Program-made: the position numbers and the translations under genes
Shown here: positions 1 to 64,000 of the stretch, piece by piece
Position numbering within the stretch: position 1 is the stretch's first letter
How the letters are laid out: every line of letters begins with the position of its first letter
Notes under the pieces: model-generated
The model's input: the letters and a program-made list of their open reading frames with translations, nothing else
Told to the model about the DNA's origin: nothing
The model's database searches: none
From: Bispira polyomma
Taxonomy: Eukaryota
Length of the DNA stretch: 64,000 nucleotides
NCBI GenBank assembly: GCA_965649765.1
Contig: OZ287755.1
Span: forward strand, 6,386,001 to 6,450,000
Direction of reading: 5' to 3'

Positions 1-470
1 TTAGAGAGCAGGATTTTGTTTTCAGATAATAGAAGCTTAATACATAAAAAGAACAATTGTACTATAAAACAATAGAAAATCAATAAATTTAGGAGAGTGT
101 AAATAAAATATTAAAATTGAAATTATTTGGATAACAGACGTTGATATAATAGATAATAGTTTTACTGTAGTATTTATCGCTTTTGTTTCAAGCTTCTTTT
201 CAAATATGTGTGGCTTACGCAAGTGTTGAATAAAACTATAGACCAGATGTTATTTCTCTCAGGTCAGAGTCACAACTCCCTCCCAATTGTTATTTCACAG
301 CAAGACCATTAGCTTGTATGTCTATATACATTTAATGAATAGTTATGCCTGACATAAACTTCCTCTGACAAGATGTTCATAATAGATAGTTCACAAAAGT
401 TCCTGGTAGTGGCCGTATTCTCAAAAGATCCCGAGCTCAAGTCAGACTTAAAGCTCTAATGCATATCTAT

Positions 471-851
471 GGACATATTTTGACGCATGCTATGAGAAAT
501 GGTATATTTTGGCACATGCTATGAGAAATGGCAGATTTTGGCCAATGCTATCAGATATAGCAGATTTTGGCCCATGCTATGAGACATAGTATATTTTGGT
601 GCATGCTATCAGAAATGGCATATTTTGGCGCATGCTATCAGAAATAGCACATTTTGGCCCATGCTATCAGAAATGGCATATTTTAAAGCAGACTATCAAA
701 AATGAAATATTTTGGAGCAGGCTATCAGAAATGACATATTTTAGAACAGGCTATCAGAAATTGCATATTTTGGCGTATGCTACCAGAAATGGCATATTTT
801 GGCGCATGCTATCAGAAATGGCATATTTTGGTGCACGCTATCAGAAATTGG
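471..851. repeat. 29-bp minisatellite, about 13 copies (unit GCATGCTATCAGAAATGGCATATTTTGGC)
   Basis: Unit visibly repeated with point variants. ORF 596..892 is its translation. Confidence 0.9.
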
Positions 852-2112
852 ATGTTTCTGGGTTTTTTTGTCCCATGTTGACTCAGACTTAAATATATTA
901 GTACATATATTGCCTTAATTGGTCAATAGACTTAACATCATTATAACTTACAAAATTGAAAGACCCTGATTATCAAGCAACATGAATTGCGATCCTTGGG
1001 AGAACTTGATACTGTTTGAAAAAAAGTAGATTCCTGAATAGGCATTTCAGTAAACTCGGGCAATATTTACAAAATAGCATGAATTAATCACTGATCTAGA
1101 TTTAAAACAAAGTCTTAGCTCTTTTGTGAATACTGCCCCTGTTCCACATTTACAAAGTAACCCACGATTGGTCAAGGGTACACCAGAAGTTTCTACATTA
1201 GAAATCTTGTTTGTGTCAGTTTTTTTTGAAAAACCGTTTTTAGGGGAAAAAGAACACCACAAGGATATTTCATATGAATTTACATGAATTATAAGACCAT
1301 TTTGAGAAGATTGTGACAATAATATATACACAATATATAAAAAAGAAGATCAATTTTTTTCTTGTTTAACCACTTCGTCCTTAATATAACATATTTAAAA
1401 CATGTTCTGACAAATACCTGGAAACTATCGTCATGATCAATAAAATGACATGTACAAAATCCTTTAATCTCTGCACTCTAGGTCTATATATTAAACCGAC
1501 AGTAATAGGTCAATTCCCCTTATTACCTGAGCCTTTTATATGGTTGACTATTGGGAAAACAATTATATGATATAACACTTCTAGTGGTAACATAAGAAAA
1601 ATTGTCCAATCTTTTTAAAACTATTCCAATAAGTTTATCTTCATTTTTCTATTTATTTTTTTGGCATGCATCTGCAAAATGTTGAAAAAATAATTAAATG
1701 TGTATATTCAATGAAACTTAAAATTTAAAAAAGACAATAAATTGAGAAGGAACACTTGCTTCTTTACAGTACCTTCTACATTTGGTCAAAATGGTAGTTT
1801 CTATATTTAACCACAAAAGAGTTAAACACCTCTGTCTTGGTGATTAGCATAAAACACTGGTGGATATATGTACATCTATTCTATAATGTAGACATGCATT
1901 CATGCTTTACGTGAATCTGTATCAGTAATGGAGTACTGAAGTAAAAATATCAGGTGATACACTTTAAGATGCTCTCATTGATACGGTTACGGTTGAGATC
2001 AGTTATTCATAAAACGTAGCACGAAACCTCTTTGAATTGTCTTCAGTTCCACGCCCCCAGATAATTAGAAGTTGTGAAGTTAAAAAAGAGATTTGAACCA
2101 AAGAGTAATTAT

Positions 2113-2362
2113 AGAGATAGTAGATATGGCTAGTTGAAGATATTGATAGTAGATAAGGCTTAGTGAAGATACTGATAGTAGATATGGCTAGGTAAAGCTA
2201 CTGATAGTAGATAAGGCTAGGTGAAGATATGGCTAGGTGAAGATACTGATAGTAGATAAGGGCTAGGTGAAGATACTAATAGTAGATAAGGCTAGGTGAA
2301 AATACTGATAATAGATAAGGCTAAGTGAAGATACTGATAGTACATAAGTCTAGGTGAAGCTA
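2113..2362. repeat. 29-bp minisatellite, about 8 copies (unit GATACTGATAGTAGATAAGGCTAGGTGAA)
   Basis: Direct tandem repetition visible. Confidence 0.9.
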
Positions 2363-3029
2363 GACTAGCTAGTAACGGAAGAGCAGAAAAACAATTAAAC
2401 AATCAACCAAGAGTTGGGTAATACCATTGAATTAATCAAGTTTTATTTAATAACCATATAATTTAAAACCATTAAACACCAACATGATGAATCCTAGACC
2501 GAGTTTTCTGTCCTTGACAATGCTTTGATTAACTGACGTGCACTTGTCGATGTGTAATGATAAAATATATGTCAATATTTACAAATAATGATATTTAATT
2601 AATCAAGTACTTTTAGGTTGGTTGTTTTGTAAGTTCTAATATTGAGTACGGCTATTGTATTTATCAATATACAACCACAGACTAAATAAAAATATGACAG
2701 TTCTTTTGTTATAGGTGTCGTTACAACATTTACAACAATTTGGTATGGTAAATAACTCTGTCCCTCGACAAGCGTACAGTCAGTAATTCAAAGCATTGGA
2801 AAACTTGGTCCAGGTGTACCCATAAATTAAAAGAACAAGAACATCAAAAACTAGAAAACTAAAACATTAAAAGTTGCAAGTGCAACTTTAATATATAAAA
2901 GAGTCACTATCATAGGAGTTATTTATACAATAATGATAAACACTGAAAGTTAAAACATTTGTTACATAGTATGTCTTTAACCATACCCACAGTATGTATG
3001 TCCCTAATGTTCAAATTATACATTGGGTT

Positions 3030-3612
3030 TCCTTGTATGTCATCAGTCATGATATCCCGCACTGTGTGGAATATGCACGGATTTTATGGCCTTAACACCT
3101 AACCATGCCAAGTTTATGTCTATATGTGTTCCATTCTGACTTCTAACTAAATTACCCACTATGTGATCACTCATGACATCACGCCCTGTATGTCACTACA
3201 CTGATTGTCATGGCCTTCACACTGAACCATGCAATGTTTTATGTCCATATATTTTCTTTTCCGACTTCTAACTAAATTACCCACTATGTCATCACTCATG
3301 ACATTCCTCCTATATGGGTACTGCCTTCACACTAAAATATGGACTATGCCATGTCCATGTTTTATGTCTATCTGTTCATCAATTTGAGTGACAGATCAAT
3401 TACCCCCTATCTCATTCATTATGACCTGGCATCCTATGTAAACGCTTGGAATGACCTTCACACTTCAATATGCCATTATTGTTTTGTCATTATGTTTGTT
3501 ACTTTAAGTTATAATTAGGTTACCAATTTACGTCATCAGTCATGGCATGATGTTCATATATCATCACACTTGTTTTCCATGGCCTTGACACTTAAGAATG
3601 ACATGTTTATGT
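3030..3612. repeat. Degenerate tandem repeat, about 120-125 bp unit, 4-5 copies
   Basis: Recurring motifs TATGTCATCA(C/G)TCATGAC, ATGGCCTTCACACT and GACTTCTAACTAAATTACCC at about 120-bp spacing. Confidence 0.7.
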
Positions 3613-4713
3613 TTTGTGTTTTTCTAAAATGCTTTGAAATTTGCTGAAATGTTGATGAAACTATTTACCCATATTTAGTGATTATTTAAGTGTTTTCTAT
3701 ATTTTGTGTTGCATTTTAAGGAAGTAGCTTGCGGCGTTCGCTGCTTGTCTGCCTTGAAAGAAACTTGTGTGCTATCATCCAATAATTTTACAAAACATTG
3801 TGGGACTAAGCATTTGTATAGCATTTTCCAAATCACTCCTGCATTGCCTTACCTTCTTTACTATTGGTTTAGCCCCCAATAGATGTGTACCAAACATGAG
3901 TTCAGATTGCTGCAAAATCAGTTAAATGTCAGACAACCACCTGGACATTGATTGTGCTTGGTTTACTCAGGTCCGGTAGTTACTGTATGTAGTATATTAT
4001 ATGGGGTATATGCATTTGGTACATTTTGGCATCACTGGTGCCCAAATTTTGGACGTTACACCCTCCACAGATCTTAAAAGTTTTCCTAATATATTCACAA
4101 TATTGCTGTTCTGCTCCTTGGTTGGGGCCGAGATCTTGATAACTGTCAGACTGTCTTGGAAGCCAAATTCTTTATGGGAAGATAGATCATTCGCTTTCTG
4201 TGGATTTGCTTCAACACCACAACAGTACTCGCGTCTTTATCATATGTATTCCATCCACCTTCCATATTGTTTTCACACTTCTAGCACCAGCAAGAGTCAA
4301 AGACATTGTACATGTGTAATAAGGCACGCTACTAAATGTCACATCACTGCACATAAACTGAAACTATCACCTAATTCTTCACTAAAAGAATTTCACTAAT
4401 ATTATTGTTTTTTTTTTTTTTAAAGTTTGTACTCTCTTTTCAAAAGTTGTATACAAAATATATTTACAGTAAATTAGTTAAGAAAAGTCAACTTTCATAT
4501 GGGGAAGGTTGAGAAGACATATCAAAGCAGGATCAGACAAAACATGTATCATTTGGGAATTCATTATTATCTTCTAAAGTTGCACTTCACCACCTGTAAA
4601 CTCATTTTTGGTCCACCCAAAAAACGTACAAACATTTGCACATGATATGATATATGCATTATATAAGGAGATTTATACAAGGTACTTTCTAATTTTAGTA
4701 CAGTCACTTTAAT

Positions 4714-7700
4714 TTATACACATATTCCTAAATGATCATACTCCTTACATGTGGCATACACACTTGTATTGTGTACAGTATATGAATAACCAAAGAGTTC
4801 CATGTCATTCTTGTACATTTTTTCAACTTTTGATAACCAGTACTTTTGGTTCGTTAAGTTTGAAAACAAAGGCAAATATCGACCTCGCTTGCCATTGTCA
4901 GCTGTTGTTCTCATGTTATTGAGATTTAACACAGTTCCATGTCCACCTAGCTTGGTTTGAATTACATGCTTTAGATCTTGATTGAGGGACTCTGTCTTTG
5001 CAATGTACCTATACAATTGATAAAAAAATCAATGTCATTCAGAATAAAGCTATTAGCACATTCCTTGGTGTCTCTAATTATAAAGCAAATTTGTCAATAA
5101 ATGGGGACAGAGGATGGGATTTTTGTGTGGAAACTATCTCACTTTCAAACAGACTTATAAACATGGAATACACGAGAGTTTGAATTTGAATTTGGATATT
5201 TAATGTCCACTCTAGTACCTTTTAGTAGGTTATATTGGGATGGGTAGTTGGAAACGCTGGAGGAAACACTGCATAAAGTCGGTCAAGGTTCTGCAGAGAA
5301 ACCAGCGGACCACAGTAAGGAACTACCACCTTTCCCACATAGGCATCGACGGGATTCGAACTCATGCCGCCCAGAGGTGAGAGACCAGTGATTGTGAAGC
5401 GCAATGCTTGCTAACCACTAGGCCACCGCGGCCCCTGGAATACACGAGAGTTTGTAACAGGTGTTTAATTGGAAATGTAAAATTAGCTTTAGAATTTAGT
5501 GTAGTAAGGTCAAACATTTTAACAAAGTGCCATTTTAAGTCAAGTCACTTTGTAAAATCAGTATAATTTCTTATTATTGAAAAAATGCAAAGGACAGTTT
5601 TTTTTTCATAAACCTGAATTGTACCTTTACAGGCAAATTGATGAGACTTTAAATGCAGAAAAATATGTTTTGATAATATTTAATAAAATTTCGGATCTTG
5701 CACAACTCTAAGATTTAGTATTCCACCTTTAAATATTGGAAGCGAAAGATATTTTTGCAATAAAAGGGAATACAGATTGATAAGGTCTGTACTACACATA
5801 AACGATGATAGAAAATGAGATTCCCCTTTTCTATCAATGCCTTGTAGTTGATGATCTTGGCAAAAATCTGTTTAATGAAGTAAAACTAGTTGTGAAAATG
5901 ATAAAGTTATCAAGTATAGTAATTGGTATGCAACAATGTTGTCTAATTATGTTCTGTTTCCCCCAACTTCAAATGGGCCGCGGTGGCCTAGTGGTTAGCA
6001 AGCATTGCTCTTCATAATCACTGGTCTCTCTCTCTTCTGGGATCAGCTGGCGTGGGTTCGACTCTCGTCGATGCCTATGTGGGAAAGGTGGTAGTTCCTT
6101 ACTATGGGCCACTGGTTTCAGTGCAGAACTTGGATCAACTATTTGCAGTGTTTCCTCCAGTGCTTCCACCTACCCGACTACCCAATATAACCTAAACAGG
6201 TACTAGAGTGGACATTAAATATCCCAATTCAAAATTCACCCAACTTTAACATTGTCATGATTTTTTTGAAGTAACTAATAAGCCATGCTTGCTGACTGTA
6301 TGTTCTTGTTTAGTCTTTGACAAACCTGTATATAACTAATTATTTGTATGATATACACTTAAAAGGAAATATTGCTACTTACTACGCTATATATTTAAGA
6401 AAACATTGTTAACATATCTTTTCATTTTGTCCATCTCTCTTACCTGTAGGGTATGGAACAAGGGAATGCCTGGTCATATATACCTCTCCAGTGGTCATTG
6501 GGTGTGACACATGCATGTTGCAGGAACTCCGCAAACATGATATGTCTTCCATCTTTAGCAAGGCGTTCCACTTCGTCATGACTGATATTTCTCTTCTCAA
6601 GAATTCTCTGTCGGACACTATAAAGGTTTGATCCAATCACCTTGTCCACATAGGCTGATTCTAGTCTGTCAAGTGGATTTCTCACTGTTAAAACTGTGAA
6701 ATATGTCTTCAGTGATAACAGCAGTGTTGACTTATTTAAGGTGGTCCCAACTCTGGTTTTGCTGTTGTTTAGTGTATAGAACACTTTGAAAAGGCCAGGA
6801 CGTTTTTCACCATCGTTTACCTTTTTGACCGTGTCACAGTCTCCGGCACAGCTGTTCTCTAGAAGAGCCAGTCTCCAAGATGTACACCCGGTTTTAGGTA
6901 TGCCGAACAATGTAAACTTGTATGCTTCATTCACCAAAATCTTATGACTTATGGCTGACATTTTTGTGCCAGAATATTTTTGTGACAGGTTAGTGACGTC
7001 AAATCCCAATTTTTCACAGGCTCTATGTAACACCATAAGCCTTCTGACGCTGACATCTCTGTCAATGTCTTCTACTCTTCCAGTTTTAGCCAATGGTTCT
7101 AATAAATATATGCATAAAACTATATGTATATATGTATATAACTATATATATATACTCTATAACAATACAACCTAATTTTGTAAATTACCATAGAGAATGA
7201 TTTACATGGTTCCAATCTTTCGCATCTGCAAGGGTACATTGATGTATTCAATTGGTAGACAAGTAAATATATAATTGATCAGTTTTAATCAATATTATTT
7301 ATATGCTATGTTTGTGACTATAAAATAAATGTCAAAAAACGTATGTATGCAATGTTTCTAGCTTTTTAAATTAAATGTAAAAATAAATACATTTTAATAA
7401 ACGAATTTAGGTTTGATATAGTTGTTATTTTAAAATTGATCTTTAGAAACAAATTAGCTACAGTTCTACTGGATTTTCAAACACTTCTGTTGTTGCCAAT
7501 GCCAAATTCACATATGACATATACACTGGTCAAAATACAATAGGACCCATACATACAAATGTTGGTAATTTCAAAAGTGTGGAGAATTTTAAGTATTATG
7601 ACACATACTTGTGTTGACACACATACTTTCCTTTTTTCAAGCTGGTTTTGCTTCCCCCCAAAAAAAATTTCAATGAATTACCAAGCAAATAATGTGATGG

Positions 7701-9606
7701 GCGAGAAATCCAAAGTCACAAGCACAGGACAACAGATGTCAAAGAAAATAAAAGTTGTCTTTGACTTGCCAATTTATTGAAAACATGACTGTTAATAGTG
7801 GGTTGTAGCCCCATTCAGATTAATACACTCAGTACAATGTCTTTCCAAGAGTGTTCAAGATCATATTCCACCTCTTCCACTGTGGCCATTCAGATCCAGG
7901 CCGTCAGAAAGAGTGGGTAAACCTGGAAAAGCAAGTCTTCCAGAATACTGTTGTGACTATTCAAAGACATTGTATGGAGTGCATAAACCTGAATGGGAGT
8001 AGAACCTACTATTAAAAGGGAATTTTACATAAATTGCTAACTTAAAGACAACTTCGTTTTATTAACATCTGAAAAATCTGTGTGCTAAGCATATTTAGAT
8101 TTCTTGCCCATCACAAGATTTTCTGTGTAATGTTTTAAGGGAAAATTTTTTGAAGCAACAATAGCTTAGAATAAGGAAAATGGATATGTTAATACAAATA
8201 CATATTAAAATAATTAAAATTCTCCACACTTTTGAAATTACCTACATTTATATGACTGAGTCCAATTTTAATTTGACTAGTGTATATTCGAATAAATTGC
8301 CTGTTAAATCAGGGCCCATATTCACTAAAGTTCTTATACTTATAATAAGAATTTTTGTTATCCACTAAACTCCATAGAATGTTTTGATAGTTTTAAAATT
8401 TTTTCTAAGAATGAGCTTTAATTCTAAGAATGGTCAAGACCTAACTGAAAGATTATGTATTTCTATTCACAATTCTTAGCTTAGAAAATTCTTATATTTA
8501 GAAAATGTTCCTAGTATTGAAAGAGAAATCTTTTATTTTATATAGTATAAGAATGATCTTTTTTTTCTTTTTTTTTTTGTCTTACATATATTTACAAATA
8601 CTTTCAAAATTTAACATAGTATAGTACACATATCTAGTAAACAAATATAGTGTTACACTTTACATTATTTACTTAACAATTATAATAGAACGCATTACAT
8701 TGAACATTGTCCTAGTATAAGAATGATTCCTTTTCCAAGTATGAGAATGATTTTAAGTATAATAACTTTAGTGAATACGGCCCAAGATTACATAAATCTA
8801 ATGCCATTTTTACTTTTGTTTTTAAAGCACTTCAACTTTGTCCAATTTGTATTTTCATGGTTACTGCATGCAATAGACACCCGATTAACTTTCATGGCAT
8901 TATCAGGATTAAATAAAAGTATCAAACTCTCAATGAGTTTGGGTATTCATTGATTAATTATGGTTTGATTTGTGTATAGCTTGCATTGCAATTTTAGGAT
9001 TTAATATAAATTTAAAACTTTGAATAAAGATGAATATTCATTGTTTAATTATGGTTTAAATTGGGTACAGAATAAACCAGTATGGTAACATTGCAACTAG
9101 TTTTTCCACCACCCGATGCAAGAGTTACATCTTTTGTAGTTTTCAAGTAAATTAAATTCTAATATTATTAAGTTTTAATGTAATAATGCAATAGAATAAT
9201 ATACAAACCAATATTTAAAGTCTAGTTTGACTTGAGGGGTAATCTTACCTCTTGATTTTTTTACGAATACTGAATGTATTGTTGTGATGAAACAGTTTTA
9301 CACTCTTTACCTTTAAATATTTTATAATTTAATATAATAAGGTATGTCCTGTCAAACAATTGATTGCACATTGATTATATCAACATGGAAATATTTTATT
9401 TGTTAACAAGTCGTCTAATAAGCTAATGTTTGCTCGGATGAATCATTAACATATATTGCAACAGTTATCATAAAAGTATTCTGCAGTCTCTTTTAGTAAT
9501 ACTTACCTGTTTTATTAATCCAGGCTACAACTATAAGTATCATAATGAAAGCGAGGAGTGATGATAATACACATCCTGTTTTAAGTTGTTTCTGAAAAGT
9601 AGCCAT
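4714..9606 (-). CDS. Carbohydrate sulfotransferase (CHST8-14/HNK-1ST, Sulfotransfer_2 family), type II membrane protein; exons 9606-9507, 7098-6444, 5008-4714
   Basis: Exon 1 MATFQKQLKTGCVLSSLLAFIMILIVVAWINKT is a TM anchor. 5'-PSB IPKTGCTSWR, 3'-PB VRNPLDRLESAYVDK, HW..PCSIPYRYIAKTESL and YKNDMELFGY are present. GT-AG junctions are phase-compatible (1, 2). Confidence 0.9.
5183..5435 (-). mobile_element. tRNA-derived SINE (family 1), full length, with 19-bp target-site duplication
   Basis: A box TGGCCTAGTGG and B box GAGTTCGAATCCC. TSD TGGAATACACGAGAGTTTG at 5164-5182 and 5436-5454. The paralogous intron near 21826 is an empty site. Confidence 0.9.
5975..6237 (+). mobile_element. tRNA-derived SINE (family 1)
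   Basis: GGGCCGCGGTGGCCTAGTGGTTAG head, GGGTTCGACTC B box, same body as the other copies, AATTCAAAATTC tail. Confidence 0.88.
7524..8282. mobile_element. Tc1/mariner-type MITE with long (about 330 bp) inverted arms and TA target duplication
   Basis: TA|CACTGGTCAAA ... TTTGACTAGTG|TA. Perfect 29-bp inverted match 7564-7592/8214-8242. Absent from the paralogous intron (about 23430). A further partial copy lies at about 57090-57372. Confidence 0.85.
8312..8783. mobile_element. MITE with GGGCC termini (PIF/Harbinger-like)
   Basis: TIRs GGGCCCATATTCACTAAAGTT / AACTTTAGTGAATACGGCCC, internal TAAGAAT subrepeats, absent from the paralogous intron (about 23460). Confidence 0.75.
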
Positions 9607-10149
9607 TTATCCATCTATCTAAGTTATCCTTATAAATAAATTCTTCATATATGCACTTGAATATGTGTATATGTGTTATCCCTGATATACTAATTATCCC
9701 CATTATATTCTCAAAAGAAGTCTCGCATTGCAGAAGAACTGTGAGGTACACCTATTAATGAAAATCAACTCTTTGATTGATCACCTGATACCTGATGCTA
9801 ACTATGAAAGTAACAAAGACTGGGACTGTCAAGTTTTACAAATGGTCTATTATTGTTAACGGAAAATATGTATACACATTATTGATTCAGATATTATACT
9901 TATATATTATATTATACTTATTGATTCAGATATTATACTTATATATTCCACATATATTCTTGTAAAATAAAGAGTTGAAGAGAAATTTGATTCGAACAGC
10001 AACTGAATATTTAGTAGCAAACAAAAGCAGTGGTGTCATCAATTTGGAACTGTAAAATTAGCTATTTGATACTGTTTGCAACAATGTCTGTCCACTTTGC
10101 AATGTGTAGCCGTCATGACCATAAAGGGATCCGATGTTTCAGTTCACCC

Positions 10150-10931
10150 TAATACTATATACTATTTTATATATCAACCTTAACCACTGGGGACCGAGTT
10201 GGCCAAGATTTACTCTGTCTATTCACCCACACATTATCACTTTCTTTGTTAGGTGGGACAAGACAATATCTTTTTACTTTAAGTGTTATTTTGTTTATTT
10301 TTGCGATTTTTAAGTAAGATATAATAGATTTATAAAAATACAGAACAAAACAGATAAGGAAAAGCACCATCAAGGGGAAGTCCACACAGCGAAAGGCAGT
10401 AGAAGGAGAAGTAAACGACAGTTTGGTCACAGGCTTTAAGGTTCAATTTGCATCTCCCCTGCCCTGCTTACACAGCACGTTATCCAGATCCCCGTAGATA
10501 CCAGAATCAATTATATCACTCCAGCTCACGTAGCAGCCTCTCACATTCCAGGCGGTCACCAGCCCATAAAAGCTACACGTATACCAAGTTCGGATAGTCA
10601 TGTCTGTAATGACAGTGATTTTGGACAGACTGGTTAAATCTAATGACATAATGAATAGCTGCCTAGATAGGATGGAAGCATGTGAGGTCCAGAGTTCTAC
10701 TCTGACAGTTTTTTTGGAATGTGATGTATACCAAAACAACCCGATAGTTAAATATGCTACGACAAGTAACACTCGTCAATCTGACAACGCAAATAACGCA
10801 AACACAACCTATTGCTCTTGCTGAGTACACAAGTGATCTAATGTGCCTTCCCGATGTTCAAGCCCTAGTCAACCAGGCTAACAAAATTTCACATGCCAAA
10901 ATGAGTTATGCCACCATTCATGTGATCAATT
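10150..10931 (+). mobile_element. 5' part (gag relic) of an old decayed DIRS-order element E1, interrupted by element A
   Basis: ILDRLVKSNDIMNSCLDRMEA and LPDVQALVNQ resemble gag of element D ([27 protein letters not shown]). The left boundary is approximate. Confidence 0.5.
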
Positions 10932-11445
10932 GCTAGGTAGCACGAAGGTGCTAGTGGGTTCAGTGCTTCAGGTAACATAATACTAGCATGTAACCCTCAC
11001 CAATTGACCCCAAGATTCATTGGTGTCACCTGCCCTCATTAAACCCCAGCCTGGCGCCAAAATACACATTTGCCTCACTTTAAAAACTAAATCTGAAGTG
11101 GCAAGACGCCATTTTAAGCAAATACACAAAAATAAATGTTGAACTTTTTCGTGGATCTTAGTCATTTTAGTCTTTATTTTAGTATTTTAATCAAATAGAT
11201 GTCTACAGAAGGACTCGACTGTGCTTATGGATCCAGTGGTTGCAGCGCTCCTGTGATATAATAACTCTGTTTTGAGTCTTGTGATTATTGGCTTCAACTT
11301 GTTGGGGCAATATTAGAGGGACGTTATCAGGCTTTGTATACAGTTTTCAGACCATCCTTCGGTATTTTATTTCAAATTCTGAAAAAATAAACCTCTAACT
11401 CAATATTCACAGGTATCAAAACAGCCGTATCATATATTTATACAG

Positions 11446-12441
11446 ATGGCACCGAGAAAAACATATTATTGTGAGGCATGTGGTGGACACCATCAAAAGC
11501 CTATAAACGAGAAATGTAAAGTGGTATTAAGAGAAATGGACAGTGTTTCTGTAGTGAACAGTGATACAAACTCAGGGAATATCTCGTCAAATGAGGTAAA
11601 CCTGTTGATTCTAAAACAACTAAATGACTTGAGCTCACGCATGGACAAATATGAACAGAATAGTGTTACGGAGCCCCGTCGGACACACACAAGTGTGATT
11701 CCTGTCAGCGTACAGGCGTCACAGCCAGCGACAGCAGTGGCAGCATCCAGTGCACCCCAGATAAGTGAGACTGTGGTGCCGTCCTTGCAGACCCTGAGGC
11801 AAGCTACAGACCTACAGGTGGCCGTGGATAGCAGACTGCGAGAGCTACAACAAGTTAATGAACAAGGTACGTTCTGGTCACAAAGAGGCGGTCAGGAAAC
11901 AATATGGGTGAAGCGTCAGGTACCCTGGCCCCAAAACTTTATCCTAGGTGGTAGCAATAAGTCCAGAATGTCCTACGATGCGTTGTCAATGGCCCAGTGG
12001 GTGGCTGGGTTTAGTTCCATAATTAGAGAAGAAACAAACATTGAAACAAAAAACCATATGCTTGAGTATATGTCTGACCTTATGGAAGACTCTCACGATT
12101 TCACTTGGGTAGCGGCCAAAGGTAGCCATGCGGTGTTAACATGTAAGATGGAAGAGGGGAAATTATCTTGGCAAGACACCTCAAAAATTGATAGGGTGAG
12201 AAGGGCTCATGCCCAAAAGGTTTTGGGGGGTCAAACTTCGGGCTCTGGGGTAACCAAGAGAAATAGTGAGAAATCCATCCCGTGTAAATTCTTTCAGAAG
12301 GGTTCGTGTCCCCAGAAAGGGGACCACGAGACCAAGGGACAATTGTATGCGCATGTATGTGCAAACTGTCATGCCACAGGCCGTTCTTTCCCACACTCGG
12401 CTAAAGACTGCCGTAAAAACAGCAGTGCAAAAAACGAGTAG
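11446..12441 (+). CDS. gag: Gag-like ORF1 of element A
   Basis: 331 aa. N-terminal CEACGGHH..C and C-terminal CKFFQKGSC..H..HVCANC..H..C Cys/His fingers. Homologous ORFs in C and D. Confidence 0.88.
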   Translation: MAPRKTYYCEACGGHHQKPINEKCKVVLREMDSVSVVNSDTNSGNISSNEVNLLILKQLNDLSSRMDKYEQNSVTEPRRTHTSVIPVSVQASQPATAVAASSAPQISETVVPSLQTLRQATDLQVAVDSRLRELQQVNEQGTFWSQRGGQETIWVKRQVPWPQNFILGGSNKSRMSYDALSMAQWVAGFSSIIREETNIETKNHMLEYMSDLMEDSHDFTWVAAKGSHAVLTCKMEEGKLSWQDTSKIDRVRRAHAQKVLGGQTSGSGVTKRNSEKSIPCKFFQKGSCPQKGDHETKGQLYAHVCANCHATGRSFPHSAKDCRKNSSAKNE

Positions 12442-12463
12442 GGCACTGCAGTATTGCAGTGCC
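12430..12463 (+). promoter_or_regulatory. Predicted -1 programmed ribosomal frameshift signal
   Basis: A_AAA_AAC in gag frame, 5-nt spacer after the heptamer region (GAG TAG), then a perfect 9-bp stem GGCACTGCA-GTAT-TGCAGTGCC. Pol is in the -1 frame and open from the slip site. Confidence 0.8.
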
Positions 12464-15038
12464 AAATAGTAAATGTTCTAAAATCACTGTGAAAAGTGTA
12501 AAAACGAGCAATGAAAATGGACCAAATCACAGAAGTAAAAGTGTACATAATAAGGCTTATACTAGAACCAGAGTGATGCAAAATAGTGTATGTGTACATA
12601 ATGTCAGTGACAATTGGAAAGCAGACTGGGCAAGGTTTCAAGGCAAAACATATGCCCAAATACTTTCAAATGGTTTCAGCAAAATCACAGGTACTTTGGA
12701 AGGGAAAAATAAGCAAAGGGTGTGCAATACTTCCAATTGTCACTTAACATGTTCAAATGTCGAAAAGCCACAGTCCAGTGGTTCTTGTTTAAAGGGTCAT
12801 AAAAGTTGTATTTACAATGTACCTAAGCCACAAGTATATGGGTCTAGGAAAGAAACCAATAATGTTTTTTCAGTGCAACACACCGACACACAAGTACAAG
12901 GTGTAAAAAAATCCCCCAACACAATGGTGAGTCCTATTGTGAAACAAAGTCGCACCTCCCTCCAAGAACAATGGCAAAGTGTGAAATCCAAAATTGGGAG
13001 CAACAATGTGGGGACTTTTCATAACAGATTTCTTCCATTGTCGTTGGTAAATGAGGGGGATGGGGACACACTTGGTGACACTGAACACAATGAAACCTTA
13101 AGTGCGGTTCACACTAATGCGACAGGTTCAAAAAGGAAAACCTTAAGTGTGACTCACACTAGGGCAAACAACCACTGTCGGCAGGGTAGTAACACAAACC
13201 CGGGCTTAAGTAGTGTAATTCAAAACTCAGACAAGTATGACTTACAACTGCATGCCAGACCTAAGACTAAAGAACTCCTGAAGTTAGCCTGTACCAATAA
13301 ATGTTTTCAAAATTGGGATACCCAAACACAAGACAAGTTTGGCTTTATTCCTTTGGGAGACCTCACAATTCCTGTATTTGATGCAAGAAATAAATCAACA
13401 GCTCCTTTGTTTGACATACATGAACAGATCAAAAATTCAAATCTTCCAAACTTTAGGGGGGAACAAATTCAAGTAACATCTCAGCTTAATGCTGACAGAT
13501 GGGACTTCTACCTCCAGGGTTACTGGGATAAGCAGTTGCCTTACCTCATCAGATATGGGTTCCCATTTGACTTCGACAACAATAAACAATTATCACATAA
13601 AGAAGAAAATCATAAGTCAGCAACTGATTTCCCAGATGATATCAGGGCTTATCTAGATGAAGAAGTTAAATTTGGGGCCATGTTGGGTCCATACTCAGCA
13701 CCACCATGTAGAGACTTACACATATCACCGTTTATGACCAGAGAAAAGCCTGGGGCAGTCCACAGAAGGGTAATAATAGACCTCAGTTTCCCACAGGGTA
13801 GTTCGGTCAATTCAGGGGTAGCCAAAGATGAGTATTTGAGTACTCCTTTTGTGCTAACCCTACCTACAATAGATACCATTACTCAAAAAGTGCGTCAATT
13901 GGGACGGGGTTCGCTTCTATATAAGACAGATATTAGTAGGGTCTTTCGTCACGTCAAAATGGACCCTGCGGACTACAACCTTATGGGTCTCAAACATGAA
14001 CAGTACTTCGTTGATACTTGTCTCCCATTCGGATTTCGGCACGGAAGTGCCATATTCCAGCGCCTAAGTGACGCTGTACGCTTTATCATGCAACGTCATG
14101 ATTGTGACGTCACTAACTACATAGACGACATTATAGGCTATGGCGTTCCCTCTAAAATACAGTACTCTTTTGATTTGTTACATCATTTACTCCATGACCT
14201 AGGTTTTGACATAAGTGAAAAGAAAATTGTGCGTCCAAGTACACAGGTAGTCTGCTTAGGGGTGCTTATAAACACACTAGATTTCACAGTATCAGTTCCT
14301 CAGGAAAAACTACAAGAAATCATGGGGTTATGTCAATCCTGGCAAGGCAAGCGTACATGTAAAAAGCGTGACCTACAGTCATTACTAGGCAAATTACTAT
14401 ACATCTCAAAGTGTGTCAAAGTTTCAAGGTTATTTCTCAACAGAATGTTAGAGGTACTAAGGTCAGCTTATAGTGCACATGTAATAAACCTAGAAGTAGA
14501 ATTCTGTCAGGATCTTAACTGGTTCTGTACATTTTTACCCACCTTTAATGGCAAAGCTTTCTTTGACCATCGCCCAATCACTGATTGCATAGAACTAGAT
14601 GCCTGTCTTGAGGGCCTAGGGGGCCGCTGTAATGGCCAGGTATACAAAAAGCAAATTCCCAGAGGCTACAATAGTTACCACATAACTCACCTTGAAATGC
14701 TCAATATACTTGTCGCAGTTAGGCTATGGAAAGACCAATGGAGAGGCAAACGGTTATTAGTACATTGTGATAATGAGGCTGTGGTTACAATACTTAACTC
14801 AGGTAGAACTCAAGACCGTACCTTGGCGGCCATAGCCAGAAATATCCATATGGAAACAGCAATGGCTGACATTAGCTTTAGCACAAGTCATATTTTAGGA
14901 AAAAATAACGTTGTGGCTGACCTATTATCTAGGTGGCATTTGTATTCAGACAGCCAGAGTAGGCTAGCTAAGCTCATAGTTGAACCGGAATGGGTAGAGG
15001 TAAAAGATAATACATTAAACATAGACTGGTCTATTTGA
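12459..15038 (+). CDS. pol: Reverse transcriptase / RNase H (Pol) of element A; no ATG at the ORF start, -1 frame to gag
   Basis: RRVIIDLSFP, KTDISRVFRH, LPFGFRHG and YIDD (RT); LDAC, HLEMLN, HCDNEAVV and NVVADLLSR (RNase H). Confidence 0.95.
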   Translation: MPNSKCSKITVKSVKTSNENGPNHRSKSVHNKAYTRTRVMQNSVCVHNVSDNWKADWARFQGKTYAQILSNGFSKITGTLEGKNKQRVCNTSNCHLTCSNVEKPQSSGSCLKGHKSCIYNVPKPQVYGSRKETNNVFSVQHTDTQVQGVKKSPNTMVSPIVKQSRTSLQEQWQSVKSKIGSNNVGTFHNRFLPLSLVNEGDGDTLGDTEHNETLSAVHTNATGSKRKTLSVTHTRANNHCRQGSNTNPGLSSVIQNSDKYDLQLHARPKTKELLKLACTNKCFQNWDTQTQDKFGFIPLGDLTIPVFDARNKSTAPLFDIHEQIKNSNLPNFRGEQIQVTSQLNADRWDFYLQGYWDKQLPYLIRYGFPFDFDNNKQLSHKEENHKSATDFPDDIRAYLDEEVKFGAMLGPYSAPPCRDLHISPFMTREKPGAVHRRVIIDLSFPQGSSVNSGVAKDEYLSTPFVLTLPTIDTITQKVRQLGRGSLLYKTDISRVFRHVKMDPADYNLMGLKHEQYFVDTCLPFGFRHGSAIFQRLSDAVRFIMQRHDCDVTNYIDDIIGYGVPSKIQYSFDLLHHLLHDLGFDISEKKIVRPSTQVVCLGVLINTLDFTVSVPQEKLQEIMGLCQSWQGKRTCKKRDLQSLLGKLLYISKCVKVSRLFLNRMLEVLRSAYSAHVINLEVEFCQDLNWFCTFLPTFNGKAFFDHRPITDCIELDACLEGLGGRCNGQVYKKQIPRGYNSYHITHLEMLNILVAVRLWKDQWRGKRLLVHCDNEAVVTILNSGRTQDRTLAAIARNIHMETAMADISFSTSHILGKNNVVADLLSRWHLYSDSQSRLAKLIVEPEWVEVKDNTLNIDWSI

Positions 15039-16021
15039 TTGTAGGTCTCCCTCCACAACTAGCATCTGTGGCAGCCAAGGCTGCCTCCAGGGCCCACCAA
15101 GCTTTTAGACCCTCCACACAAAAGGCTTACACACATATGTTTAGAGTTTTCCTTGCTTTCACCTGCTTCACAAAGGTTAGATTACAAAATATTACTCCCT
15201 TATTCATACTGGCATTCTTGGAAGTGCTTGTTACAAGTAATGTCTCAAACTCATCTATAGCCAACTATCTTTCAGCAATAAAAGCAAAAATGGTATTATT
15301 TGGGCTGGACACCTCTTGCTTCGCTGACCACCGTATTAAATATTACCAAAAAGCAATAGTGCTCAATAAACCATTTAGGGCAAAGCTAAAAAACATCATT
15401 GATATTCCACTGCTCACAGACATAATCCTCACATGTGACTCAATGTACATGGGCCAGATATTCAAGGCCCTATATTTGGTAGCATTTTATTCTTTTCTTA
15501 GAATTTCCAACCTTGTTCCACATAGTGTGGCTTCCTATTCCCCCCTTCAACAGCTTGCCAGGGGTGACATCTTGTTTGCACCTCCTGGCATGCACATTAT
15601 CATTAAATGGACTAAAACTCTTCAATCCAAAGACACAATCAGAACTTTTAAGTTACCTCACCTTGGCCTATCTCCCCTGTGTCCCGTAAGGGCTGTAAAA
15701 AACTTGCTTGCCATCACTCCTGGTACCAATAATTCACCATTGTTTCAGTTTAAGTTAAATCTAAAATGGATCCCACTTACAGACTCAAGAGTTAGGACCA
15801 ATCTGCACACCATTCTTACTCGTCTACATTGTCAAACCTCAAACATAACCTTTCACTCCTTCCGGCGTTCAGGTGCCACTTATGCATTCAATCATAATGT
15901 ACCCATTCAGGACATCCAGGCTCATGGCACCTGGACGTCGGACTGTGTGTGGAGGTATATTAATCAGGATCATAACACCACTGACCAGGTAGCGCTGGCC
16001 TTCAAATCAGCCCTTTCGTAG
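15035..16021 (+). CDS. Tyrosine recombinase of element A (TTG-called start; probably entered by splicing at 15045)
   Basis: Catalytic R (FLRISN), K (KWTKT), HxxR (HSFRRSGA), W (GTWTS) and Y (VWRY). Confidence 0.95.
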   Translation: MIVGLPPQLASVAAKAASRAHQAFRPSTQKAYTHMFRVFLAFTCFTKVRLQNITPLFILAFLEVLVTSNVSNSSIANYLSAIKAKMVLFGLDTSCFADHRIKYYQKAIVLNKPFRAKLKNIIDIPLLTDIILTCDSMYMGQIFKALYLVAFYSFLRISNLVPHSVASYSPLQQLARGDILFAPPGMHIIIKWTKTLQSKDTIRTFKLPHLGLSPLCPVRAVKNLLAITPGTNNSPLFQFKLNLKWIPLTDSRVRTNLHTILTRLHCQTSNITFHSFRRSGATYAFNHNVPIQDIQAHGTWTSDCVWRYINQDHNTTDQVALAFKSALS

Positions 16022-16608
16022 TTTTCTACTCACTAGTTGGGGTTTGGGGTTTCCTATAACAAACTTTCACATGTTGCATACTACAAATATTACATGTCTA
16101 TATTTAGGGCCACCTTATATTTATATATTATATTTATTTTACTATTTTACTTATATTGTATACTTAAATATACCTTCCATTTTACTTTAAGTTTACTTAA
16201 ATTAAAAAACTTTTAACTTTCTTACAGTTTACTTCAGTTAAGGTCACCATACGTGACCCCAAAAATTTAACTCAATCTGGGTTAACTTCAAGTTAAGGTC
16301 AACCTAAATGACCAAACCTTGTGGTTACATCAATTTAAGGGCAACTTAATTAACCACAATCTCAACTTAAATTAACTTTATCTTGGTTAAAGGTCACCAT
16401 AAAGTGACACCAAACCTAATTTCAAAATTCATAAAAAATTTATGTTAAGGTCACCTTAAGTGGCCCACACTTAAACTCTTTTAAGGTGGCCCTACCCAGT
16501 ATGTACATATATGTAGAATTATTAACATAGAATTAAAACATTAATATTTCCCAATTGGGTTTCTTTTATTTCTTGTCTTATCTCCAAACACTCACATAGA
16601 GGCACTGT

Positions 16609-18080
16609 GGTCACATTATTTTAACTACTTTGAGTAGCTACTTCCGGTTTTATATGTCCAGACAACAGAACTGGTAAGGGTTATAGTCCATTATATGACT
16701 TTATAAAATGTGAACAACTACCAGCTGGTCCTATGTCTTTCTTACAGACAATCGAAAAAGGTGGCATTAACTAACTTACAAACTAATGTTACAAATATTA
16801 AATTGGCAAACTAATGTGACAAAAAAATGACAATGTGGAGGAAATGGGTGACATCACACCCAAAGGAGTATATGACAATTATAAGAAAGACATTGAATGT
16901 TCCACAATATACTAATGTAATTACACCAATTACATTACAAAAAATATTGACAACATAGAAGAATCGAATGAAGCCACTGGGAAAGTAAGCAACAGAAATA
17001 ACCTAAATGATGATATATCTGTTACTAATACTATTATTATTAGAAATGTGAATGTTAATAATAATGGAATCTCAGCGTCATCCAGCTTCTATGACCACTT
17101 TTCAAAAATAATTATTAGAAAAAATTCTAGCAATAGCAAAAACGTCTCAGACATCAACTTACACAGTAAGGATAAGGGAGCTTCTAACTTTAAAGAGGCG
17201 CGTACCCCCTGAATTATGGCTTAAATATAAAAAGCTGGGGAAAACTTCGACGAGTTATTTGAAATTCGGATTTCCGCCATTACTCACTGATTAGAATGAA
17301 CTCAAAATAAAAGAAGCTACCAACCATCATTCTGCCCTTCAACAAAAAGTAGCAGTTGGAGAAAATCTTCTGTTAACGTCAATGTCAACAAACAGAGGTT
17401 TAATGGAGGCAAATTTGTATTTAAATTCCCCACGATCTGTGATATTGTGACTCAAATACATGCTACACCAAAAGCCAGAATATTAAAACACAGCATAGCC
17501 AGAGTTTTTAAGAAATTTACCTGTTGATACCTGTGACGCACTCAATTTATGCATGAAAGTTCATAATAAACAGTGGAAATCTAGAACAAAACCAAAGTCA
17601 ATTCTCGGAAAACTTTTAAAGGGTTTTCATTAACAGACTACCGATGGCATTTCAAGGTAACGCTCAAGCAAAATGATTTAAAATTACCAGAGACATAAAA
17701 GCAGATCTAGCATGGTTTGTAAAAAATTTAAAAACCTACAATGGTGTCCCATACATTTCACCAACAGTAGACACTAACAATAATTTGCTTTATATACATG
17801 CTTAACAGGTTTGGGGGCACAATCTAAAGTAAATCTAAACTAAAATCAAGTAAATGCTACAATGTATATAAATGACACATACCCACTGTTCATATCGAAA
17901 TGCTTAACATTCGTATAGCATTAAATTTGTAGGAGAGGCAGTAAGCTCATCATAAAAAACAATTTGTGGCAACATTGCAATAGTGCTCTAACAAAACTAA
18001 GGATGATTTTCTGGCCTTATGCCTTAGAAATGTATTGTGATTATCAACAACATACGATATTAATTTAGAGATTGAATATA
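16609..18080 (+). mobile_element. 3' part (RT/RNase H relic) of decayed DIRS-order element E1
   Basis: Broken frames give NHHSALQ, SSVNVNVNKQRFNGGKFVFKFPTICDIV, RNLPVDTCDALNL, HIEMLNI and [13 protein letters not shown], all matching element D Pol. Confidence 0.75.
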
Positions 18081-18099
18081 TTAGTATTTTACAAATGTG

Positions 18100-21000
18100 T
18101 ATGCGGTACACCCAGAGGACATTTCAAAGTAATGGTAACCAACAGTGGGGAAAGTATGCCAGTCACAATAGTTATGGTAACCAAAACGAACAGCATGCTA
18201 GAAAAGAAGTTATCTGTGTCAAATACAATACAACACTTTCTGTTATTAGGCGGACCACATGGATAGCAGTGTCAATGCCAAACATGTTGCATGTTGTTAC
18301 TGTTTCAAAATTACAAAGAAACTCGCACAGGCAATATGAGTGTGAACATTTGAAAAAAGGGAGAAAAGAAAGACATGGCCAGTGTCTAAAAATGTTTGGC
18401 AAAAATAAAAAATAGACAATTTAGTGACAAAAAAAATCATTTCACTTTGTTAAATATAAATGATTTGAATCAGAAAGCGTGTCAGTTTAATGTAAGTTGT
18501 AATGCTAAACATTGTGATAAGCAATGTAATTCACATGTAAGTAATATATGTGTACATAATGGAACTGATATTAACATTGAAAAATGTGACTCACAATTGG
18601 GCCGTATCGCAAAAAATGGCTCTGACAACTCTCTAGGTCAGCAAAGCTATGACCAAACTCCACACTAAATAGTCTTCGCTTGAGAGTTTTATTGCCGTTT
18701 TCAAAGACATTGCTGATTACAGTACTAAGGTGTCAACCCAACAAATAGACATTTATATGGATAATTATGGGAACACTCTACTGGAACACTGCCATTTTCA
18801 AAGACATGGCTGATTACAGTACTGAGGTGTCAACCCAGCAAAAAGACATTTATATGGATAATTTTGGAAAACACTGTACTGAAACACTGTACTTGAACTG
18901 TGTAATTAGGACAAATGCAGACATTTTAGTGTTAAAACTTTTAATCTTACCACAGTTTATGACAACAGTTTTGAATTGGCAATACCGAATCACAGTAATA
19001 AAGTCGCACAACAAGTCACAAATAAAGTATCACAAAATAAGCCTAGTGTACAGCTGTTCGTCTGGAAATAACAAATACACTCTCACATGTACTAACGAGT
19101 TAACGGGTTCACTTACTGGTTAAGTGGGTATGCAATTTAACGAGCATCAGCCCAAGACTGTTAGCTGGGGGGAGGGGGGGAGTCTTCCTCCCAGGTACTG
19201 GCACATACCAGCAGGGGTACTCTTGCCTCTTCGCTCAAGTAGCAAAAAATAGACAATAATTACAATACTGAACTAAGTACATATCAGCATGTAAACCATG
19301 AGTTACTCATTCAAAGTTTTGTTGACAATGAATTCTTAAAGACTGAATAAAACCACAGTCTATTTTCAGACACTTGTCACTTGAGACTAGAACTCACGTA
19401 CCAGCTCATTAATTACAACAATGTGTCAGGAAAGCATATCAAATAGCTGTAGAAACTGGGGTATCGAATTATATAGCTACTAGATTGGTGGTTCCTTTAG
19501 ACATAACAATTTTGGAAAAAATTTGGAAAACCCTTTTAAAAAATCACTCAGATAATATTCTGGTTCAGTACTTGGAATTTGCATCAACGACATAGTCACT
19601 AAGCTAATGATGGTAATGATATGATTTGGTATAAGGCACACAGGAGTAGTGTTTGGTCCAAAAATTGGTTGTGCTCTGTGTCAACAGACATAGTATGTGA
19701 CGTCATGATGTCAATTGATGACATCATTAGACTGCAGTCTTTACGCGACGCACGTCAAGCATTGTCCACTTGAACTAAATTATTCAATTAGCTTGGTTTA
19801 CTAATTAATCCAGACAAACTGGATCCCCAGCTAAGCAATTGGGTGCATGGTCATACACTTTGATATCACCAAGGAAATCATTCCTGCATATAAGTTGGAG
19901 GAAATCTGGCAAATTTGCAAAGATTGGCTTACTAAAACTCATGCCACACATAAACAGCTTTAAAGTTCAATAGACAGGCTTATGTACGTGCACAAATGCA
20001 TGCAACCAGCTAAACTGTTCGTTGTACGTTGACACATCGCTCACTGGAGTAGGAGCGATTTGGGGACAAAATGTATATGCCTCCACTTATCTGTTGTATA
20101 AAGTGCAAGGTTTGACCATTGTCTATCTGGAGATCTCAACATTGTAATTGCTTTTAAAATTTGTGTTAAATTTTTCCAGCATATCAAAAGCAAATGTTGT
20201 GCGATAACCTTGTTGTTGTGCATTCACTCAATTAAGGCAATATGCAGGATGTTTATCGGATGGCATGTGCTAGAATGTTATGGGCGATTACTGCCAAATT
20301 TGTTATCTCAGTTCAATATGACCACATATATAGTGCAGAAAATAAGCAAGCCGACAGCTTATCGCATTGGTTCTCATCCAAAGCAGATGTTCAAATTCTG
20401 GCTAAACTAGTCCAATATGATTAGTGGTCTATCAACGATGAACTATCAAACCCGATTTTACCATTTAGTTTTTATTTTATAGGGAATGTGTTATTGAATA
20501 AAGCTGCTCACACAATAAACACAGCACTTGGACCCAATATCTGCAAATTTATTTTTATATTGCTTTTTGCATACACTTTAGGGTGTCAATACACGATATT
20601 AACTCTGTCTCAATGTTTTTTGGAATTCCTGGTTACACATGGCAACGCTATAGCTTCACTCTGAAATTACATTTCAGTTTTAAAACATTTCATCAGATTT
20701 ATGACTTACATTGGACTCACCTGTCACACAGAAAGATTGCTCTGCTTGTGAAATCTGTCCCAATAATGTCCCTTACAAACCAAGATTGACAAAAATTTGC
20801 TACAAATTTCCAAAGCATGTGATAACATACTGCATGCAACTCTATCCATGCATTTGATATAACCAGGCATTGTACAGTTGAGAATATCATATTTGCACAT
20901 CCTGGGGCACATATTTCCTCAATTTACTGTACTAAATATTAGATGTGTTTGACTCCTTTGGCTCACCAGAGGGAAGCTGTTTCTAGCAAACCCCACAAAC

Positions 21001-21120
21001 CTTTAAAGAAACAGGTCTCTCAATGTTGCGGGCACTTTACAAGTTATGTTGGGCTTGATTTCAAGTTAATGTTTTTCATATTTGTCCCCGGTTTCTTTTG
21101 GCAATGTGGTTTTTAACAAA
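18100..21120 (+). mobile_element. Decayed DIRS-order element E2 (gag, RT/RH and YR relics)
   Basis: Fragments DVMMSIDDII, GLLINPDKL, LMYVHKCMQP, NKQADSLS and DFTI-stop, then GNVLLNKAAHTINTALGP (YR N-terminus). Many stops and frameshifts; boundaries approximate. Confidence 0.7.
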
Positions 21121-21393
21121 CTAGAAAGGAATGCCACTCTTTTATAATAAATTACTTGAGTTAAGGAAAGTCAACTTTCATATGGGGAAGGTTGAGAAGA
21201 CATATTAACATAGGATCAGACAAAACATGTATCATTTGGGGAATTTATTAATATCTTCTAAAGTTGCACTTCACCACCAGCTAACTCATGTTTGGTCCAA
21301 AAAAACTAAAAGCATTTGCACATGATATTATATATGCATTATATAAGGAGATTTATACAAGGTAATTTCTAATTTTAGTACAGTCACTTTAAT

Positions 21394-24201
21394 TTATACA
21401 CATATTCCTAAATGATCATACTCCTTACATGTGGCATACACACATTATGTACAGTATATGAATAACCAAAGAGTTCCATGTCATTCTTGTACATTTTCTC
21501 AACTTTTGATAACCAGTACTTTTGGTTCGTTAAGTTTGAAAACAAAGGCAAATATCGACCTCGCTTGCCATTGTCACCTTTTGTTCTCATGTTATTGAGA
21601 TTTAACACAGTTCCATGTCCACCCAGCTTTGTTTGAATTACATGCTTTAGATCTTGATTGAGGGACTCTGTCTTTGCAATGTACCTATACAATTGAAAAA
21701 CAAATCAATATCATTCAGAATAGAGCTATTAGTACATTCCTTGGTGTCTCTAATTATAATGCAAATTTGTTAACAAATGGGTACATGTGATAGGATTTTT
21801 GTGTGGAAACTATCTCACTTTCAAATGGACACGAGAGTTTGTAACAGGTGTTTAATTGGAAATGTGAAATTAGGTTTAGAATTTAGTGTAGTAAGGTCAA
21901 ACATTTTAACAAAGTGTCATTTTAAGCCAAGTCACTTTGTGAAATCAGTATAATTTCTAATAATTAATGAAAATATGTAAAGGACATTTTTTGCAAGCAA
22001 GCATTGCGCTTCACAATCATTGGTCTCTCACCTCTGGGATCAGCTGGCGTGGGTTTGACTCCCGTCGATACCTATGTGGGAAAGGTGGTAGTTTCGTACT
22101 GTGGGCCGCTGCTTTTAGTGCAGAACTTTAATCAACTGGATGCAGTGTTTCCTCCAGCGTTTGCAACTACCCATCCCAATATAACCTAAACAGGTACTAG
22201 AGTGGACGTTAAATATCCCAATTCAAAATTCACCCAACTTCAACATTGTCATGATTTCTTTGAAGTAAGTAATAAGCCATGCTGACTGTGTGTTCTTGTT
22301 TGATTTTTGACAAACCTGTATCCAGCCAATTATTTGTATGATATACACTTAAAAGAAAATATTGCTACTTACTACGTTAAATATTTAAGAAAACATTGTT
22401 AACATATCTTTTTAATTTTGTCCATCTCTCTTACCTGTAGGGTATGGAACAAGGGAATGCCTGGCCATATATACTACTCCAGTGGTCATTGGGTGTGACA
22501 CATGCATGTTGCAGGAACTCAGCAAACATGATATGTCTTCCATCTTTAGCAAGGTGTTGCACTGCTTCATGACTGATATTTCTCTTCTGAAGAATTTTCT
22601 ACCGGATAATATGAAGGTTTGTTACAATCACCTTGTTGACATAGGCTGATTCTAGTCTGTCAAACGGATTTCTGACTGTTAAAACAGTAAAATATGTCTT
22701 CAGTGATAACAGCAGTGTGGACTTATTTAAGGTGTTCCCAACTCTGGTTTTGCTGTTGTTTAGTGTATAGAACACTTTGAATAAGCCAGGATGTTTTTCA
22801 CCATCGTTTACCTTTTTGACCTTGTCACAGTCTGATCCACAACTGTTCTTTAGAAGAGCCGTCTCCAAGATGTACACCCAGTTTTATGTATGGTGAACAA
22901 TGTAAACTTGTATGCTTCATTCACCAAAATCTTACGACTTATAGCTGACAAGTTTGTGCCAGAATATTTTTGTGACAGTTTTGTGACGTCAAATCCCAAG
23001 TTTTCACAGGCTCTATGTAAGACCCTAAGTCTTTTGGTGCTAACATTTCTGTCAATGTCTTCTATCTTTCTAACTTTGGTCAATGGTTCTAATAAATATA
23101 TATATATATATATATATATATGCAACTTATTTTTGTAAATTACCATCAGGAATGACTTTCATGATTGCATTCTTTCTAATCTGCAAAGGTACATTGACGT
23201 ATTCAATTGGTGGACAAGTAAAATATAATTCATCAGTTTTAATCAACATTATTTATATGCAATATTTGTAGCTATAAAATTAAAAGTAAAAATAAAAGTA
23301 GAAATAAATAAATCTTAATAAACGAATTTAGGTTTTACATAGTCATTATTTTTAAATTTATGTTTAGAAACAAATTGGCTACAGTTCTACTGCATTTTGC
23401 AAAAACTTCTGTTGTTGCCAAATTCGCATATATATTCGAATAAATTGCCTATTAAATCACAAGAACATATATCTAATGCGACTTCTAAAATTGTTTTTTA
23501 AAGAACTGAATTTTGTCCAATTTGTATTTCGATGGCTAGGGCAGGCAATAGACACACGATTAGCATTTTAGGAATAAATAGAAATATAAAACTTTGAATG
23601 ACGTTAGATATTCATTGTTTAATTATAGTTTGAATTGTGTAGCTTGCATGGTATTTTTAGGATTAAATATAAATAAAAAATTTTGAATAAAGATGGATAT
23701 TCGTTGTTTATTTATGGTTTGAATTGTGTATAGTATAAACCAGTATGGTAACATTGCAACTTGTTTTTCCACCACCAGATGCAAAAGTTATATCTTTGGT
23801 AGTTTTTAAATGATATTCCAAAGTGATTAATAGTGTGACACAATATATATGCAGTGTATAATCACATCGGTACTGTATATAAAATGAGCTGTTTTATTAC
23901 AATATATAGGATAATATACACATAAAATGTTTAATGTAATAATACAATATAATAATATACAAACCAATCTTTAAAATTCTGGTTCGACTTGAAGGGTAAT
24001 CTTACCTATTGGAAAATTCAGAATAACTGTGGGCTAATATTTGCAAGCATGAATTATTAATATATATTGCAACACTTATAATTAATGTCTCTTTTACTGA
24101 TACTTACCTGTTTTATTATTCCAGGCTATAAGTATTATAATGAAACTAAGGAGTATTGATAATACACAAACTGTTTTAGCTGGTTTCTCGACAGTAGCCA
24201 T
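21394..24201 (-). pseudogene. Pseudogenised duplicate of the carbohydrate sulfotransferase; exons 24201-24108, 23088-22435, 21684-21394
   Basis: Co-linear with copy 1, with a 1-bp deletion at 22860/1 (after TGCTSWR), CAG>TAG at 22599-22601 and a 4-bp deletion near 21444. Confidence 0.85.
21994..22231 (+). mobile_element. tRNA-derived SINE (family 1), 5'-truncated; same insertion as 5975-6237, duplicated with the gene
   Basis: Same body and same 3' flank as the 5975 copy. Confidence 0.85.
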
Positions 24202-25210
24202 TTGTCTAATTTATCCATATATAAACTCTTCATATATGCACTTACACTGTAATTCCTTGATTTATTTATTCATATTCATTCAATAAGGTCATTAATTTAC
24301 ATGAAGACAGAATTTTTCAGGTTGTCATAACTTTTTGATAGCAAGTTATGTAGATGAAAATTATAATACCTTAAATTAAAAAATCTTTTTTACCAATACT
24401 ACCAGAACGTTTTGTAGAGGTGTCATTGATTTTAATTATCAAGTTGACTTTTTGGGTCTATTTTAACCTTAGACTTACACTTAGGTTTATACTTCATTTT
24501 TAAATAATATAATCAAGTATATTTGAGTTCAAGCCAAATACTTCAAAACACATTGCACTTAACACACCTTATCATGTCTTATCTACATTACTTTTTGCTT
24601 TCCAAAATAATACCGACATAGTAAGAGAGCAAACGTTATACATTACAAAGTTGGATATGTAAGTAAAGTAATCTAAGTAATCAAATTGCGAAATCATACT
24701 CTGTTGTAAGGTTACTTTGTCTAGCATGGACATTTTTTGCTTTAGACATTACACAATATGACTTACATTGATTTACCATATAGCATCCAATGTACGTCAT
24801 CCTCACGACCAGAGAACAATGAATGCCACAGTCATTAATACAAATACATTGGCATCTACTCACACAAAGGAAATTAATTTGCATCGATAGGAGAAATTGT
24901 CTAGACCAATTAAGAATCAATTATATAAGTCACAAACAAAGTAGTACAGGTCCTAAACAAAGACAAAGGTAGTGATTTTGTGTGTCACAAATTAAATAAT
25001 ATGGATTCTGCAACAAAGTTGAATGATCAATGAATACGAAAAAAAAACTACCCCACAGAGATTTTTGCTTCAACAGAGGCAATATGTTCATTTTCATCAG
25101 TTAAATATAAAACAATTTCTCAATCTTAATGCAGTACACCCTCTACCAAGTGCATCCCTTCTCAGTGCTTGAACTGTAGCCAAACCAAAGATGATTCTAA
25201 GAATTTCAAT

Positions 25211-26573
25211 ATGAAATTGATGAACAGTATCTTTTTCGTAGTATCAGTAACTAGCATCTCTCTGGGCAAGAAATTTGATTATATTACAGATGAGTTTGGC
25301 AAATGCCTTCATTATAGTAATACGTAAGTACTCTAAAAAGTGTAAGACCTGTTGATTTAAAAGATCAATTGTTTACAGTCAGGTGTTAATTTTGTGTATT
25401 ATAAAAATATGTAGTAGGGACCAATTTAATTTAATATCATCTGGTAGAGTCAATATTATTTTATTTATTTTATTTTTTTTATTAATCTGAATGTGATATT
25501 AGTGGATTCTTATTTTTTATTCATCTATTAACTAAATATTAATTGTTATATATGTTACAGTTAATCTGTCATGTGAGTCATTTCAGATTCACTGTAACAT
25601 ATACACATAGTATTATGACATACCCTGAACTTTACAAAAGCTTTATAAATGTGACATTCATCTGTGGAACTTATTTTTGCAAACATGTGATTCATTTTTA
25701 GGATAAATATAGGACAAGTGAAGCTTGTTTACATATATTTCAAATTGAATTAAAAATACCTTGTCTATTGGTTGACAATATCCAATTTATGATGAAGGAA
25801 TCATTTGCCTTAAACTTTAAAACGGGAGATCATCCACTCTTTGTTATGTGTGGGTGATCATGCTGGCCAAGTTGTTCTAAATATGCGGCTCAATGTCATA
25901 GCCTTTAAATATCATTTACCTCTGAAGAAAAATGGAACAAATTATATTTCTGTTTCTTTCATGTGGTTCTTGTCATAGGATTCCTGTATGGGCTTACTTC
26001 CGCAATAAATGTGAATGTCATATAATGACCAAATATATAATGAAACTAATAAATAAGCCTTCAATGTTGGGTTTTATTACCAAAATATATCTTTACATAT
26101 AATTTAATAACTATAAATAATACATAATAATACATAATAAATTATATATATATATACATAGACATCAGGCATCAAATCACACTACTGGTACCTGAAATTT
26201 ACACACTGTATTTGGTATTCAGATTGATGTGGCACATTTATCATTATGAAGATGAATATGGGAAATTCGCCTGATATTTACTTTGTTTTTACGATAAAAT
26301 GTGAAACATAATTTTAAAATATGCACTTTTTATTACCTTGTGGACCTATATATAGTAACAATATAATTTCACATGCCACTAGTTGGAGGTGGCACCGCTG
26401 GTTGTGTTATTGCTGGCAGATTGTCAGAGGACCAATATGTCAGTGCCTTATTACTGGAAGCTGGTCAATCTGATAGGGACTACCCAGCTATAAAAGTTCC
26501 TGCTTTAAGACCCAAACTGGTTGAACTGGACTGGGGTTACCTATCTGAACCGCAAGAAAAGGTGGGGCAAGAG
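25211..26573 (+). pseudogene. GMC oxidoreductase pseudogene fragment (exon 1 25211-25289, exon 2 26383-about 26573), inverted relative to the intact gene
   Basis: Exon 1 MKLMNSIFFVVSVTSISLGKKFDYIT is 79 nt, the same length as intact exon 1, but its donor is ATGAGT. Exon 2 reads [17 protein letters not shown]...LLEAG...DWGY. No later exons seen. Confidence 0.85.
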
Positions 26574-26607
26574 GTACAAACTTTATCTTTAACTCACTTA
26601 GTTTTCC

Positions 26608-29600
26608 GGGAAATACTAGCCAAGGCTAAAACTGATGAAACTTTTCAAAAATGGAATAGTCAAAATCGGGCCAAATTTGGTTATATTCCTCTGGGGCCAT
26701 TAAAGAACCCCATAACTGATCAGGAAAACGAGTATAATTTTTCAACTCTGCAGCTCCACAAAGAATAAAAGACAGCAATAAATTCAATATTATGAACAAG
26801 CAGTTCACTGTCGAATCGGAACTGAACCATGTGCGCTGGAAAGAACTCCTAAAGGGTTATTGGGACACCCAATTACCGTTTTTAATCCAGTATGGTTTTC
26901 CCCTTGATTTTGACAGGACTTGTAAATTAGCACATAAAGAACACAATCACCACTCGGCGTGTGAATTTACAGATGACGTCAAAGCTTACCTAACTGAAGA
27001 GAAAAATCATGGTGCCATATTAGGCCCTTTTAAAGAACCCCCTATGAAGGATTTACATATATCCCCGTTTATGACAAGGGAAAAACCTGGCGCCCCTCAC
27101 AGAAGGGTTATTATAGATTTAAGCTTTCCTCAGGGTCAATCAGTTAACGCAGCTACACGTCCAAATCAATACCTTGGTTCAGACTTTCTGTTAACATTAC
27201 CCACCATTGACGATGTCACCAATGAGATTATAAAACTGGGTAGAAATGCCCTTATCTATAAGCTAGATATAAGTAATGCATTTTGTCACGTTAAGCTAGA
27301 CCCAGCAGAATATGACCTACTAGGCCTCAAACTAAACGAATACTATGTAGATACGTGCCTGCCATTTGGCTACAGGCACGGAAGTGCTATTTTCCAGCGC
27401 CTCAGTGATGCAATGCATTTCATAATGTGCGTCAGAGGCTATGACGTCGTCAACTATATCGACGACGACATTGGGTACAGCAACGCACCTGACGTCCATG
27501 ACGCCTATAAAACTTTACAAGAACTGGTCAAAGATCTAGATTTTGCGATTAGTGCAAAAAAGCTTGTGCCTCTGACCAGCAGGGTAACTTGTCTTGGCGT
27601 CCTTATTGACGCGAACAACTTTTCAGTGGAAGTTCCACCTGAAAAATTAAGTCAAATTATTCAAATATGTGACATCTGGGTAGATAAACAGCAATGCTCC
27701 AAAAGAGAATTACAATCACTGCTGGGCTCACTTTTCTACATATACAAGTGCGTAAGGGTTGCCAGAGTTTTTCTAAATAGAATGCTCGACGTCTTGCGAA
27801 AGGCTCATGACACAAAACAAATTAGGCTTGAATTGCCCTTTTTCCAAGATCTAAATTAGTTCACTAAATTTGTAGGCAAATTCAATGGCAAAGCATTCTT
27901 TGACCATAGCCCGGTCAATGACCATATTGAACTAGACGCGTGTTTAATGGGTCTGGGTGGCAGATGTAATAACATAGTGTACACAAAGGAACTTCCTCTC
28001 AATTACCTAGAAATGACCATAGTGCATCTAGAAATGCTGAATATATTGGTAGCCTTGAGATTATGGCAAGGTATATGGCAAGGCAAAAAACTGGTTATTC
28101 ATTGTGATAACGAAGCGGTAGTAACAATTCTGAACTCAGGGAAAACCATAGATCTAACCCTGGCAGCAATTGCACGCAACATCTTTATGGAAGTAGCCAA
28201 AGCTGACATTTATATCAGGCCAGTCCACATCTTAGGTAAACTTAATGTAACAGCAGATCCGTTATCTATGTGGCACAAGGTTATTCACCCAGAAAATAAA
28301 TTACAGCAATTAGTAACAGAACCATGCTGGGTGACTGTCCCAGATCAAATGTTGGCAATTGACTGGAGTATATAATTTTTTTCAGATTTATCCCCCTTGG
28401 TGCGGTGGCTAGCAGGGCAAGCGGCTCACACAGCTCATCAGGCTTTCAGGCCTGCCACTCAGCAGGCCTACCAAAATATGTTCAAGGTTTTCATTGCTTA
28501 CACAGTATTTGTAGGCGTCGATATGATGCAGATTTCAGTTTTATTTGTTCTTTCATTTCTGCAGGTTCTATTAGCCAGTAAAGTATCCCAGCCATCAATT
28601 GCCAACTATTTGGCTGCTATAAAAGGAAAACTTAGCCTATATGCCTTTGACACAAGTCCATTTGCAGATCCACGTATAAAATACTTTCAAAAAGCAATGA
28701 TACTACAAAGACCTTTCAAAGCTAAAATCAATAAAGTAATTGACATCTCGCTGTTAACTCAAATAGTACAAGCCTGTGCTTCAATGTACATGGGCCAGGT
28801 GTTTAAGGCAGCCTATCTACTAGCTTTTTTTTCCTTTTTAAGAATTTTCAACCTGGTTCCACACACAGTGGCTACCTATAATCCGCTAGAGCAGTTGGCC
28901 AGGGCTGATGTGTTATTTGCACCCCCTGGGCTTCAACTTATTATTAAGTGGTCCAAGACTCTCCAAAACAGAAATTCAATCAAAATTCTTAAAGTTCCAC
29001 GTATACACAACTCAGTCTAGTGCCCAGTGGTAGCCATAAGAAATTTCCTTGCTATTTGTCTCAAATAATTCACCTCTGTTTCAGTTTAAGGCATTAAATG
29101 GATGGGTGCCTCTCACGGATTCAAAACTAAGACATAACCTCAAGCAAATTTTGTCAAGACTTAGTCTAAATCACTCCCCAATTGCCTTTCATGACTTCAG
29201 ACGCTCAGGGGCCACCCTGGCTTTCAATAACCATGTCCCTCTCCAAGAAATACAAAGCCATGGCACTTGGACATCTGAGTGTGTCTGGAAATACATAACA
29301 ACAGATCATAACGCCTCAGACCAAGTAGCCCTGGTCTTTCAAAATTTGCTTTCTCTCCCTACTTCCTAAGTTGGGTTTGGTGTTGTTTTTACTTGAAAAT
29401 ATACATAAAATAATATACTCATGTTATCAAGGCTAAGCCCACCTGTATCACAAACTCAAAACTGAAATAAAATAAAAACTCTATTTAAGGTTACCCTAAA
29501 CTTAAAACACCATCTTCAAGTTAAGATAGCCTTAAACTCAAACTTAAATTAAGATGACCTTATACTCGAAAACTTAATCTCACGTTAGGGTAACCTTAAC

Positions 29601-29770
29601 TTAAAACTTTTAACTTAATCTCAGTTTAAGCTGTCACTTATGACAACCTTAAACCTGGTGGGCTTAGTTTTCAGTTCTGTATATAAAGTAGATTAACATA
29701 GAATAAACTAATTATTCCAAGGCTATTCTCTTACTTGATTATCATCACTTCAAGGTCAAATAGGGCACTG
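26608..29770 (+). mobile_element. 5'-truncated, decayed DIRS-order element B (RT/RNase H and YR with in-frame stops and a frameshift)
   Basis: ORFs 26792-27859 (YIDD), 27947-28375 (RNase H), 28397-29020 and 29049-29369 (YR, HDFRRSGA, GTWTS, WKY). Ends in AGGGCACTG like A and C. Confidence 0.9.
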
Positions 29771-30619
29771 AATATGTTGTAGCTTATCAATAGACTTATG
29801 TAGTAGTTAAGGCAGAAAGGGGTTACAATCAACTTCGACAATTTGTGATCTTTCAGAAATGTAAGAGCCAGTAATTCCAAAGTGGCCTCCTAAGCGAGTA
29901 AGTAGGATACTGTGATCTGTTATTTCTTTCTTATAACAACCATTGCATTGATGTAGGTCAATATTTTACATTAATAGTAAACACATTCGAATATTCAAGG
30001 CCATCAATTTGGCACTATTTAAATAACAAGTCGTAGAATAGTTTTCATTTCATATATTTGAAAGACTAAAACCTTGTATGTCTGTACAATATACTTTTAA
30101 CTTATCGTTAGTTATTTGGGCAATAAGAACTGGAATAAAAAAATGTCACACAGCAACATAATGGTTCCAATAAAAAACACATCTTTGTATGGGCAAAATA
30201 ATTCTTATTTAGAATATAATTGGTATTTGAAACAGTTAAATCATTCTCCCAAGTAATTCTCCTCAGTAATTCTCTAATCTAATCTAATCTAACTTTTATA
30301 GCGTTTAATCTCTCCTTCTTAGGGCATTCTAAGGCGCAGGACAGTATCCTTATTCAATTTGCGTTTCCGTTGGACAAGCATGGGTCAGCACCATGCATAT
30401 TCTCTAATAATCATTACTATATAACGAATGTTCTTCTTTCTTTAATAATATTAAGATCAACATCCAGAGTTTTAGGGTCAAAGTCTATGACGGATAAAGA
30501 CATGTATATGCCAGTGTAACGCAAAATACTGACTCCCATCAAAATACTGACTCCCCTCTTTGATCTTTTAGTGGAGTCATTATTTGGTAAACAAAATTTG
30601 CACTCCCCCACAATAAGCT

Positions 30620-32210
30620 TTAGATAAAAAAAAGTTCACACAATGTACCAAGGTAGGATGATAGTGTAAAAGAATATCATGATACAGCAAAGTTATGGCA
30701 TGGTATTTGGAATGAATGTGGTTGTCCACATAGTGGTCATGTTGCAAAAATATGTAGCCACACCAGGGCTAAGTACTATCAGGCTGTACGTGTGGATAAA
30801 TGAAACTGTGACAACATTATCACTGAAAAGATGGCTAAGAATTTGCTTAATAAAATACACATAACTTCTGGAGAGATGTAAGACAGGTCAAAAAAGCAAA
30901 AACTTCTATCCCAACTTGTGTTGATTATTCTACTGGTGAAACACAAATTAGCCTTTTTTTCTGTGAAAAAATTAAGCCTTTGTATAATTCAGTGTCTTAT
31001 AGTATTACAGATATGTGTGATATTTATAAAGATATTTATGTAAACATAAAGAAGAAGTGTTTATGCTCCCAGTATAATAATCATTGTATTAATGTAATTG
31101 ATATTCAACAAGGTTTGTCAAAACTAAAAAGTGGACAAAATGATGGTCTTACAATGTGTACTTCTAACCACCTGTTAAATGGATCTGTTAAACTAAGTAT
31201 TTTTACATAGCTCTTTTATTTAGTGCAATGATAAAACCTGGTTTGACCCCAAGTGACATGTTGCTGTTAACAGTTATACCCATTCCAAAAAGCAAACATA
31301 AATCTTTTAACTCCTCTGATAATTAGATGGCCATTGCTTTCAGCAGTATACTTGGTAAGTTACTAGATTCAATAATTCTTAAAAAAAATAAAACAGTATT
31401 CTTAACTTCTGACTAGCAGTTTTGCTTTAAAAGTAAACATTCAACCTTAAATTGTTCATTTGTAAAACAATAAATCATACAATATTACATAAGTAACCAA
31501 ACTAATGTGTATACTATGTTACTGGATTCAAGTAAAGCATTCGATAAGGTACATTATTGGAAACTATTTAAGTTGTTATTAAAAAAAGAATTGTGTCCTG
31601 TCACAGCCAGGTTCCTGGCTGTTATGTATACACATCAAACCCTTCGTGTTAATTGGCGTAATAGTTTATCTAGCACATGTACAATAAGTAATGGTGTAAA
31701 GCAAGGTGGTGTGCTCTCCCCACTATTATTCACTGTATATATAGATCAATTATTAATTCAGTTGAGAGATTCTAGTTGTGGATGTCATATTGGGATTGAA
31801 TACAGCGGCAGCTTTAGCTATGCTGATGACAACATTCTTTTAAGCCCCACATTAACTTTGTTACATATGATGCTTAAGGTATGTGATAGATTTAGTGCTG
31901 ACTACAATGTATCATTCAACCCTGATAAATATCAGTTATTACACTGTAAAAAGTCACAGGCTATAGATGGCTTAATGTTTAATAATATATTTATAAAAAC
32001 TAAAACAAGTGCTGACCATCTTGGTATTGTTCTTAGCACCTATGATACTAATGTAAATATAAAGAATGCTACAGACAAATTTTATGTCTGCATTAATAAT
32101 GTAATGTCTTTCTTTTCACATGTGAATTCCAGTTCGAAGTATAATTTATTTAAAACATGCTGCATGTCTCTTTATGGTGCAGTTCTGTGGGATTATACTA
32201 GTAAAAATGT
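30620..32210 (+). mobile_element. Decayed LINE (non-LTR) RT region, 5' part, interrupted by element C
   Basis: LLDSSKAFDKV, GVKQGGVLSPLLF, YADD and CMSLYGAVLWD in ORF 31507..32262. Confidence 0.88.
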
Positions 32211-35200
32211 GCAAGGTAGCGGGAAGGGGCTACCAAGGTCAATGCTTCAACAAGTATACTAGCATGTATCCCTTGACCAATTGACCTGAATTCTCATTGG
32301 TCTGCACTGCCCTCATTTCCCCCAGCTTACCGCCAAAAACCTCAGATGCTTCACTTGAAAAACTGAAACTGAAGTGGCTAGACGCCATCTTAAAAAATAT
32401 AACAAAAATATTATGTGCTGGACTTTTTTCATGGATTATAGTGATTTTAGTTCTTATTTTACAGTTTTACTCTACTGAATTGGGACGATTGTGCTTATGA
32501 ATCCAGTGTAGCAGTGCTCCTGTGTCTTATTACTCTGTTTTGAGTCTTGCGATCATTGGCTTCACTTGTTGGAGCAAAAGTAGAGGAAAGTTATCAGGCC
32601 ATTCATTCTAACTTATATTGAAACGTTGATTCAAAATTCTGACAAATTACCTCTCACCAATAGTCGCACGTATCCAAACAGCCGTATTCTATATCTGTAG
32701 TGTTATAGCTCCCAGAAAAACTTATGACTGTGAGGCGTGTGGTGGACATCACCAAAAGCCTATAAATGATAAATGTAAAGTCGTGATAAAGGAAACGGAC
32801 AGTATTTCCATGGTGAACAGTACAAACTCAGGTAGTGTCTCCACAAACGAGATCAACCTACAAATATTAAAACAGCTAAGTGATCTGAGCTCCAGGATGG
32901 ACAAATATGAACTTAAAAGCAATACGGAGCCAGCTCGTGAACAGACAACGGTGCAACATATCCCAGTGTCGGTACAAGCAACAACAGTTGCAGGCGCTGG
33001 GTCAACTCCATTGAACGACATAGTGGTTCCTTCACTTCAGACGCTCAGGCAGTCCAGTGATCTTCAGGCTGCAGTTGATGCCCGCCTGAGGTAATTACAA
33101 CAAGTTAACTAATCAGGTACGTTCACAATGTGGCGATTCAGATACTATTTGAGTTAAAAGACAGGTAGCCTGGCCCCAGAACTTTATCCTAGGGGGTAAC
33201 AATAAGTCTCGCTTGTCATATGATTCACTATCAATGGCCCAATGGGTTGCAGGTTTGAGTGCCATGATTAAAGAAGAAGCAAATTTAGAAACCAAAAACC
33301 AAATGCTCGAACACATGTCAAAGCTAATGGAGGATTCTCACGATTTCTCTTGGTCAGCAGCTAAGGGAAGTCACGGTGTATTAACATGTAAAATGGAAGA
33401 GGGAAAAATAACCTGGGCAGATACTGCAAAAATTTATCGTGTTAGAAGGGCACATGCCCAGAAAATTTTAGTAGGTCAAACTGGGCCCGTGGGCTCAACC
33501 AAGAAAAGTAGTGAGAAATCCGTCCCCTGTAAATTTCCAAAAAGGAGACCATGAAAACAAAGGGCAATTATATACACATGTGTGTTCCAATTGCTTCACC
33601 ACAGGTCGCTCTTTCCCACACTCGGCTAAAGACTGTAGGAAAAACAACAGTGCAACAAACGAGTAAAAAGTCGATTTTCAGGTCCTGACAGTAAATATAA
33701 TGTTAAAAGTTTGAAAAACACAGAAAGTGTTAATACAAATGTCATGTATAGGGCCAGTAGATTGGTAAAAAGTAACATGTGTGTAAATGGGGAGAGCGAA
33801 AATTGGAGAGCGGACTGGTTTAGAATAAAAGTCAAAAGCTATGCTCAAGCGGTCTTAAGGGGTGTCAGCTCAGTTAAAGGTAAAACATTTAAAGGGGAAA
33901 ACAAACCACCCAGTATCTCCAACTATCGCTCACCCCACATAAATGTCAAGAATCTGCAGAGCAGTGTAAAAAGACATAAAATGTATGGTCGTCAAGAATT
34001 CAGACCAAAAAGTGTGGAATCAAATGTACATAGGATTATTTCAGCAATTGACGTGTCACCAGTTCATAGAATTGGAGGCTTAACAAGCTCCCACCAGAGA
34101 GAACAAAGTGTCAAAAAAACACCCTCCTCCCCCCCCCCCCCCCCCCCTCCCATTGTAATACAAAGTCCTCGAGGTTGTTTACCAAAACCCATTGTTCAGA
34201 AAGTTGCACTTTCCAACTCACACAATTGGGAGGTGTTGGCACTAATTGGGGTAATAACACTAGTCGAGACCACAATAGATTTGCCCGCCACTAACACTCA
34301 CTGAGGGGGGATGGGGAAACACATAAAGAGGAACAAAGCAATCCCTCAAATGACACCCAAGTTAAACACACTAATAGCACAACCAAAATGACAAAGTCAA
34401 GGTATAACAAGTCTACCAAACCTATTCAGCAAGGGGATCAATGTGAAACAAATGACAAATATGACATGCAAAGCCTAAAAGCAAGAAACTTATGAAGTTA
34501 GACAAACAAAACAAGTGTTTCCAAAATTGGGGCAGACGCCTGATAAATTTGGCTTTATTCCTTTGAGAGACTTAACAGTCCCCGTGTTTGATCTCAAAAA
34601 TATTAGTTCTGAGCCAGTATTCAACATGCACAAAAAAATTAAAAACTCTAAAATCCCCAACTTCATGGGGGAACAAATTCAGGTAGAATCCCAGCTTAAA
34701 GCTGATAAATGGGATTTTTACTTACAGGGCTATTGGGACACCCAATTGAAATATCTCATAAGATATGGCTTCTGGACATCGACAAAAACAATCCCTTAGT
34801 CCACCAGGAAGAAAACCATAAATCAGCTAGGGATTTTCCTAATGACATTAACGCCTACTTAGAAGAAGAATCAAGATTCGGGGCCATGTTGGGTCCCTAC
34901 TCAGCTCCCCCTTGTGCTAACCTACATGTATCACCATTCAGGACCCGTGAAAAGCCAGGCGTACCCCATAGAAGGGTCATAATAGATTTGAGTTTCCCTC
35001 AAGGTTACTCAGATAACGCGGCCGTGGCCAGAGACAAATATTTAGATACACCATTTGTGTTAACACTCCCAACAGTGGACACTATTACTCAAAAAATACG
35101 TCAGCTTGGCCAGGGGTCCTTATTCTACAAAACAGACACAAGCAGGGCCTTCAGGCACGTAAAAATCGACCCTGCAGACTACAATCTGCTAGGTCTCAAA

Positions 35201-37007
35201 CATGAGCAATACTTTGTCGATACATGCCTACCCTTCGGGTATCGCCACGGTTGTGCGATATTCCACCGTCTCAGTGACGCAGTTTACTTCATAATGAAAC
35301 GTCACGACTGTGACATCATAAATTATATTGACGATATCATAGGTTTTGGCATTCCGTCCAAAATACAACGTTCTTTTGATCTCCTTCATGAGACTCTCCA
35401 TGAGCTAGGTTTCGAAATTAGCAAAAAGAAAATAGTGCGCCCAAGCACTCAGGTAGTCTGTCTAGGTGTCCTCATTGATACGGAAAATTTTACAGTTTCA
35501 GTTCCCCAAGAAAAACTCAGTGACATCTTAAAGATGTGTAAATCCTGGCAAGCAAAAACTGCAAAAAAACGCGAGTTACAATCACTTCTAGGTAAATTGC
35601 TCTGTATATCTAGATGTGTCAAAGTATCAAGGGTTTTTCTCAACAAAATGTTGGAAGTATTACGCGCAGCCCACACTGCACACACAATCAACCTAGGGGT
35701 TGAATTCCACCAAGACTTTAACTGGTTCTGTGAATTTCTCCCTTCGTTTAATGGTAAAGCATTCTTTGATCATAGACCAATCACGGATTGTATAGAACTA
35801 GATGCCTGTTTAGAAGGTCTAAGGAGCCGCTGTAACAATCAAGTGTATAAAAAACAACTCCCCAAGGGCTATGAAAACTACCACATTACTCACCTAGAGA
35901 TGCTAAACATACTAGTGGCAGTCAGGCTCTGGAAGAAGCAGTGGGGCAACAAGCGACTATTAATACACTGTGACAATGAAGCTGTTGTTACCATATTAAA
36001 GGTAGAACAAAAGATCATACACTGGGGGCCATGGCAAGAAACATTTATATGGAAACGGCAATGGCAGATATCAATTTTAGCACAATTCATATTTTAGGAA
36101 AACATAATGCAGCGGCTGACCTCCTCTCCAGATGGCATATGTACACTGATAGCCTTAACAGGCTAAGAGAATACATAGCAGAACCACAATGGATAAATTT
36201 GAATGATGATGCCATGAATATTAATTGGTCAATTTGAATTCTAGGTTTATCTCCTCAACAGTACTTTCGTACGTAATGTTGGTAACCATGATGTTTTTAT
36301 CTGGTAAGGGTCTGTGGCATGTACATAGGCACTTAAAGTTTTACATTGAGTTAAATGCAGCAGAAGCATGAACTGTTGAAATATTGTGACTTGAACTAGG
36401 AGTAGGGTGAGCTACTGCATCAGGGTTACTTCCTATCATTGTTATAGATGGGGTCTCTTTTTCTCACTTATAATACAAAACCATCATATATTTTATACTA
36501 AAATTTTACATGTCTATATTTAGGGCCACCTTATATTTATATTACATTTATTTGATCTCTTTTACGTAAACATTATATACTTAAATATAACTTTTACATG
36601 TACTTGTATTTAACTTAACTTGAAAAGTTTATAACTTTGGCAGAGTTGACTTGCACTAAGGCCACTACAAGTGACCCCAAAAGTTTACGCAATGTACTAA
36701 GCTAAACCTAAGCTCAACGCAAATGACCACAACCTTGACATAACTTAATTCAAGGTCAACTCAAATGACCAATCTTAAAAAGTTAAGTTCACCTTAGGTT
36801 AAGGTCACCATAAACTGACCTCTACTAAAAGTAACACTCACCTCAACTTTAGGTCACCTTAAGTGACTTGTCTTCAATTTAGGGTGGCCCTATTCTCAGT
36901 ATGTACATAGAAGTAGAAATGTAACACAGAATAAAATTTTAACATTTCCCAATTGGGATCTTTTTCTTGTCTTATTAAAAATTCACACTCATCACAGGAG
37001 GCACTGT
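32211..37007 (+). mobile_element. DIRS-order element C (A-like family), both ends intact, decayed ORFs, YR gene replaced by unrelated DNA
   Basis: gag relics 32705-33666 and pol relics to 36237. Removing the element restores the LINE frame DYTSKNV|NSFYTAWKKSIR. Confidence 0.92.
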
Positions 37008-37250
37008 AAATTCTTTCTACACTGCATGGAAAAAGAGTATTAGATATATATTTGGTCTGCCCTACAAACTGCACTCTATATACCTGCTTTTGTTGTGTGA
37101 TGATCTACCAACTGATATTCAATTACATAAGCGTGTCTTAAAGTTTGTCATAAGTACTGTGATTAGCTCTAACAAAGTATTAAATTTATGCAGTAAATTA
37201 CCCCTAATCGGTAGTCTCCTGTAAGTAATAGTTTCAATTTTGTCATAGCT
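37008..37250 (+). mobile_element. Continuation of the LINE interrupted by element C
   Basis: NSFYTAWKKSIRYIFGLPYKLHSIYLLLLCDDLPTDIQLHKRVLKFV follows the RT thumb region in frame. Confidence 0.8.
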
Positions 37251-39301
37251 TCTTTCCTATTGCAACTGTACTGTCATTTGTATTGTTTTAATTGTCATAT
37301 TTTCGGATTTATTTTTAATTATTTTTTTTTTTCATTGTGTAATGTAATATTAGTTGTATTAGTGTCTTTCCTATTGGTATTGTAATTGTACTGTCATTTG
37401 TCTTATAAAAAAAATAGTTTCAACCTGATTGTACATAAATATTAAATTAATAGATGCAATGTAAGTTACAACTTCTTTTGTCAATCAGTTAATCAAAAAA
37501 TATGTGACTTGTACAGTGAAAATTTTTTGACAACTTATGGTATCTTAAGTGACTGTATCCAATTAGGACATACAAATAATAACTTTACAGGTAATGAGTT
37601 ATATGACATTTTTGAATATGTTGGTACCAATTAAATTGCATGTATCGTTATATTTGATCACGTGATCAAGATGTTGTAATTGTATATGTTTTTGTTGTTC
37701 TTTCTCAAAAAATGTTCCCACAAATTGTGTACGATATTGTACGATAAATAAATAAATAGGAGAATAAGGGAGTCCAAATAAAGCAGCCCTCCACTGTCAA
37801 ATAGTGACTCCCCCAGCCTTTTTATTACTGATATGCTGATAATCAGTGATTGCAATTTGTGTTTGGGTTGCACTTTTGATTATTATTGTGTCGGTTCAGT
37901 GTTTAACTTGTGATTAATGTGATCTACTTATCAGTGGAGAAATGTACAAACTTTTGTTGAATTAGTAACATTTATTAATGATTATTCCGAAGATCTTGGC
38001 TGTACATAAATTGTTGATCCATTCTTACACTCTTCATACACAACACCAAAATATACTGACTAAAGCATATTTCAGATCTGTATTTATAGTATGTAGGTAT
38101 GATCAAGTTTGATGTAGAAGCCAAAGTCAGTTGCCTTTTTACAGTTAAAGGTGAACATTTCTATAATAGAAGCCACAGTACATTGTTTTTATTACACACA
38201 GGGCAGTCCTGTAATTTTATTAGGAGCTGGATGTTAATAGGAAAGAAGCTGTAATTTATCACAGCTAATTACAGTCTAAAATGTGTGATTAAGTAGCTGA
38301 ACTGGCTTTAGTGCTGGTAATCAAGCCCACCCTTTGATGAATGGAATTAAATAGAAAGCCACAGCTCTAAATTGATTTGTTTGATCTAACTGGATGTGTG
38401 ATAAAATAGCTTAACTTGCATTATTGTTGGTAATCAATAAAAAATATATATCTTCAATATGTTTAATAAATTAATAATAATTATTTTTTTAATAATAACA
38501 TTATTTATATTCCTTTTAATGTTTGTTTGTGAAAAGAGAAAGATCACTGAATGCTAGATGTATTCAAAAATATAGTTTATGTGGCTATACAGCTTAAATA
38601 CACAATACACAAAAGAAAGATCACTGCTATTATTAAAATGTAATTTTAATTAGTATGTATATGAAATCTAGTTTTCCCTTTTATTCCAATCTCTTAAAAT
38701 AAGCCTATATATAATCCCTGTTGGATAATGGTATGATACAACTAAGGTATATCATAATAATAAATTCATTATTTGGTTTTATTAATTATTCCTTCTTTAA
38801 AAAGCAAATATTATGAAGGTGAAATAAAAACAAAATCAATAGTGTTCCATGGCACTCCATCAATACTTTATTGATTATTTGCGCCATAATTAATACCATC
38901 TGGTAAAGTGACAACATCCAGTTAGTTCACTAGGAAATAAGAGAGCTTCTAAATATGGGATCTACTATTTTTGTTTTAATGACAAAAATTGGTATGGCGC
39001 AAAAAGTAAAATGATTTTTTTTTTATGATTGCAATGTTTGTGTTTTAAACTGCTGTTAGATACAGGGACTGTGTCGAATTAAAAATAATTCTGTCGGACA
39101 CAGCAACAAGTTGAAAAATAATGAAGTGACGTAAAAGCATAATAAACTCTTAAACTGATATTGAGAAATATTTCTTTATTTAAGAAAATAATTTTGTCTA
39201 TGCTATAGTAATTCATTTTTTGTCAATTCCACTAGACCCTAAAATTAACATGAATTTCCTGACAATCACCAAATAAGCCATATGTCACAGTAGCATGGAA
39301 C

Positions 39302-42300
39302 CTAATATGACTTTCTCTTCCACTTCTTTCTGATGATGTCTGCAGCATTTTCTCCTATCATTATGGTTGGTGCCATGGTGTTTCCTGAAACTGCATTTGG
39401 CATGATGGATGCATCTGCAACCCGGAGATTCTTGAACCCTTTGACCCTGTTCAATGTACATTAAAACATACCTCTAAATGATTGACATTTGAAATATATT
39501 TGGGTATCACTTAGGGTAAAAAATATTTTGTGAATAAAAAAACTAAGCTCGTTTTGGCCACAATTGAAATCCACTCTAGTACCTGTTTAGGTTGTATTGG
39601 GACAGGTTGTTGGAATCGCTGGAGGAAACACTGCATACAGTTGATCAAGGTTCTGCATTGAAACCAGCGGCCCACAGTAAGGAACTACCACTTTTCCCAC
39701 GTATCGAACCCACACTAGTCGATCCCAGAGATGAGAGACCAGTGATTGTGAAGGTAACCACTAGGCCACCACGGCCCCCACGTTTTGGCCACATGTTACA
39801 CTACTTTTTAGATTTGGTATAAACATCCATCTAAAACATTATTTCGTTTATGACATTATCAACTTTTGGAAGACAAGTTATCTTTTTAGGTGATAATTTT
39901 CTGATAAAGGATATAATACTGTTACATAATGATAGTCATCATGATAGGACGTCTGCGTGTTAATATATTGACCAATGATGCTATCACCATCCAACTGAGT
40001 TTATTCAGAGTTGTATGACCTCACAGTGTTTTAATTCAGTACTAATTGCAAGATAAAAAAATGTGACCCGTTTGGTGGTAATATAATCCATAATAAGCAG
40101 ATGAATGACTACAAACTAAATCGGTGTGCAATGTACAACAATTGTGTACAACACAACATATGCAGTGATGGCTGTTCAATCATATAATATAGGTCCTGGA
40201 CATAAAAAAAAATAATTTGATTTCATACACCCCAAAAAAAATAATGTTGGCACACTAAATATGGAATCTAGCAAAAAAATTATCTTTGTGCGCTTTTTTC
40301 ATAGTGGACATAGTAAAATAATTATACTTGGAAAGTTTTCAATTGCTTATATTTTGCAAACCCATTAATCATACATGTATTAAACAGCTTTGGTAATACA
40401 CATTTTAAGTGACAATATTTTATGACATTTTAAATATTAAAAAAATTATTTAATAATCGAAATAAAACAGCATGTATTACAGTGCTTGAAACTGGCAGTA
40501 TTTAGGTGCTTGATCAATGTTCTGAAATAATAATAATTTCACACTATTGTGCATTAATTTCATGTCAGCCTAGTCATTTTAATTTCTGTACATCGATACG
40601 ATATTACAGGTAATATTTCGGGTGACTGTTTGTTTACTTGATTAATCATGATAAACACATTTCAGCATCATTTTATTGGTGTAACATGTCGGTCATTAAT
40701 GAATTTACTTGTAGGAAGCTAAATGAATTGATAGAAGATTAATACACTAACAATAAAGCTGAATATTTTTACCATGAAAAAAAAAGAATAAATATAATTT
40801 GCAGAACCACAATTTTAATACATATTCACCTTAAGGTGTCGTCTACCACTCCTGTTACACCAGGATCCATCTTGCAAGTTCCCATGTAATGTAAACCTGA
40901 GAAGGACAAGTAGGTCAGGTGGCACCGCCAGTACTCATTTGTACCAAAGGAGAAGTCACTGCAGACTTCCAGGGGTGGAGCAGCAAACTCTGCCCCAATA
41001 GACTGAAAACTTTCTGTTTCAATTAGTGATTGCATAAAGCGAGCACCTACAAAAAATTATGATACATATATATACTTTTATATACATCATTACCTTTATT
41101 TCCACCATAGAAATTATGTTTTTGTTTCTTTATGTGTTTGTTTGTCAAATTAATAATACCACCCCAAAAATGACTGATCTGATTTTCTTGTTGAGGCGAT
41201 AGAACATAAAAAAATAAAATATTTCAAAGTAATTAAATGGCTGTAATTAACTGTTTCAAAGAAAAATATTTGAAAGTTTTTATACAGAGTGAAATCTTTG
41301 TACATTTATTTGTGAAATTTTGATACAAACAGAATCAAGTAGACCATGTACTTTTCGTGCAACTTGGGAATGGGGGGCATGCCTTCAAAAATAATGTTTA
41401 AAGTGTTACCTTCTATGAAATCCACCATATCTCTGTCGTCTTCCAACATGGCAAGGTTCACTTTTGGTGCAGAAAAGATATTGCTGTCCCTCAACCTGAC
41501 CTTTCCAAATGTTCTGTGATGAAGGTGTAAAGCAGCTATTGTAAATCCAAATTTGTCTACTTGCTCTACAAGTAATAGACCAGTGGAGTATTGCAAAATG
41601 ATGCTTCAAAATTAGACTTAGTGTGCCACTATGTAAGAATCAGTGGTTTCTTCCTAATAAATATATTATTTTATTTACTTTACTTAGAGTAAGTAATTTT
41701 TTACGCATGAAACAACTATTGTGATATCACAATGGGCTACATTAATATCTAATAAACAACTTGTTCGATATTGCAATGGACTGTTTCCTGGTAAAATAAG
41801 TTATGATTTAGTTAGTCAAGAATGTTGCACCATGAAGCTTAACAACCTTACACAAGTCTACTGTCTTACCTACATGCTTGAGCACATGTTTATATAACTA
41901 CACAAGTGAAAGGAGAAAGTATTACCATTGTGCAAATTAATTTTTTGGGACTGTAGAGGTCACAATTATTATTGTTCAATTGTTGTATTTATTTTGTAAC
42001 ATATGCTGGATCAATACACTTATTAAGTCACAACAGAAAACCTTCTCTGAGATTTGTTTAAATATATCACATTTTGTATTCGTTTTGATATTATGTGACG
42101 TTACAATACAATAATCTGTATGTGGTTGTTTTAATCATTCTATGACAAAACAATAAAGTTTAAAATTGTGTAGTCATGTCAAAAATAGTCAAAAACATCA
42201 CCATTGAATCATTTTAAGGCCGCTATAGTGTGAATATAGGCTGACATGATATTTCATAGGTGTTATAAATTTTTTGGCGATATGTTTGTGTGTTTATGTT

Positions 42301-45300
42301 ACAATAAAAATAATAACTTACCAAGTAGTGTTGAGCAATCTTAAGATAGTTTCTTTAGTACAGAGAAAATGGACACATCATATAAAAGGTTAGTTCAGAT
42401 GTTTAACATTACAGTTAATCTGTTATATGAATTGTCTGTTATTATACAATAAACAGTAAATTATCAGGATATGTTATCAGGATATATAGTTTTCATATAG
42501 GTTTTTTATCTAATAATAATAATGTTATTTTGTATAGGTGTTGTAGCAGCACTTTGTTAATCTAATGGTCTCCCTCTGATGTGCTGTGAAACTTATAACG
42601 CTGTACAAAATCACATTATTGTTCTGTGATCTTATATCACATAAGAACATGTCAGTGACATCTCATGTGCAAGAACACATGTGATTATTTATCATGTACT
42701 AACACACTATTTATCTTCTGCAAAAAACCTGTTCTTTAAGCTGGTGAACCTAGCTGATTTGAATGTAGGAAATATTCATAAAAATATATTTACAATTACA
42801 GTTTTGCACACACTTTATTATGTGTTTATTTACCCTTTATTATACAGAACTACAAGGCCACATTGTTCAGGCAAGATTAGCCAACCCTCCTTCAGGCACT
42901 TACAATATGTAAAATACACAGTATGAAAGTATCAAGTGACATACCTGGTGATCTTACATAAATATCATCTATGAAGAGAAGCTGTAGAAATGGAAAAGTT
43001 TCACTTTCACTTTGGCTGCTTGCTTTTTTAAATGCCACGCCTAAAGTACCAGGACTTGCAAATGGTCCTGTCTCACACAAATATATCAACTGATTGTGTG
43101 TCTGACTGTGTGTATTAGTTAAACAGACCAACAAAGAAGTATTATTGTATTATTTTTTATATAAATAGGAAAATCTGTGCAGGTAAGTTTGTTAAACCAA
43201 CCAATGGCAGTCAGCAAGTCTACCACCAACTTTATCACATAGATTCCATGGTCCAGACCCCAACCCATGACTGCAAAGGGGAGAATGTTTAATATAGAAG
43301 TTTAAAGGGGCCACGGTGGGCTAGTGGTTAGTAAGCATTGTGCTTCACAATCACTGGTCTGTCACCTCTAGAGATCCACTGGCGTGGGTTCACCTCCCAT
43401 CAATGTCTATGTGGTACAAATAAAGGTGGTAGTTCCTCACTGTGGGCCGCTGGTTTCAGTGCAGAACCTTGATCGACTACTTGCAGTGTTCACCCCCAGT
43501 GTTTCTAACTACCCGTCCTAATATAGCCCAAACATGTACTAGAGTGAACATTAAATATCCCAATTAAATATATATAAATATATGCGTAAGTGTAAACACA
43601 CTTCCACTGAATTGACAATCATATGTAGAAATAGTTGCAGATAATTCCTTACCCGTCCCATTTAATATGAAACTTAGTAGATTCTCAAAAGATTCAAAAT
43701 CTTTTGGTCGGCGAGAGATAGGTTCATTGATAAAAAAGCCAAGGGAGATGAAGATGTGATCATTCAGTTCATTTCCAACGGGTAGATCTTTAACTACTGG
43801 TATCTGTAATAATCAGCATTATTACTATTATGATTTGCAGAAATGACCATGCATAATATTAGTGTACAATAAATGAAACATAGATACAAATGGGTTATTG
43901 ATCCCACTTAAAATCTTTGTTTAATATTTAGAAAGAACACTGTAATGTTGTGTATTTACATTTATATATGTTTAATAAATGGTTTAGATATAGTTTGCGG
44001 CTAAAATATATAAAATGGGTCAAATTAAACACTAAGAACTTACTTTCATTCTCTTAAGATGACTTTGGGGTCCTATTCCAGAAAGCATTAGCAATTTAGG
44101 GCTATTCAATGCACCAGCACAAACAATAACCTCTCTTTTTGCACGGACAAAGTATGTCTTGTTTTTTATTTTATAATATACCCCGGTGGCTTTACGAGCT
44201 TTTGTCTTAATCTGAAAAATTACAAAGTCAGATTATAATAAAAAAGGCATCATACACACATGCATTAAAGTAGGAAAAATCTTACCTTTACAATATTAAA
44301 AAAATCAAACGGGACAAAACAACACCAATTGGTGATATTGATTAAAATTCCTAACAAGCTTTCTTACTTAATATTACTTCAAATTGAAATATTATTTTTA
44401 CACTACCGGACAGTGATACATATCCCCATGATAACGCCAAAAAGATTGGTGCTACCATCGACTGTTTTCTCATTGGATACACACATTAGCAACATTTGTC
44501 ACTCCTGTTACTATCACAATAATGATATTCAAATAATCAACAATCAATTGTCACTAAAAATAACCATCTAAGTGGCTAACTCCCTTGAGAGTAGCTGACT
44601 TGACTGCTGCAATTAATTTCTGTTGGAGGTATAAACGTCTCATAAACAAGCTATAATTCATTCCAGACTATCTGGGCAGTCATGTTTGTCTGGAAATCCT
44701 TACTGTTGTCTCTCCATACCTCAAAATATTACATTGGCGTCCTTGTGACTGTCGAATTTTGCATAAGATTCACATAACCGCTTTCAAAGTTGCTATCCTT
44801 TAAGAGCACGACTATTTTGCTGCTCGCCTTCCCCAACCTAAAAAAACTCACTTATATAGTTTGCATTAACAGCCATTTTGCAGAGATGATATTTCTATTT
44901 TTTTTTAATCAGTGATGCGATGGTAAAGTGATTCTCTCATCAACTGATTTATCTCACTAAAGGGGGGTTTGTGTTAAGAAAAATGATCATTTAAATTCTG
45001 ACATTTTCGAATGTCATACTGATCAACAAGACAGAAAACACTTTGTAAAAGTCAAAATTGGAGTGAATATATATAATATAATAAATGTATATGCACCCAA
45101 TAATATTGCATAATCCTGCTTATATTTCCTACGTACTACTTGTGGGTGATTTCAATACTGCCATAAATAAGGAAGATAGAAAGCCAGTTATAATTTCCTC
45201 TTGTTCTAAGCTGCTAGTAAACCTAGTAAATAATCTGGGTGTCATTGATGTATGGAAAAATCAGAATCCTATTGTTATTGAATATACATAGGAAAGTCCT

Positions 45301-48300
45301 GGTAACCCAAACTTTAAAAGTAAAATTGACTAAACATTTATTTCAAAAGAATTGCTGTCACTTAAAATTTAAAAAAAATGCTTAATTGTCCATGCTCCTG
45401 TCTGTGATCATAAGGAATGAGTGTTAAAACAGAACAGCAGTAATGATAAACGAATTCCTAACTATTAAAATTGAAATATTTCTGTCGTAAAAGATAAAAT
45501 AATTTTGACTGATGTAAATAATATGTGTGACCAAGGAGAGATGTCTGTGTATGAGTAAAGGCACAAGATGGGACCTCTTTAAAATAAAATATTTTGCAAA
45601 ATAAACAATTTAAGATATATTAAATTATTCAATATGCCGATCATTCAGTCATAATACTTTAAAATATTCAACAGATAACACCCATCTTAGCCATTGCAAA
45701 CAAATTTGGTAAACTCTCTGGACTAAAACCTAACCTTGACATAACAAAGATTATTTTGCTGGGTGCGTTGAAAGGATCTATGGTTAGCTGTAAAAACATA
45801 GAATGTGTAGGTTTCATTGAAAGTTTGGGAATATACGTGGGACATAACAAAGACTTACGCATTAAAAAGATAAAATCATTACAATGGACAAACTGTTGCT
45901 AATATATAGCAGTAAAGGTCACTGGGAAAATTTTGATTAAAAATCCCTAATTTTGCCAATAATTTATTTTTCAGCATTAAACTGCCATACTCCCCTGTAG
46001 ATCCCAAAGACTGTTGCTAAACTATACTTCAAATTTCTGGCCTTGAAATAATTTCAGACATTAAGAAACCTTTCCCTGCTCTAAAGGCTGTGTAATGCAG
46101 GAGATGATAGTACATGGTTATTTATTCCCCGATATTACTTAAACAAGCTCAACATACTTGATATTATCAATCTACTGAACATCCAGAATACAATAATGTT
46201 TGTACATTTGTAATTTATACCACCTTTTTACAGAAAGGTAATTGTGGGTTAACTCCATAGTAATGAGAAATTGGTTAATTATAAACATGATATTCAATCA
46301 ATAAAGTGAATACCAAGAAATACTGTACTTTTAAAACTTAAATTGAAGGTGGTATGATTTAAATAGAGGATTTAAAAATTATTAAAGACAAAATTTGTGA
46401 AACATACATGCTCCCAAAATTGACAATAAAATCAAAACTATTCAAGTGAAATACATCAAGTAAAATATGGTGTAAAACATTTACTTAATGAAAACATAGT
46501 TCTTCCACTTAATAATATGCATAATGCTTTGATTTGTGCAACGAAATATAAATTCAAACAAGAACATTACATTTAATTGTTAAACAAAAGATTATACAAC
46601 CTAAGTCTTGGGAATACTTCAATAATTTGTTGAATTTAGAGAATTATAACTATGCCACAACATATATATTTAAAATAAAGTATATCTCTGATAAAAATTG
46701 TGTGAATTTGATTATAAGCTTCTGAGTAATATTTTACCATGTCGGAAAAGACTTTTTAACGGGAGGCTAAAATCAAACGATAGGTGTTTGCAATGTGGGA
46801 ATTTGGAAACAGTAGAACATATGCTTTTTTAATGCCCATGTGATATAATTACGATTTTCTTAGTGCTCAACCTAAATTTAAGCTTTAAAATGTTATTATT
46901 AGGTATGCAAAATATAAAAATTAACTGGGTATTTTCGATTGTTCAGTACTTTATATATAAATAATGGGCTAGCAATATTGACAATATTGACAATTCCTTA
47001 ATGTATTTTTTGGTATTGTTAGCATATTACAAAATATACTCTGCATTATTTAAATAGCATGCCATTAAGAGTGAACCTTTTATTTGAAACTATTGTTTAT
47101 GTTCTATTTCTAAATTCCTGTCGTAATAATAGCAATAAAGAAAGAAATCTCAATAATGAAACCCTGTGATTTATCCTTTTGCTCTGCATTTTGAGAATAA
47201 AATTCTAAAATTAAGTCAAAAAAGTACAGTGATGGTGAATGTCATGTAATATGTGTATATATTATTTCCCCTCTCCTCTCTCTGTAAGCTTTTATTTCTG
47301 TTTCCTCTGTAAAACCTACAAAGAGGGTTGTATCTAAAGCTTTATATATTGTTGTCGTTATGCTATGAATTCGTCTTCTAATTGAGCTTAGATCACTTAA
47401 ACAACATTCTAGGTTTAGAAAAAAGCTTAAAACGTATCTCTTCAGTTGTACATCTTTACATTCTTTCTAAAACATTATTGGTGAAGATGCATAAATAATG
47501 TATGATTAGTACTACTACTTTTTATTATGTAAAGTGCAAAATTTTCCATTGTTTACATTGAAACTCATGCATGGGAATAATAAACATGTATAATGTGTTC
47601 CATCTTGCCAAAATCGTTTTTTATGGACGCATCTTTGCTGGAAAATCTGTAGTGTTAGAGCTATTAATATTAACATTTCTAATGCCACTAACATAGACAT
47701 GTATTTTAATTCTACCTTGAAAACGAAGGCATTCAGGACCACTTTCAGATTGAATCTGCCAATATTTGGCCAGATGTAGGCTTCCGACATACTGGCTCGT
47801 CTCCCATTTTTGATACTGATTTGATTTGTTGCAAATCCTGCAAAACAATAAGCTTATGCTCTGAATGTTGTTTTATTAATCAAATTGCTTAGTCATATTT
47901 CTCTGAACTCCACAAATGGCCTAGTGGTTAAAGTGTCGGACTCTGTATACCAGGAATTGTTGAGAGCCCAGGTTTGATCCTCACTGCAGACTTGGAGATT
48001 GTACTTTTGGACAAAGTGCTTTACACAAAGTTGTCTCTCTCTACCCAGGTGTAGTAGGTAGGTACCGGGCTACAAATGGGTGTTAGTCTAATGCACTGTA
48101 TGTGGCAGCCCGGCTAGTCTACTACCTGAGGGAGCTGAGACTGTACAATGAACCTAGGCTCGGGTTTATGTCATAAGCACATTAGATAACAGTGATGTTT
48201 ATAATGCACTATATCAAATGAATAATTTATTATTATAATGTATGTGTAAGGTCACAATTGAACAAAATATATAATGTAGATTTATGGACATTCAGAAACA

Positions 48301-51300
48301 TATGTTGAGACATGAACATAGCTTCAGAAAAGAAAATTCATTATTATAAAATATAATATTAATACCTTATACCTTAGACCTTTTAACAATTGAGGAATGC
48401 GCAAAGGCGTTAAAATTGTTACCAAATAACATGCTGTTTAAAAGTTTTCAATACTCATTTCAAAATAAAACATTAAGTCAAGCACAAAAAATAGATTTAT
48501 TTAACTTGATGTCCAAAGGACAAAACAATTTAAGCTATTTGTCAAATTGGATTTTCAAGGTAACACGTGTGTGGCAACCATAAATGTAACAAAAGCTACA
48601 AATGTAGCTATAACCACAAATGTAATAATTTCCAGCCACATATGTAGCAATGTAACCACAAGTGTAGCAATGTCCAAGCACAAATATAGTAATCTCCAAA
48701 AAAAGTTATAGCCACAAATGTAACAAATTGAGAAACCACAAACGTAATAACCACAAATGTAGTAAATCTCCAAACTGCTAATGTAACAAATAGATTGGCC
48801 AAGAGTAAAATGGTTGTATGGCCTTGAAACATTATAAAATGCCTTTTTTATTTTTTAATGGATCATTTAAACATTGGATTATAATCACAACCTTCCTCTA
48901 TTTAAAAAAAGAATCATTGACAAAAAAATAAATTTATGATCTTCTGTTTGTAAAACCCTAAACTATAACTTTAAATTTTAAATAGTGTGTATTACTGTCA
49001 TCTGTGTGTATTACTTAAAATTACCCCGTAATACTATTAAAAATATATATATGCGTATTTAAAGAATTAATAATATATTATCTTGTTTTTTTGAAGATAA
49101 TTTTGTGTTTTTGTGCATAAGGCTGTATTTATGTAGTATTGCACACTGTGCTACTGTTTTATACCCAGCAGTGATTAGAGGGTGCAGCTCGGTAGAAACT
49201 GATGGGGGGGGGGGGGAGGTACGGGCGGGGGGACCAATCTAATATTCAGTTCTAAGCTTTATACACATCCAAAGATATGCTGTAAGTTTTGTTAATACAA
49301 AATTCCCTCCACTTTATTCTCTCACAAATTGATCAAAAGTGGTTATATCTACCTTGAACCATATTCAGGTAAATAAAACTCTAAAGCTAATTATCTGTGT
49401 TAACAAGTCTGTGCTTCTCTAGTTTCGAACTTGCATTGTGACCTCGCAAAAGACCGAAGCGGATAATACATGGCAATATTTAAAACTGCTCCTAAATCTA
49501 CAAAAGCCTTAATTCTGGATAGTTCAGTCCTTGTCTCCCTATAGATGTCTCTACCTTTTGTACTATCAGTTCATAAGTCAAAACGGCATTAAAACAAAAA
49601 CCTCTCATGACAAGAAACACATTGGCCCTTCACAAAAAAACCTATAGAGACAAAGAACAAACCATTACCGCCTCATCCTTTTATTTTGAAACCAAGCAAA
49701 TAAATAACAGTCAATGCCCTTGTATAGACATCTGTTAAATTATTTCCCCTTTAATTTAGACAGCATTATAATAAAATTCACATTTCCTAAACTTTGTAAA
49801 CCGCTTCAGGTAGAGATATTTTAAATAAGGAAAATCGTCTCAAAAATTCCACTTGAATAGGTTTTTAAATTTAATGGGGATTACATTTAGAAGGGCTACA
49901 TATTATAAAGGGTAGATATATTTAGAAGGGCCTTTGTATGTTTGAAATTTTAAAAATTATTTTTAATCTTGTGTGTGGGAGCAAGTATATTTTGTTTTGT
50001 GTGTAAGTGAGAAAAGTTATTTGTGGTGTCAGTTTGCTTCTTGTCATGAGGGTTTTTTTAATATTATTTTTTCAACAATAGCTTCATGTTTTTGGATGAT
50101 TTGGGTGGCCCTGAAAAGGGCCGATTGGTGGTCACATGACCAACGGAGTTGGAGAGGAGTGGCTAGTTGTCAGTGGTGCTCGCTGCTGATGAAATTGTGG
50201 TGGTTATGGTGTCTGTTGGTGACTGTATGTCAGCCATATCCCCGAAGCCTGCAGGAGTCTGAATGTTGTCATAGCTGACGTCTGGTGTGTCTCAGCCTCT
50301 GGCGAATAAGGAAGCTCCCAAGGTATTCAGGATGTCACAGTCCACTGACACTGGGTTCACTAACAATGGGTTATTGTAGTACGCTCCACTAGTCCCACTA
50401 GTTCCATTAGTCGCACTGCCTCAAGGTATCCCTTGCTGGCTCAGAAGACCACTGGTGCTGAGAAATAATGGTAATGTAAATAATGTTTATGTTGTCACAT
50501 GTGGCCTGGGCTGCTCATAAATATAGTGTCCCTGTTGTGGTGGTTGAGGAATGTAAGCTGGAGGTGCCATCTGGTACAGCTTGTTGCTGTGGCTGAAACG
50601 CTGGTGTTGAAGCTGCTGCCCTTTCCTGGAGTGTGGTTATAAGGTTGAAAGACTCCCTCCGGAAGTGCAGGAAGGAATGTTCACCACAGCTTCCTCCTGC
50701 TCATCAGTTAACAACACAGCCCTTATCTTCTTCTGTTTTTGACAGAAGGCCACTGCCACCTCCCTGTCCGGTGTGTCCTATGTTTCACGCATATCCTGGG
50801 TATCCTGGTTCAACTGGAAAAAAATGTTCTAGGGTGTCACTGTCTATAGCGGACTGTTACTTTTCTGGAATAATGTCCTCATCATCTGTGTCTCTTACTT
50901 CAAACTCTCTCTCCTCCTCCTGTACTGGCCGTGTCCTCCTTTTCTTGATAGCTCTCCCTTTTTTCGGCATAATTGCAATATGTAATAAACTTAGTCTCAC
51001 CAATAATTAAAATAAAAAATAAAATCCTGTTATAATCATCTATAATGCAATTCTTAAAATAAGAAATAAAATCCTGTTATAATCATCTATAATACAATTC
51101 TTAAAATAAAAAATAAAATCCTGTTATAATCATCTATAATACAATTCTTAAAATAAAAAATAAAATCCTGTTATAATCATCTATAATATAATTTCTGAAC
51201 AAATTGGCAATCGATGTGTCTGAAAGCTTGGATGGATCTGTTTTATACAATCCACTTTCTGCCCCCGATTTGCACCCGAGTTTTCATTTTCACTCCAGAG

Positions 51301-54300
51301 TTATCTTTTGTTTCGCCCGACATATAGTTAGTCTTCCTGCGTTATCTTTAAAATCAGGGCTTCCTGAAGATCTATCGGCCATTTCTCCCGAATTATCAAT
51401 ACAATCAGGCTATTTCTTACGACCAATTGTTAACATTTGACAGGATAACTTGGAATAAGTGGATGATAACTCGTAATGCCCCGGACCCATCGGGACAGAT
51501 CGGGCGAAAAATCCTTATCATAATGGCTGAATTTACTCCCAATTTAGATCCCAATCAAAAAGGTTGTTTTAACTTAAATATAACTTGTTAGCAGCCTACG
51601 ATTGACCCTGATTGACTCCGACCTATTGACTGAAGGTCATCCAATCGCAGAGGTTTTCTAACATCTTAGTTAATTTGCACAAGTAACCAAGAGTGTCCCG
51701 AGTGACCACAATAAGTAGGGACAGCTCACTGATTTTCTTAACAGCTCAAAACATACCTTTTTAGAAAGGCTTTTTTACCTTAGCCTCCCTACCATTTTCT
51801 GCATTTCTACGGTCATAACCCCTGTACGTCTAATGGCTATATGAAATTAGAAAAATTATTTTCCTGTCTCATGCACACTACAATCTACCAGCACATAGAT
51901 AATCACTTTAAAATTAGATTAGATTATTTTTAAATACAGCCTAGGTTATGTAAAGTAAGTTTAAGTGAAAATGGGTGAAGGCGAATAAGCCATAAACAAT
52001 ATCCACTAACTTGTCTGTAAGCAAAAGTGAACTTGTATCTGGTTTATTTTTTGTCCTACAAGTTTGAAATTATAAGGTTGTTATGGAAATCAAGGGATAG
52101 GAACATCAGAAAACTAACCTAACTCCAGCTACAATCTTGCTCTACATGGGATATCTATAGTTGGTCATGATGTGCCGCATAGATTTTATTATCTGTTATA
52201 TTAATAACTTTAATGCATAAGAAAAAATATAGGTTATACAAATGCATCGGCATCTGTTAATAGGTTGTCGGATCAATCTGATTTGTTTCATGTGTAAACA
52301 TAATATGAATATAAAAAATCAAGCGTTTTATTTTTTTGAACATTTGCGTTTTTTGGCTATATTACATTTGTTCTTAATACGTTAGTGCTTTCTCACTTTG
52401 TTACAATTGGGGTTATAACATTTTTTTAGATTACTACCTTTGTTGTCACACATTGTAACATTTGTGGTTTTAGCTACATATGTGGTTGGAAATGTCACAT
52501 TAGTGGTTATAGCTACATGTTAGTATTTGTTACATTTGCGGTTTTTGGATTTGCTACATTGTGGTCATTACGTTTGTGGTTTTGTCACTTTGTTACATTT
52601 GTGGCTATAACTTTTTTTGAGATTACTACATTTGTTGTCATACATTGCTACATTTATTTTTATAACTACATATGTGGTTTGAAATTGTTATATTGGTGGT
52701 GATAGCTACATTTGTAGTGTTTTGTTATGGTTGCCACACACGTGGTATGAGGCAGGGTAGCCCAAAGTCATTTTTACTGTTTCTACTGGTTGCTGAAGTA
52801 ATGGCAATACACTCAATACAAAATAACCATATCGAGGGACTGACAATAAAGTAATAGAATAGAACCAAAACTTCCTTAACTGGGAAAGTCTGTTTTAAAA
52901 CATTTGGTATTTGGTTCTCGGGAAATATAAAGGAAATGGTAGATCCACAACAGACAGAATAGAAAGTATCAAACGGTTATATTTCTCTTTAATTTAATTT
53001 ATTTCCCCAAAGATATTCTTGATAAAATTAAGCATTTTTTTTCAACCTTTTATGAAAAAGCAAACACGGTAATATAAAACAAGATACTACAACTGAATCA
53101 ATCAGCAATGATGGGTATGTGTAAAAGGCGTACAACAGCTAAATATGGCTGGATGAAAAGACATAGTGTTAAGAAAAATACTAACTGGAAGGTTTTATTC
53201 CTTAATTTGGTTTTCCTAAAGGAAATTTTACTGAAAAAGAATACTTACTAGTATAAAAAACAATTTAACACCATTTTCGTTTTTGCATTGATCGTGAAAG
53301 TAACATCAAGATATTACATGAATACTAATACAATAAAATATAGCAATTGCCAAAAAGCACATTTCATTGAAGCAGTTTCCCAATACATATGGCTACGATA
53401 TTTATTTTATAGATATATTAGACAACATGGGTACCATTTTACAACTACTTGCTGTAAATTAAAATCTAAATGCAAGCCTTAATCAGATATCTTATAATCT
53501 CCCAGACCGTTGGACAAATGAGTAAAATAAATCAAACACATGTAGCCCAAAGTAAGACCGCCTCTAAACAAATTACACGTGTTGTACAAAACATCCAAGT
53601 TTACTTGAAACATGGATTATTTTCTATCCATATTTAGATTAAACAGGACATGAATGAAGCATTCAGCCTTCCCTATACAATTTTGAAAGAGTCATATTTA
53701 CAAAGCATTCATGTGAAGTGAAGTACATCAAATGAACTTAAGCTGTAATTAAAAATGTATAATAATAATAATACTTATAATTATCTAGAATGTGTGTTTT
53801 GTAAAAGCATTGATACAGTTTAACATCATATGTATGAATGTGTTAAATGTAAAAACAGTTAGAATAAAGTAAACCAATGGTTATTTAAAAAAAAATTGTA
53901 TTCACTAACTTCACTCTATTATCATTACTTTGATTCATTGTCACCTGGATATAACATGTATACAATATTTATATAGTTAGACTGCCATCAATGTGGCATA
54001 TATAAAACCAGCCAGCTAGTTTTGACCTACGAAACATTTAGGATATAGTCATCAACAATTTGTATTTAAAAGTGAACCCATGATATTTTTAAGTTAGAGT
54101 GAATGAAGGATAAACTAGTTATAGAAATTTACAAAACATACATTAGTGATTGTCTAACATTTCAAGAGTTCACAATATATAGTCCAAAGCCTTTAATTAT
54201 GCTAGTATTTGTCACTAAAATTCCCATTTATCTTGGGCAGACAAACTGTTAAATGATTGCTCTAGGTTGATTAATTGGTCAAATAAAATATTACTATTAT

Positions 54301-57300
54301 TTTCATGTACATTATGTGAAATCAGTTTTTGTTTATTCCTTATAAAAGACAAGTTTCTTGAAATACAAAAACTGTGTTGTTATTTTTGGAATAATATTTT
54401 TTAAAAACTACAAAAGAGCAAATAACTAAAATCTCCTATTTTTTACTTTATTTGTGAAGTAAAAGAATATGCATATAGCATGGAAAAAAAAAATGATATT
54501 ACCATGAAAAGAACTCAATTGTACTATTATGGGCTGTTATGTAATAACTGGAAAATGTCCTGTATATGTCAATGTCATTTGTACTCTGTCAAATACATGT
54601 TAATTTGTTATTGTAATATATTGTGTTTTTGTTTGTAAAAATATAATTAATACTTACCAATATGTCTATCACTGTTATGATCTGTTACATTAAACCCAAG
54701 TTCCAATCCGCCTTCAAGAAATGTTGTCAGAAGTTTCCCCTTTGGTACTTCTGTTATTGAAACTGGACCACCCACACCATGAAAACCTGTAGTGCATCTA
54801 TATAGTATAAATGTACATAAATATGAACTAAAACAATTTGTGATACTGTATATTGTCTAAATATTTCTACCATTGCGTGTTACTTAAAGATTATAAAATG
54901 ATGCTAAACTATTAAAACATTTTAGCCTTAAGATAAATTATAAACTAGAGTAGCATAGAACACGTTTCGCCCCATTTTGTGGATTGATGATCCTTGCAGA
55001 CCTGAATGTCATTTGTTTAAACATAGTAGGTGTTTTAAATAAATATAATTAAAATCAATTGATTTGAATACATGGCAGAACAATTATCCGTATCTGTGTC
55101 AAATAATGTAAAGATATGATGAGCTTAATTGTTGCTACAAAAAGTAATTAAGGACTAATTGCATCAACTGATTTAATAGGGATATAGTTTAAACTGGTCC
55201 TTACCATTAACTGTCAGTTCTTGCACTTGCATGTCTTCAAACTTTTTGAAGAAAGGTAATACATCATCATATCCCCACCCCTTATTGCCAAGATCCCTCC
55301 ATCTGTCATAGTCTTCAGGATTACCACGTACAACATTTTGGTTATTATGTGAGCTGCATCCTCCTAAAACTCTGGCTATTGACAGATGAGCTTTCTAAAC
55401 AACCCAAAAACATTATTATTGTACTGATGAATATTTATGGAGAGGCATCAATAGTAAAAGACATATAAAATCTAGCAACTCTAAATATTAATTATTTTAT
55501 CCATAGGATATTTTGTCAAGAACCGACATTATTTGGCATATATGGCATTAATTTCATGACACAAGTTTCATTTTGAGATAGACAATATTTTGGTTCAATG
55601 TCCCTTTATTTGTTTTCAAAATACAAAATAAGTTATGGTAAGTTAAGTAAAAAATAAGTTTTTTAAGTTGTTTATGGTTTAGAATTATTTTACAACAGTA
55701 AAACATTTTACAGAAGTCTTAATGTGATACCTTATGTAAATGTGCTAAAGATGAGGAAATAATATATGATGCAGATGTATTAAATGTGACTAACATTATA
55801 AAGTTAATTATGTTTTTGCATATGCATCTTATAACGTCTGTATAACTCCTGTTCCTTACACTCCTTAATTGTTAAATTTTTCATCTGCACATATTATAAC
55901 AATGTGTACTCTGTGTTTGAATTTTAATAAGTGATCAAAACATGTTCAACCTTATCTGGGAGCCCTTGCCCTGCATTTTTCTGAGGTTCAGAAAAATAAC
56001 CCCAGTCTAGTTCACCCAGCCGATTTTGATAGGCAGGAATTGCTATAGCTGGGTAGTTTCTATCGGATGGACCAGCTTCCAGTAATAAGACACTGACATC
56101 AGGGTCTTCAGACAATCTGGCCGCAACAACACAACCTGCTGTGCCACCTCCAACTAAGGAGTTAGAAAGCATATCGTTAATATTTTGATAACACTGCCTT
56201 AAATGCCAATGCATTCAGTCCATTTGCAGAAGTCAATATACCTATCATCTATTTTATCTCTTAGCAATCTCCCTAGCAAAAATTGTCTCTTCACCTTTGC
56301 AGGTTACAAATCATTTAAAGTTACAACATCTGCTAAATGGAATAGCCTCCTTGCCAGTCATTGTACTGAAACAAGAATTACAAGTTAATGCGCTAGTTTT
56401 CAAGATGGGATATAGTTCTGCAACACTGTTTTGGTTGGTATAAAAGGGCAATCATGGGCACACATCTCCAAAAGATACTTTCTCTAAAAGTGGAACTGGA
56501 ACCTTTTGATAACTAAACCAACTCTGTAAACTTCAGATTGGTAGGTCATGGAGTAATAGAGACTGTATATTAAAATATAGAAAAAAAATAATGAATATTA
56601 GAAACTCATTGATGTACAGCACATAAAAATATGGAAGTGTAGATGAAAAGGAAATACTTTTGGAGGAAGGCCTGAGATGGTAATTAACAAATCTAATCAT
56701 ATGAAGTCAAACATGCAATAAGTAAACACAATTTCTTTGTTTCAGAAACCGAAATTCAGCAAGAAAAAGAGATTTTCACTATACATTGACATTATACAAG
56801 TCTATAAAGTCATCAAACATCAGCAACGATAAGCCTTATAAAATTGGGTTGGATGCCCATTTGGAGGAAAATTACTAAGAATCCGAAGTTGCTCTTTTGA
56901 TCACATTTGGCCAAAAAATAATAAGGAAACTGATTACTTCTTGAGAGATTGTCGATATTAATTATTAGAGACGGATTAATGTGAATACTAGGTCCCTCAT
57001 AACTAACTAATTACTTCTTGAGAGATTGGCGATATTAATTATTAGAGACGGATTAATGTGAATACCAGGCCCATCATAATAAAGTAAGGGTTTATAATTT
57101 TTATTATTTCTATATGTATTTGTATTATCATATCAATTTCTCTTATTCTAAGCTATTTTGCTTCCAATTTTTTTCTCATACAACATACACAGAAAATCTT
57201 ATGATGGGCAAGAAATCTAAATTCACAAGCACATGGATTAACATATGTCAAGAAAACAACAAGTTGTCTTTAACTTGCCAGTTTACTAAAAATTACCTTC

Positions 57301-60300
57301 GCCAAGTGGGTTATACCCCCATTTAGGTTTAGACACTCCGTACAATGTCTTTGAGTAGTCACAACAGTATCCCGGATAACTTGGTTTTGGTTTTTTGGTT
57401 TTTCGACTTATTAATAAGGTCCTGGATCAGCATGGATCATAACTATATTGCTTTCATCAGTTATCTTCAGCAGGTTTGTCTCTTTCATTTACGATTGAGG
57501 ATTATTTAAGATATTTCAAAGTGTTTGATAGGTAAATCAATCAAAATCTACAACATAATCGAGTTGGGAGTTTGGGATTGCAGTATTATATGAAAATTAA
57601 CCAATGTATATATTTATATATTTCTCTTTATATAAAAATTTTTGCCAAATTTTTCATAATCATATCACAAATCAACATGCTCTAAACTGATATAAAAGAT
57701 TTGCATATTTATCAATACCTTGAACTCTGGGGTTAGTTTATTTAGACTACATACTCAACCATATCAGGTGGTACAAAATAAAAACCATTTGTCACAGTCC
57801 CCGTTAGTAAAGTTGAGATAAAGGTCAAAGTTATCCAAGTAAGGTCAAGTTATGGTTATGTTGAAGTTTGAAAGTAAGAGGTAATAAAAGATTTCACTTT
57901 GAGGTTTCATTTTTACATGTTAGTATTTTATGTACATGAAGTTACAGATAAAATAAATGCTTAAAATTTTTTAAACATGACAAATTTTGAAGCCCCAAGC
58001 CAAACCTAAGTAGAGTGTGAGATGGCAGATGTTAAAGGGACCACTGAAGCTGCCTGAGATGTATTCTGTAGATATGTCCAAACTGCTGAGGACCTCCAAA
58101 GGCCATGGGCCATAATGTTCTGCAGAGAAACGTTCTTATTAAATACAAAAGAGGTCCCCGACCTTCTAAAGGCATGAAACCCATGTGAGCTATATTGAAT
58201 GCCGATATGTTGTAAAACTGTTTGTAAAGCTGAACTTACATGTGAGTCGACAATTGGGTGATATGGTGTAGTTTTTGAAGCAAACAGTGGTGCCTTGTCC
58301 GAAAGTTGTCCAGACAAAAGCAGTTTCTTGAGAGCTATAACTGGGCAGATGTGTGAATTATCTAGCACTGGGATCTGTATGATGTGAGTATCAGTTCTAT
58401 TTTGCAAATTCTTAGCCCATTTTAGAATCATGTGGGCACCCAGGTGGCCAAAAATGACATCCTGCCTAATAAAGTGCTTTGTTGGATCAAAAGCTGATTT
58501 TGAATGGGGAGCTATGTTCGAAAGCCTCAAGAAACCAAAGAAGGCCACTAAGAAAATTGATCTGAATAGTATTGGATCTTCAAGTTTGTCACAGGCCTTA
58601 GATATGAGAATCAACTGTTCTATGGTAAAGATTCCTTTAGGTTTTGGTCTGAATATTGAGTTGTGTGTCAGACTTCTAGTGAAAAGTGCTACTGAGTTGT
58701 ATACAAATGGAGTAAGATTCTAGTTTAACTTGGAAGCTACAAATTTTATTGCTGCTAAATAATTGTTCACTGCCCCAGGTGATAACCGGTTTTGCACCAG
58801 GTATTCCAGGAATGCAATCACTGCACGTACGTTTACAGTTGTAATGCCTGTAATTTCTAGGAAGGCTAAGAAAGTTCTAAATTGAGCATTATAGGCTGTC
58901 GTTGTCTTTGGTCTCAAAGCTAAGTCAATCCTAGCACTGGCTGAAGACATCAGGATTTGGCTGATGTATGTGGAACCTGAAATTATATTGACAAATCCAG
59001 GTTGAAGTATTCAATTGGTATTTGTTTCCACTCAAAATCACTGTCAATCTTGTTTATGAGATCTTGGTCAGAAGCTTTGTCTGAATATAGTCTAGACAGA
59101 GCATCTGCAATAACATTTTTCTTACCAGGTATATGTCTAATTTTTGAAGAAATATCATAAGTAGCTGTTAGTAACCAGATGTTTCTCAAACACAATGCTA
59201 AGAAACTATCTCTGGTTTTGTGTGATTCAACAACCAGAACCACAGCCATGTTGTCACAGTTGATCATAAGACTACCATGTCTCCACTCCTCTGCCCATAT
59301 GCATAGCGCAATCACTATGTTCAGCATCTCGAGATGTACAATTGTTAATTTTCCATCGAATAAGTCATGAAATGGTGTGGCATATACTTCTCGGTTCCAA
59401 ACGCCCCCAAATCCTGTGAAGCAAGCGTCCAGATGCAGCTCGTCTGCATATGGTATACTAATGTAATTAATAAAATTAACACCATTATATTTTTCTAAAC
59501 ATTTTATAAACCATTCCAGGTCATATTCCATTTCATTAGTAACTTTAAAGCGCTTGTTGGCGTGCCCAGCTATAAAAGCAGCGAGTAATCTATTAATGAA
59601 GATGCGTGCAGGTGTCACACATTTGTGAATGTATAAAAGCTTTCCTAGAAGTGATTGAAACTTATTTTTAGATATATATTGTTTGAGCAAAACTTCTACG
59701 CAAACGTTATATACTTCCTTAAGCTTTTCTGGTTGGATACTTATAATGCCCTTAATGATGTCAAAATCAATGCCAAGGCATGTAAGTTTAGTAGTAGGGG
59801 GAGTCAATTTGTCTTGGTTCATTGGAAGACCCAGCTTTTTAAGCAATGTGTGGAGTTTGTTGAAGCCCTCGTTGGCTGTTCCTTCTGGCGCAACGCAAAC
59901 GTAGTCATCAATGTATCCGAATACTTTAAAGCCCTATTTACACATGTGAGCAGTTATTGCGTCTGTGCAACGCTGAAACGCAGCGCTGCGATGAACCCAC
60001 CCGAACGCAATGGCAGGGTCCACATAATATTCGCCCTGCCAAGAGATTCCTAGCTTAATTGCGTCCACAGGGTCAACTCGTAGATTCCTAAACGTCCTGG
60101 CCACGTCAATTTTGAATAAAGTGGCGTTCTCAGTATCACGTATGAATTGTGTTATATCATCAATTGTGGGGAACTTTAATGCGAATGCCACGCCATCAAA
60201 TTGATCCCTATCAACATTATCATTCAGCGAATCGCCATACGGATGAGACAGGTTCAAAATCACTCGACGTTTATCAGTATCTTTGGGTCTTGTAAGAAGT

Positions 60301-63300
60301 GGAGAACAATGGTAGTCTGGAGTTTTAACCTCCTTAACTGGCCCTAACATAGCACCTAAATCACTTTCTTTCTTAAGATATTCACCCACGTCATAGGGAT
60401 ACTGCAAAGCAGAGTAATGATTTTTGACCTTAACATTGCCTAACCTATCAGGTGTTCTTAAGCATAGTGGAAATCCAAATGTGATGTATTGAAGCAGTAA
60501 CTTGTCAGGATAATCCTGTAGCATATATTGCCAAGCTTGTGTGTTTAAACCAGATCTCAATGGTATTCTGGCTTGTTTGTAATTTGGTACTCCTGTCTGC
60601 TTTATTACTTGTGCAATTGCAATCATGTCTTCTACTATTCTAATATGTACTGGTTGCCTATCTGGACCTTGAAATTTGAAGTCAGTGTCTGATAAAGCAA
60701 GGAACCCTACAGTCTTATTTTTGTCATGTATGTCTGTGATATTTCTGTTCACAGGTTCACTAGCCTTAAGCATATATGTCATTTGGGAAAAGAATTCTGA
60801 CGACGCAGGGTGAGTATATTTTTCATCGCAATAACTTACCATGCTCTTAGTAGGTTTTACACTACTATCTTCGGTCTGTACCGAGTTGTCTGTCACATCT
60901 ACATTTCTAACATTACAATCTGTATTTTTACCTTCACAGCATCCAATCAATTTATCAATTAAATCTTCTAGATGCTCAGTATAGTTTTTACCACTAGACT
61001 TTAAACACTCCATATCTTTCTTGTAGTAGTGGAAAGCATTACTAGCTTGTTTCTGTTGTTGCACTGATTTACATGTGATTTCATCAAATTATACATATGC
61101 CAGGTCGTTAACTCTGTTGACCCAGATTTCAAAAGAATTAATAACAGATAACATACCGTTAGGTTCAAATTCAAAGGGAGTGTAGCTTTCTTGTCCTGTC
61201 ACTTCATCAGTCTGGCTATTATAAAAGCCGTTTTAAAATTTTTAGGGCCCCCAATGTAAAGTACTGGCAAGCTTTTTGATGTGGTCAAACAAAATAAGTA
61301 CCAATTGGTTACATTAAGTTTTACCTTTATTGGTCCCCATTCATGACTGCCACTCTGAATGTGGACTGTATGATTTTGATTTTTACAATTTTTTATTTTT
61401 ACACAGGTGGTCGAGCTACACTCCCCTGTGGTCAACTTGACCATGCCTTGTCCCCTGCTATGTGTAAGCAATTGCTGGAGACTTTGGACAGCTCCAACGT
61501 CACCATACGTGCTTCCTGAAATGTTCTCACATAATACATTTGACATGACATTAGTTTTATGAATATAATTTTCTCTTACATTGGCTTCCCTAAATGATAC
61601 CTCAGTTCTCTTACTATGGCTATATTTGTCATTAACCTTATTTGCACTTTCATAGTTCTCATTAACTCTAGTATTTACAGTATCTTTCAATGTTCCATAT
61701 TGCTTAGCTGGTTGTCGAATCAACAATTCCTAACTACTTTTTACATTTTGGTTATCAGATTGCTTGCTGGAATTTGCCTTAAAACATTTAAATTCAGGGT
61801 GGTAAGATTCTTTTCCTAGGACTTTGGAACAGTACCAACATTGATGTTTGTAGTTTCCATGGTCATTTTTGTGACTGCATTTACCGTTGTTAAAGAGCTT
61901 ACATATTGTCCTGTGTTCAGTGGTCTGGGAGGTACCTTGATGCTGATTGTTAACCATGGCCAATTGGGACGCGCTCATCCGGTTCAGCGCCCATTGCGTG
62001 TGATCCTGCCACGTTAAGCGCCCCTCCTCGACTTCATGCATATTAGAGGCCCATGCGGTTCTCACTACCGGCCATGGAAGTGACGAAGAGTCTCGCAATG
62101 CGAAAACAATCTGGGTCATCATATCCCTCATTACTGTATTGTCTGCAACCAGCAGAGCGTTGGATATTTGGCCTGCTGCCCATTGTGGGAGTGACAGATC
62201 GTCATAGGCGGGACGTTTGCGCGCAGAAGTGGAGACGTTGGTTGCTAAGCAACCCTCGTTCGGCCAACGATACCTAGGGTCTACTGTGGCAACATCGGTA
62301 GAATTAAATCTGCCAGACTTAACTCTCTGGGTGGTCTTACCTTCAGATAGTTCTCTCTGAGCTAGAGATTCGTAGCTAGCCAGCTGCCGTGTAACTGCTG
62401 ACTGAACATCAGGCATAGAGCGTAGAGTGTGTAAATTGGGAACAATTCCATCCCTGTTATACTCGTGTGGTGTAGGTCCCAGTTGTGGCTGCGGAAATCC
62501 CCGACCATCTCTGAAACCGACATCTGAAGGGGGAGTGTATCTGGGCAGTGGTAAACTGTTAGCATTATTGCTGGCCCGTCCGAGAACAGAAGCACTGTTC
62601 GTGGTTTGACTAGTACAGGTACCCGAGTTACTGCCCGAGGCCGTTTTCGCTTCTACTTTCTCCAGCCTGGACTCTAATCGTCTTAGAATTGCCAACATCT
62701 CATTGGGAGGATCAGCCCCTGCGTGGCATGTAGCCGGTGGTTGTATGAATTGTGAATCTACCTGGAACGAGTCAGCACTCGACGGTCGAGTTGTAGGTTC
62801 CTCTACTTCATTAAGGTGGCTATGAAGATTGCGAACAATATTGTTAGTTACCTGTAGTTCGTCTGTCCCAGTGGTAGGTTTTGACACCTTTGTTTTACGG
62901 CTCGCTGGTTTCTTTGGCTAAACAGGAGTCTTTTTTGTTCTACCCATTTCAATTCACACACATATCCAATAGCACCTTCATTATAGTATAAAACAGGCTA
63001 AAATGTAACTTTTAAAAACATAAACTAAAAACCAAGTTCATATAACTTTCCATGTAAGTTAAAATATTTTTGGTTGTTGTTTCTTCAATGTCGAATTTCA
63101 ATATGGAGGTGTAGCCCCAGAAAAACCGGGAATAGCTAATTAATTAAGGAATTTGATTGGCCCTTGTAGTTATGATAGAATGCACTGAGGATAGCTATAC
63201 CTAAAATTTTTATTAAGGTCAAGTGATATAATTAACGTGGACTGAGATAGCAGTCCCCTGAAGTAGACGTGCTTGACAAACTCACCTACGATATAATCAG

Positions 63301-63364
63301 GCTTCCTGGCCGAAGAGCTGCTACTTACTGATAGTAGGACTAAAATAAAGTATAGCAGTTTCAT
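39302..63364 (-). CDS. Secreted GMC (glucose-methanol-choline) oxidoreductase; exons 63364-63286, 56153-55951, 55394-55205, 54786-54658, 47837-47716, 44211-44044, 43803-43653, 43067-42945(or 42958), possible micro-exons, 41565-41410, 41046-40830, 39446-39302
   Basis: Signal peptide followed by [54 protein letters not shown] and [14 protein letters not shown]. All confident junctions are GT-AG and phase-compatible. Confidence 0.9.
39563..39780 (-). mobile_element. tRNA-derived SINE (family 1) with 13-bp TSD
   Basis: Same body as the other copies. TSD CGTTTTGGCCACA at 39550-39562 and 39781-39793. Confidence 0.88.
43307..43568 (+). mobile_element. tRNA-derived SINE (family 1)
   Basis: GGGGCCACGGTGGGCTAGTGGTTAG head and shared body and tail. 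Confidence 0.85.
44900..47140 (+). mobile_element. Heavily decayed L1/Tx1-like LINE
   Basis: Endonuclease motifs NVYAPN, VGDFN, DVWK and CDHK; late RT fragment [11 protein letters not shown]; C-terminal [12 protein letters not shown]; AATAAA near the end. Confidence 0.7.
47917..48237 (+). mobile_element. tRNA-derived SINE (family 2)
   Basis: TGGCCTAGTGG A box, GGTTTGATCC B-box-like motif, CORE-like body (TTGGACAAAGTGCTTTAC..TCTCTCTACCCAGGTGTA..GGTACCGG), TTA tail. Confidence 0.7.
48370..48569 (+). mobile_element. L1/Tx1-like LINE RT relic, 5' part
   Basis: [18 protein letters not shown]. Joins 52739 onward as [10 protein letters not shown] when the TIR element is removed. Confidence 0.6.
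48570..52738. mobile_element. 4.2-kb foldback-like DNA element with long modular TIRs, flanked by CACGTG
   Basis: CACGTG|TGTGGCAACCATAA ... TTATGGTTGCCACA|CACGTG. Arms of about 290-430 bp are built from TAACCACAAATGT(AGC) subrepeats. Inserted in a LINE RT motif. Confidence 0.85.
51008..51195. repeat. 47-bp tandem repeat x4 inside the foldback element
   Basis: Unit TAAAATAAAAAATAAAATCCTGTTATAATCATCTATAATACAATTCT starts at 51008, 51055, 51102 and 51149. Confidence 0.92.
52739..54330 (+). mobile_element. L1/Tx1-like LINE relic, 3' part
   Basis: [41 protein letters not shown] and [16 protein letters not shown] fragments. Right end approximate. Confidence 0.65.
56933..57069. repeat. Local direct duplication, about 60 bp, period 77
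   Basis: ATTACTTCTTGAGAGATTG.CGATATTAATTATTAGAGACGGATTAATGTGAATAC occurs twice. Confidence 0.85.
57090..57372. mobile_element. Single arm of the MITE family seen at 7524-8282
   Basis: TGATGGGCAAGAAATCTAAA..AAGTTGTCTTTAACTTGCCA..GTACAATGTCTTTG is shared with it. Confidence 0.75.
57670..63100 (-). mobile_element. Divergent DIRS-order element D in GMC intron 1 (gag 62887-61730; broken pol 61726-58983; YR 58976-58006 with a stop)
   Basis: gag with [18 protein letters not shown]; [26 protein letters not shown]; RNase H LDAC, HLEMLN, CDN; YR FLRLSN, HAFRRSG, GLWRS, WTY. Ends approximate. Confidence 0.9.
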
Positions 63365-64000
63365 ATTGAAAATTCACTGCATCAACCGTTGCTACTACCT
63401 GTAGTAGCGTTAACTAATGAAAACAATTTAGTGTGAACTGCATTGGTGATGAGACATGTTTAATTTTTTTAATTGTAACACATTGATTGCAACTGATAAT
63501 AATAGTAGTTGGATATTGATTTATGTGACGTTAATTACTATCTGAATATGAATACGACATACATTGATTTATGTAACACATAATGATGTAACACATCTTG
63601 CTTATTAAATGTCTGAGGCTGAAAAAAATAGTCATACAATGCAATCGATTAGATACCTTTGTACAGAATAAGTTTTTCAGTGTATAATTTTACAATTTAC
63701 ATATATGTGATTTTGTAATGCATTATTGTCAAAGTGTGAGTATATGTACTTCGCATTTTTGCTAGTCAGAACATGAAATAGTATTAGGTGTACTTAGAGT
63801 AGATTTAGTTTTTTGGCTTGAACTTAATCACACTTCGTTATATTATTTCAAACTCAACTTTCAACTTAAATACAATTTAAATACAAGTGTTAATTGAAAT
63901 GACAAATCTTTATAATTACAATCAATGATATCACTATCACATCATTGTAGTTATGCTCTAAGCAAAGTGGGCTCTGTATACATTAATGGAAATCTGTCTT

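What the first reader, a model, noticed from the sequence alone, without database searches (positions are those of the whole stretch)
10932..16608. YR retrotransposon with defined ends but no visible ITR/ICR or split direct repeats
Seen: A and C share ends 5'-GC(T/A)AGGTAGC ... GAGGCACTGT-3', fixed by the LINE empty-site reconstruction, and B ends in AGGGCACTG. The 5' terminal sequence does not recur near the 3' end, directly or inverted, beyond 8-9 nt (CAGTGCTTC at 10962 vs the 3' end). Established: DIRS1-type elements use ITRs plus an ICR, and Ngaro/PAT use split direct repeats, to rebuild their ends. A poly(A) signal (ATTAAA 16532; AATAAA 29702 and 36930) lies about 70 nt inside the right end, so the terminus would seem to be missing from a cleaved mRNA. 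Both copies start with a 6-bp hairpin (TAGCAC-GAAG-GTGCTA; GGTAGC-N8-GCTACC). The predicted circle junction reads GCAC-T-GTGC, a palindrome. Inference: a repeat-less subgroup with a different way of restoring its ends.
Basis: partly seen in the sequence, partly recalled or inferred. Interest (0 to 1): 0.78.

Follow-up and report, generated by a model that had tools for sequence, protein, structure and literature searches.

The report
Ngaro-type retrotransposon copies lacking tail repeats
The element is a tyrosine-recombinase retrotransposon of the Ngaro type whose copies in this window lack the usual 3' repeat module, most likely because they are single-unit derivatives of repeat-bearing elements and not a new repeat-free kind.

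Summary
Copy A (10931-16607, one T ambiguous at either end) encodes gag, RT/RNase H and a tyrosine recombinase. Copy C (32210-37006) shares its ends exactly, and neither copy has split direct repeats or long inverted repeats.

In 16 of 17 related elements fetched from another genome the classical Ngaro layout A1-ORFs-B1-A2-x-B2 is present. The window's 5' end is homologous to the start of repeat A and its 3' end (GGCACTG) to the end of repeat B. The poly(A) signal 50-77 nt inside the end is a family-wide feature of B.

So A and C are single A-ORFs-B units without the A2-x-B2 module. One such unit (L006a) also occurs in a repeat-bearing lineage of the other genome.

It belongs to a conserved, covarying two-helix structure across the B|A junction.

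A truly repeat-free lineage is not excluded. All four copies in the window lack the module, A has intact ORFs, and A and C share a derived 5' end without the G-run that all relatives have. The source genome could not be sampled.

The parts
10931..16607 (+). Copy A: complete single unit (A-module, ORFs, B-module) of an Ngaro-type YR retrotransposon, all three ORFs intact, with no A2-x-B2 module downstream
10931..11125 (+). A-module: 5' region homologous to repeat A of relatives. It starts TGCTAGG and contains GGCAAGACGCCATTTT near its 3' edge. The 3' edge is approximate.
10936..10955 (+). Helix 2: 5' hairpin (TAGCAC-GAAG-GTGCTA core), conserved with compensatory changes in relatives
10961..10969 (+). 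3' arm of helix 1: CAGTGCTTC, complementary (8 Watson-Crick pairs plus 1 G-U) to the last 9 nt of the element
11446..12441 (+). ORF1, gag-like, 331 aa, Cys/His-rich ends, no Pfam family
12429..12463 (+). gag-pol -1 frameshift signal: slippery A_AAA_AAC (12429-12435), spacer GAGTAG that includes the gag stop codon, and a 9-bp hairpin (12442-12463)
12459..15038 (+). ORF2, RT and RNase H, 859 aa, in the -1 frame relative to gag. There is no room for a methyltransferase after the RNase H domain.
15035..16021 (+). ORF3, tyrosine recombinase, 328 aa, overlapping ORF2 by 4 nt
16022..16607 (+). B-module: 3' region homologous to repeat B of relatives. It contains TTAAGGTCACC-type short repeats and the poly(A) signal ATTAAA at 16532-16537.
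16599..16607 (+). 5' arm of helix 1 and right terminus: GAGGCACTG
32210..37006 (+). Copy C: sister family of A (72% nt identity), same ends, degraded ORFs, most of the YR gene deleted, inserted in a LINE RT ORF, no repeat module
26607..29770 (+). Copy B: third family (about 59% aa identity in RT), 5'-truncated at pol residue about 271, right end GGGCACTG, no repeat module
57795..63414 (-). Copy D: fourth, distant and degraded YR retrotransposon (36% aa identity to A). The ends are tentative: 5' hairpin 63408-63391, 3' GGGGACTG 57802-57795. No repeat module.
31507..32209 (+). LINE RT ORF interrupted by C. It continues in frame from 37007.

Best explanation
The window holds four copies of Ngaro-type tyrosine-recombinase retrotransposons from three or four families.

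Shown. The coding plan is gag, then a -1 frameshift (A_AAA_AAC plus hairpin) into RT/RNase H, then an overlapping tyrosine recombinase. The ground plan of the clade is A1-ORFs-B1-A2-x-B2. The poly(A) signal sits 50-77 nt before the end of B. Joining the end of B to the start of A creates a conserved two-helix structure. Copy C inserted without a target duplication.

Inferred from the published Ngaro/PAT model. A transcript stops short of the end of B2. In full-length elements the internal B1|A2 junction supplies the missing ends. The junction structure is probably the recombinase's site on a circular or folded single-stranded cDNA.

Conclusion. Copies A and C, and the 3' end of B, are single units A-ORFs-B whose termini are the outer edge of A and the outer edge of B. 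They most likely arose from repeat-bearing parents in one of two ways. The first is deletion between B1 and B2, either homologous (like solo-LTR formation) or recombinase-mediated between the internal junction and the right end. The second is integration of a single-unit circle resolved from the two-junction circle. Such a copy can still make all three proteins but cannot rebuild its own ends.
For: - Relatives: 16 of 17 carry A1/A2 and B1/B2 at 98-100% identity.
- Ends: the window's ends align with A-start (TG...) and B-end (...GGCACTG) of those relatives. B-module motifs and the position of the poly(A) signal are shared.
- Precedent: L006a is an A-ORFs-B unit within the repeat-bearing L004/L039 lineage. 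A degraded bystander copy in L041 also shows no B1/B2 repeat.
- Phylogeny: on the RT tree the window copies sit among repeat-bearing families, with repeat-bearing L032 nearest the root (rooted on the distant L006b). The repeats are therefore ancestral.
- No substitute: there is no adaptation to life without repeats. The poly(A) site is still internal, and no internal copy or complement of the 5' terminus exists.
- Junction structure: 86.7% of cells paired against 34-50% when partners are slid, 6 pairs with compensatory changes, 0 of 500 shuffles as good.
- Literature: loss of these repeats in copies and consensus sequences, and solo AB repeats formed by recombination, are reported (PMC9210276, PMC8547959, PMC6681497).
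Against: - All four copies in 64 kb lack the module, against 1 of 17 targeted copies in the other genome. That sample is biased to very young copies.
- Copy A has 4.5 kb of intact ORFs, so it is young, and deletion would have had little time to occur.
- A and C are long separated (pS saturated at 0.76, pN 0.13). Yet they share a 5' end, TGCWAGG, without the G-run present in all eight relative families, whose x module begins with a matching C-run. This suggests that end structure changed in their common ancestor.
- In the best tree A, B and C form one clade, with weak support (49/10), so a single ancestral loss is not rejected.
- No repeat-bearing copy of the A/C lineage itself has been seen.
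Confidence: 0.6

Rival explanations
1. A genuine Ngaro sublineage lost the A2-x-B2 module and still retrotransposes. It would regenerate its ends in another way, for example by transcribing an excised or unintegrated circle across the B|A junction, as pararetroviruses do.
For: None of the four window copies has the module. A is intact. A and C share a derived G-run-less 5' end although synonymous sites between them are saturated. The helix-1 complementarity between the two termini is kept in A, whose virtual junction folds at -29.1 kcal/mol, z = -5.9. Monophyly of the window copies is not rejected. No x-like sequence occurs in the window.
Against: No alternative template for the ends was found. 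The poly(A) signal remains about 70 nt inside the end, as in repeat-bearing relatives. Single-unit copies also arise in repeat-bearing lineages. B, C and D are old and degraded, so loss by decay is unsurprising. Only one young copy supports the idea.
Confidence: 0.22
2. The single-unit copies move as DNA. The recombinase excises the A-ORFs-B unit as a circle and reinserts it, Crypton-like, so no end restoration is needed.
For: The termini are exactly the two halves of the conserved junction structure. C inserted without a target duplication. A short TG is shared at the joints in 6 of 19 copies.
Against: Cut-and-paste does not by itself raise copy number. The strong purifying selection on RT between A and C (pN 0.13 against saturated pS) shows that these lineages depended on reverse transcription. 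No empty donor sites are known.
Confidence: 0.08
3. Assembly artefact: the B1-A2-x-B2 region was collapsed to a single B because B1 equals B2 and A1 equals A2.
For: In young copies the repeats are 98-100% identical, which is the situation in which collapse can happen. This applies to A only.
Against: The window is 64 kb without any N. B, C and D are old, so their repeats would have diverged and would not collapse. Collapse would have to hit several families independently.
Confidence: 0.04

Closest known systems
Ngaro-like YR retrotransposons (Goodwin and Poulter 2004, as described in PMC9210276, PMC3783388 and PMC8547959)
   Same: gag, RT/RNase H and YR in that order on one strand. No methyltransferase. 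Insertion without target duplication. The nearest relatives carry A1-[ORFs]-B1-A2-B2 split direct repeats.
   Different: The window copies lack A2 and B2. In the relatives seen here a 0.75-2 kb unique segment x lies between A2 and B2, so B1, A2 and B2 are not contiguous. Placement against named Ngaro reference sequences was not tested.
Repeat-less Ngaro/VIPER copies and consensus sequences (DIRS-54_XT in Xenopus, PMC9210276; VIPER Repbase consensus, PMC6681497; truncated Ngaro in Neosartorya, PMC3783388)
   Same: Coding regions are present but the 3' or 5' split repeats are missing. In Xenopus some copies of the same family do carry the repeats.
   Different: Here the loss is clean: the unit ends exactly at the B end. 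It is seen in every copy of the window, including one with all ORFs intact.
Solo AB repeats of Cafeteria Ngaro elements and solo LTRs (PMC8547959)
   Same: They are products of recombination between the direct repeats of one element.
   Different: Those keep the repeat and lose the ORFs (A1 x A2 type). The window copies are the reciprocal class, which keeps the ORFs and loses A2-x-B2 (B1 x B2 type).
DIRS-1 internal complementary region and circle junction (Cappello 1985, as described in PMC7192593)
   Same: A sequence formed by joining the two ends is self-complementary and is thought to define the recombination site. Short nucleotides are shared between the junction and the target.
   Different: There are no inverted terminal repeats, and the internal copy of the junction is direct (B1|A2), not complementary. 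The only terminal complementarity is the 9-nt helix 1.

Membership tests
Ngaro-like (order DIRS) | Encodes RT/RNase H plus a tyrosine recombinase and no DDE integrase or endonuclease | tested here: met
   Pfam hits RVT_1, RVT_3, Phage_int_SAM and Phage_integrase
Ngaro-like (order DIRS) | ORF order gag, RT/RNase H, YR on one strand, with YR downstream | tested here: met
   ORFs 11446-12441, 12459-15038 and 15035-16021
Ngaro-like (order DIRS) | No methyltransferase domain after RNase H | tested here: met
   The RNase H match ends at residue 826 of 859 and no other Pfam hit was found. Only Pfam sensitivity was applied.
Ngaro-like (order DIRS) | Split direct repeats A1-[ORFs]-B1-A2-B2 | tested here: not met
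   Absent from A, B, C and D. Present in 16 of 17 nearest relatives, with ends homologous to the window's.
Ngaro-like (order DIRS) | RT/RNase H groups with named Ngaro reference elements | not tested
   No named reference sequences were obtainable with the tools. The tree contains only unnamed relatives.
DIRS1-like | Inverted terminal repeats plus internal complementary region | tested here: not met
   No inverted repeat links the ends beyond the 9-nt helix 1, and there is no internal complement of the 5' terminus
DIRS1-like and PAT-like | Methyltransferase domain in pol | tested here: not met
VIPER-like | Found only in kinetoplastids | tested here: not met
   The host sequence has LINEs, a sulfotransferase exon and a histone stem-loop hit, so it looks metazoan.
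Crypton (YR DNA transposon) | Tyrosine recombinase without reverse transcriptase | tested here: not met
   An RT/RNase H ORF is present and under purifying selection

The most novel reading that the evidence does not exclude
The A/C lineage is a long-lived Ngaro branch that discarded the A2-x-B2 module together with the G-run at its 5' terminus, and still multiplies. In that case the ends must be restored from a template other than an internal junction, most simply by transcription across the B|A junction of a circular DNA form. That would be a pararetrovirus-like cycle in a YR retrotransposon.
Probability: 0.2. Interest if true: 0.72.

Novelty: new variant of a known kind. Interest (0 to 1): 0.42.

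Why it matters
If these are deleted derivatives, the finding is ordinary annotation: new Ngaro-type families, with the reciprocal of the 'solo AB' class.

Two by-products may be useful. The first is a covarying two-helix structure that exists only when the end of B is joined to the start of A. It is a concrete candidate for the recombinase site or the cDNA circularisation signal, in a group whose replication has hardly been studied experimentally. The second is the suggestion that two-junction circles can be resolved into single units, which would explain both solo repeat units and single coding units.

If the lineage really is repeat-free and active, it would show that split repeats are dispensable for YR retrotransposition.

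Tried and rejected
- Searching for the source genome. The YR and RT word searches gave at most 62% and 59% identity, all from ENA assemblies. Every locus fetched from those hits came from one ENA assembly, ERZ22147071. Same-family copies could therefore not be examined.
- The metagenome scan returned only short, distant contigs with 26-45% identity.
- Rfam found nothing in the conserved x module or in the elements.
- No x-like sequence was found in the window by BLASTN or TBLASTX.
- No open frame crosses A's reconstructed empty site, so A's ends rest on homology only.
The CAC-T-GTG core is conserved by sequence, not shown to be a unit of its own.
- The idea that the frameshift hairpin (GGCACTGC/GCAGTGCC) is an internal copy of the terminus was considered and rejected. 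It keeps this sequence in families whose B end is GGCAATG, so it does not covary with the terminus.
- The Fisher-type contrast of window against the other genome was not relied on, because the external copies were picked for intact or identical YR genes.
The 59-nt virtual junctions were joined only inside a script, for folding.

Full report
WHAT IS THERE

The region 10931-16607 (copy A) carries three intact ORFs on the + strand:
- a 331-aa gag-like protein with no Pfam hit;
- an 859-aa protein with RVT_1 and an RNase H-like domain;
- a 328-aa tyrosine recombinase with SAM-like and catalytic integrase domains.

The gag frame ends ...GCA AAA AAC GAG TAG. The pol frame is open in the -1 frame from before this point. 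The heptamer A_AAA_AAC, a 6-nt spacer and a 9-bp hairpin (-17 kcal/mol, z = -4.9) form a canonical -1 frameshift signal. The same signal occurs in L001, L002, L003, L006a and L039, and with a different hairpin in the distant L006b.

The window holds three further copies:
- C (32210-37006) is 72% identical to A. Its ORFs are degraded and most of its YR gene is deleted.
- B (about 26607-29770) is 5'-truncated.
- D lies on the minus strand at about 57795-63414. It is distant and degraded.

CHECK OF THE OBSERVATION

Homology between A and C begins and ends at the stated positions when the query is extended into the flanks, and the termini align. Removing C restores a LINE RT reading frame with no duplicated target bases.

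No direct or inverted repeat joins the 5' and 3' parts of A, B, C or D, nor their flanks. Seed searches found none. Local alignment scores are at shuffle level. The only adjustment is a 1-nt shift of both ends, which rests on homology to relatives.

RELATIVES

The recombinase has hundreds of relatives at up to 62% identity. Every locus that could be fetched came from one ENA assembly.

Seventeen elements were examined. Sixteen have the classical layout A1-ORFs-B1-A2-x-B2, with A1/A2 and B1/B2 at 98-100% identity. Three of the sixteen depart from it in detail:
- L033 carries one extra A-x-B unit.
- L034 lacks A1.
- L036 has a shortened A.

In all of them A starts TG followed by a G-run, and B ends GGCACTG or GGCAATG. 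The window's A and C start TGCWAGGTAGC and end AGGCACTG. Their 5' 195 nt and 3' 586 nt share motifs with repeats A and B.

It is the normal architecture. In the published model the internal B1|A2 junction is what supplies the bases lost at the transcript's ends (PMC6681497, PMC9210276).

Copies A and C are therefore single units, A-ORFs-B.

A CONSERVED JUNCTION STRUCTURE

Aligning the B1|A2 junctions of seven families with the 5' ends of A and C shows two helices.
- Helix 1 pairs the last 9 nt of B with positions +31 to +39 of A. It covaries: CACTG/CAGTG in some families, CAATG/CATTG in L004 and L039.
Its sequence differs between families but the pairing is kept.

Over 17 pairs, 86.7% of cells pair, against 34-50% when partners are slid. 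Six pairs show changes on both sides, and no shuffle of 500 reaches the observed covariation score. Because the alignment was not fitted to the structure, this is fair evidence.

For copy A, joining its own 3' end to its own 5' end gives the same fold at -29.1 kcal/mol, z = -5.9. It only comes together in a circle, in an internal junction, or by end-to-end pairing of a single strand.

I infer, but have not shown, that this is the recombinase's site or a circularisation signal.

HOW THE SINGLE UNITS AROSE

A circle or an integrated element of the full type contains two identical B|A junctions. Three routes give exactly A-ORFs-B with these termini:
- homologous recombination between B1 and B2;
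- site-specific recombination between the internal junction and the right end;
- resolution of the circle before integration.

The other genome supplies a precedent. L006a is such a unit in the lineage of L004 and L039, and it still has the G-run start. A degraded bystander copy in L041 also shows no B1/B2 repeat. The literature reports loss of these repeats in copies and consensus sequences, and solo AB units formed by recombination.

On the RT tree, A and C are sisters (100/99). B joins an unresolved polytomy with repeat-bearing clades, and repeat-bearing L032 branches nearest the root, which was set on the distant L006b. The repeats are therefore ancestral.

- All four copies in 64 kb lack the module.
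- A has no stop or frameshift in 4.5 kb of coding sequence.
- Among targeted copies in the other genome only 1 of 17 lacks the module. That sample favours very young copies.
- A and C are old lineages kept under selection (pN 0.13, pS 0.76 and saturated). Both start TGCWAGG. All eight relative families start TG plus a G-run, and in all seven families that carry an x module it opens with a matching C-run. Loss of the G-run and absence of x may therefore be linked.
- In the best tree A, B and C form one clade, but with support of only 49/10.
- No internal template for the 5' end exists in A or C, so if the lineage is active its mechanism is not visible in the sequence.

VERDICT

The most likely reading (about 0.6) is derivative single units of a repeat-bearing Ngaro-type lineage. 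A truly repeat-free active lineage gets about 0.2. DNA-level movement and assembly collapse take most of the rest, and a little is left unassigned.

The copies fail one defining feature of Ngaro-like elements (split repeats), but they belong by homology to a clade that has it. I file them as a variant of a known kind.

LIMITS

- The source genome could not be sampled.
- No named reference elements were available for a membership tree.

Noticed in passing
window 12429-12463: Canonical -1 ribosomal frameshift signal between gag and pol (A_AAA_AAC, 6-nt spacer containing the gag stop codon, 9-bp hairpin). It is conserved in five related families and replaced by a different hairpin in a distant one. 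The stem GGCACTGC/GCAGTGCC contains the element's 3'-terminal heptamer and its complement. It does not covary with the terminus, and the coincidence is unexplained.
   Followed up: partly
L001 9609-9870; L002 9611-9880; L003 9571-9845; L005 9831-10030: The first 250 nt or so of the x segment between A2 and B2 is about 90% identical among families whose coding regions are about 75% identical. It is still recognisable in L005. It has no Rfam match and no consistent ORF, so it is a conserved noncoding module of unknown role. No counterpart exists in the window.
   Followed up: partly
L001-L005, L032, L039: first bases of A and first bases of x: In all seven repeat-bearing families A begins TG plus a G-run, and x begins, right at the A2|x border, with a C-rich tract (for example CCCACCCCCCACCC or CCCCTAACCC) that can pair with it. 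Window A and C lack both.
   Followed up: partly
right and left joints of 19 copies (window A, B, C; L001-L006, L032-L042): The base pair after ...CTG is TG in 6 of 19 copies and starts with A in 10 of 19. The base before the element is T in most. In L040 the left joint reads TT where TG is expected, while the right joint has an extra TG. This fits a crossover within a 2-nt overlap that tolerates mismatches, and it resembles the trinucleotide idea proposed for DIRS elements (PMC7192593).
   Followed up: partly
window 57795-63414 (-): Fourth YR retrotransposon (gag 62710-61763, pol 60731-58986, YR 58947-58033 by TBLASTN, 26-37% identity to A). Its ORFs are broken and it has no split repeats within 54000-64000.
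   Followed up: partly
L033 9906-13622: One copy in the other genome carries an extra A-x-B unit (B-A-x-B-A-x-B). The tail module can therefore be gained as well as lost by unequal recombination.
   Followed up: no
L004 1-4987: At least two tandem copies of a 2341-bp unit containing repeat A lie upstream of a full element.
   Followed up: no
window 50082-50127 (-): Rfam histone 3' UTR stem-loop match above the gathering score (38.3 bits, E = 1e-7), but no histone ORF upstream of it on that strand.
   Followed up: partly
window 6440-7093 (-): ORF with a Sulfotransfer_2 domain (E = 8e-16), probably an exon of a host carbohydrate sulfotransferase gene.
   Followed up: no
window 17620-18082 and 19838-20427 (+): Weak RNase H-like matches to the pol of A (31-39% identity), probably remnants of other retroelements just downstream of A.
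   Followed up: no

What the first reader, a model, noticed from the sequence alone, without database searches (positions are those of the whole stretch)
12430..12463. Textbook -1 ribosomal frameshift cassette joins gag and pol in element A
Seen: gag ends GCA AAA AAC GAG TAG, which contains the canonical X_XXY_YYZ heptamer A_AAA_AAC in frame 0. Directly after the stop comes a perfect 9-bp hairpin GGCACTGCA-GTAT-TGCAGTGCC (12442-12463). Pol lies in the -1 frame, is open from the slip site (..RVGHCSIAVPNSKC) and has no ATG at the start of the ORF. Established: heptamer + short spacer + stem is the retroviral and IS-type -1 PRF signal. Together with the splice, one transcription unit would yield Gag, Gag-Pol (frameshift) and Gag(N)-YR (splicing). 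Caveat: decayed copy C has GCA ACA AAC and lacks the hairpin.
Basis: partly seen in the sequence, partly recalled or inferred. Interest (0 to 1): 0.8.

Follow-up and report, generated by a model that had tools for sequence, protein, structure and literature searches.

The report
Frameshift signal in Ngaro retrotransposons
A jumping gene in this large eukaryotic genome ends its first gene with a slippery sequence and a hairpin that are kept in over a thousand copies and likely make ribosomes step back one base to produce its reverse transcriptase, while related lineages in the same genome appear to use a leaky stop or a forward step instead.

Summary
The cassette is real: A_AAA_AAC (12429-12435), a 6-nt spacer holding the gag stop, then a hairpin (12442-12463). 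Pol is open in the -1 frame for 869 codons from the slip site. The host is a Ngaro-type tyrosine-recombinase retrotransposon (gag, RT/RNase H, YR; split direct repeats; no methylase). The heptamer is kept in 53 of 59 diverged copies (Gag 61-72% identical) while flanks, loop and stop identity vary. The Lys and Asn codons are locked where synonymous sites elsewhere drift. A sister clade (Gag 41-46%) keeps heptamer and stem core at the same distance, with one base pair flipped. There are 1,188 exact genome-wide matches and 0 controls. Copy C lost its hairpin by deletion; siblings keep it. Programmed -1 frameshifting is very likely (0.9) but was not measured, and the conserved stem is 7 bp, not 9. 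The mechanism is textbook. What I could not find in print is a defined signal in a YR retrotransposon, or that two other clades in this genome join gag to pol by an in-frame UAG-G (likely readthrough) or a GUU-stop site (likely +1 shift). Splice signals for Gag(N)-YR are conserved; no RNA evidence was obtained.

The parts
10931..11134 (+). A repeat (A1), 5' end of the element
   Evidence: Repeated right after B1 in 9 of 20 young copies
11446..12441 (+). gag ORF from ATG to TAG; Gag-like protein with C-terminal CCCH and CHCC zinc-knuckle-like motifs, ending K-N-E
   Evidence: weak zf-CCCH_4 hit E 0.055
11864..11872 (+). Predicted phase-1 splice donor inside gag (last exon base 11866)
   Evidence: In-phase donor at the same place in 12 of 14 A, 10 of 10 D and 13 of 13 E representatives
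12429..12435 (+). Slippery heptamer A_AAA_AAC in the gag frame
12436..12441 (+). 6-nt spacer containing the gag stop
   Evidence: Stop is TAA 37, TAG 11, TGA 8 among the 56 diverged copies with a located cassette
12442..12463 (+). Hairpin: 9 bp here, conserved core 7 bp with a 6-nt loop
12429..15038 (+). pol in the -1 frame from the slip site: about 270-residue variable linker, RT, RNase H; no methylase
   Evidence: Pfam RVT_1 E 1e-8, RVT_3 E 8e-5
15036..15044 (+). pol stop followed by the predicted splice acceptor (last intron base 15044; predicted intron 11867-15044)
15045..16021 (+). Tyrosine recombinase exon (ORF 15011-16021, no start ATG)
   Evidence: Pfam Phage_int_SAM and Phage_integrase hits
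16063..16607 (+). B repeat, 3' end; this copy lacks the A2-spacer-B2 tail of full-length copies
33654..33666 (+). Copy C junction: altered heptamer, hairpin deleted, in a decayed copy
61730..61732 (-). Element D gag stop TAG followed by G; member of the clade with pol in frame

Best explanation
This is the gag-pol junction of a Ngaro-type retrotransposon, where a conserved A_AAA_AAC and a hairpin 6 nt downstream likely make a minority of ribosomes slip back one base, skip the gag stop and make a Gag-Pol fusion carrying reverse transcriptase and RNase H. Shown: sequence, frames, conservation, one compensated base pair. Inferred from viral precedent: tandem slippage of tRNA-Lys and tRNA-Asn when the ribosome meets the stem; most ribosomes stop one codon later and release Gag. 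An efficiency of roughly 4-13% is extrapolated from synthetic 6-bp (3.5%) and 10-bp (13%) hairpins in PMC3203594. The stem's inner six pairs are probably frozen by a double constraint: they pair, and they encode H-C-x-x-A-V in pol, so each synonymous base faces a fixed non-synonymous partner. The recombinase is probably made separately by a 3.2-kb splice joining the N-half of Gag to the YR exon.
For: Heptamer unchanged in 53 of 59 diverged copies; nucleotide identity between the 14 subfamilies is 57-77% upstream and 45-65% downstream. Across 12 subfamilies 1 of 46 invariant Gag residues keeps one codon, but the heptamer's Lys is AAA 12 of 12 and Asn AAC 12 of 12. 9 of 9 diverged copies with long pol ORFs are -1. 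The first pol ATG wanders from codon 3 to codon 381, about 130 codons before YxDD in L076. Sister clade E has the stop moved one codon, yet the stem core lies the same 8 nt from the heptamer in 22 of 25 loci; pol overlaps in -1 in 9 of 13 fetched copies, and in none in another frame. Stem pair 15:34 is G-C 19, C-G 14, U-A 2, G-U 2, unpaired 0 of 37. Clade F has the heptamer in frame in 23 of 25 loci, pol ORFs of 1173-1209 codons in -1, and a different downstream sequence. 1,188 genome-wide matches, 0 controls. Gag homologs in other assemblies end K-N or K-N-x in 33 of 77 A-like cluster representatives against about 5% expected, and 0 of 20 D-like ones.
Against: No measurement of frameshifting and no transcript. 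The inner six stem pairs show no double-sided change in 37 rows, and within clade A none of the 8 pairs does. The one compensated pair reflects only two or three events on the tree. The outermost pair is unpaired in 22 of 37 rows, and several subfamilies fold at only -10 to -13 kcal/mol. No conserved structure beyond the stem was predicted. The diverged copies were chosen for open gag frames (60 of the roughly 125 diverged hits). DNA around the outside homologs was not seen.
Confidence: 0.9

Rival explanations
1. Pol is made by splicing, not slipping. The AG inside the 3' arm of the stem (GCAG|TG) is in phase 1, like the YR acceptor, so the gag donor could join Gag(N) to pol in frame.
For: The site is in the right phase, its four bases are kept in 21-22 of 22 subfamily representatives, and a conserved phase-1 donor exists.
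Against: The region upstream is purine-rich: T fraction 0.17 and 1.9 competing AGs, against 0.47 and 1.0 at the YR acceptors. It explains neither the locked heptamer, the complementary 5' arm, the compensated pair, nor clade F, which keeps the heptamer without this site.
Confidence: 0.04
2. Frameshifting happens on the heptamer, but the palindrome is conserved mainly as a sequence-specific site (for the recombinase, Gag, or pairing with the element's ends), not as the ribosome's roadblock.
For: In clade A the element's 3' end reads the same 7 bases as the 5' arm. Every clade has an inverted pair with an ACTG/CAGT core across the B-A junction. The stem core does not covary and the loop stays 6 nt.
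Against: The terminal motif changes between clades (E, F, D, G differ) while the stem core is the same in A and E. Clades D, F and G lack this stem at the junction. The fixed 8-nt distance from the heptamer survives a moved stop codon.
Confidence: 0.12
3. Pol is translated on its own, by reinitiation or from an internal AUG.
For: A few subfamilies have an AUG overlapping a UGA stop (first Met at codon 3; L104, L111).
Against: Most subfamilies lack it. The first AUG lies at codon 283-381 of about 815 in the L074 subfamily, while the frame is open from the heptamer.
Confidence: 0.03
4. Polymerase slippage on the A run adds one base in some transcripts and gives the same fusion.
For: A run of six A's is present; the product would be nearly the same.
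Against: The run is short and is not selected for length; what is fixed is its frame, the final C and the spaced stem.
Confidence: 0.03

Closest known systems
Viral -1 tandem-slippage signals with a simple hairpin (HTLV-2 gag-pro, HIV-1 gag-pol, Cocksfoot mottle virus)
   Same: X_XXY_YYZ heptamer, 5-9 nt spacer, 3' stem (PMC3542737, passages). A_AAA_AAC is among the shiftiest heptamers on mammalian ribosomes (PMC5009743, passages). HTLV-2 uses a perfect 10-bp hairpin giving 9% (PMC3203594, passages).
   Different: The conserved stem is shorter (7 bp, 6-nt loop), the gag stop sits inside the spacer, and the host is a YR retrotransposon with no protease or DDE integrase seen.
-1 gag-pol junctions of animal LTR retrotransposons
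   Same: 28 of 51 animal retroelements had pol in -1, many with classical heptamers (2003 survey as summarised in PMC5009743, passages).
   Different: That review has no occurrence of 'DIRS' or 'tyrosine recombinase' in the first 300,000 of its 449,034 characters, which is all that is held.
Ngaro retrotransposons (order DIRS)
   Same: gag, RT/RH, YR order; A1-ORFs-B1A2B2 split repeats; no methylase (PMC9210276, PMC8547959, PMC4157794, passages).
   Different: A 553-nt spacer lies between A2 and B2. Poulter and Butler 2015, as quoted in PMC13003380, guessed frameshifting for the pol/YR overlap; here the YR frame relative to pol varies (-1, 0, +1) while splice signals are kept, so the shift is at gag/pol and YR looks spliced.
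Type III readthrough (gammaretrovirus UAG-G) and closterovirus GUU_stop_C +1 site, as matches for sister clades D and G
   Same: Clade D: pol in frame after TAG-G in 41 of 50 loci. Clade G: G/CTT-stop in 17 of 22 loci with pol in +1. Motifs as described in PMC3542737 and PMC13517186 (passages).
   Different: No conserved structure was found after the clade D stop. The base after the clade G stop is mostly T, not C.

Membership tests
Programmed -1 ribosomal frameshift signal | X_XXY_YYZ heptamer in the 0 frame | tested here: met
   A_AAA_AAC in the gag frame here and in frame in 54 of the 56 diverged copies with a located cassette
Programmed -1 ribosomal frameshift signal | 5-9 nt spacer to a 3' RNA structure | tested here: met
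   6 nt to the 9-bp stem, 7 nt to the conserved 7-bp core
Programmed -1 ribosomal frameshift signal | Structure supported by covariation | tested here: inconclusive
   One pair is fully compensated (0 unpaired of 37); the six inner pairs show no double change
Programmed -1 ribosomal frameshift signal | Overlapping -1 ORF open from the slip site, without a conserved start codon | tested here: met
Programmed -1 ribosomal frameshift signal | Nucleotide conservation beyond protein need | tested here: met
   1 of 46 background codons fixed against 2 of 2 in the heptamer
Programmed -1 ribosomal frameshift signal | Measured frameshifting that depends on heptamer and stem | not testable with these tools
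   Needs a reporter or proteomics
Ngaro retrotransposon | gag, RT/RNase H, YR in this order on one strand | tested here: met
Ngaro retrotransposon | Split direct repeats A1...B1 A2 B2 | tested here: met
   9 of 20 young copies carry A2 after B1 and a second B; the window copy has A1 and B only
Ngaro retrotransposon | No methyltransferase domain | tested here: met
   No such Pfam hit at E 0.1; pol ends 33 residues after the RNase H-like match
Ngaro retrotransposon | RT groups with named Ngaro references | not tested
   No reference sequences were available through the tools; a PAT lineage that lost its methylase is known (PMC4157794)
DIRS1-like or PAT-like retrotransposon | Methylase domain after RNase H; inverted terminal repeats for DIRS1 | tested here: not met

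The most novel reading that the evidence does not exclude
Ngaro-type retrotransposons in one genome have switched among all three classic ways of crossing the gag stop: -1 slippage on A_AAA_AAC (clades A, E, F), readthrough of UAG-G (clade D), and +1 slippage on a closterovirus-like GUU-stop site (clade G), while keeping one splice that makes a Gag(N)-recombinase fusion. That would give a natural, many-copy comparison of recoding modes in one cytoplasm and a testable animal case of the GUU-stop +1 site, whose mechanism a 2012 review called a mystery.
Probability: 0.6. Interest if true: 0.72.

Novelty: new member of a known kind. Interest (0 to 1): 0.55.

Why it matters
How YR retrotransposons express three genes from one transcript has been a guess. 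This supplies a concrete, conserved and easily tested signal for Gag-Pol and moves the proposed frameshift from pol/YR to gag/pol. It also matters for annotation: more than a thousand copies in this genome have a programmed break that pipelines read as decay. The three junction types in sister clades show that the recoding mode can be exchanged in evolution.

Tried and rejected
RNA evidence: no RNA holder listed. Three contig sets of unknown kind covered the element, non-coding parts included, and listed no joint at the predicted splice (13 joints not shown); neither result counts for or against. Spliced retro-copies: none among 30 of the 40 scored YR loci. Other species at DNA level: no relative in viral contigs or metagenome contigs; 66 pattern hits in metagenomes had 0 of 66 gag, pol or YR homology. 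Pseudoknot: no consensus pairing beyond the stem; no dedicated pseudoknot search was run. Readthrough in element A: frame 0 closes 16 codons after the stop. Structure after the clade D stop: none. The idea that the stem copies the element's terminus: weakened by clade E. The Gag tree did not finish and the RT tree is the quick version, unrooted, with groups defined by how they were fetched. The protein atlas did not answer. [quoted passage not shown]

Full report
Observation. Element A has three long frames on the + strand: gag 11383-12441, pol 12417-15038 and YR 15011-16021. Gag ends GCA AAA AAC GAG TAG. The heptamer is 12429-12435, the spacer with the stop 12436-12441 and the hairpin 12442-12463. 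The stem folds at -17 kcal/mol, z -3.6. Pol is in the -1 frame and open for 869 codons from the heptamer; its first ATG is at codon 49. It is the only such heptamer-plus-stem among 409 heptamer-like sites on the + strand, and 100 shuffles gave none (criteria chosen after the fact).

What the element is. [quoted passage not shown] Young copies define the element as 10931-16607. Nine of 20 continue with a second A repeat, a 553-nt spacer and a second B repeat; the window copy has only A1 and B. Gene order, split repeats and lack of methylase match the Ngaro definition (PMC9210276, PMC8547959, PMC4157794; passages). I had no named reference for a tree.

Young copies say little. The family has 37 listed copies at 93-100% (a lower bound). 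In the 30 fetched loci the heptamer is AAAAAAC in 27 and AAAAAAT in 3.

Diverged copies are the test. I fetched 60 of the roughly 125 diverged Gag hits, chosen for open gag frames; one had no pol hit and was dropped. In the other 59 (Gag 61-72% identical) the heptamer is AAAAAAC in 53, AAAAAAT in 2, AAAGAAC in 1, and my pattern found no cassette in 3. The stop varies: TAA 37, TAG 11, TGA 8. They fall into 14 subfamilies with the window copy, 57-77% identical upstream and 45-65% downstream. All 9 copies with a pol ORF of at least 800 codons have it in -1, overlapping the gag end. Among invariant two- and four-fold Gag residues in 12 subfamilies, 1 of 46 keeps a single codon, whereas the heptamer's Lys and Asn are AAA and AAC in 12 of 12. 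The first pol AUG ranges from codon 3 to codon 381, so it is not a conserved start.

The stem. Within clade A the arms are nearly invariant and show no double-sided change, which alone does not prove pairing. Two outside Gag proteins used as queries brought up further clades. In clade E (Gag 41-46% identical, sister to A in the quick RT tree) the stop follows the heptamer directly, yet the stem core lies the same 8 nt downstream in 22 of 25 loci. In an ungapped alignment of 21 A and 16 E rows (L220, L366 and L379 left out as visibly broken, identical rows merged) the pair at the base of the core is G-C 19, C-G 14, U-A 2, G-U 2 and never unpaired; the outermost pair is unpaired in 22; the six inner pairs are 97-100% paired without double change. 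That is two or three independent events, not 16. The frozen core is explained if pol needs H-C-x-x-A-V here, since each synonymous base pairs with a fixed one (inference). A pattern of heptamer, 8 free bases and core matches 1,188 places in the genome against 0 controls; the narrower clade A pattern matches 435. Clade F (Gag 34-37%) has the heptamer in frame in 23 of 25 loci, pol ORFs of 1173-1209 codons in -1, and a different downstream sequence.

Copy C. Its siblings L340 and L341 have heptamer and stem; C and several other decayed siblings carry different deletions through the palindrome. The caveat does not weaken the case.

Outside this genome. Only proteins were reachable. Of 43 homologs from unnamed ENA assemblies, 25 keep the last zinc knuckle and 20 of these end K-N or K-N-x; a few run on into the stem's 0-frame translation. 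Of the best 150 cluster representatives, 97 end within 45 residues of the knuckle: 33 of 77 A-like and 0 of 20 D-like end K-N or K-N-x, against about 5% and 3% expected. Their species and DNA were not seen.

How it likely works. Most ribosomes end at the gag stop. A minority slip back one base on A_AAA_AAC when they meet the stem and continue through the linker, RT and RNase H. A_AAA_AAC is among the shiftiest heptamers on mammalian ribosomes (PMC5009743, passages); spacing of 5-9 nt is typical (PMC3542737, passages); synthetic hairpins of 6 and 10 bp gave 3.5% and 13% (PMC3203594, abstract and passages). The efficiency here is extrapolated.

The splice. A phase-1 donor lies at the same place in gag in 12 of 14 A, 10 of 10 D, 13 of 13 E and 2 of 2 G representatives; none was found in the searched stretch of 5 F copies. 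A phase-1 acceptor follows the pol stop. Among 27 A-clade rows with a long YR frame (the window copy included), the YR frame relative to pol is -1 in 10, 0 in 7 and +1 in 3 (one with a doubtful acceptor); 7 could not be scored. A fixed pol/YR frameshift, as guessed by Poulter and Butler 2015 (seen only as quoted in PMC13003380), cannot serve all of these; a splice can.

Other junctions in the same genome. Clade D, which includes window element D, has pol in frame after a single stop: TAG-G in 41 of 50 loci, with pol ORFs of 788-947 codons directly after it in 4. Clade G ends gag in G/CTT-stop in 17 of 22 loci, with pol in +1 for 679-958 codons in 9. These resemble type III readthrough and the closterovirus GUU_stop_C site (PMC13517186 and PMC3542737, passages). 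Each junction type sits in its own RT clade, but the groups were defined by how they were fetched and the tree is unrooted.

Rivals. A splice into the stem's own AG is in phase but has a poor acceptor context. A sequence-specific role of the palindrome is suggested by its identity with the clade A terminus and weakened because clade E changes the terminus but not the stem. Independent initiation fails on the wandering AUG.

What is in print. Eight full-text searches found no paper describing a slippery site, readthrough or splice in a YR retrotransposon; 'DIRS', 'retrotransposon' and 'slippery' occur together in 0 papers. I saw passages only of PMC3266345, PMC3783388, PMC6681497, PMC7192593, PMC2632668, PMC9341512 and bioRxiv 2021.01.25.428050, none with such a signal. 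No supplements were opened. The founding Ngaro paper and the 2015 review are not held and may already mention the gag/pol heptamer, so novelty is provisional. Earlier notes of this scan report readthrough and a Gag-YR splice in protist Ngaro elements; they are unchecked leads.

Verdict. Real, conserved and very probably functional; a textbook mechanism in a host group where I found it undescribed. Interest 0.55, higher if the three-mode picture is confirmed.

Noticed in passing
window 61730-61732 (-); L172, L174, L175, L177: Clade D Ngaro-type elements have gag and pol in one frame across TAG-G, with a loosely kept short motif about 9 nt downstream; likely readthrough.
   Followed up: partly
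L424, L427, L428, L431, L434-L436, L444, L445: Clade G ends gag in G/CTT-stop with pol in +1, like the closterovirus +1 site.
   Followed up: partly
L420-L423: Clade F has A_AAA_AAC seven codons before the gag stop and what looks by eye like a longer, different stem about 10 nt downstream; its gag donor was not found.
   Followed up: partly
window 16599-16607 and 10959-10972; L124:6960-7010: An inverted pair flanks about 30 nt across the B-A junction, and its sequence covaries between clades A, D, E, F and G; a candidate recombinase or replication signal.
   Followed up: partly
L124:7171-7724: 553-nt non-coding spacer between A2 and B2 in full-length copies; about half of the young copies lack the A2-spacer-B2 tail.
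   Followed up: partly
L337-L344, L352, L066, L086, L199, L209: Decayed copies repeatedly carry small deletions through the palindrome, as expected of a hairpin-forming DNA site.
   Followed up: no
window 11400-11448: The gag ATG is directly preceded by an acceptor-like AG, so a 5' UTR intron is possible; L122 and L135 have gaps in this region.
   Followed up: no
window 26607-29354 and 29764: Element B is a 5'-truncated member of the L074 subfamily (pol 59% identical to A), without its gag-pol junction.
   Followed up: partly
window 31474-32262: A 262-codon open frame just upstream of copy C whose sequence looks by eye like a non-LTR reverse transcriptase fragment; not searched.
   Followed up: no
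window 416-915 and 50954-51235: Tandem arrays with 29-nt and 47-nt units.
   Followed up: no

Follow-up and report, generated by a model that had tools for sequence, protein, structure and literature searches.

A tyrosine recombinase (YR) reading frame without a start codon, positioned downstream of a reverse transcriptase gene, raises the question of how the recombinase is made. Such frames occur in several Ngaro-like retrotransposon copies (A to E2) within the window analysed here, a stretch of 64,000 nucleotides of Bispira polyomma DNA (contig OZ287755.1). A preliminary description of the sequence reported eight splice-like sites in these copies and proposed that splicing fuses the N-terminus of Gag to the YR. 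We therefore re-examined the sites and compared them with 16 related loci (L001 to L016). The elements carry a conserved pair of splice signals that would remove the reverse transcriptase gene and join the first 140 codons of gag in frame to the YR frame, which would explain how the recombinase is made, although this model rests on sequence alone, without RNA or protein evidence.

Architecture of the elements in the window

All eight sites were confirmed, each in phase 1, and the acceptors were found 6–14 nt after the pol stop (Table 1). In copy A, exon 1 contributes 421 coding nucleotides and exon 2 supplies two bases of a Gly codon followed by the open YR frame, giving 140 + 1 + 324 = 465 codons. 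No ATG was found between the upstream stop in the YR frame and the acceptor in any window copy. One correction is required, as the Gly codon at the donor, described as homologous between copies, is not a fixed alignment column: in copy D and in the external element L013, it lies several residues away from its position in copy A relative to the flanking conserved motifs. The donor sits in a linker of variable length.

Table 1 Features of the Ngaro-like copies in the window. A slash within a motif marks the proposed exon–intron boundary.
Position	Strand	Feature	Details
10928–11445	+	Copy A 5' leader	Shared with copy C (blastn of A against C, about 74–77% identity)
11446–12441	+	Copy A gag ORF	331 aa, ATG at 11446; N-terminal C-x2-C-x3-H-x7-C knuckle (invariant C9, C12, H16, C24), two long helices, a predicted folded domain at 143–262 and a C-terminal Cys/His region
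11446–11866	+	Copy A proposed exon 1, coding part	gag codons 1–140 plus the first base of a Gly codon
11863–11872	+	Copy A 5' splice site	CAAG/GTACGT at 11866/7, phase 1; homologous sites in 11 other copies
11867–15044	+	Copy A proposed intron	3178 nt
12429–12463	+	Copy A gag-pol −1 frameshift signal	Slippery A AAA AAC (12429–12435), a 6-nt spacer containing the gag stop, and a 9-bp stem-loop (12442–12463)
12459–15038	+	Copy A pol ORF	RT at residues 471–602, RNase H at 736–826; stop TGA at 15036–38; wholly inside the proposed intron
15030–15046	+	Copy A 3' splice site	TCTATTTGATTGTAG/GT (TGTAG/GT at 15044/5), phase 1, 6 nt after the pol stop
15045–16021	+	Copy A proposed exon 2	Last two bases of the Gly codon plus the complete YR (SAM-like core-binding domain and catalytic domain) and its stop; no ATG before codon 32
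16078–16581	+	Copy A 3' region	Shared with copy C
19838–20664	+	Copy E2, decayed fragment	RNase H remnant, a stop, acceptor TTTTTATTTTATAG/GG at 20482/3, YR N-terminal remnant
26607–29354	+	Copy B, truncated at the 5' end, no gag	pol remnant ending at a TAA; acceptor TTTTTTTCAG/AT at 28385/6; one frameshift in YR near 29057–29060
32206–36975	+	Copy C, decayed	gag with stops and a frameshift; donor TCAG/GTACGT at 33116/7; acceptor TTCTAG/GT at 36244/5; about 780 nt of YR deleted
58006–62887	−	Copy D, divergent family	gag 26%, pol 37% and YR 36% identical to A; donor GAAG/GTAAGA at 62341/62340; acceptor TTTCAG/GT at 58977/58976; pol broken into several ORFs; one stop in YR

The domain content of copy A is consistent with a Ngaro-like element. 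The pol product matched Pfam RVT_1 and an RNase H-like domain and ends 33 residues after the latter, with YR following directly and no methyltransferase. The YR frame matched Phage_int_SAM and Phage_integrase, and the alignment invariants R152, H270, R273, W296 and Y304 fit the catalytic set, while no rve or protease hits were found in gag or pol. The assignment to the DIRS order in the preliminary description is right, but DIRS/PAT should not be implied. Split direct repeats were present in the intact relatives L004 (A 3783/9419, B 9051/10503) and L011 (A 5334/10948, B 10434/12845), with extra sequence between A2 and B2, whereas no terminal repeats were found around copy A. A fold search of the Gag model against the PDB gave no meaningful match (E > 1).

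Conservation of the donor and acceptor sites

The same architecture was found in every element of this clade, with YR identities as low as 36–37%. Twelve gag copies (A, C, D, L004, L005, L011, L012, L013, L014, L015 at 10777–10848, L016, and a minus-strand copy in L016) contained a 5' splice-site motif (MAG/GYA) at a Gly codon in the gag linker, always in phase 1. Position −2 is always A, although the codon encodes Q, E, A, K, T or S (P about 6e-4 given codon usage), the Gly codon is always GGY (background 64%), and Lys after the Gly is AAG in 6 of 7 cases (background 34%). Four of the donors are GC donors and all four read AG/GCAAGT, while the GT donors tolerate weaker flanks, which is the known behaviour of real GC-AG introns. 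In an unbiased codon test on six gag genes, only one of 100 columns with at least three different amino acids had an invariant third base, this being the codon before the donor Gly, and two of the three columns with an invariant first base were the two codons after it. These correspond to donor positions −2, +3 and +6, placing the constraint at the nucleotide rather than the amino acid level.

Fifteen distinct copies contained an acceptor reading YAG/G (YAG/A in copy B), in phase 1 and exactly where YR protein conservation begins. The triplet before it in the YR frame is always NYA, yet would encode V, S, L, I, T or A. Donor and acceptor are both in phase 1 in A, D, L004, L011, L013, L014 and L016; however, as this combination never co-varies, the phase match itself counts as a single event with a 1-in-3 chance, inherited by all copies. 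When scored with an approximate PWM, the donor ranked 1st or 2nd of about 200 GT sites in 6 of 7 elements (2nd of 234 in A, 1st of 205 in D), whereas the acceptors scored poorly (rank 4–45 of about 250 AG sites; 12th of 262 in A), and are supported by position and phase rather than strength. Although AG and GT dinucleotides are frequent, chance matches in AT-rich sequence are effectively refuted by the agreement in place and phase of 12 of 12 donors and 15 of 15 acceptors in families with only 26–50% gag identity, and by combined codon-choice probabilities far below 1e-4. The more distant family L009/L010 (28% YR identity) lacks the pattern.

Alternative routes to recombinase expression

We considered whether YR could instead be translated from unspliced RNA by readthrough, frameshifting, reinitiation, or non-AUG or internal initiation, with the splice-like motifs reflecting protein constraint or serving another purpose, for example U1 snRNP binding to suppress premature polyadenylation. 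The published description of fungal Ngaro elements states only that the YR ORF is in frame with RT-RH or frameshifted (PMC3783388), the gag motif Q-G-K-F is compatible with a donor by codon choice, and in L009/L010 YR overlaps pol in the −1 frame in both copies. In the clade studied here, however, the frame of YR relative to pol is 0 (B, C, L011, L013), −1 (A, D, L001, L003) or +1 (L004, L006), and in L007 and L008 a spacer of 268–312 nt with stops in all three frames separates pol from a strong polypyrimidine tract and CAG/G, which excludes one shared recoding route. Inspection by eye of 15011–15038, in the pol/YR overlap of copy A, showed no obvious −1 slippery site. There is furthermore no conserved initiator Met, as the first in-frame ATG falls anywhere from codon 9 to beyond codon 110, and 13 of 15 copies have no ATG upstream. 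L004 and L006 do have an in-frame ATG 14–17 codons upstream of the acceptor, and internal initiation is conceivable there. The three relative frames, the stop-filled spacers and the lack of an upstream ATG in most copies, together with the constraint at synonymous and variable-residue positions matching the splice consensus, make expression without a productive splice unlikely.

Use of the acceptor for spliced-leader trans-splicing of a polycistronic transcript, by which some invertebrate phyla probably resolve operons, appears very unlikely. Only the acceptor is universal in copies lacking gag (B, L001–L003, L006–L008), but these are simply truncated contigs or copies. A leader would have to supply one base plus an upstream AUG in phase, and the gag donor is independently conserved in the matching phase.

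For its part, pol does not need the splice, as Gag-Pol has its own dedicated signal: a slippery A AAA AAC in the gag frame, with pol in the −1 frame, is followed by 8–9 bp stems in A, L004 and L011 (z = −4.5 to −5.0; −17 kcal/mol and z = −4.8 in A), conserved in L004 and L011 with a compensatory pair.

Searches for fusion products and distant homologs

Exon-by-exon searches of protein libraries did not reveal a fused Gag(N)-YR ORF among the hits returned. The YR exon gave only ORF-type calls of 242–379 aa on genomic or metagenomic contigs, and the short contigs among these were genomic, with pol upstream. Gag region 1–140 gave no hits in a word-indexed library and 39 proteins in a representative library, none of about 465 aa; the many hits of 137–186 aa were gag ORFs frameshifted in a poly-G run just after the donor and not spliced products. 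As the hits are plain ORF calls on genomic contigs, the absence of a fusion is weak evidence against the model. A gag profile search of metagenome contigs found nothing, as did a scan of viral contigs, and a scan of genome contigs gave only a distant family.

A proposed retrovirus-like expression plan

The most likely explanation, in which we have fairly high but not full confidence, is a retrovirus-like strategy. The full-length transcript would be the genome and the mRNA for Gag, and would give Gag-Pol by −1 frameshifting at the gag stop. A fraction would be spliced from the strong donor in the gag linker to the weak acceptor directly in front of the YR frame, removing the rest of gag and all of pol, and would be translated from the gag AUG into a 465-aa protein consisting of the Gag N-terminal module (zinc knuckle plus two long helices), a junction Gly and the complete recombinase. 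That splicing happens and that the fusion is the functional recombinase are inferences. The preliminary suggestion that the Gag part targets the recombinase to the particle is a reasonable idea but the most speculative one, although it fits an element encoding no protease to release YR from a polyprotein.

Alternatively, splicing could occur with the 140 Gag residues being a passenger, or being removed, the donor serving only to lend the 5' leader and AUG to the downstream ORF, as is probably the case for avian retrovirus env mRNA. The same sequence evidence supports this reading, but we consider it unlikely, since the donor is kept not shortly after the AUG but at the end of a complete N-terminal module, exactly where predicted helix 121–140 ends and before the predicted folded domain, and the element encodes no protease to trim the product. 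The acceptor lies about 9 residues before the SAM-like core-binding domain.

The elements share with Ngaro retrotransposons (Goodwin & Poulter 2004, as summarised in PMC3266345 and PMC3783388) the order gag, RT/RNase H, YR, the absence of protease, DDE integrase and methyltransferase, and a YR ORF either in frame with RT-RH or shifted. The accounts consulted give no route for YR expression, and no description linking YR retrotransposons to splicing was found in the literature that could be searched, which did not extend to the primary Ngaro papers. Parallels appear to exist elsewhere. In avian sarcoma-leukosis virus, the env donor likewise appears to lie within gag, Gag-Pol is probably made by a −1 frameshift and a weak 3' splice site probably preserves unspliced genomes, but only six gag codons are borrowed, probably becoming part of the signal peptide of an envelope protein, compared to 140 codons forming a structured module here. 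Drosophila gypsy and other errantiviruses reportedly express their third ORF from a spliced RNA lacking gag-pol (Pelisson et al. 1994), but these are LTR elements with a DDE integrase made within Pol, and the spliced product is Env. In rice tungro bacilliform virus, a plant pararetrovirus, ORF IV is likewise probably expressed by removal of a long intron covering most of the genome, fusing a short upstream ORF in frame to one that cannot otherwise be translated (Futterer et al. 1994), though the borrowed ORF is a few codons of leader and not a Gag domain.

How YR retrotransposons express their recombinase is unsettled. The ORF commonly lacks a start codon and sits in any frame relative to pol. 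If the proposed splicing occurs, annotation pipelines treating these elements as intron-less will mis-call the YR protein, and a 3-kb intron inside a transposon is also a possible source of odd spliced reads in host transcriptomes. It is somewhat more likely than not that a whole clade of animal Ngaro-like retrotransposons has evolved a two-RNA plan in which the integration enzyme would not be part of Gag-Pol but would be made as a Gag(N)-tagged recombinase, with the zinc-knuckle and coiled-coil module acting as the address label that brings it to the Gag/RNA/cDNA complex. A conserved splice of this kind would show that subgenomic splicing with a borrowed gag AUG arose outside the LTR-retrovirus lineage, and would also explain how an element without a protease can still deliver its integration enzyme together with Gag.

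Ngaro-type elements and their splice signals

Searching with the three proteins of the intact copy A using tblastn identified five related copies, with copy B being truncated at the 5' end, copy C decayed, copy D belonging to a divergent family, and E2 representing a fragment. The gag, pol and tyrosine recombinase (YR) of copy D are 26%, 37% and 36% identical to those of A, respectively. Copy C keeps the acceptor and the 3' region but has lost about 780 nt of the recombinase, and its gag has in-frame stops and a frameshift just after the donor. Comparison to Pfam revealed reverse transcriptase and RNase H in pol, and a SAM-like core-binding domain plus a phage-integrase catalytic domain in the third frame, while no protease, DDE integrase or methyltransferase was found. 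With the order gag - RT/RNase H - YR, this is the Ngaro type of the DIRS order. A separate reverse-transcriptase ORF (RVT_1, E = 3e-18) just upstream of copy C represents a different retroelement, and an ORF matching Sulfotransfer_2 (E = 8e-16) is probably a host exon.

Every splice site listed in the preliminary description, which had proposed phase-1 donors in gag and phase-1 acceptors in front of YR, was confirmed both in position and in phase. In A, the donor CAAG/GTACGT (the slash marks the splice junction) follows gag codon 140 plus one base, the acceptor TGTAG/GT lies 6 nt after the pol stop, and the YR frame is then open to its end. By arithmetic, removal of the proposed intron leaves 140 + 1 + 324 codons. 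The two exons were searched separately against protein libraries and no fused protein was found, although this says little as the libraries hold ORF-style calls on genomic contigs.

Coordinates of the elements, splice signals and neighboring features in the window and in related loci (L-numbers)
Element	Feature	Coordinates	Strand
Copy A	Element	10928-16581	+
Copy A	Start of gag	11446	
Copy A	Gag N-terminal knuckle	11470-11517	
Copy A	Proposed intron	11867-15044	
Copy A	-1 frameshift signal	12429-12463	
Copy A	pol stop	15036-38	
Copy A	End of open YR frame	16021	
Copy E2	Element	19838-20664	
Copy B	Element	26607-29354	
Copy C	Element	32206-36975	
Copy C	Region with recombinase loss (compared with 14944-16078)	36143-36495	
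Copy D	Element	58006-62887	-
Window	Sulfotransfer_2 ORF	6443-7093	-
Window	Separate RVT_1 ORF	31507-32262	+
Window, element flanks	Tandem duplication, 77 nt x2	56928-57081	
Window, element flanks	Tandem duplication, about 100 nt x2	18693-18889	
Window, element flanks	Tandem duplication, 30 nt x2	9879-9947	
L004	GC donor	4865/6	
L004	-1 frameshift signal	5434-5467	
L004	Split direct repeats	3783-3974/9419-9610 and 9051-9350/10503-10802	
L005	GC donor	about 5183	
L005	Poly-G frameshift hotspot (example)	about 5200	
L009	YR overlapping end of pol, phase-0 CAG	500-980	
L010	YR overlapping end of pol, phase-0 CAG	100-600	
L011	-1 frameshift signal	6975-7008	
L011	Split direct repeats	5334-5547/10948-11161 and 10434-10576/12845-12987	
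L013	gag and pol separated by a single TGA	1477-1497	
L015	Dead gag copy lacking GTAAG	6385-6447	
L016	GC donor	6472/3	
L016	GC donor, second copy	about 2060	-

Related elements share the acceptor in front of YR

The YR exon has hundreds of relatives, and from these hits we retrieved contigs from ENA assemblies, one of them a TARA scaffold. A collection scan added two contigs, and a further scan added two contigs of a more distant family, together giving loci L001-L016. Many of these external elements come from one assembly (ERZ22147071), though they are highly diverged families. The intact relatives L004 and L011 carry split direct repeats of the A1...B1-A2...B2 type, with 0.9-1.7 kb of extra sequence between A2 and B2, whereas none were found around copy A.

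In every element of the clade that keeps the region, the pol stop is followed by YAG/G in phase 1 to the YR frame. The distance is 3-26 nt in L001/L002, L003, L004, L006, L011, L013 and L016, while the pol stop is not clear in the decayed copy L014. In L007 and L008 (37% YR identity), pol is followed by 268 and 312 nt, respectively, with stops in all three frames, and a long pyrimidine tract and CAG/G then come directly before the conserved YR sequence. This makes 15 distinct acceptors, and in all of them the triplet before the junction, read in the YR frame, is NYA. As this triplet would encode V, S, L, I, T or A, the AG is conserved as nucleotides and not as a residue. Use of the acceptor for spliced-leader trans-splicing was also considered, but is regarded as highly unlikely.

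The frame of pol and YR is 0 in B, C, L011 and L013, -1 in A, D, L001 and L003, and +1 in L004 and L006, and no single readthrough or frameshift mechanism can thus serve them all. Thirteen of 15 copies have no ATG between the upstream stop and the acceptor, the exceptions being L004 and L006, which have an upstream in-frame ATG in the YR frame. The first downstream ATG lies anywhere from codon 9 to beyond codon 110, while protein conservation begins right at the junction (G-L-P-P...). The alternative that there is no productive splice, and that YR is translated by recoding or internal initiation, is considered very unlikely. In the more distant family (L009/L010, 28% YR identity), found on contigs labelled as a Sedimenticola MAG that are probably eukaryotic contamination, YR overlaps the end of pol in the -1 frame in both copies, with only a CAG in phase 0 and no phase-1 acceptor. 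The feature therefore belongs to a clade, and not to all YR retrotransposons.

A conserved donor in the gag linker

Twelve gag copies carry MAG/GYA at a Gly codon, in phase 1, in the linker after a conserved V-D-x-R-L helix. Eight of these are GT donors: A (CAAG/GTACGT), C (TCAG/GTACGT), D (GAAG/GTAAGA), L011 (CAAG/GTAAGT), L012 (CAAG/GTAAAT), L013 (ACAG/GTAATA), L014 (AAAG/GTAGAT), and the second copy in L015 (AAAG/GTACGG). The remaining four are GC donors: L004 (GCAG/GCAAGT), L005 (AAAG/GCAAGT), L016 (ACAG/GCAAGT), and a minus-strand copy in L016 (CAAG/GCAAGT). All four GC donors have the perfect flank AG/GCAAGT, whereas GT donors tolerate weaker flanks, as is known for genuine GC-AG introns. 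A dead gag copy in L015 lacks exactly the five bases GTAAG at the donor position, which shifts the frame. Furthermore, many library gag ORFs (proteins P0121-P0134) stop 10-40 residues after the donor, and a run of G coding S-Q-R-G-G is a frameshift hotspot, from either mutation or homopolymer assembly error. The distance from the donor to flanking motifs varies by several residues between subfamilies, and the Gly that the preliminary description had called homologous is therefore a conserved island in a linker of variable length and not a fixed column. The phase match never co-varies, and thus counts as a single 1-in-3 event.

To investigate whether the donor could be only a by-product of a conserved peptide (Q-G-K-F), the codons at the site were compared to codon usage in these genes, where GGY makes up 64% of Gly codons, AAG 34% of Lys codons, and A-ending codons 32-66% for the residues that precede the Gly. 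The observed values were GGY in 11 of 11 independent copies, AAG in 6 of 7, and A at -2 in 11 of 11 across five different amino acids (P about 6e-4 for the last alone). An unbiased scan of a codon alignment of six gag genes was sharper: among 100 fully occupied columns with at least three different amino acids, exactly one has an invariant third base, and it is the codon before the donor Gly. Of the three with an invariant first base, two are the two codons after it. These correspond to donor positions -2, +3 and +6. That the sites are chance matches is considered extremely unlikely. Using an approximate position-weight matrix, for ranking only, the donor ranked first or second of about 200 GT sites between the gag ATG and the YR in six of seven elements, while acceptors ranked only 4th to 45th of about 250 AGs. 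A strong donor with a weak acceptor is what retroviruses use to keep most RNA unspliced.

Predicted domain organization of Gag and expression of pol

An AlphaFold model of gag was built on a ten-sequence alignment, with a mean pLDDT of 67, and 85-95 over roughly residues 160-250. The N-terminal part holds an invariant C-x2-C-x3-H-x7-C knuckle (C9/C12/H16/C24), distinct from the Cys/His region at the gag C-terminus, followed by helix 48-74, a disordered stretch and helix 121-140, after which a folded domain is found at 143-262. The donor is at codon 141, the module boundary, and the acceptor is about nine residues before the recombinase core-binding domain. The predicted fusion, into which the knuckle would be carried, is therefore module-to-module. 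A fold search of the gag model gave no informative match. That the Gag part is merely a borrowed leader and AUG is possible, but considered unlikely.

In A, L004 and L011, the gag frame ends with the slippery heptamer A AAA AAC, followed by six bases containing the stop and an 8-9 bp hairpin, with pol in the -1 frame. The energies are -14 to -17 kcal/mol and z is -4.5 to -5.0, with one compensatory pair between families. This is a textbook -1 frameshift signal, and pol would therefore have its own route while lying entirely inside the proposed intron. In the L013 family, gag and pol are instead in one frame, separated by a single stop and without a slippery site, and this family probably uses readthrough rather than frameshifting for gag-pol.

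Proposed expression strategy

Spliced subgenomic mRNAs appear to be standard in retroviruses and errantiviruses, with env of avian sarcoma-leukosis virus seemingly borrowing even the gag AUG and six gag codons, and rice tungro bacilliform virus probably fuses a leader ORF to ORF IV by removing a genome-length intron. For YR retrotransposons, no such description was found in the literature examined, though this was not exhaustive and prior mention cannot be excluded.

Most likely, unspliced RNA would serve as genome and as mRNA for Gag and Gag-Pol, while a spliced RNA lacking about 3.2 kb would be translated from the gag AUG into Gag(1-140)-Gly-YR. The signals, their phase, their nucleotide-level conservation and the absence of a common alternative route were demonstrated here, and this mechanism is put forward with fairly high confidence, being supported by independent comparative evidence but not by transcript or peptide data; the splicing itself, the fusion protein, and any role of the Gag module are inferred. 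These elements encode no protease, so a recombinase could not be released from a Gag-Pol-type precursor. Hypothetically, a Gag-tagged recombinase would be a simple way to bring it to the Gag/RNA/cDNA complex.
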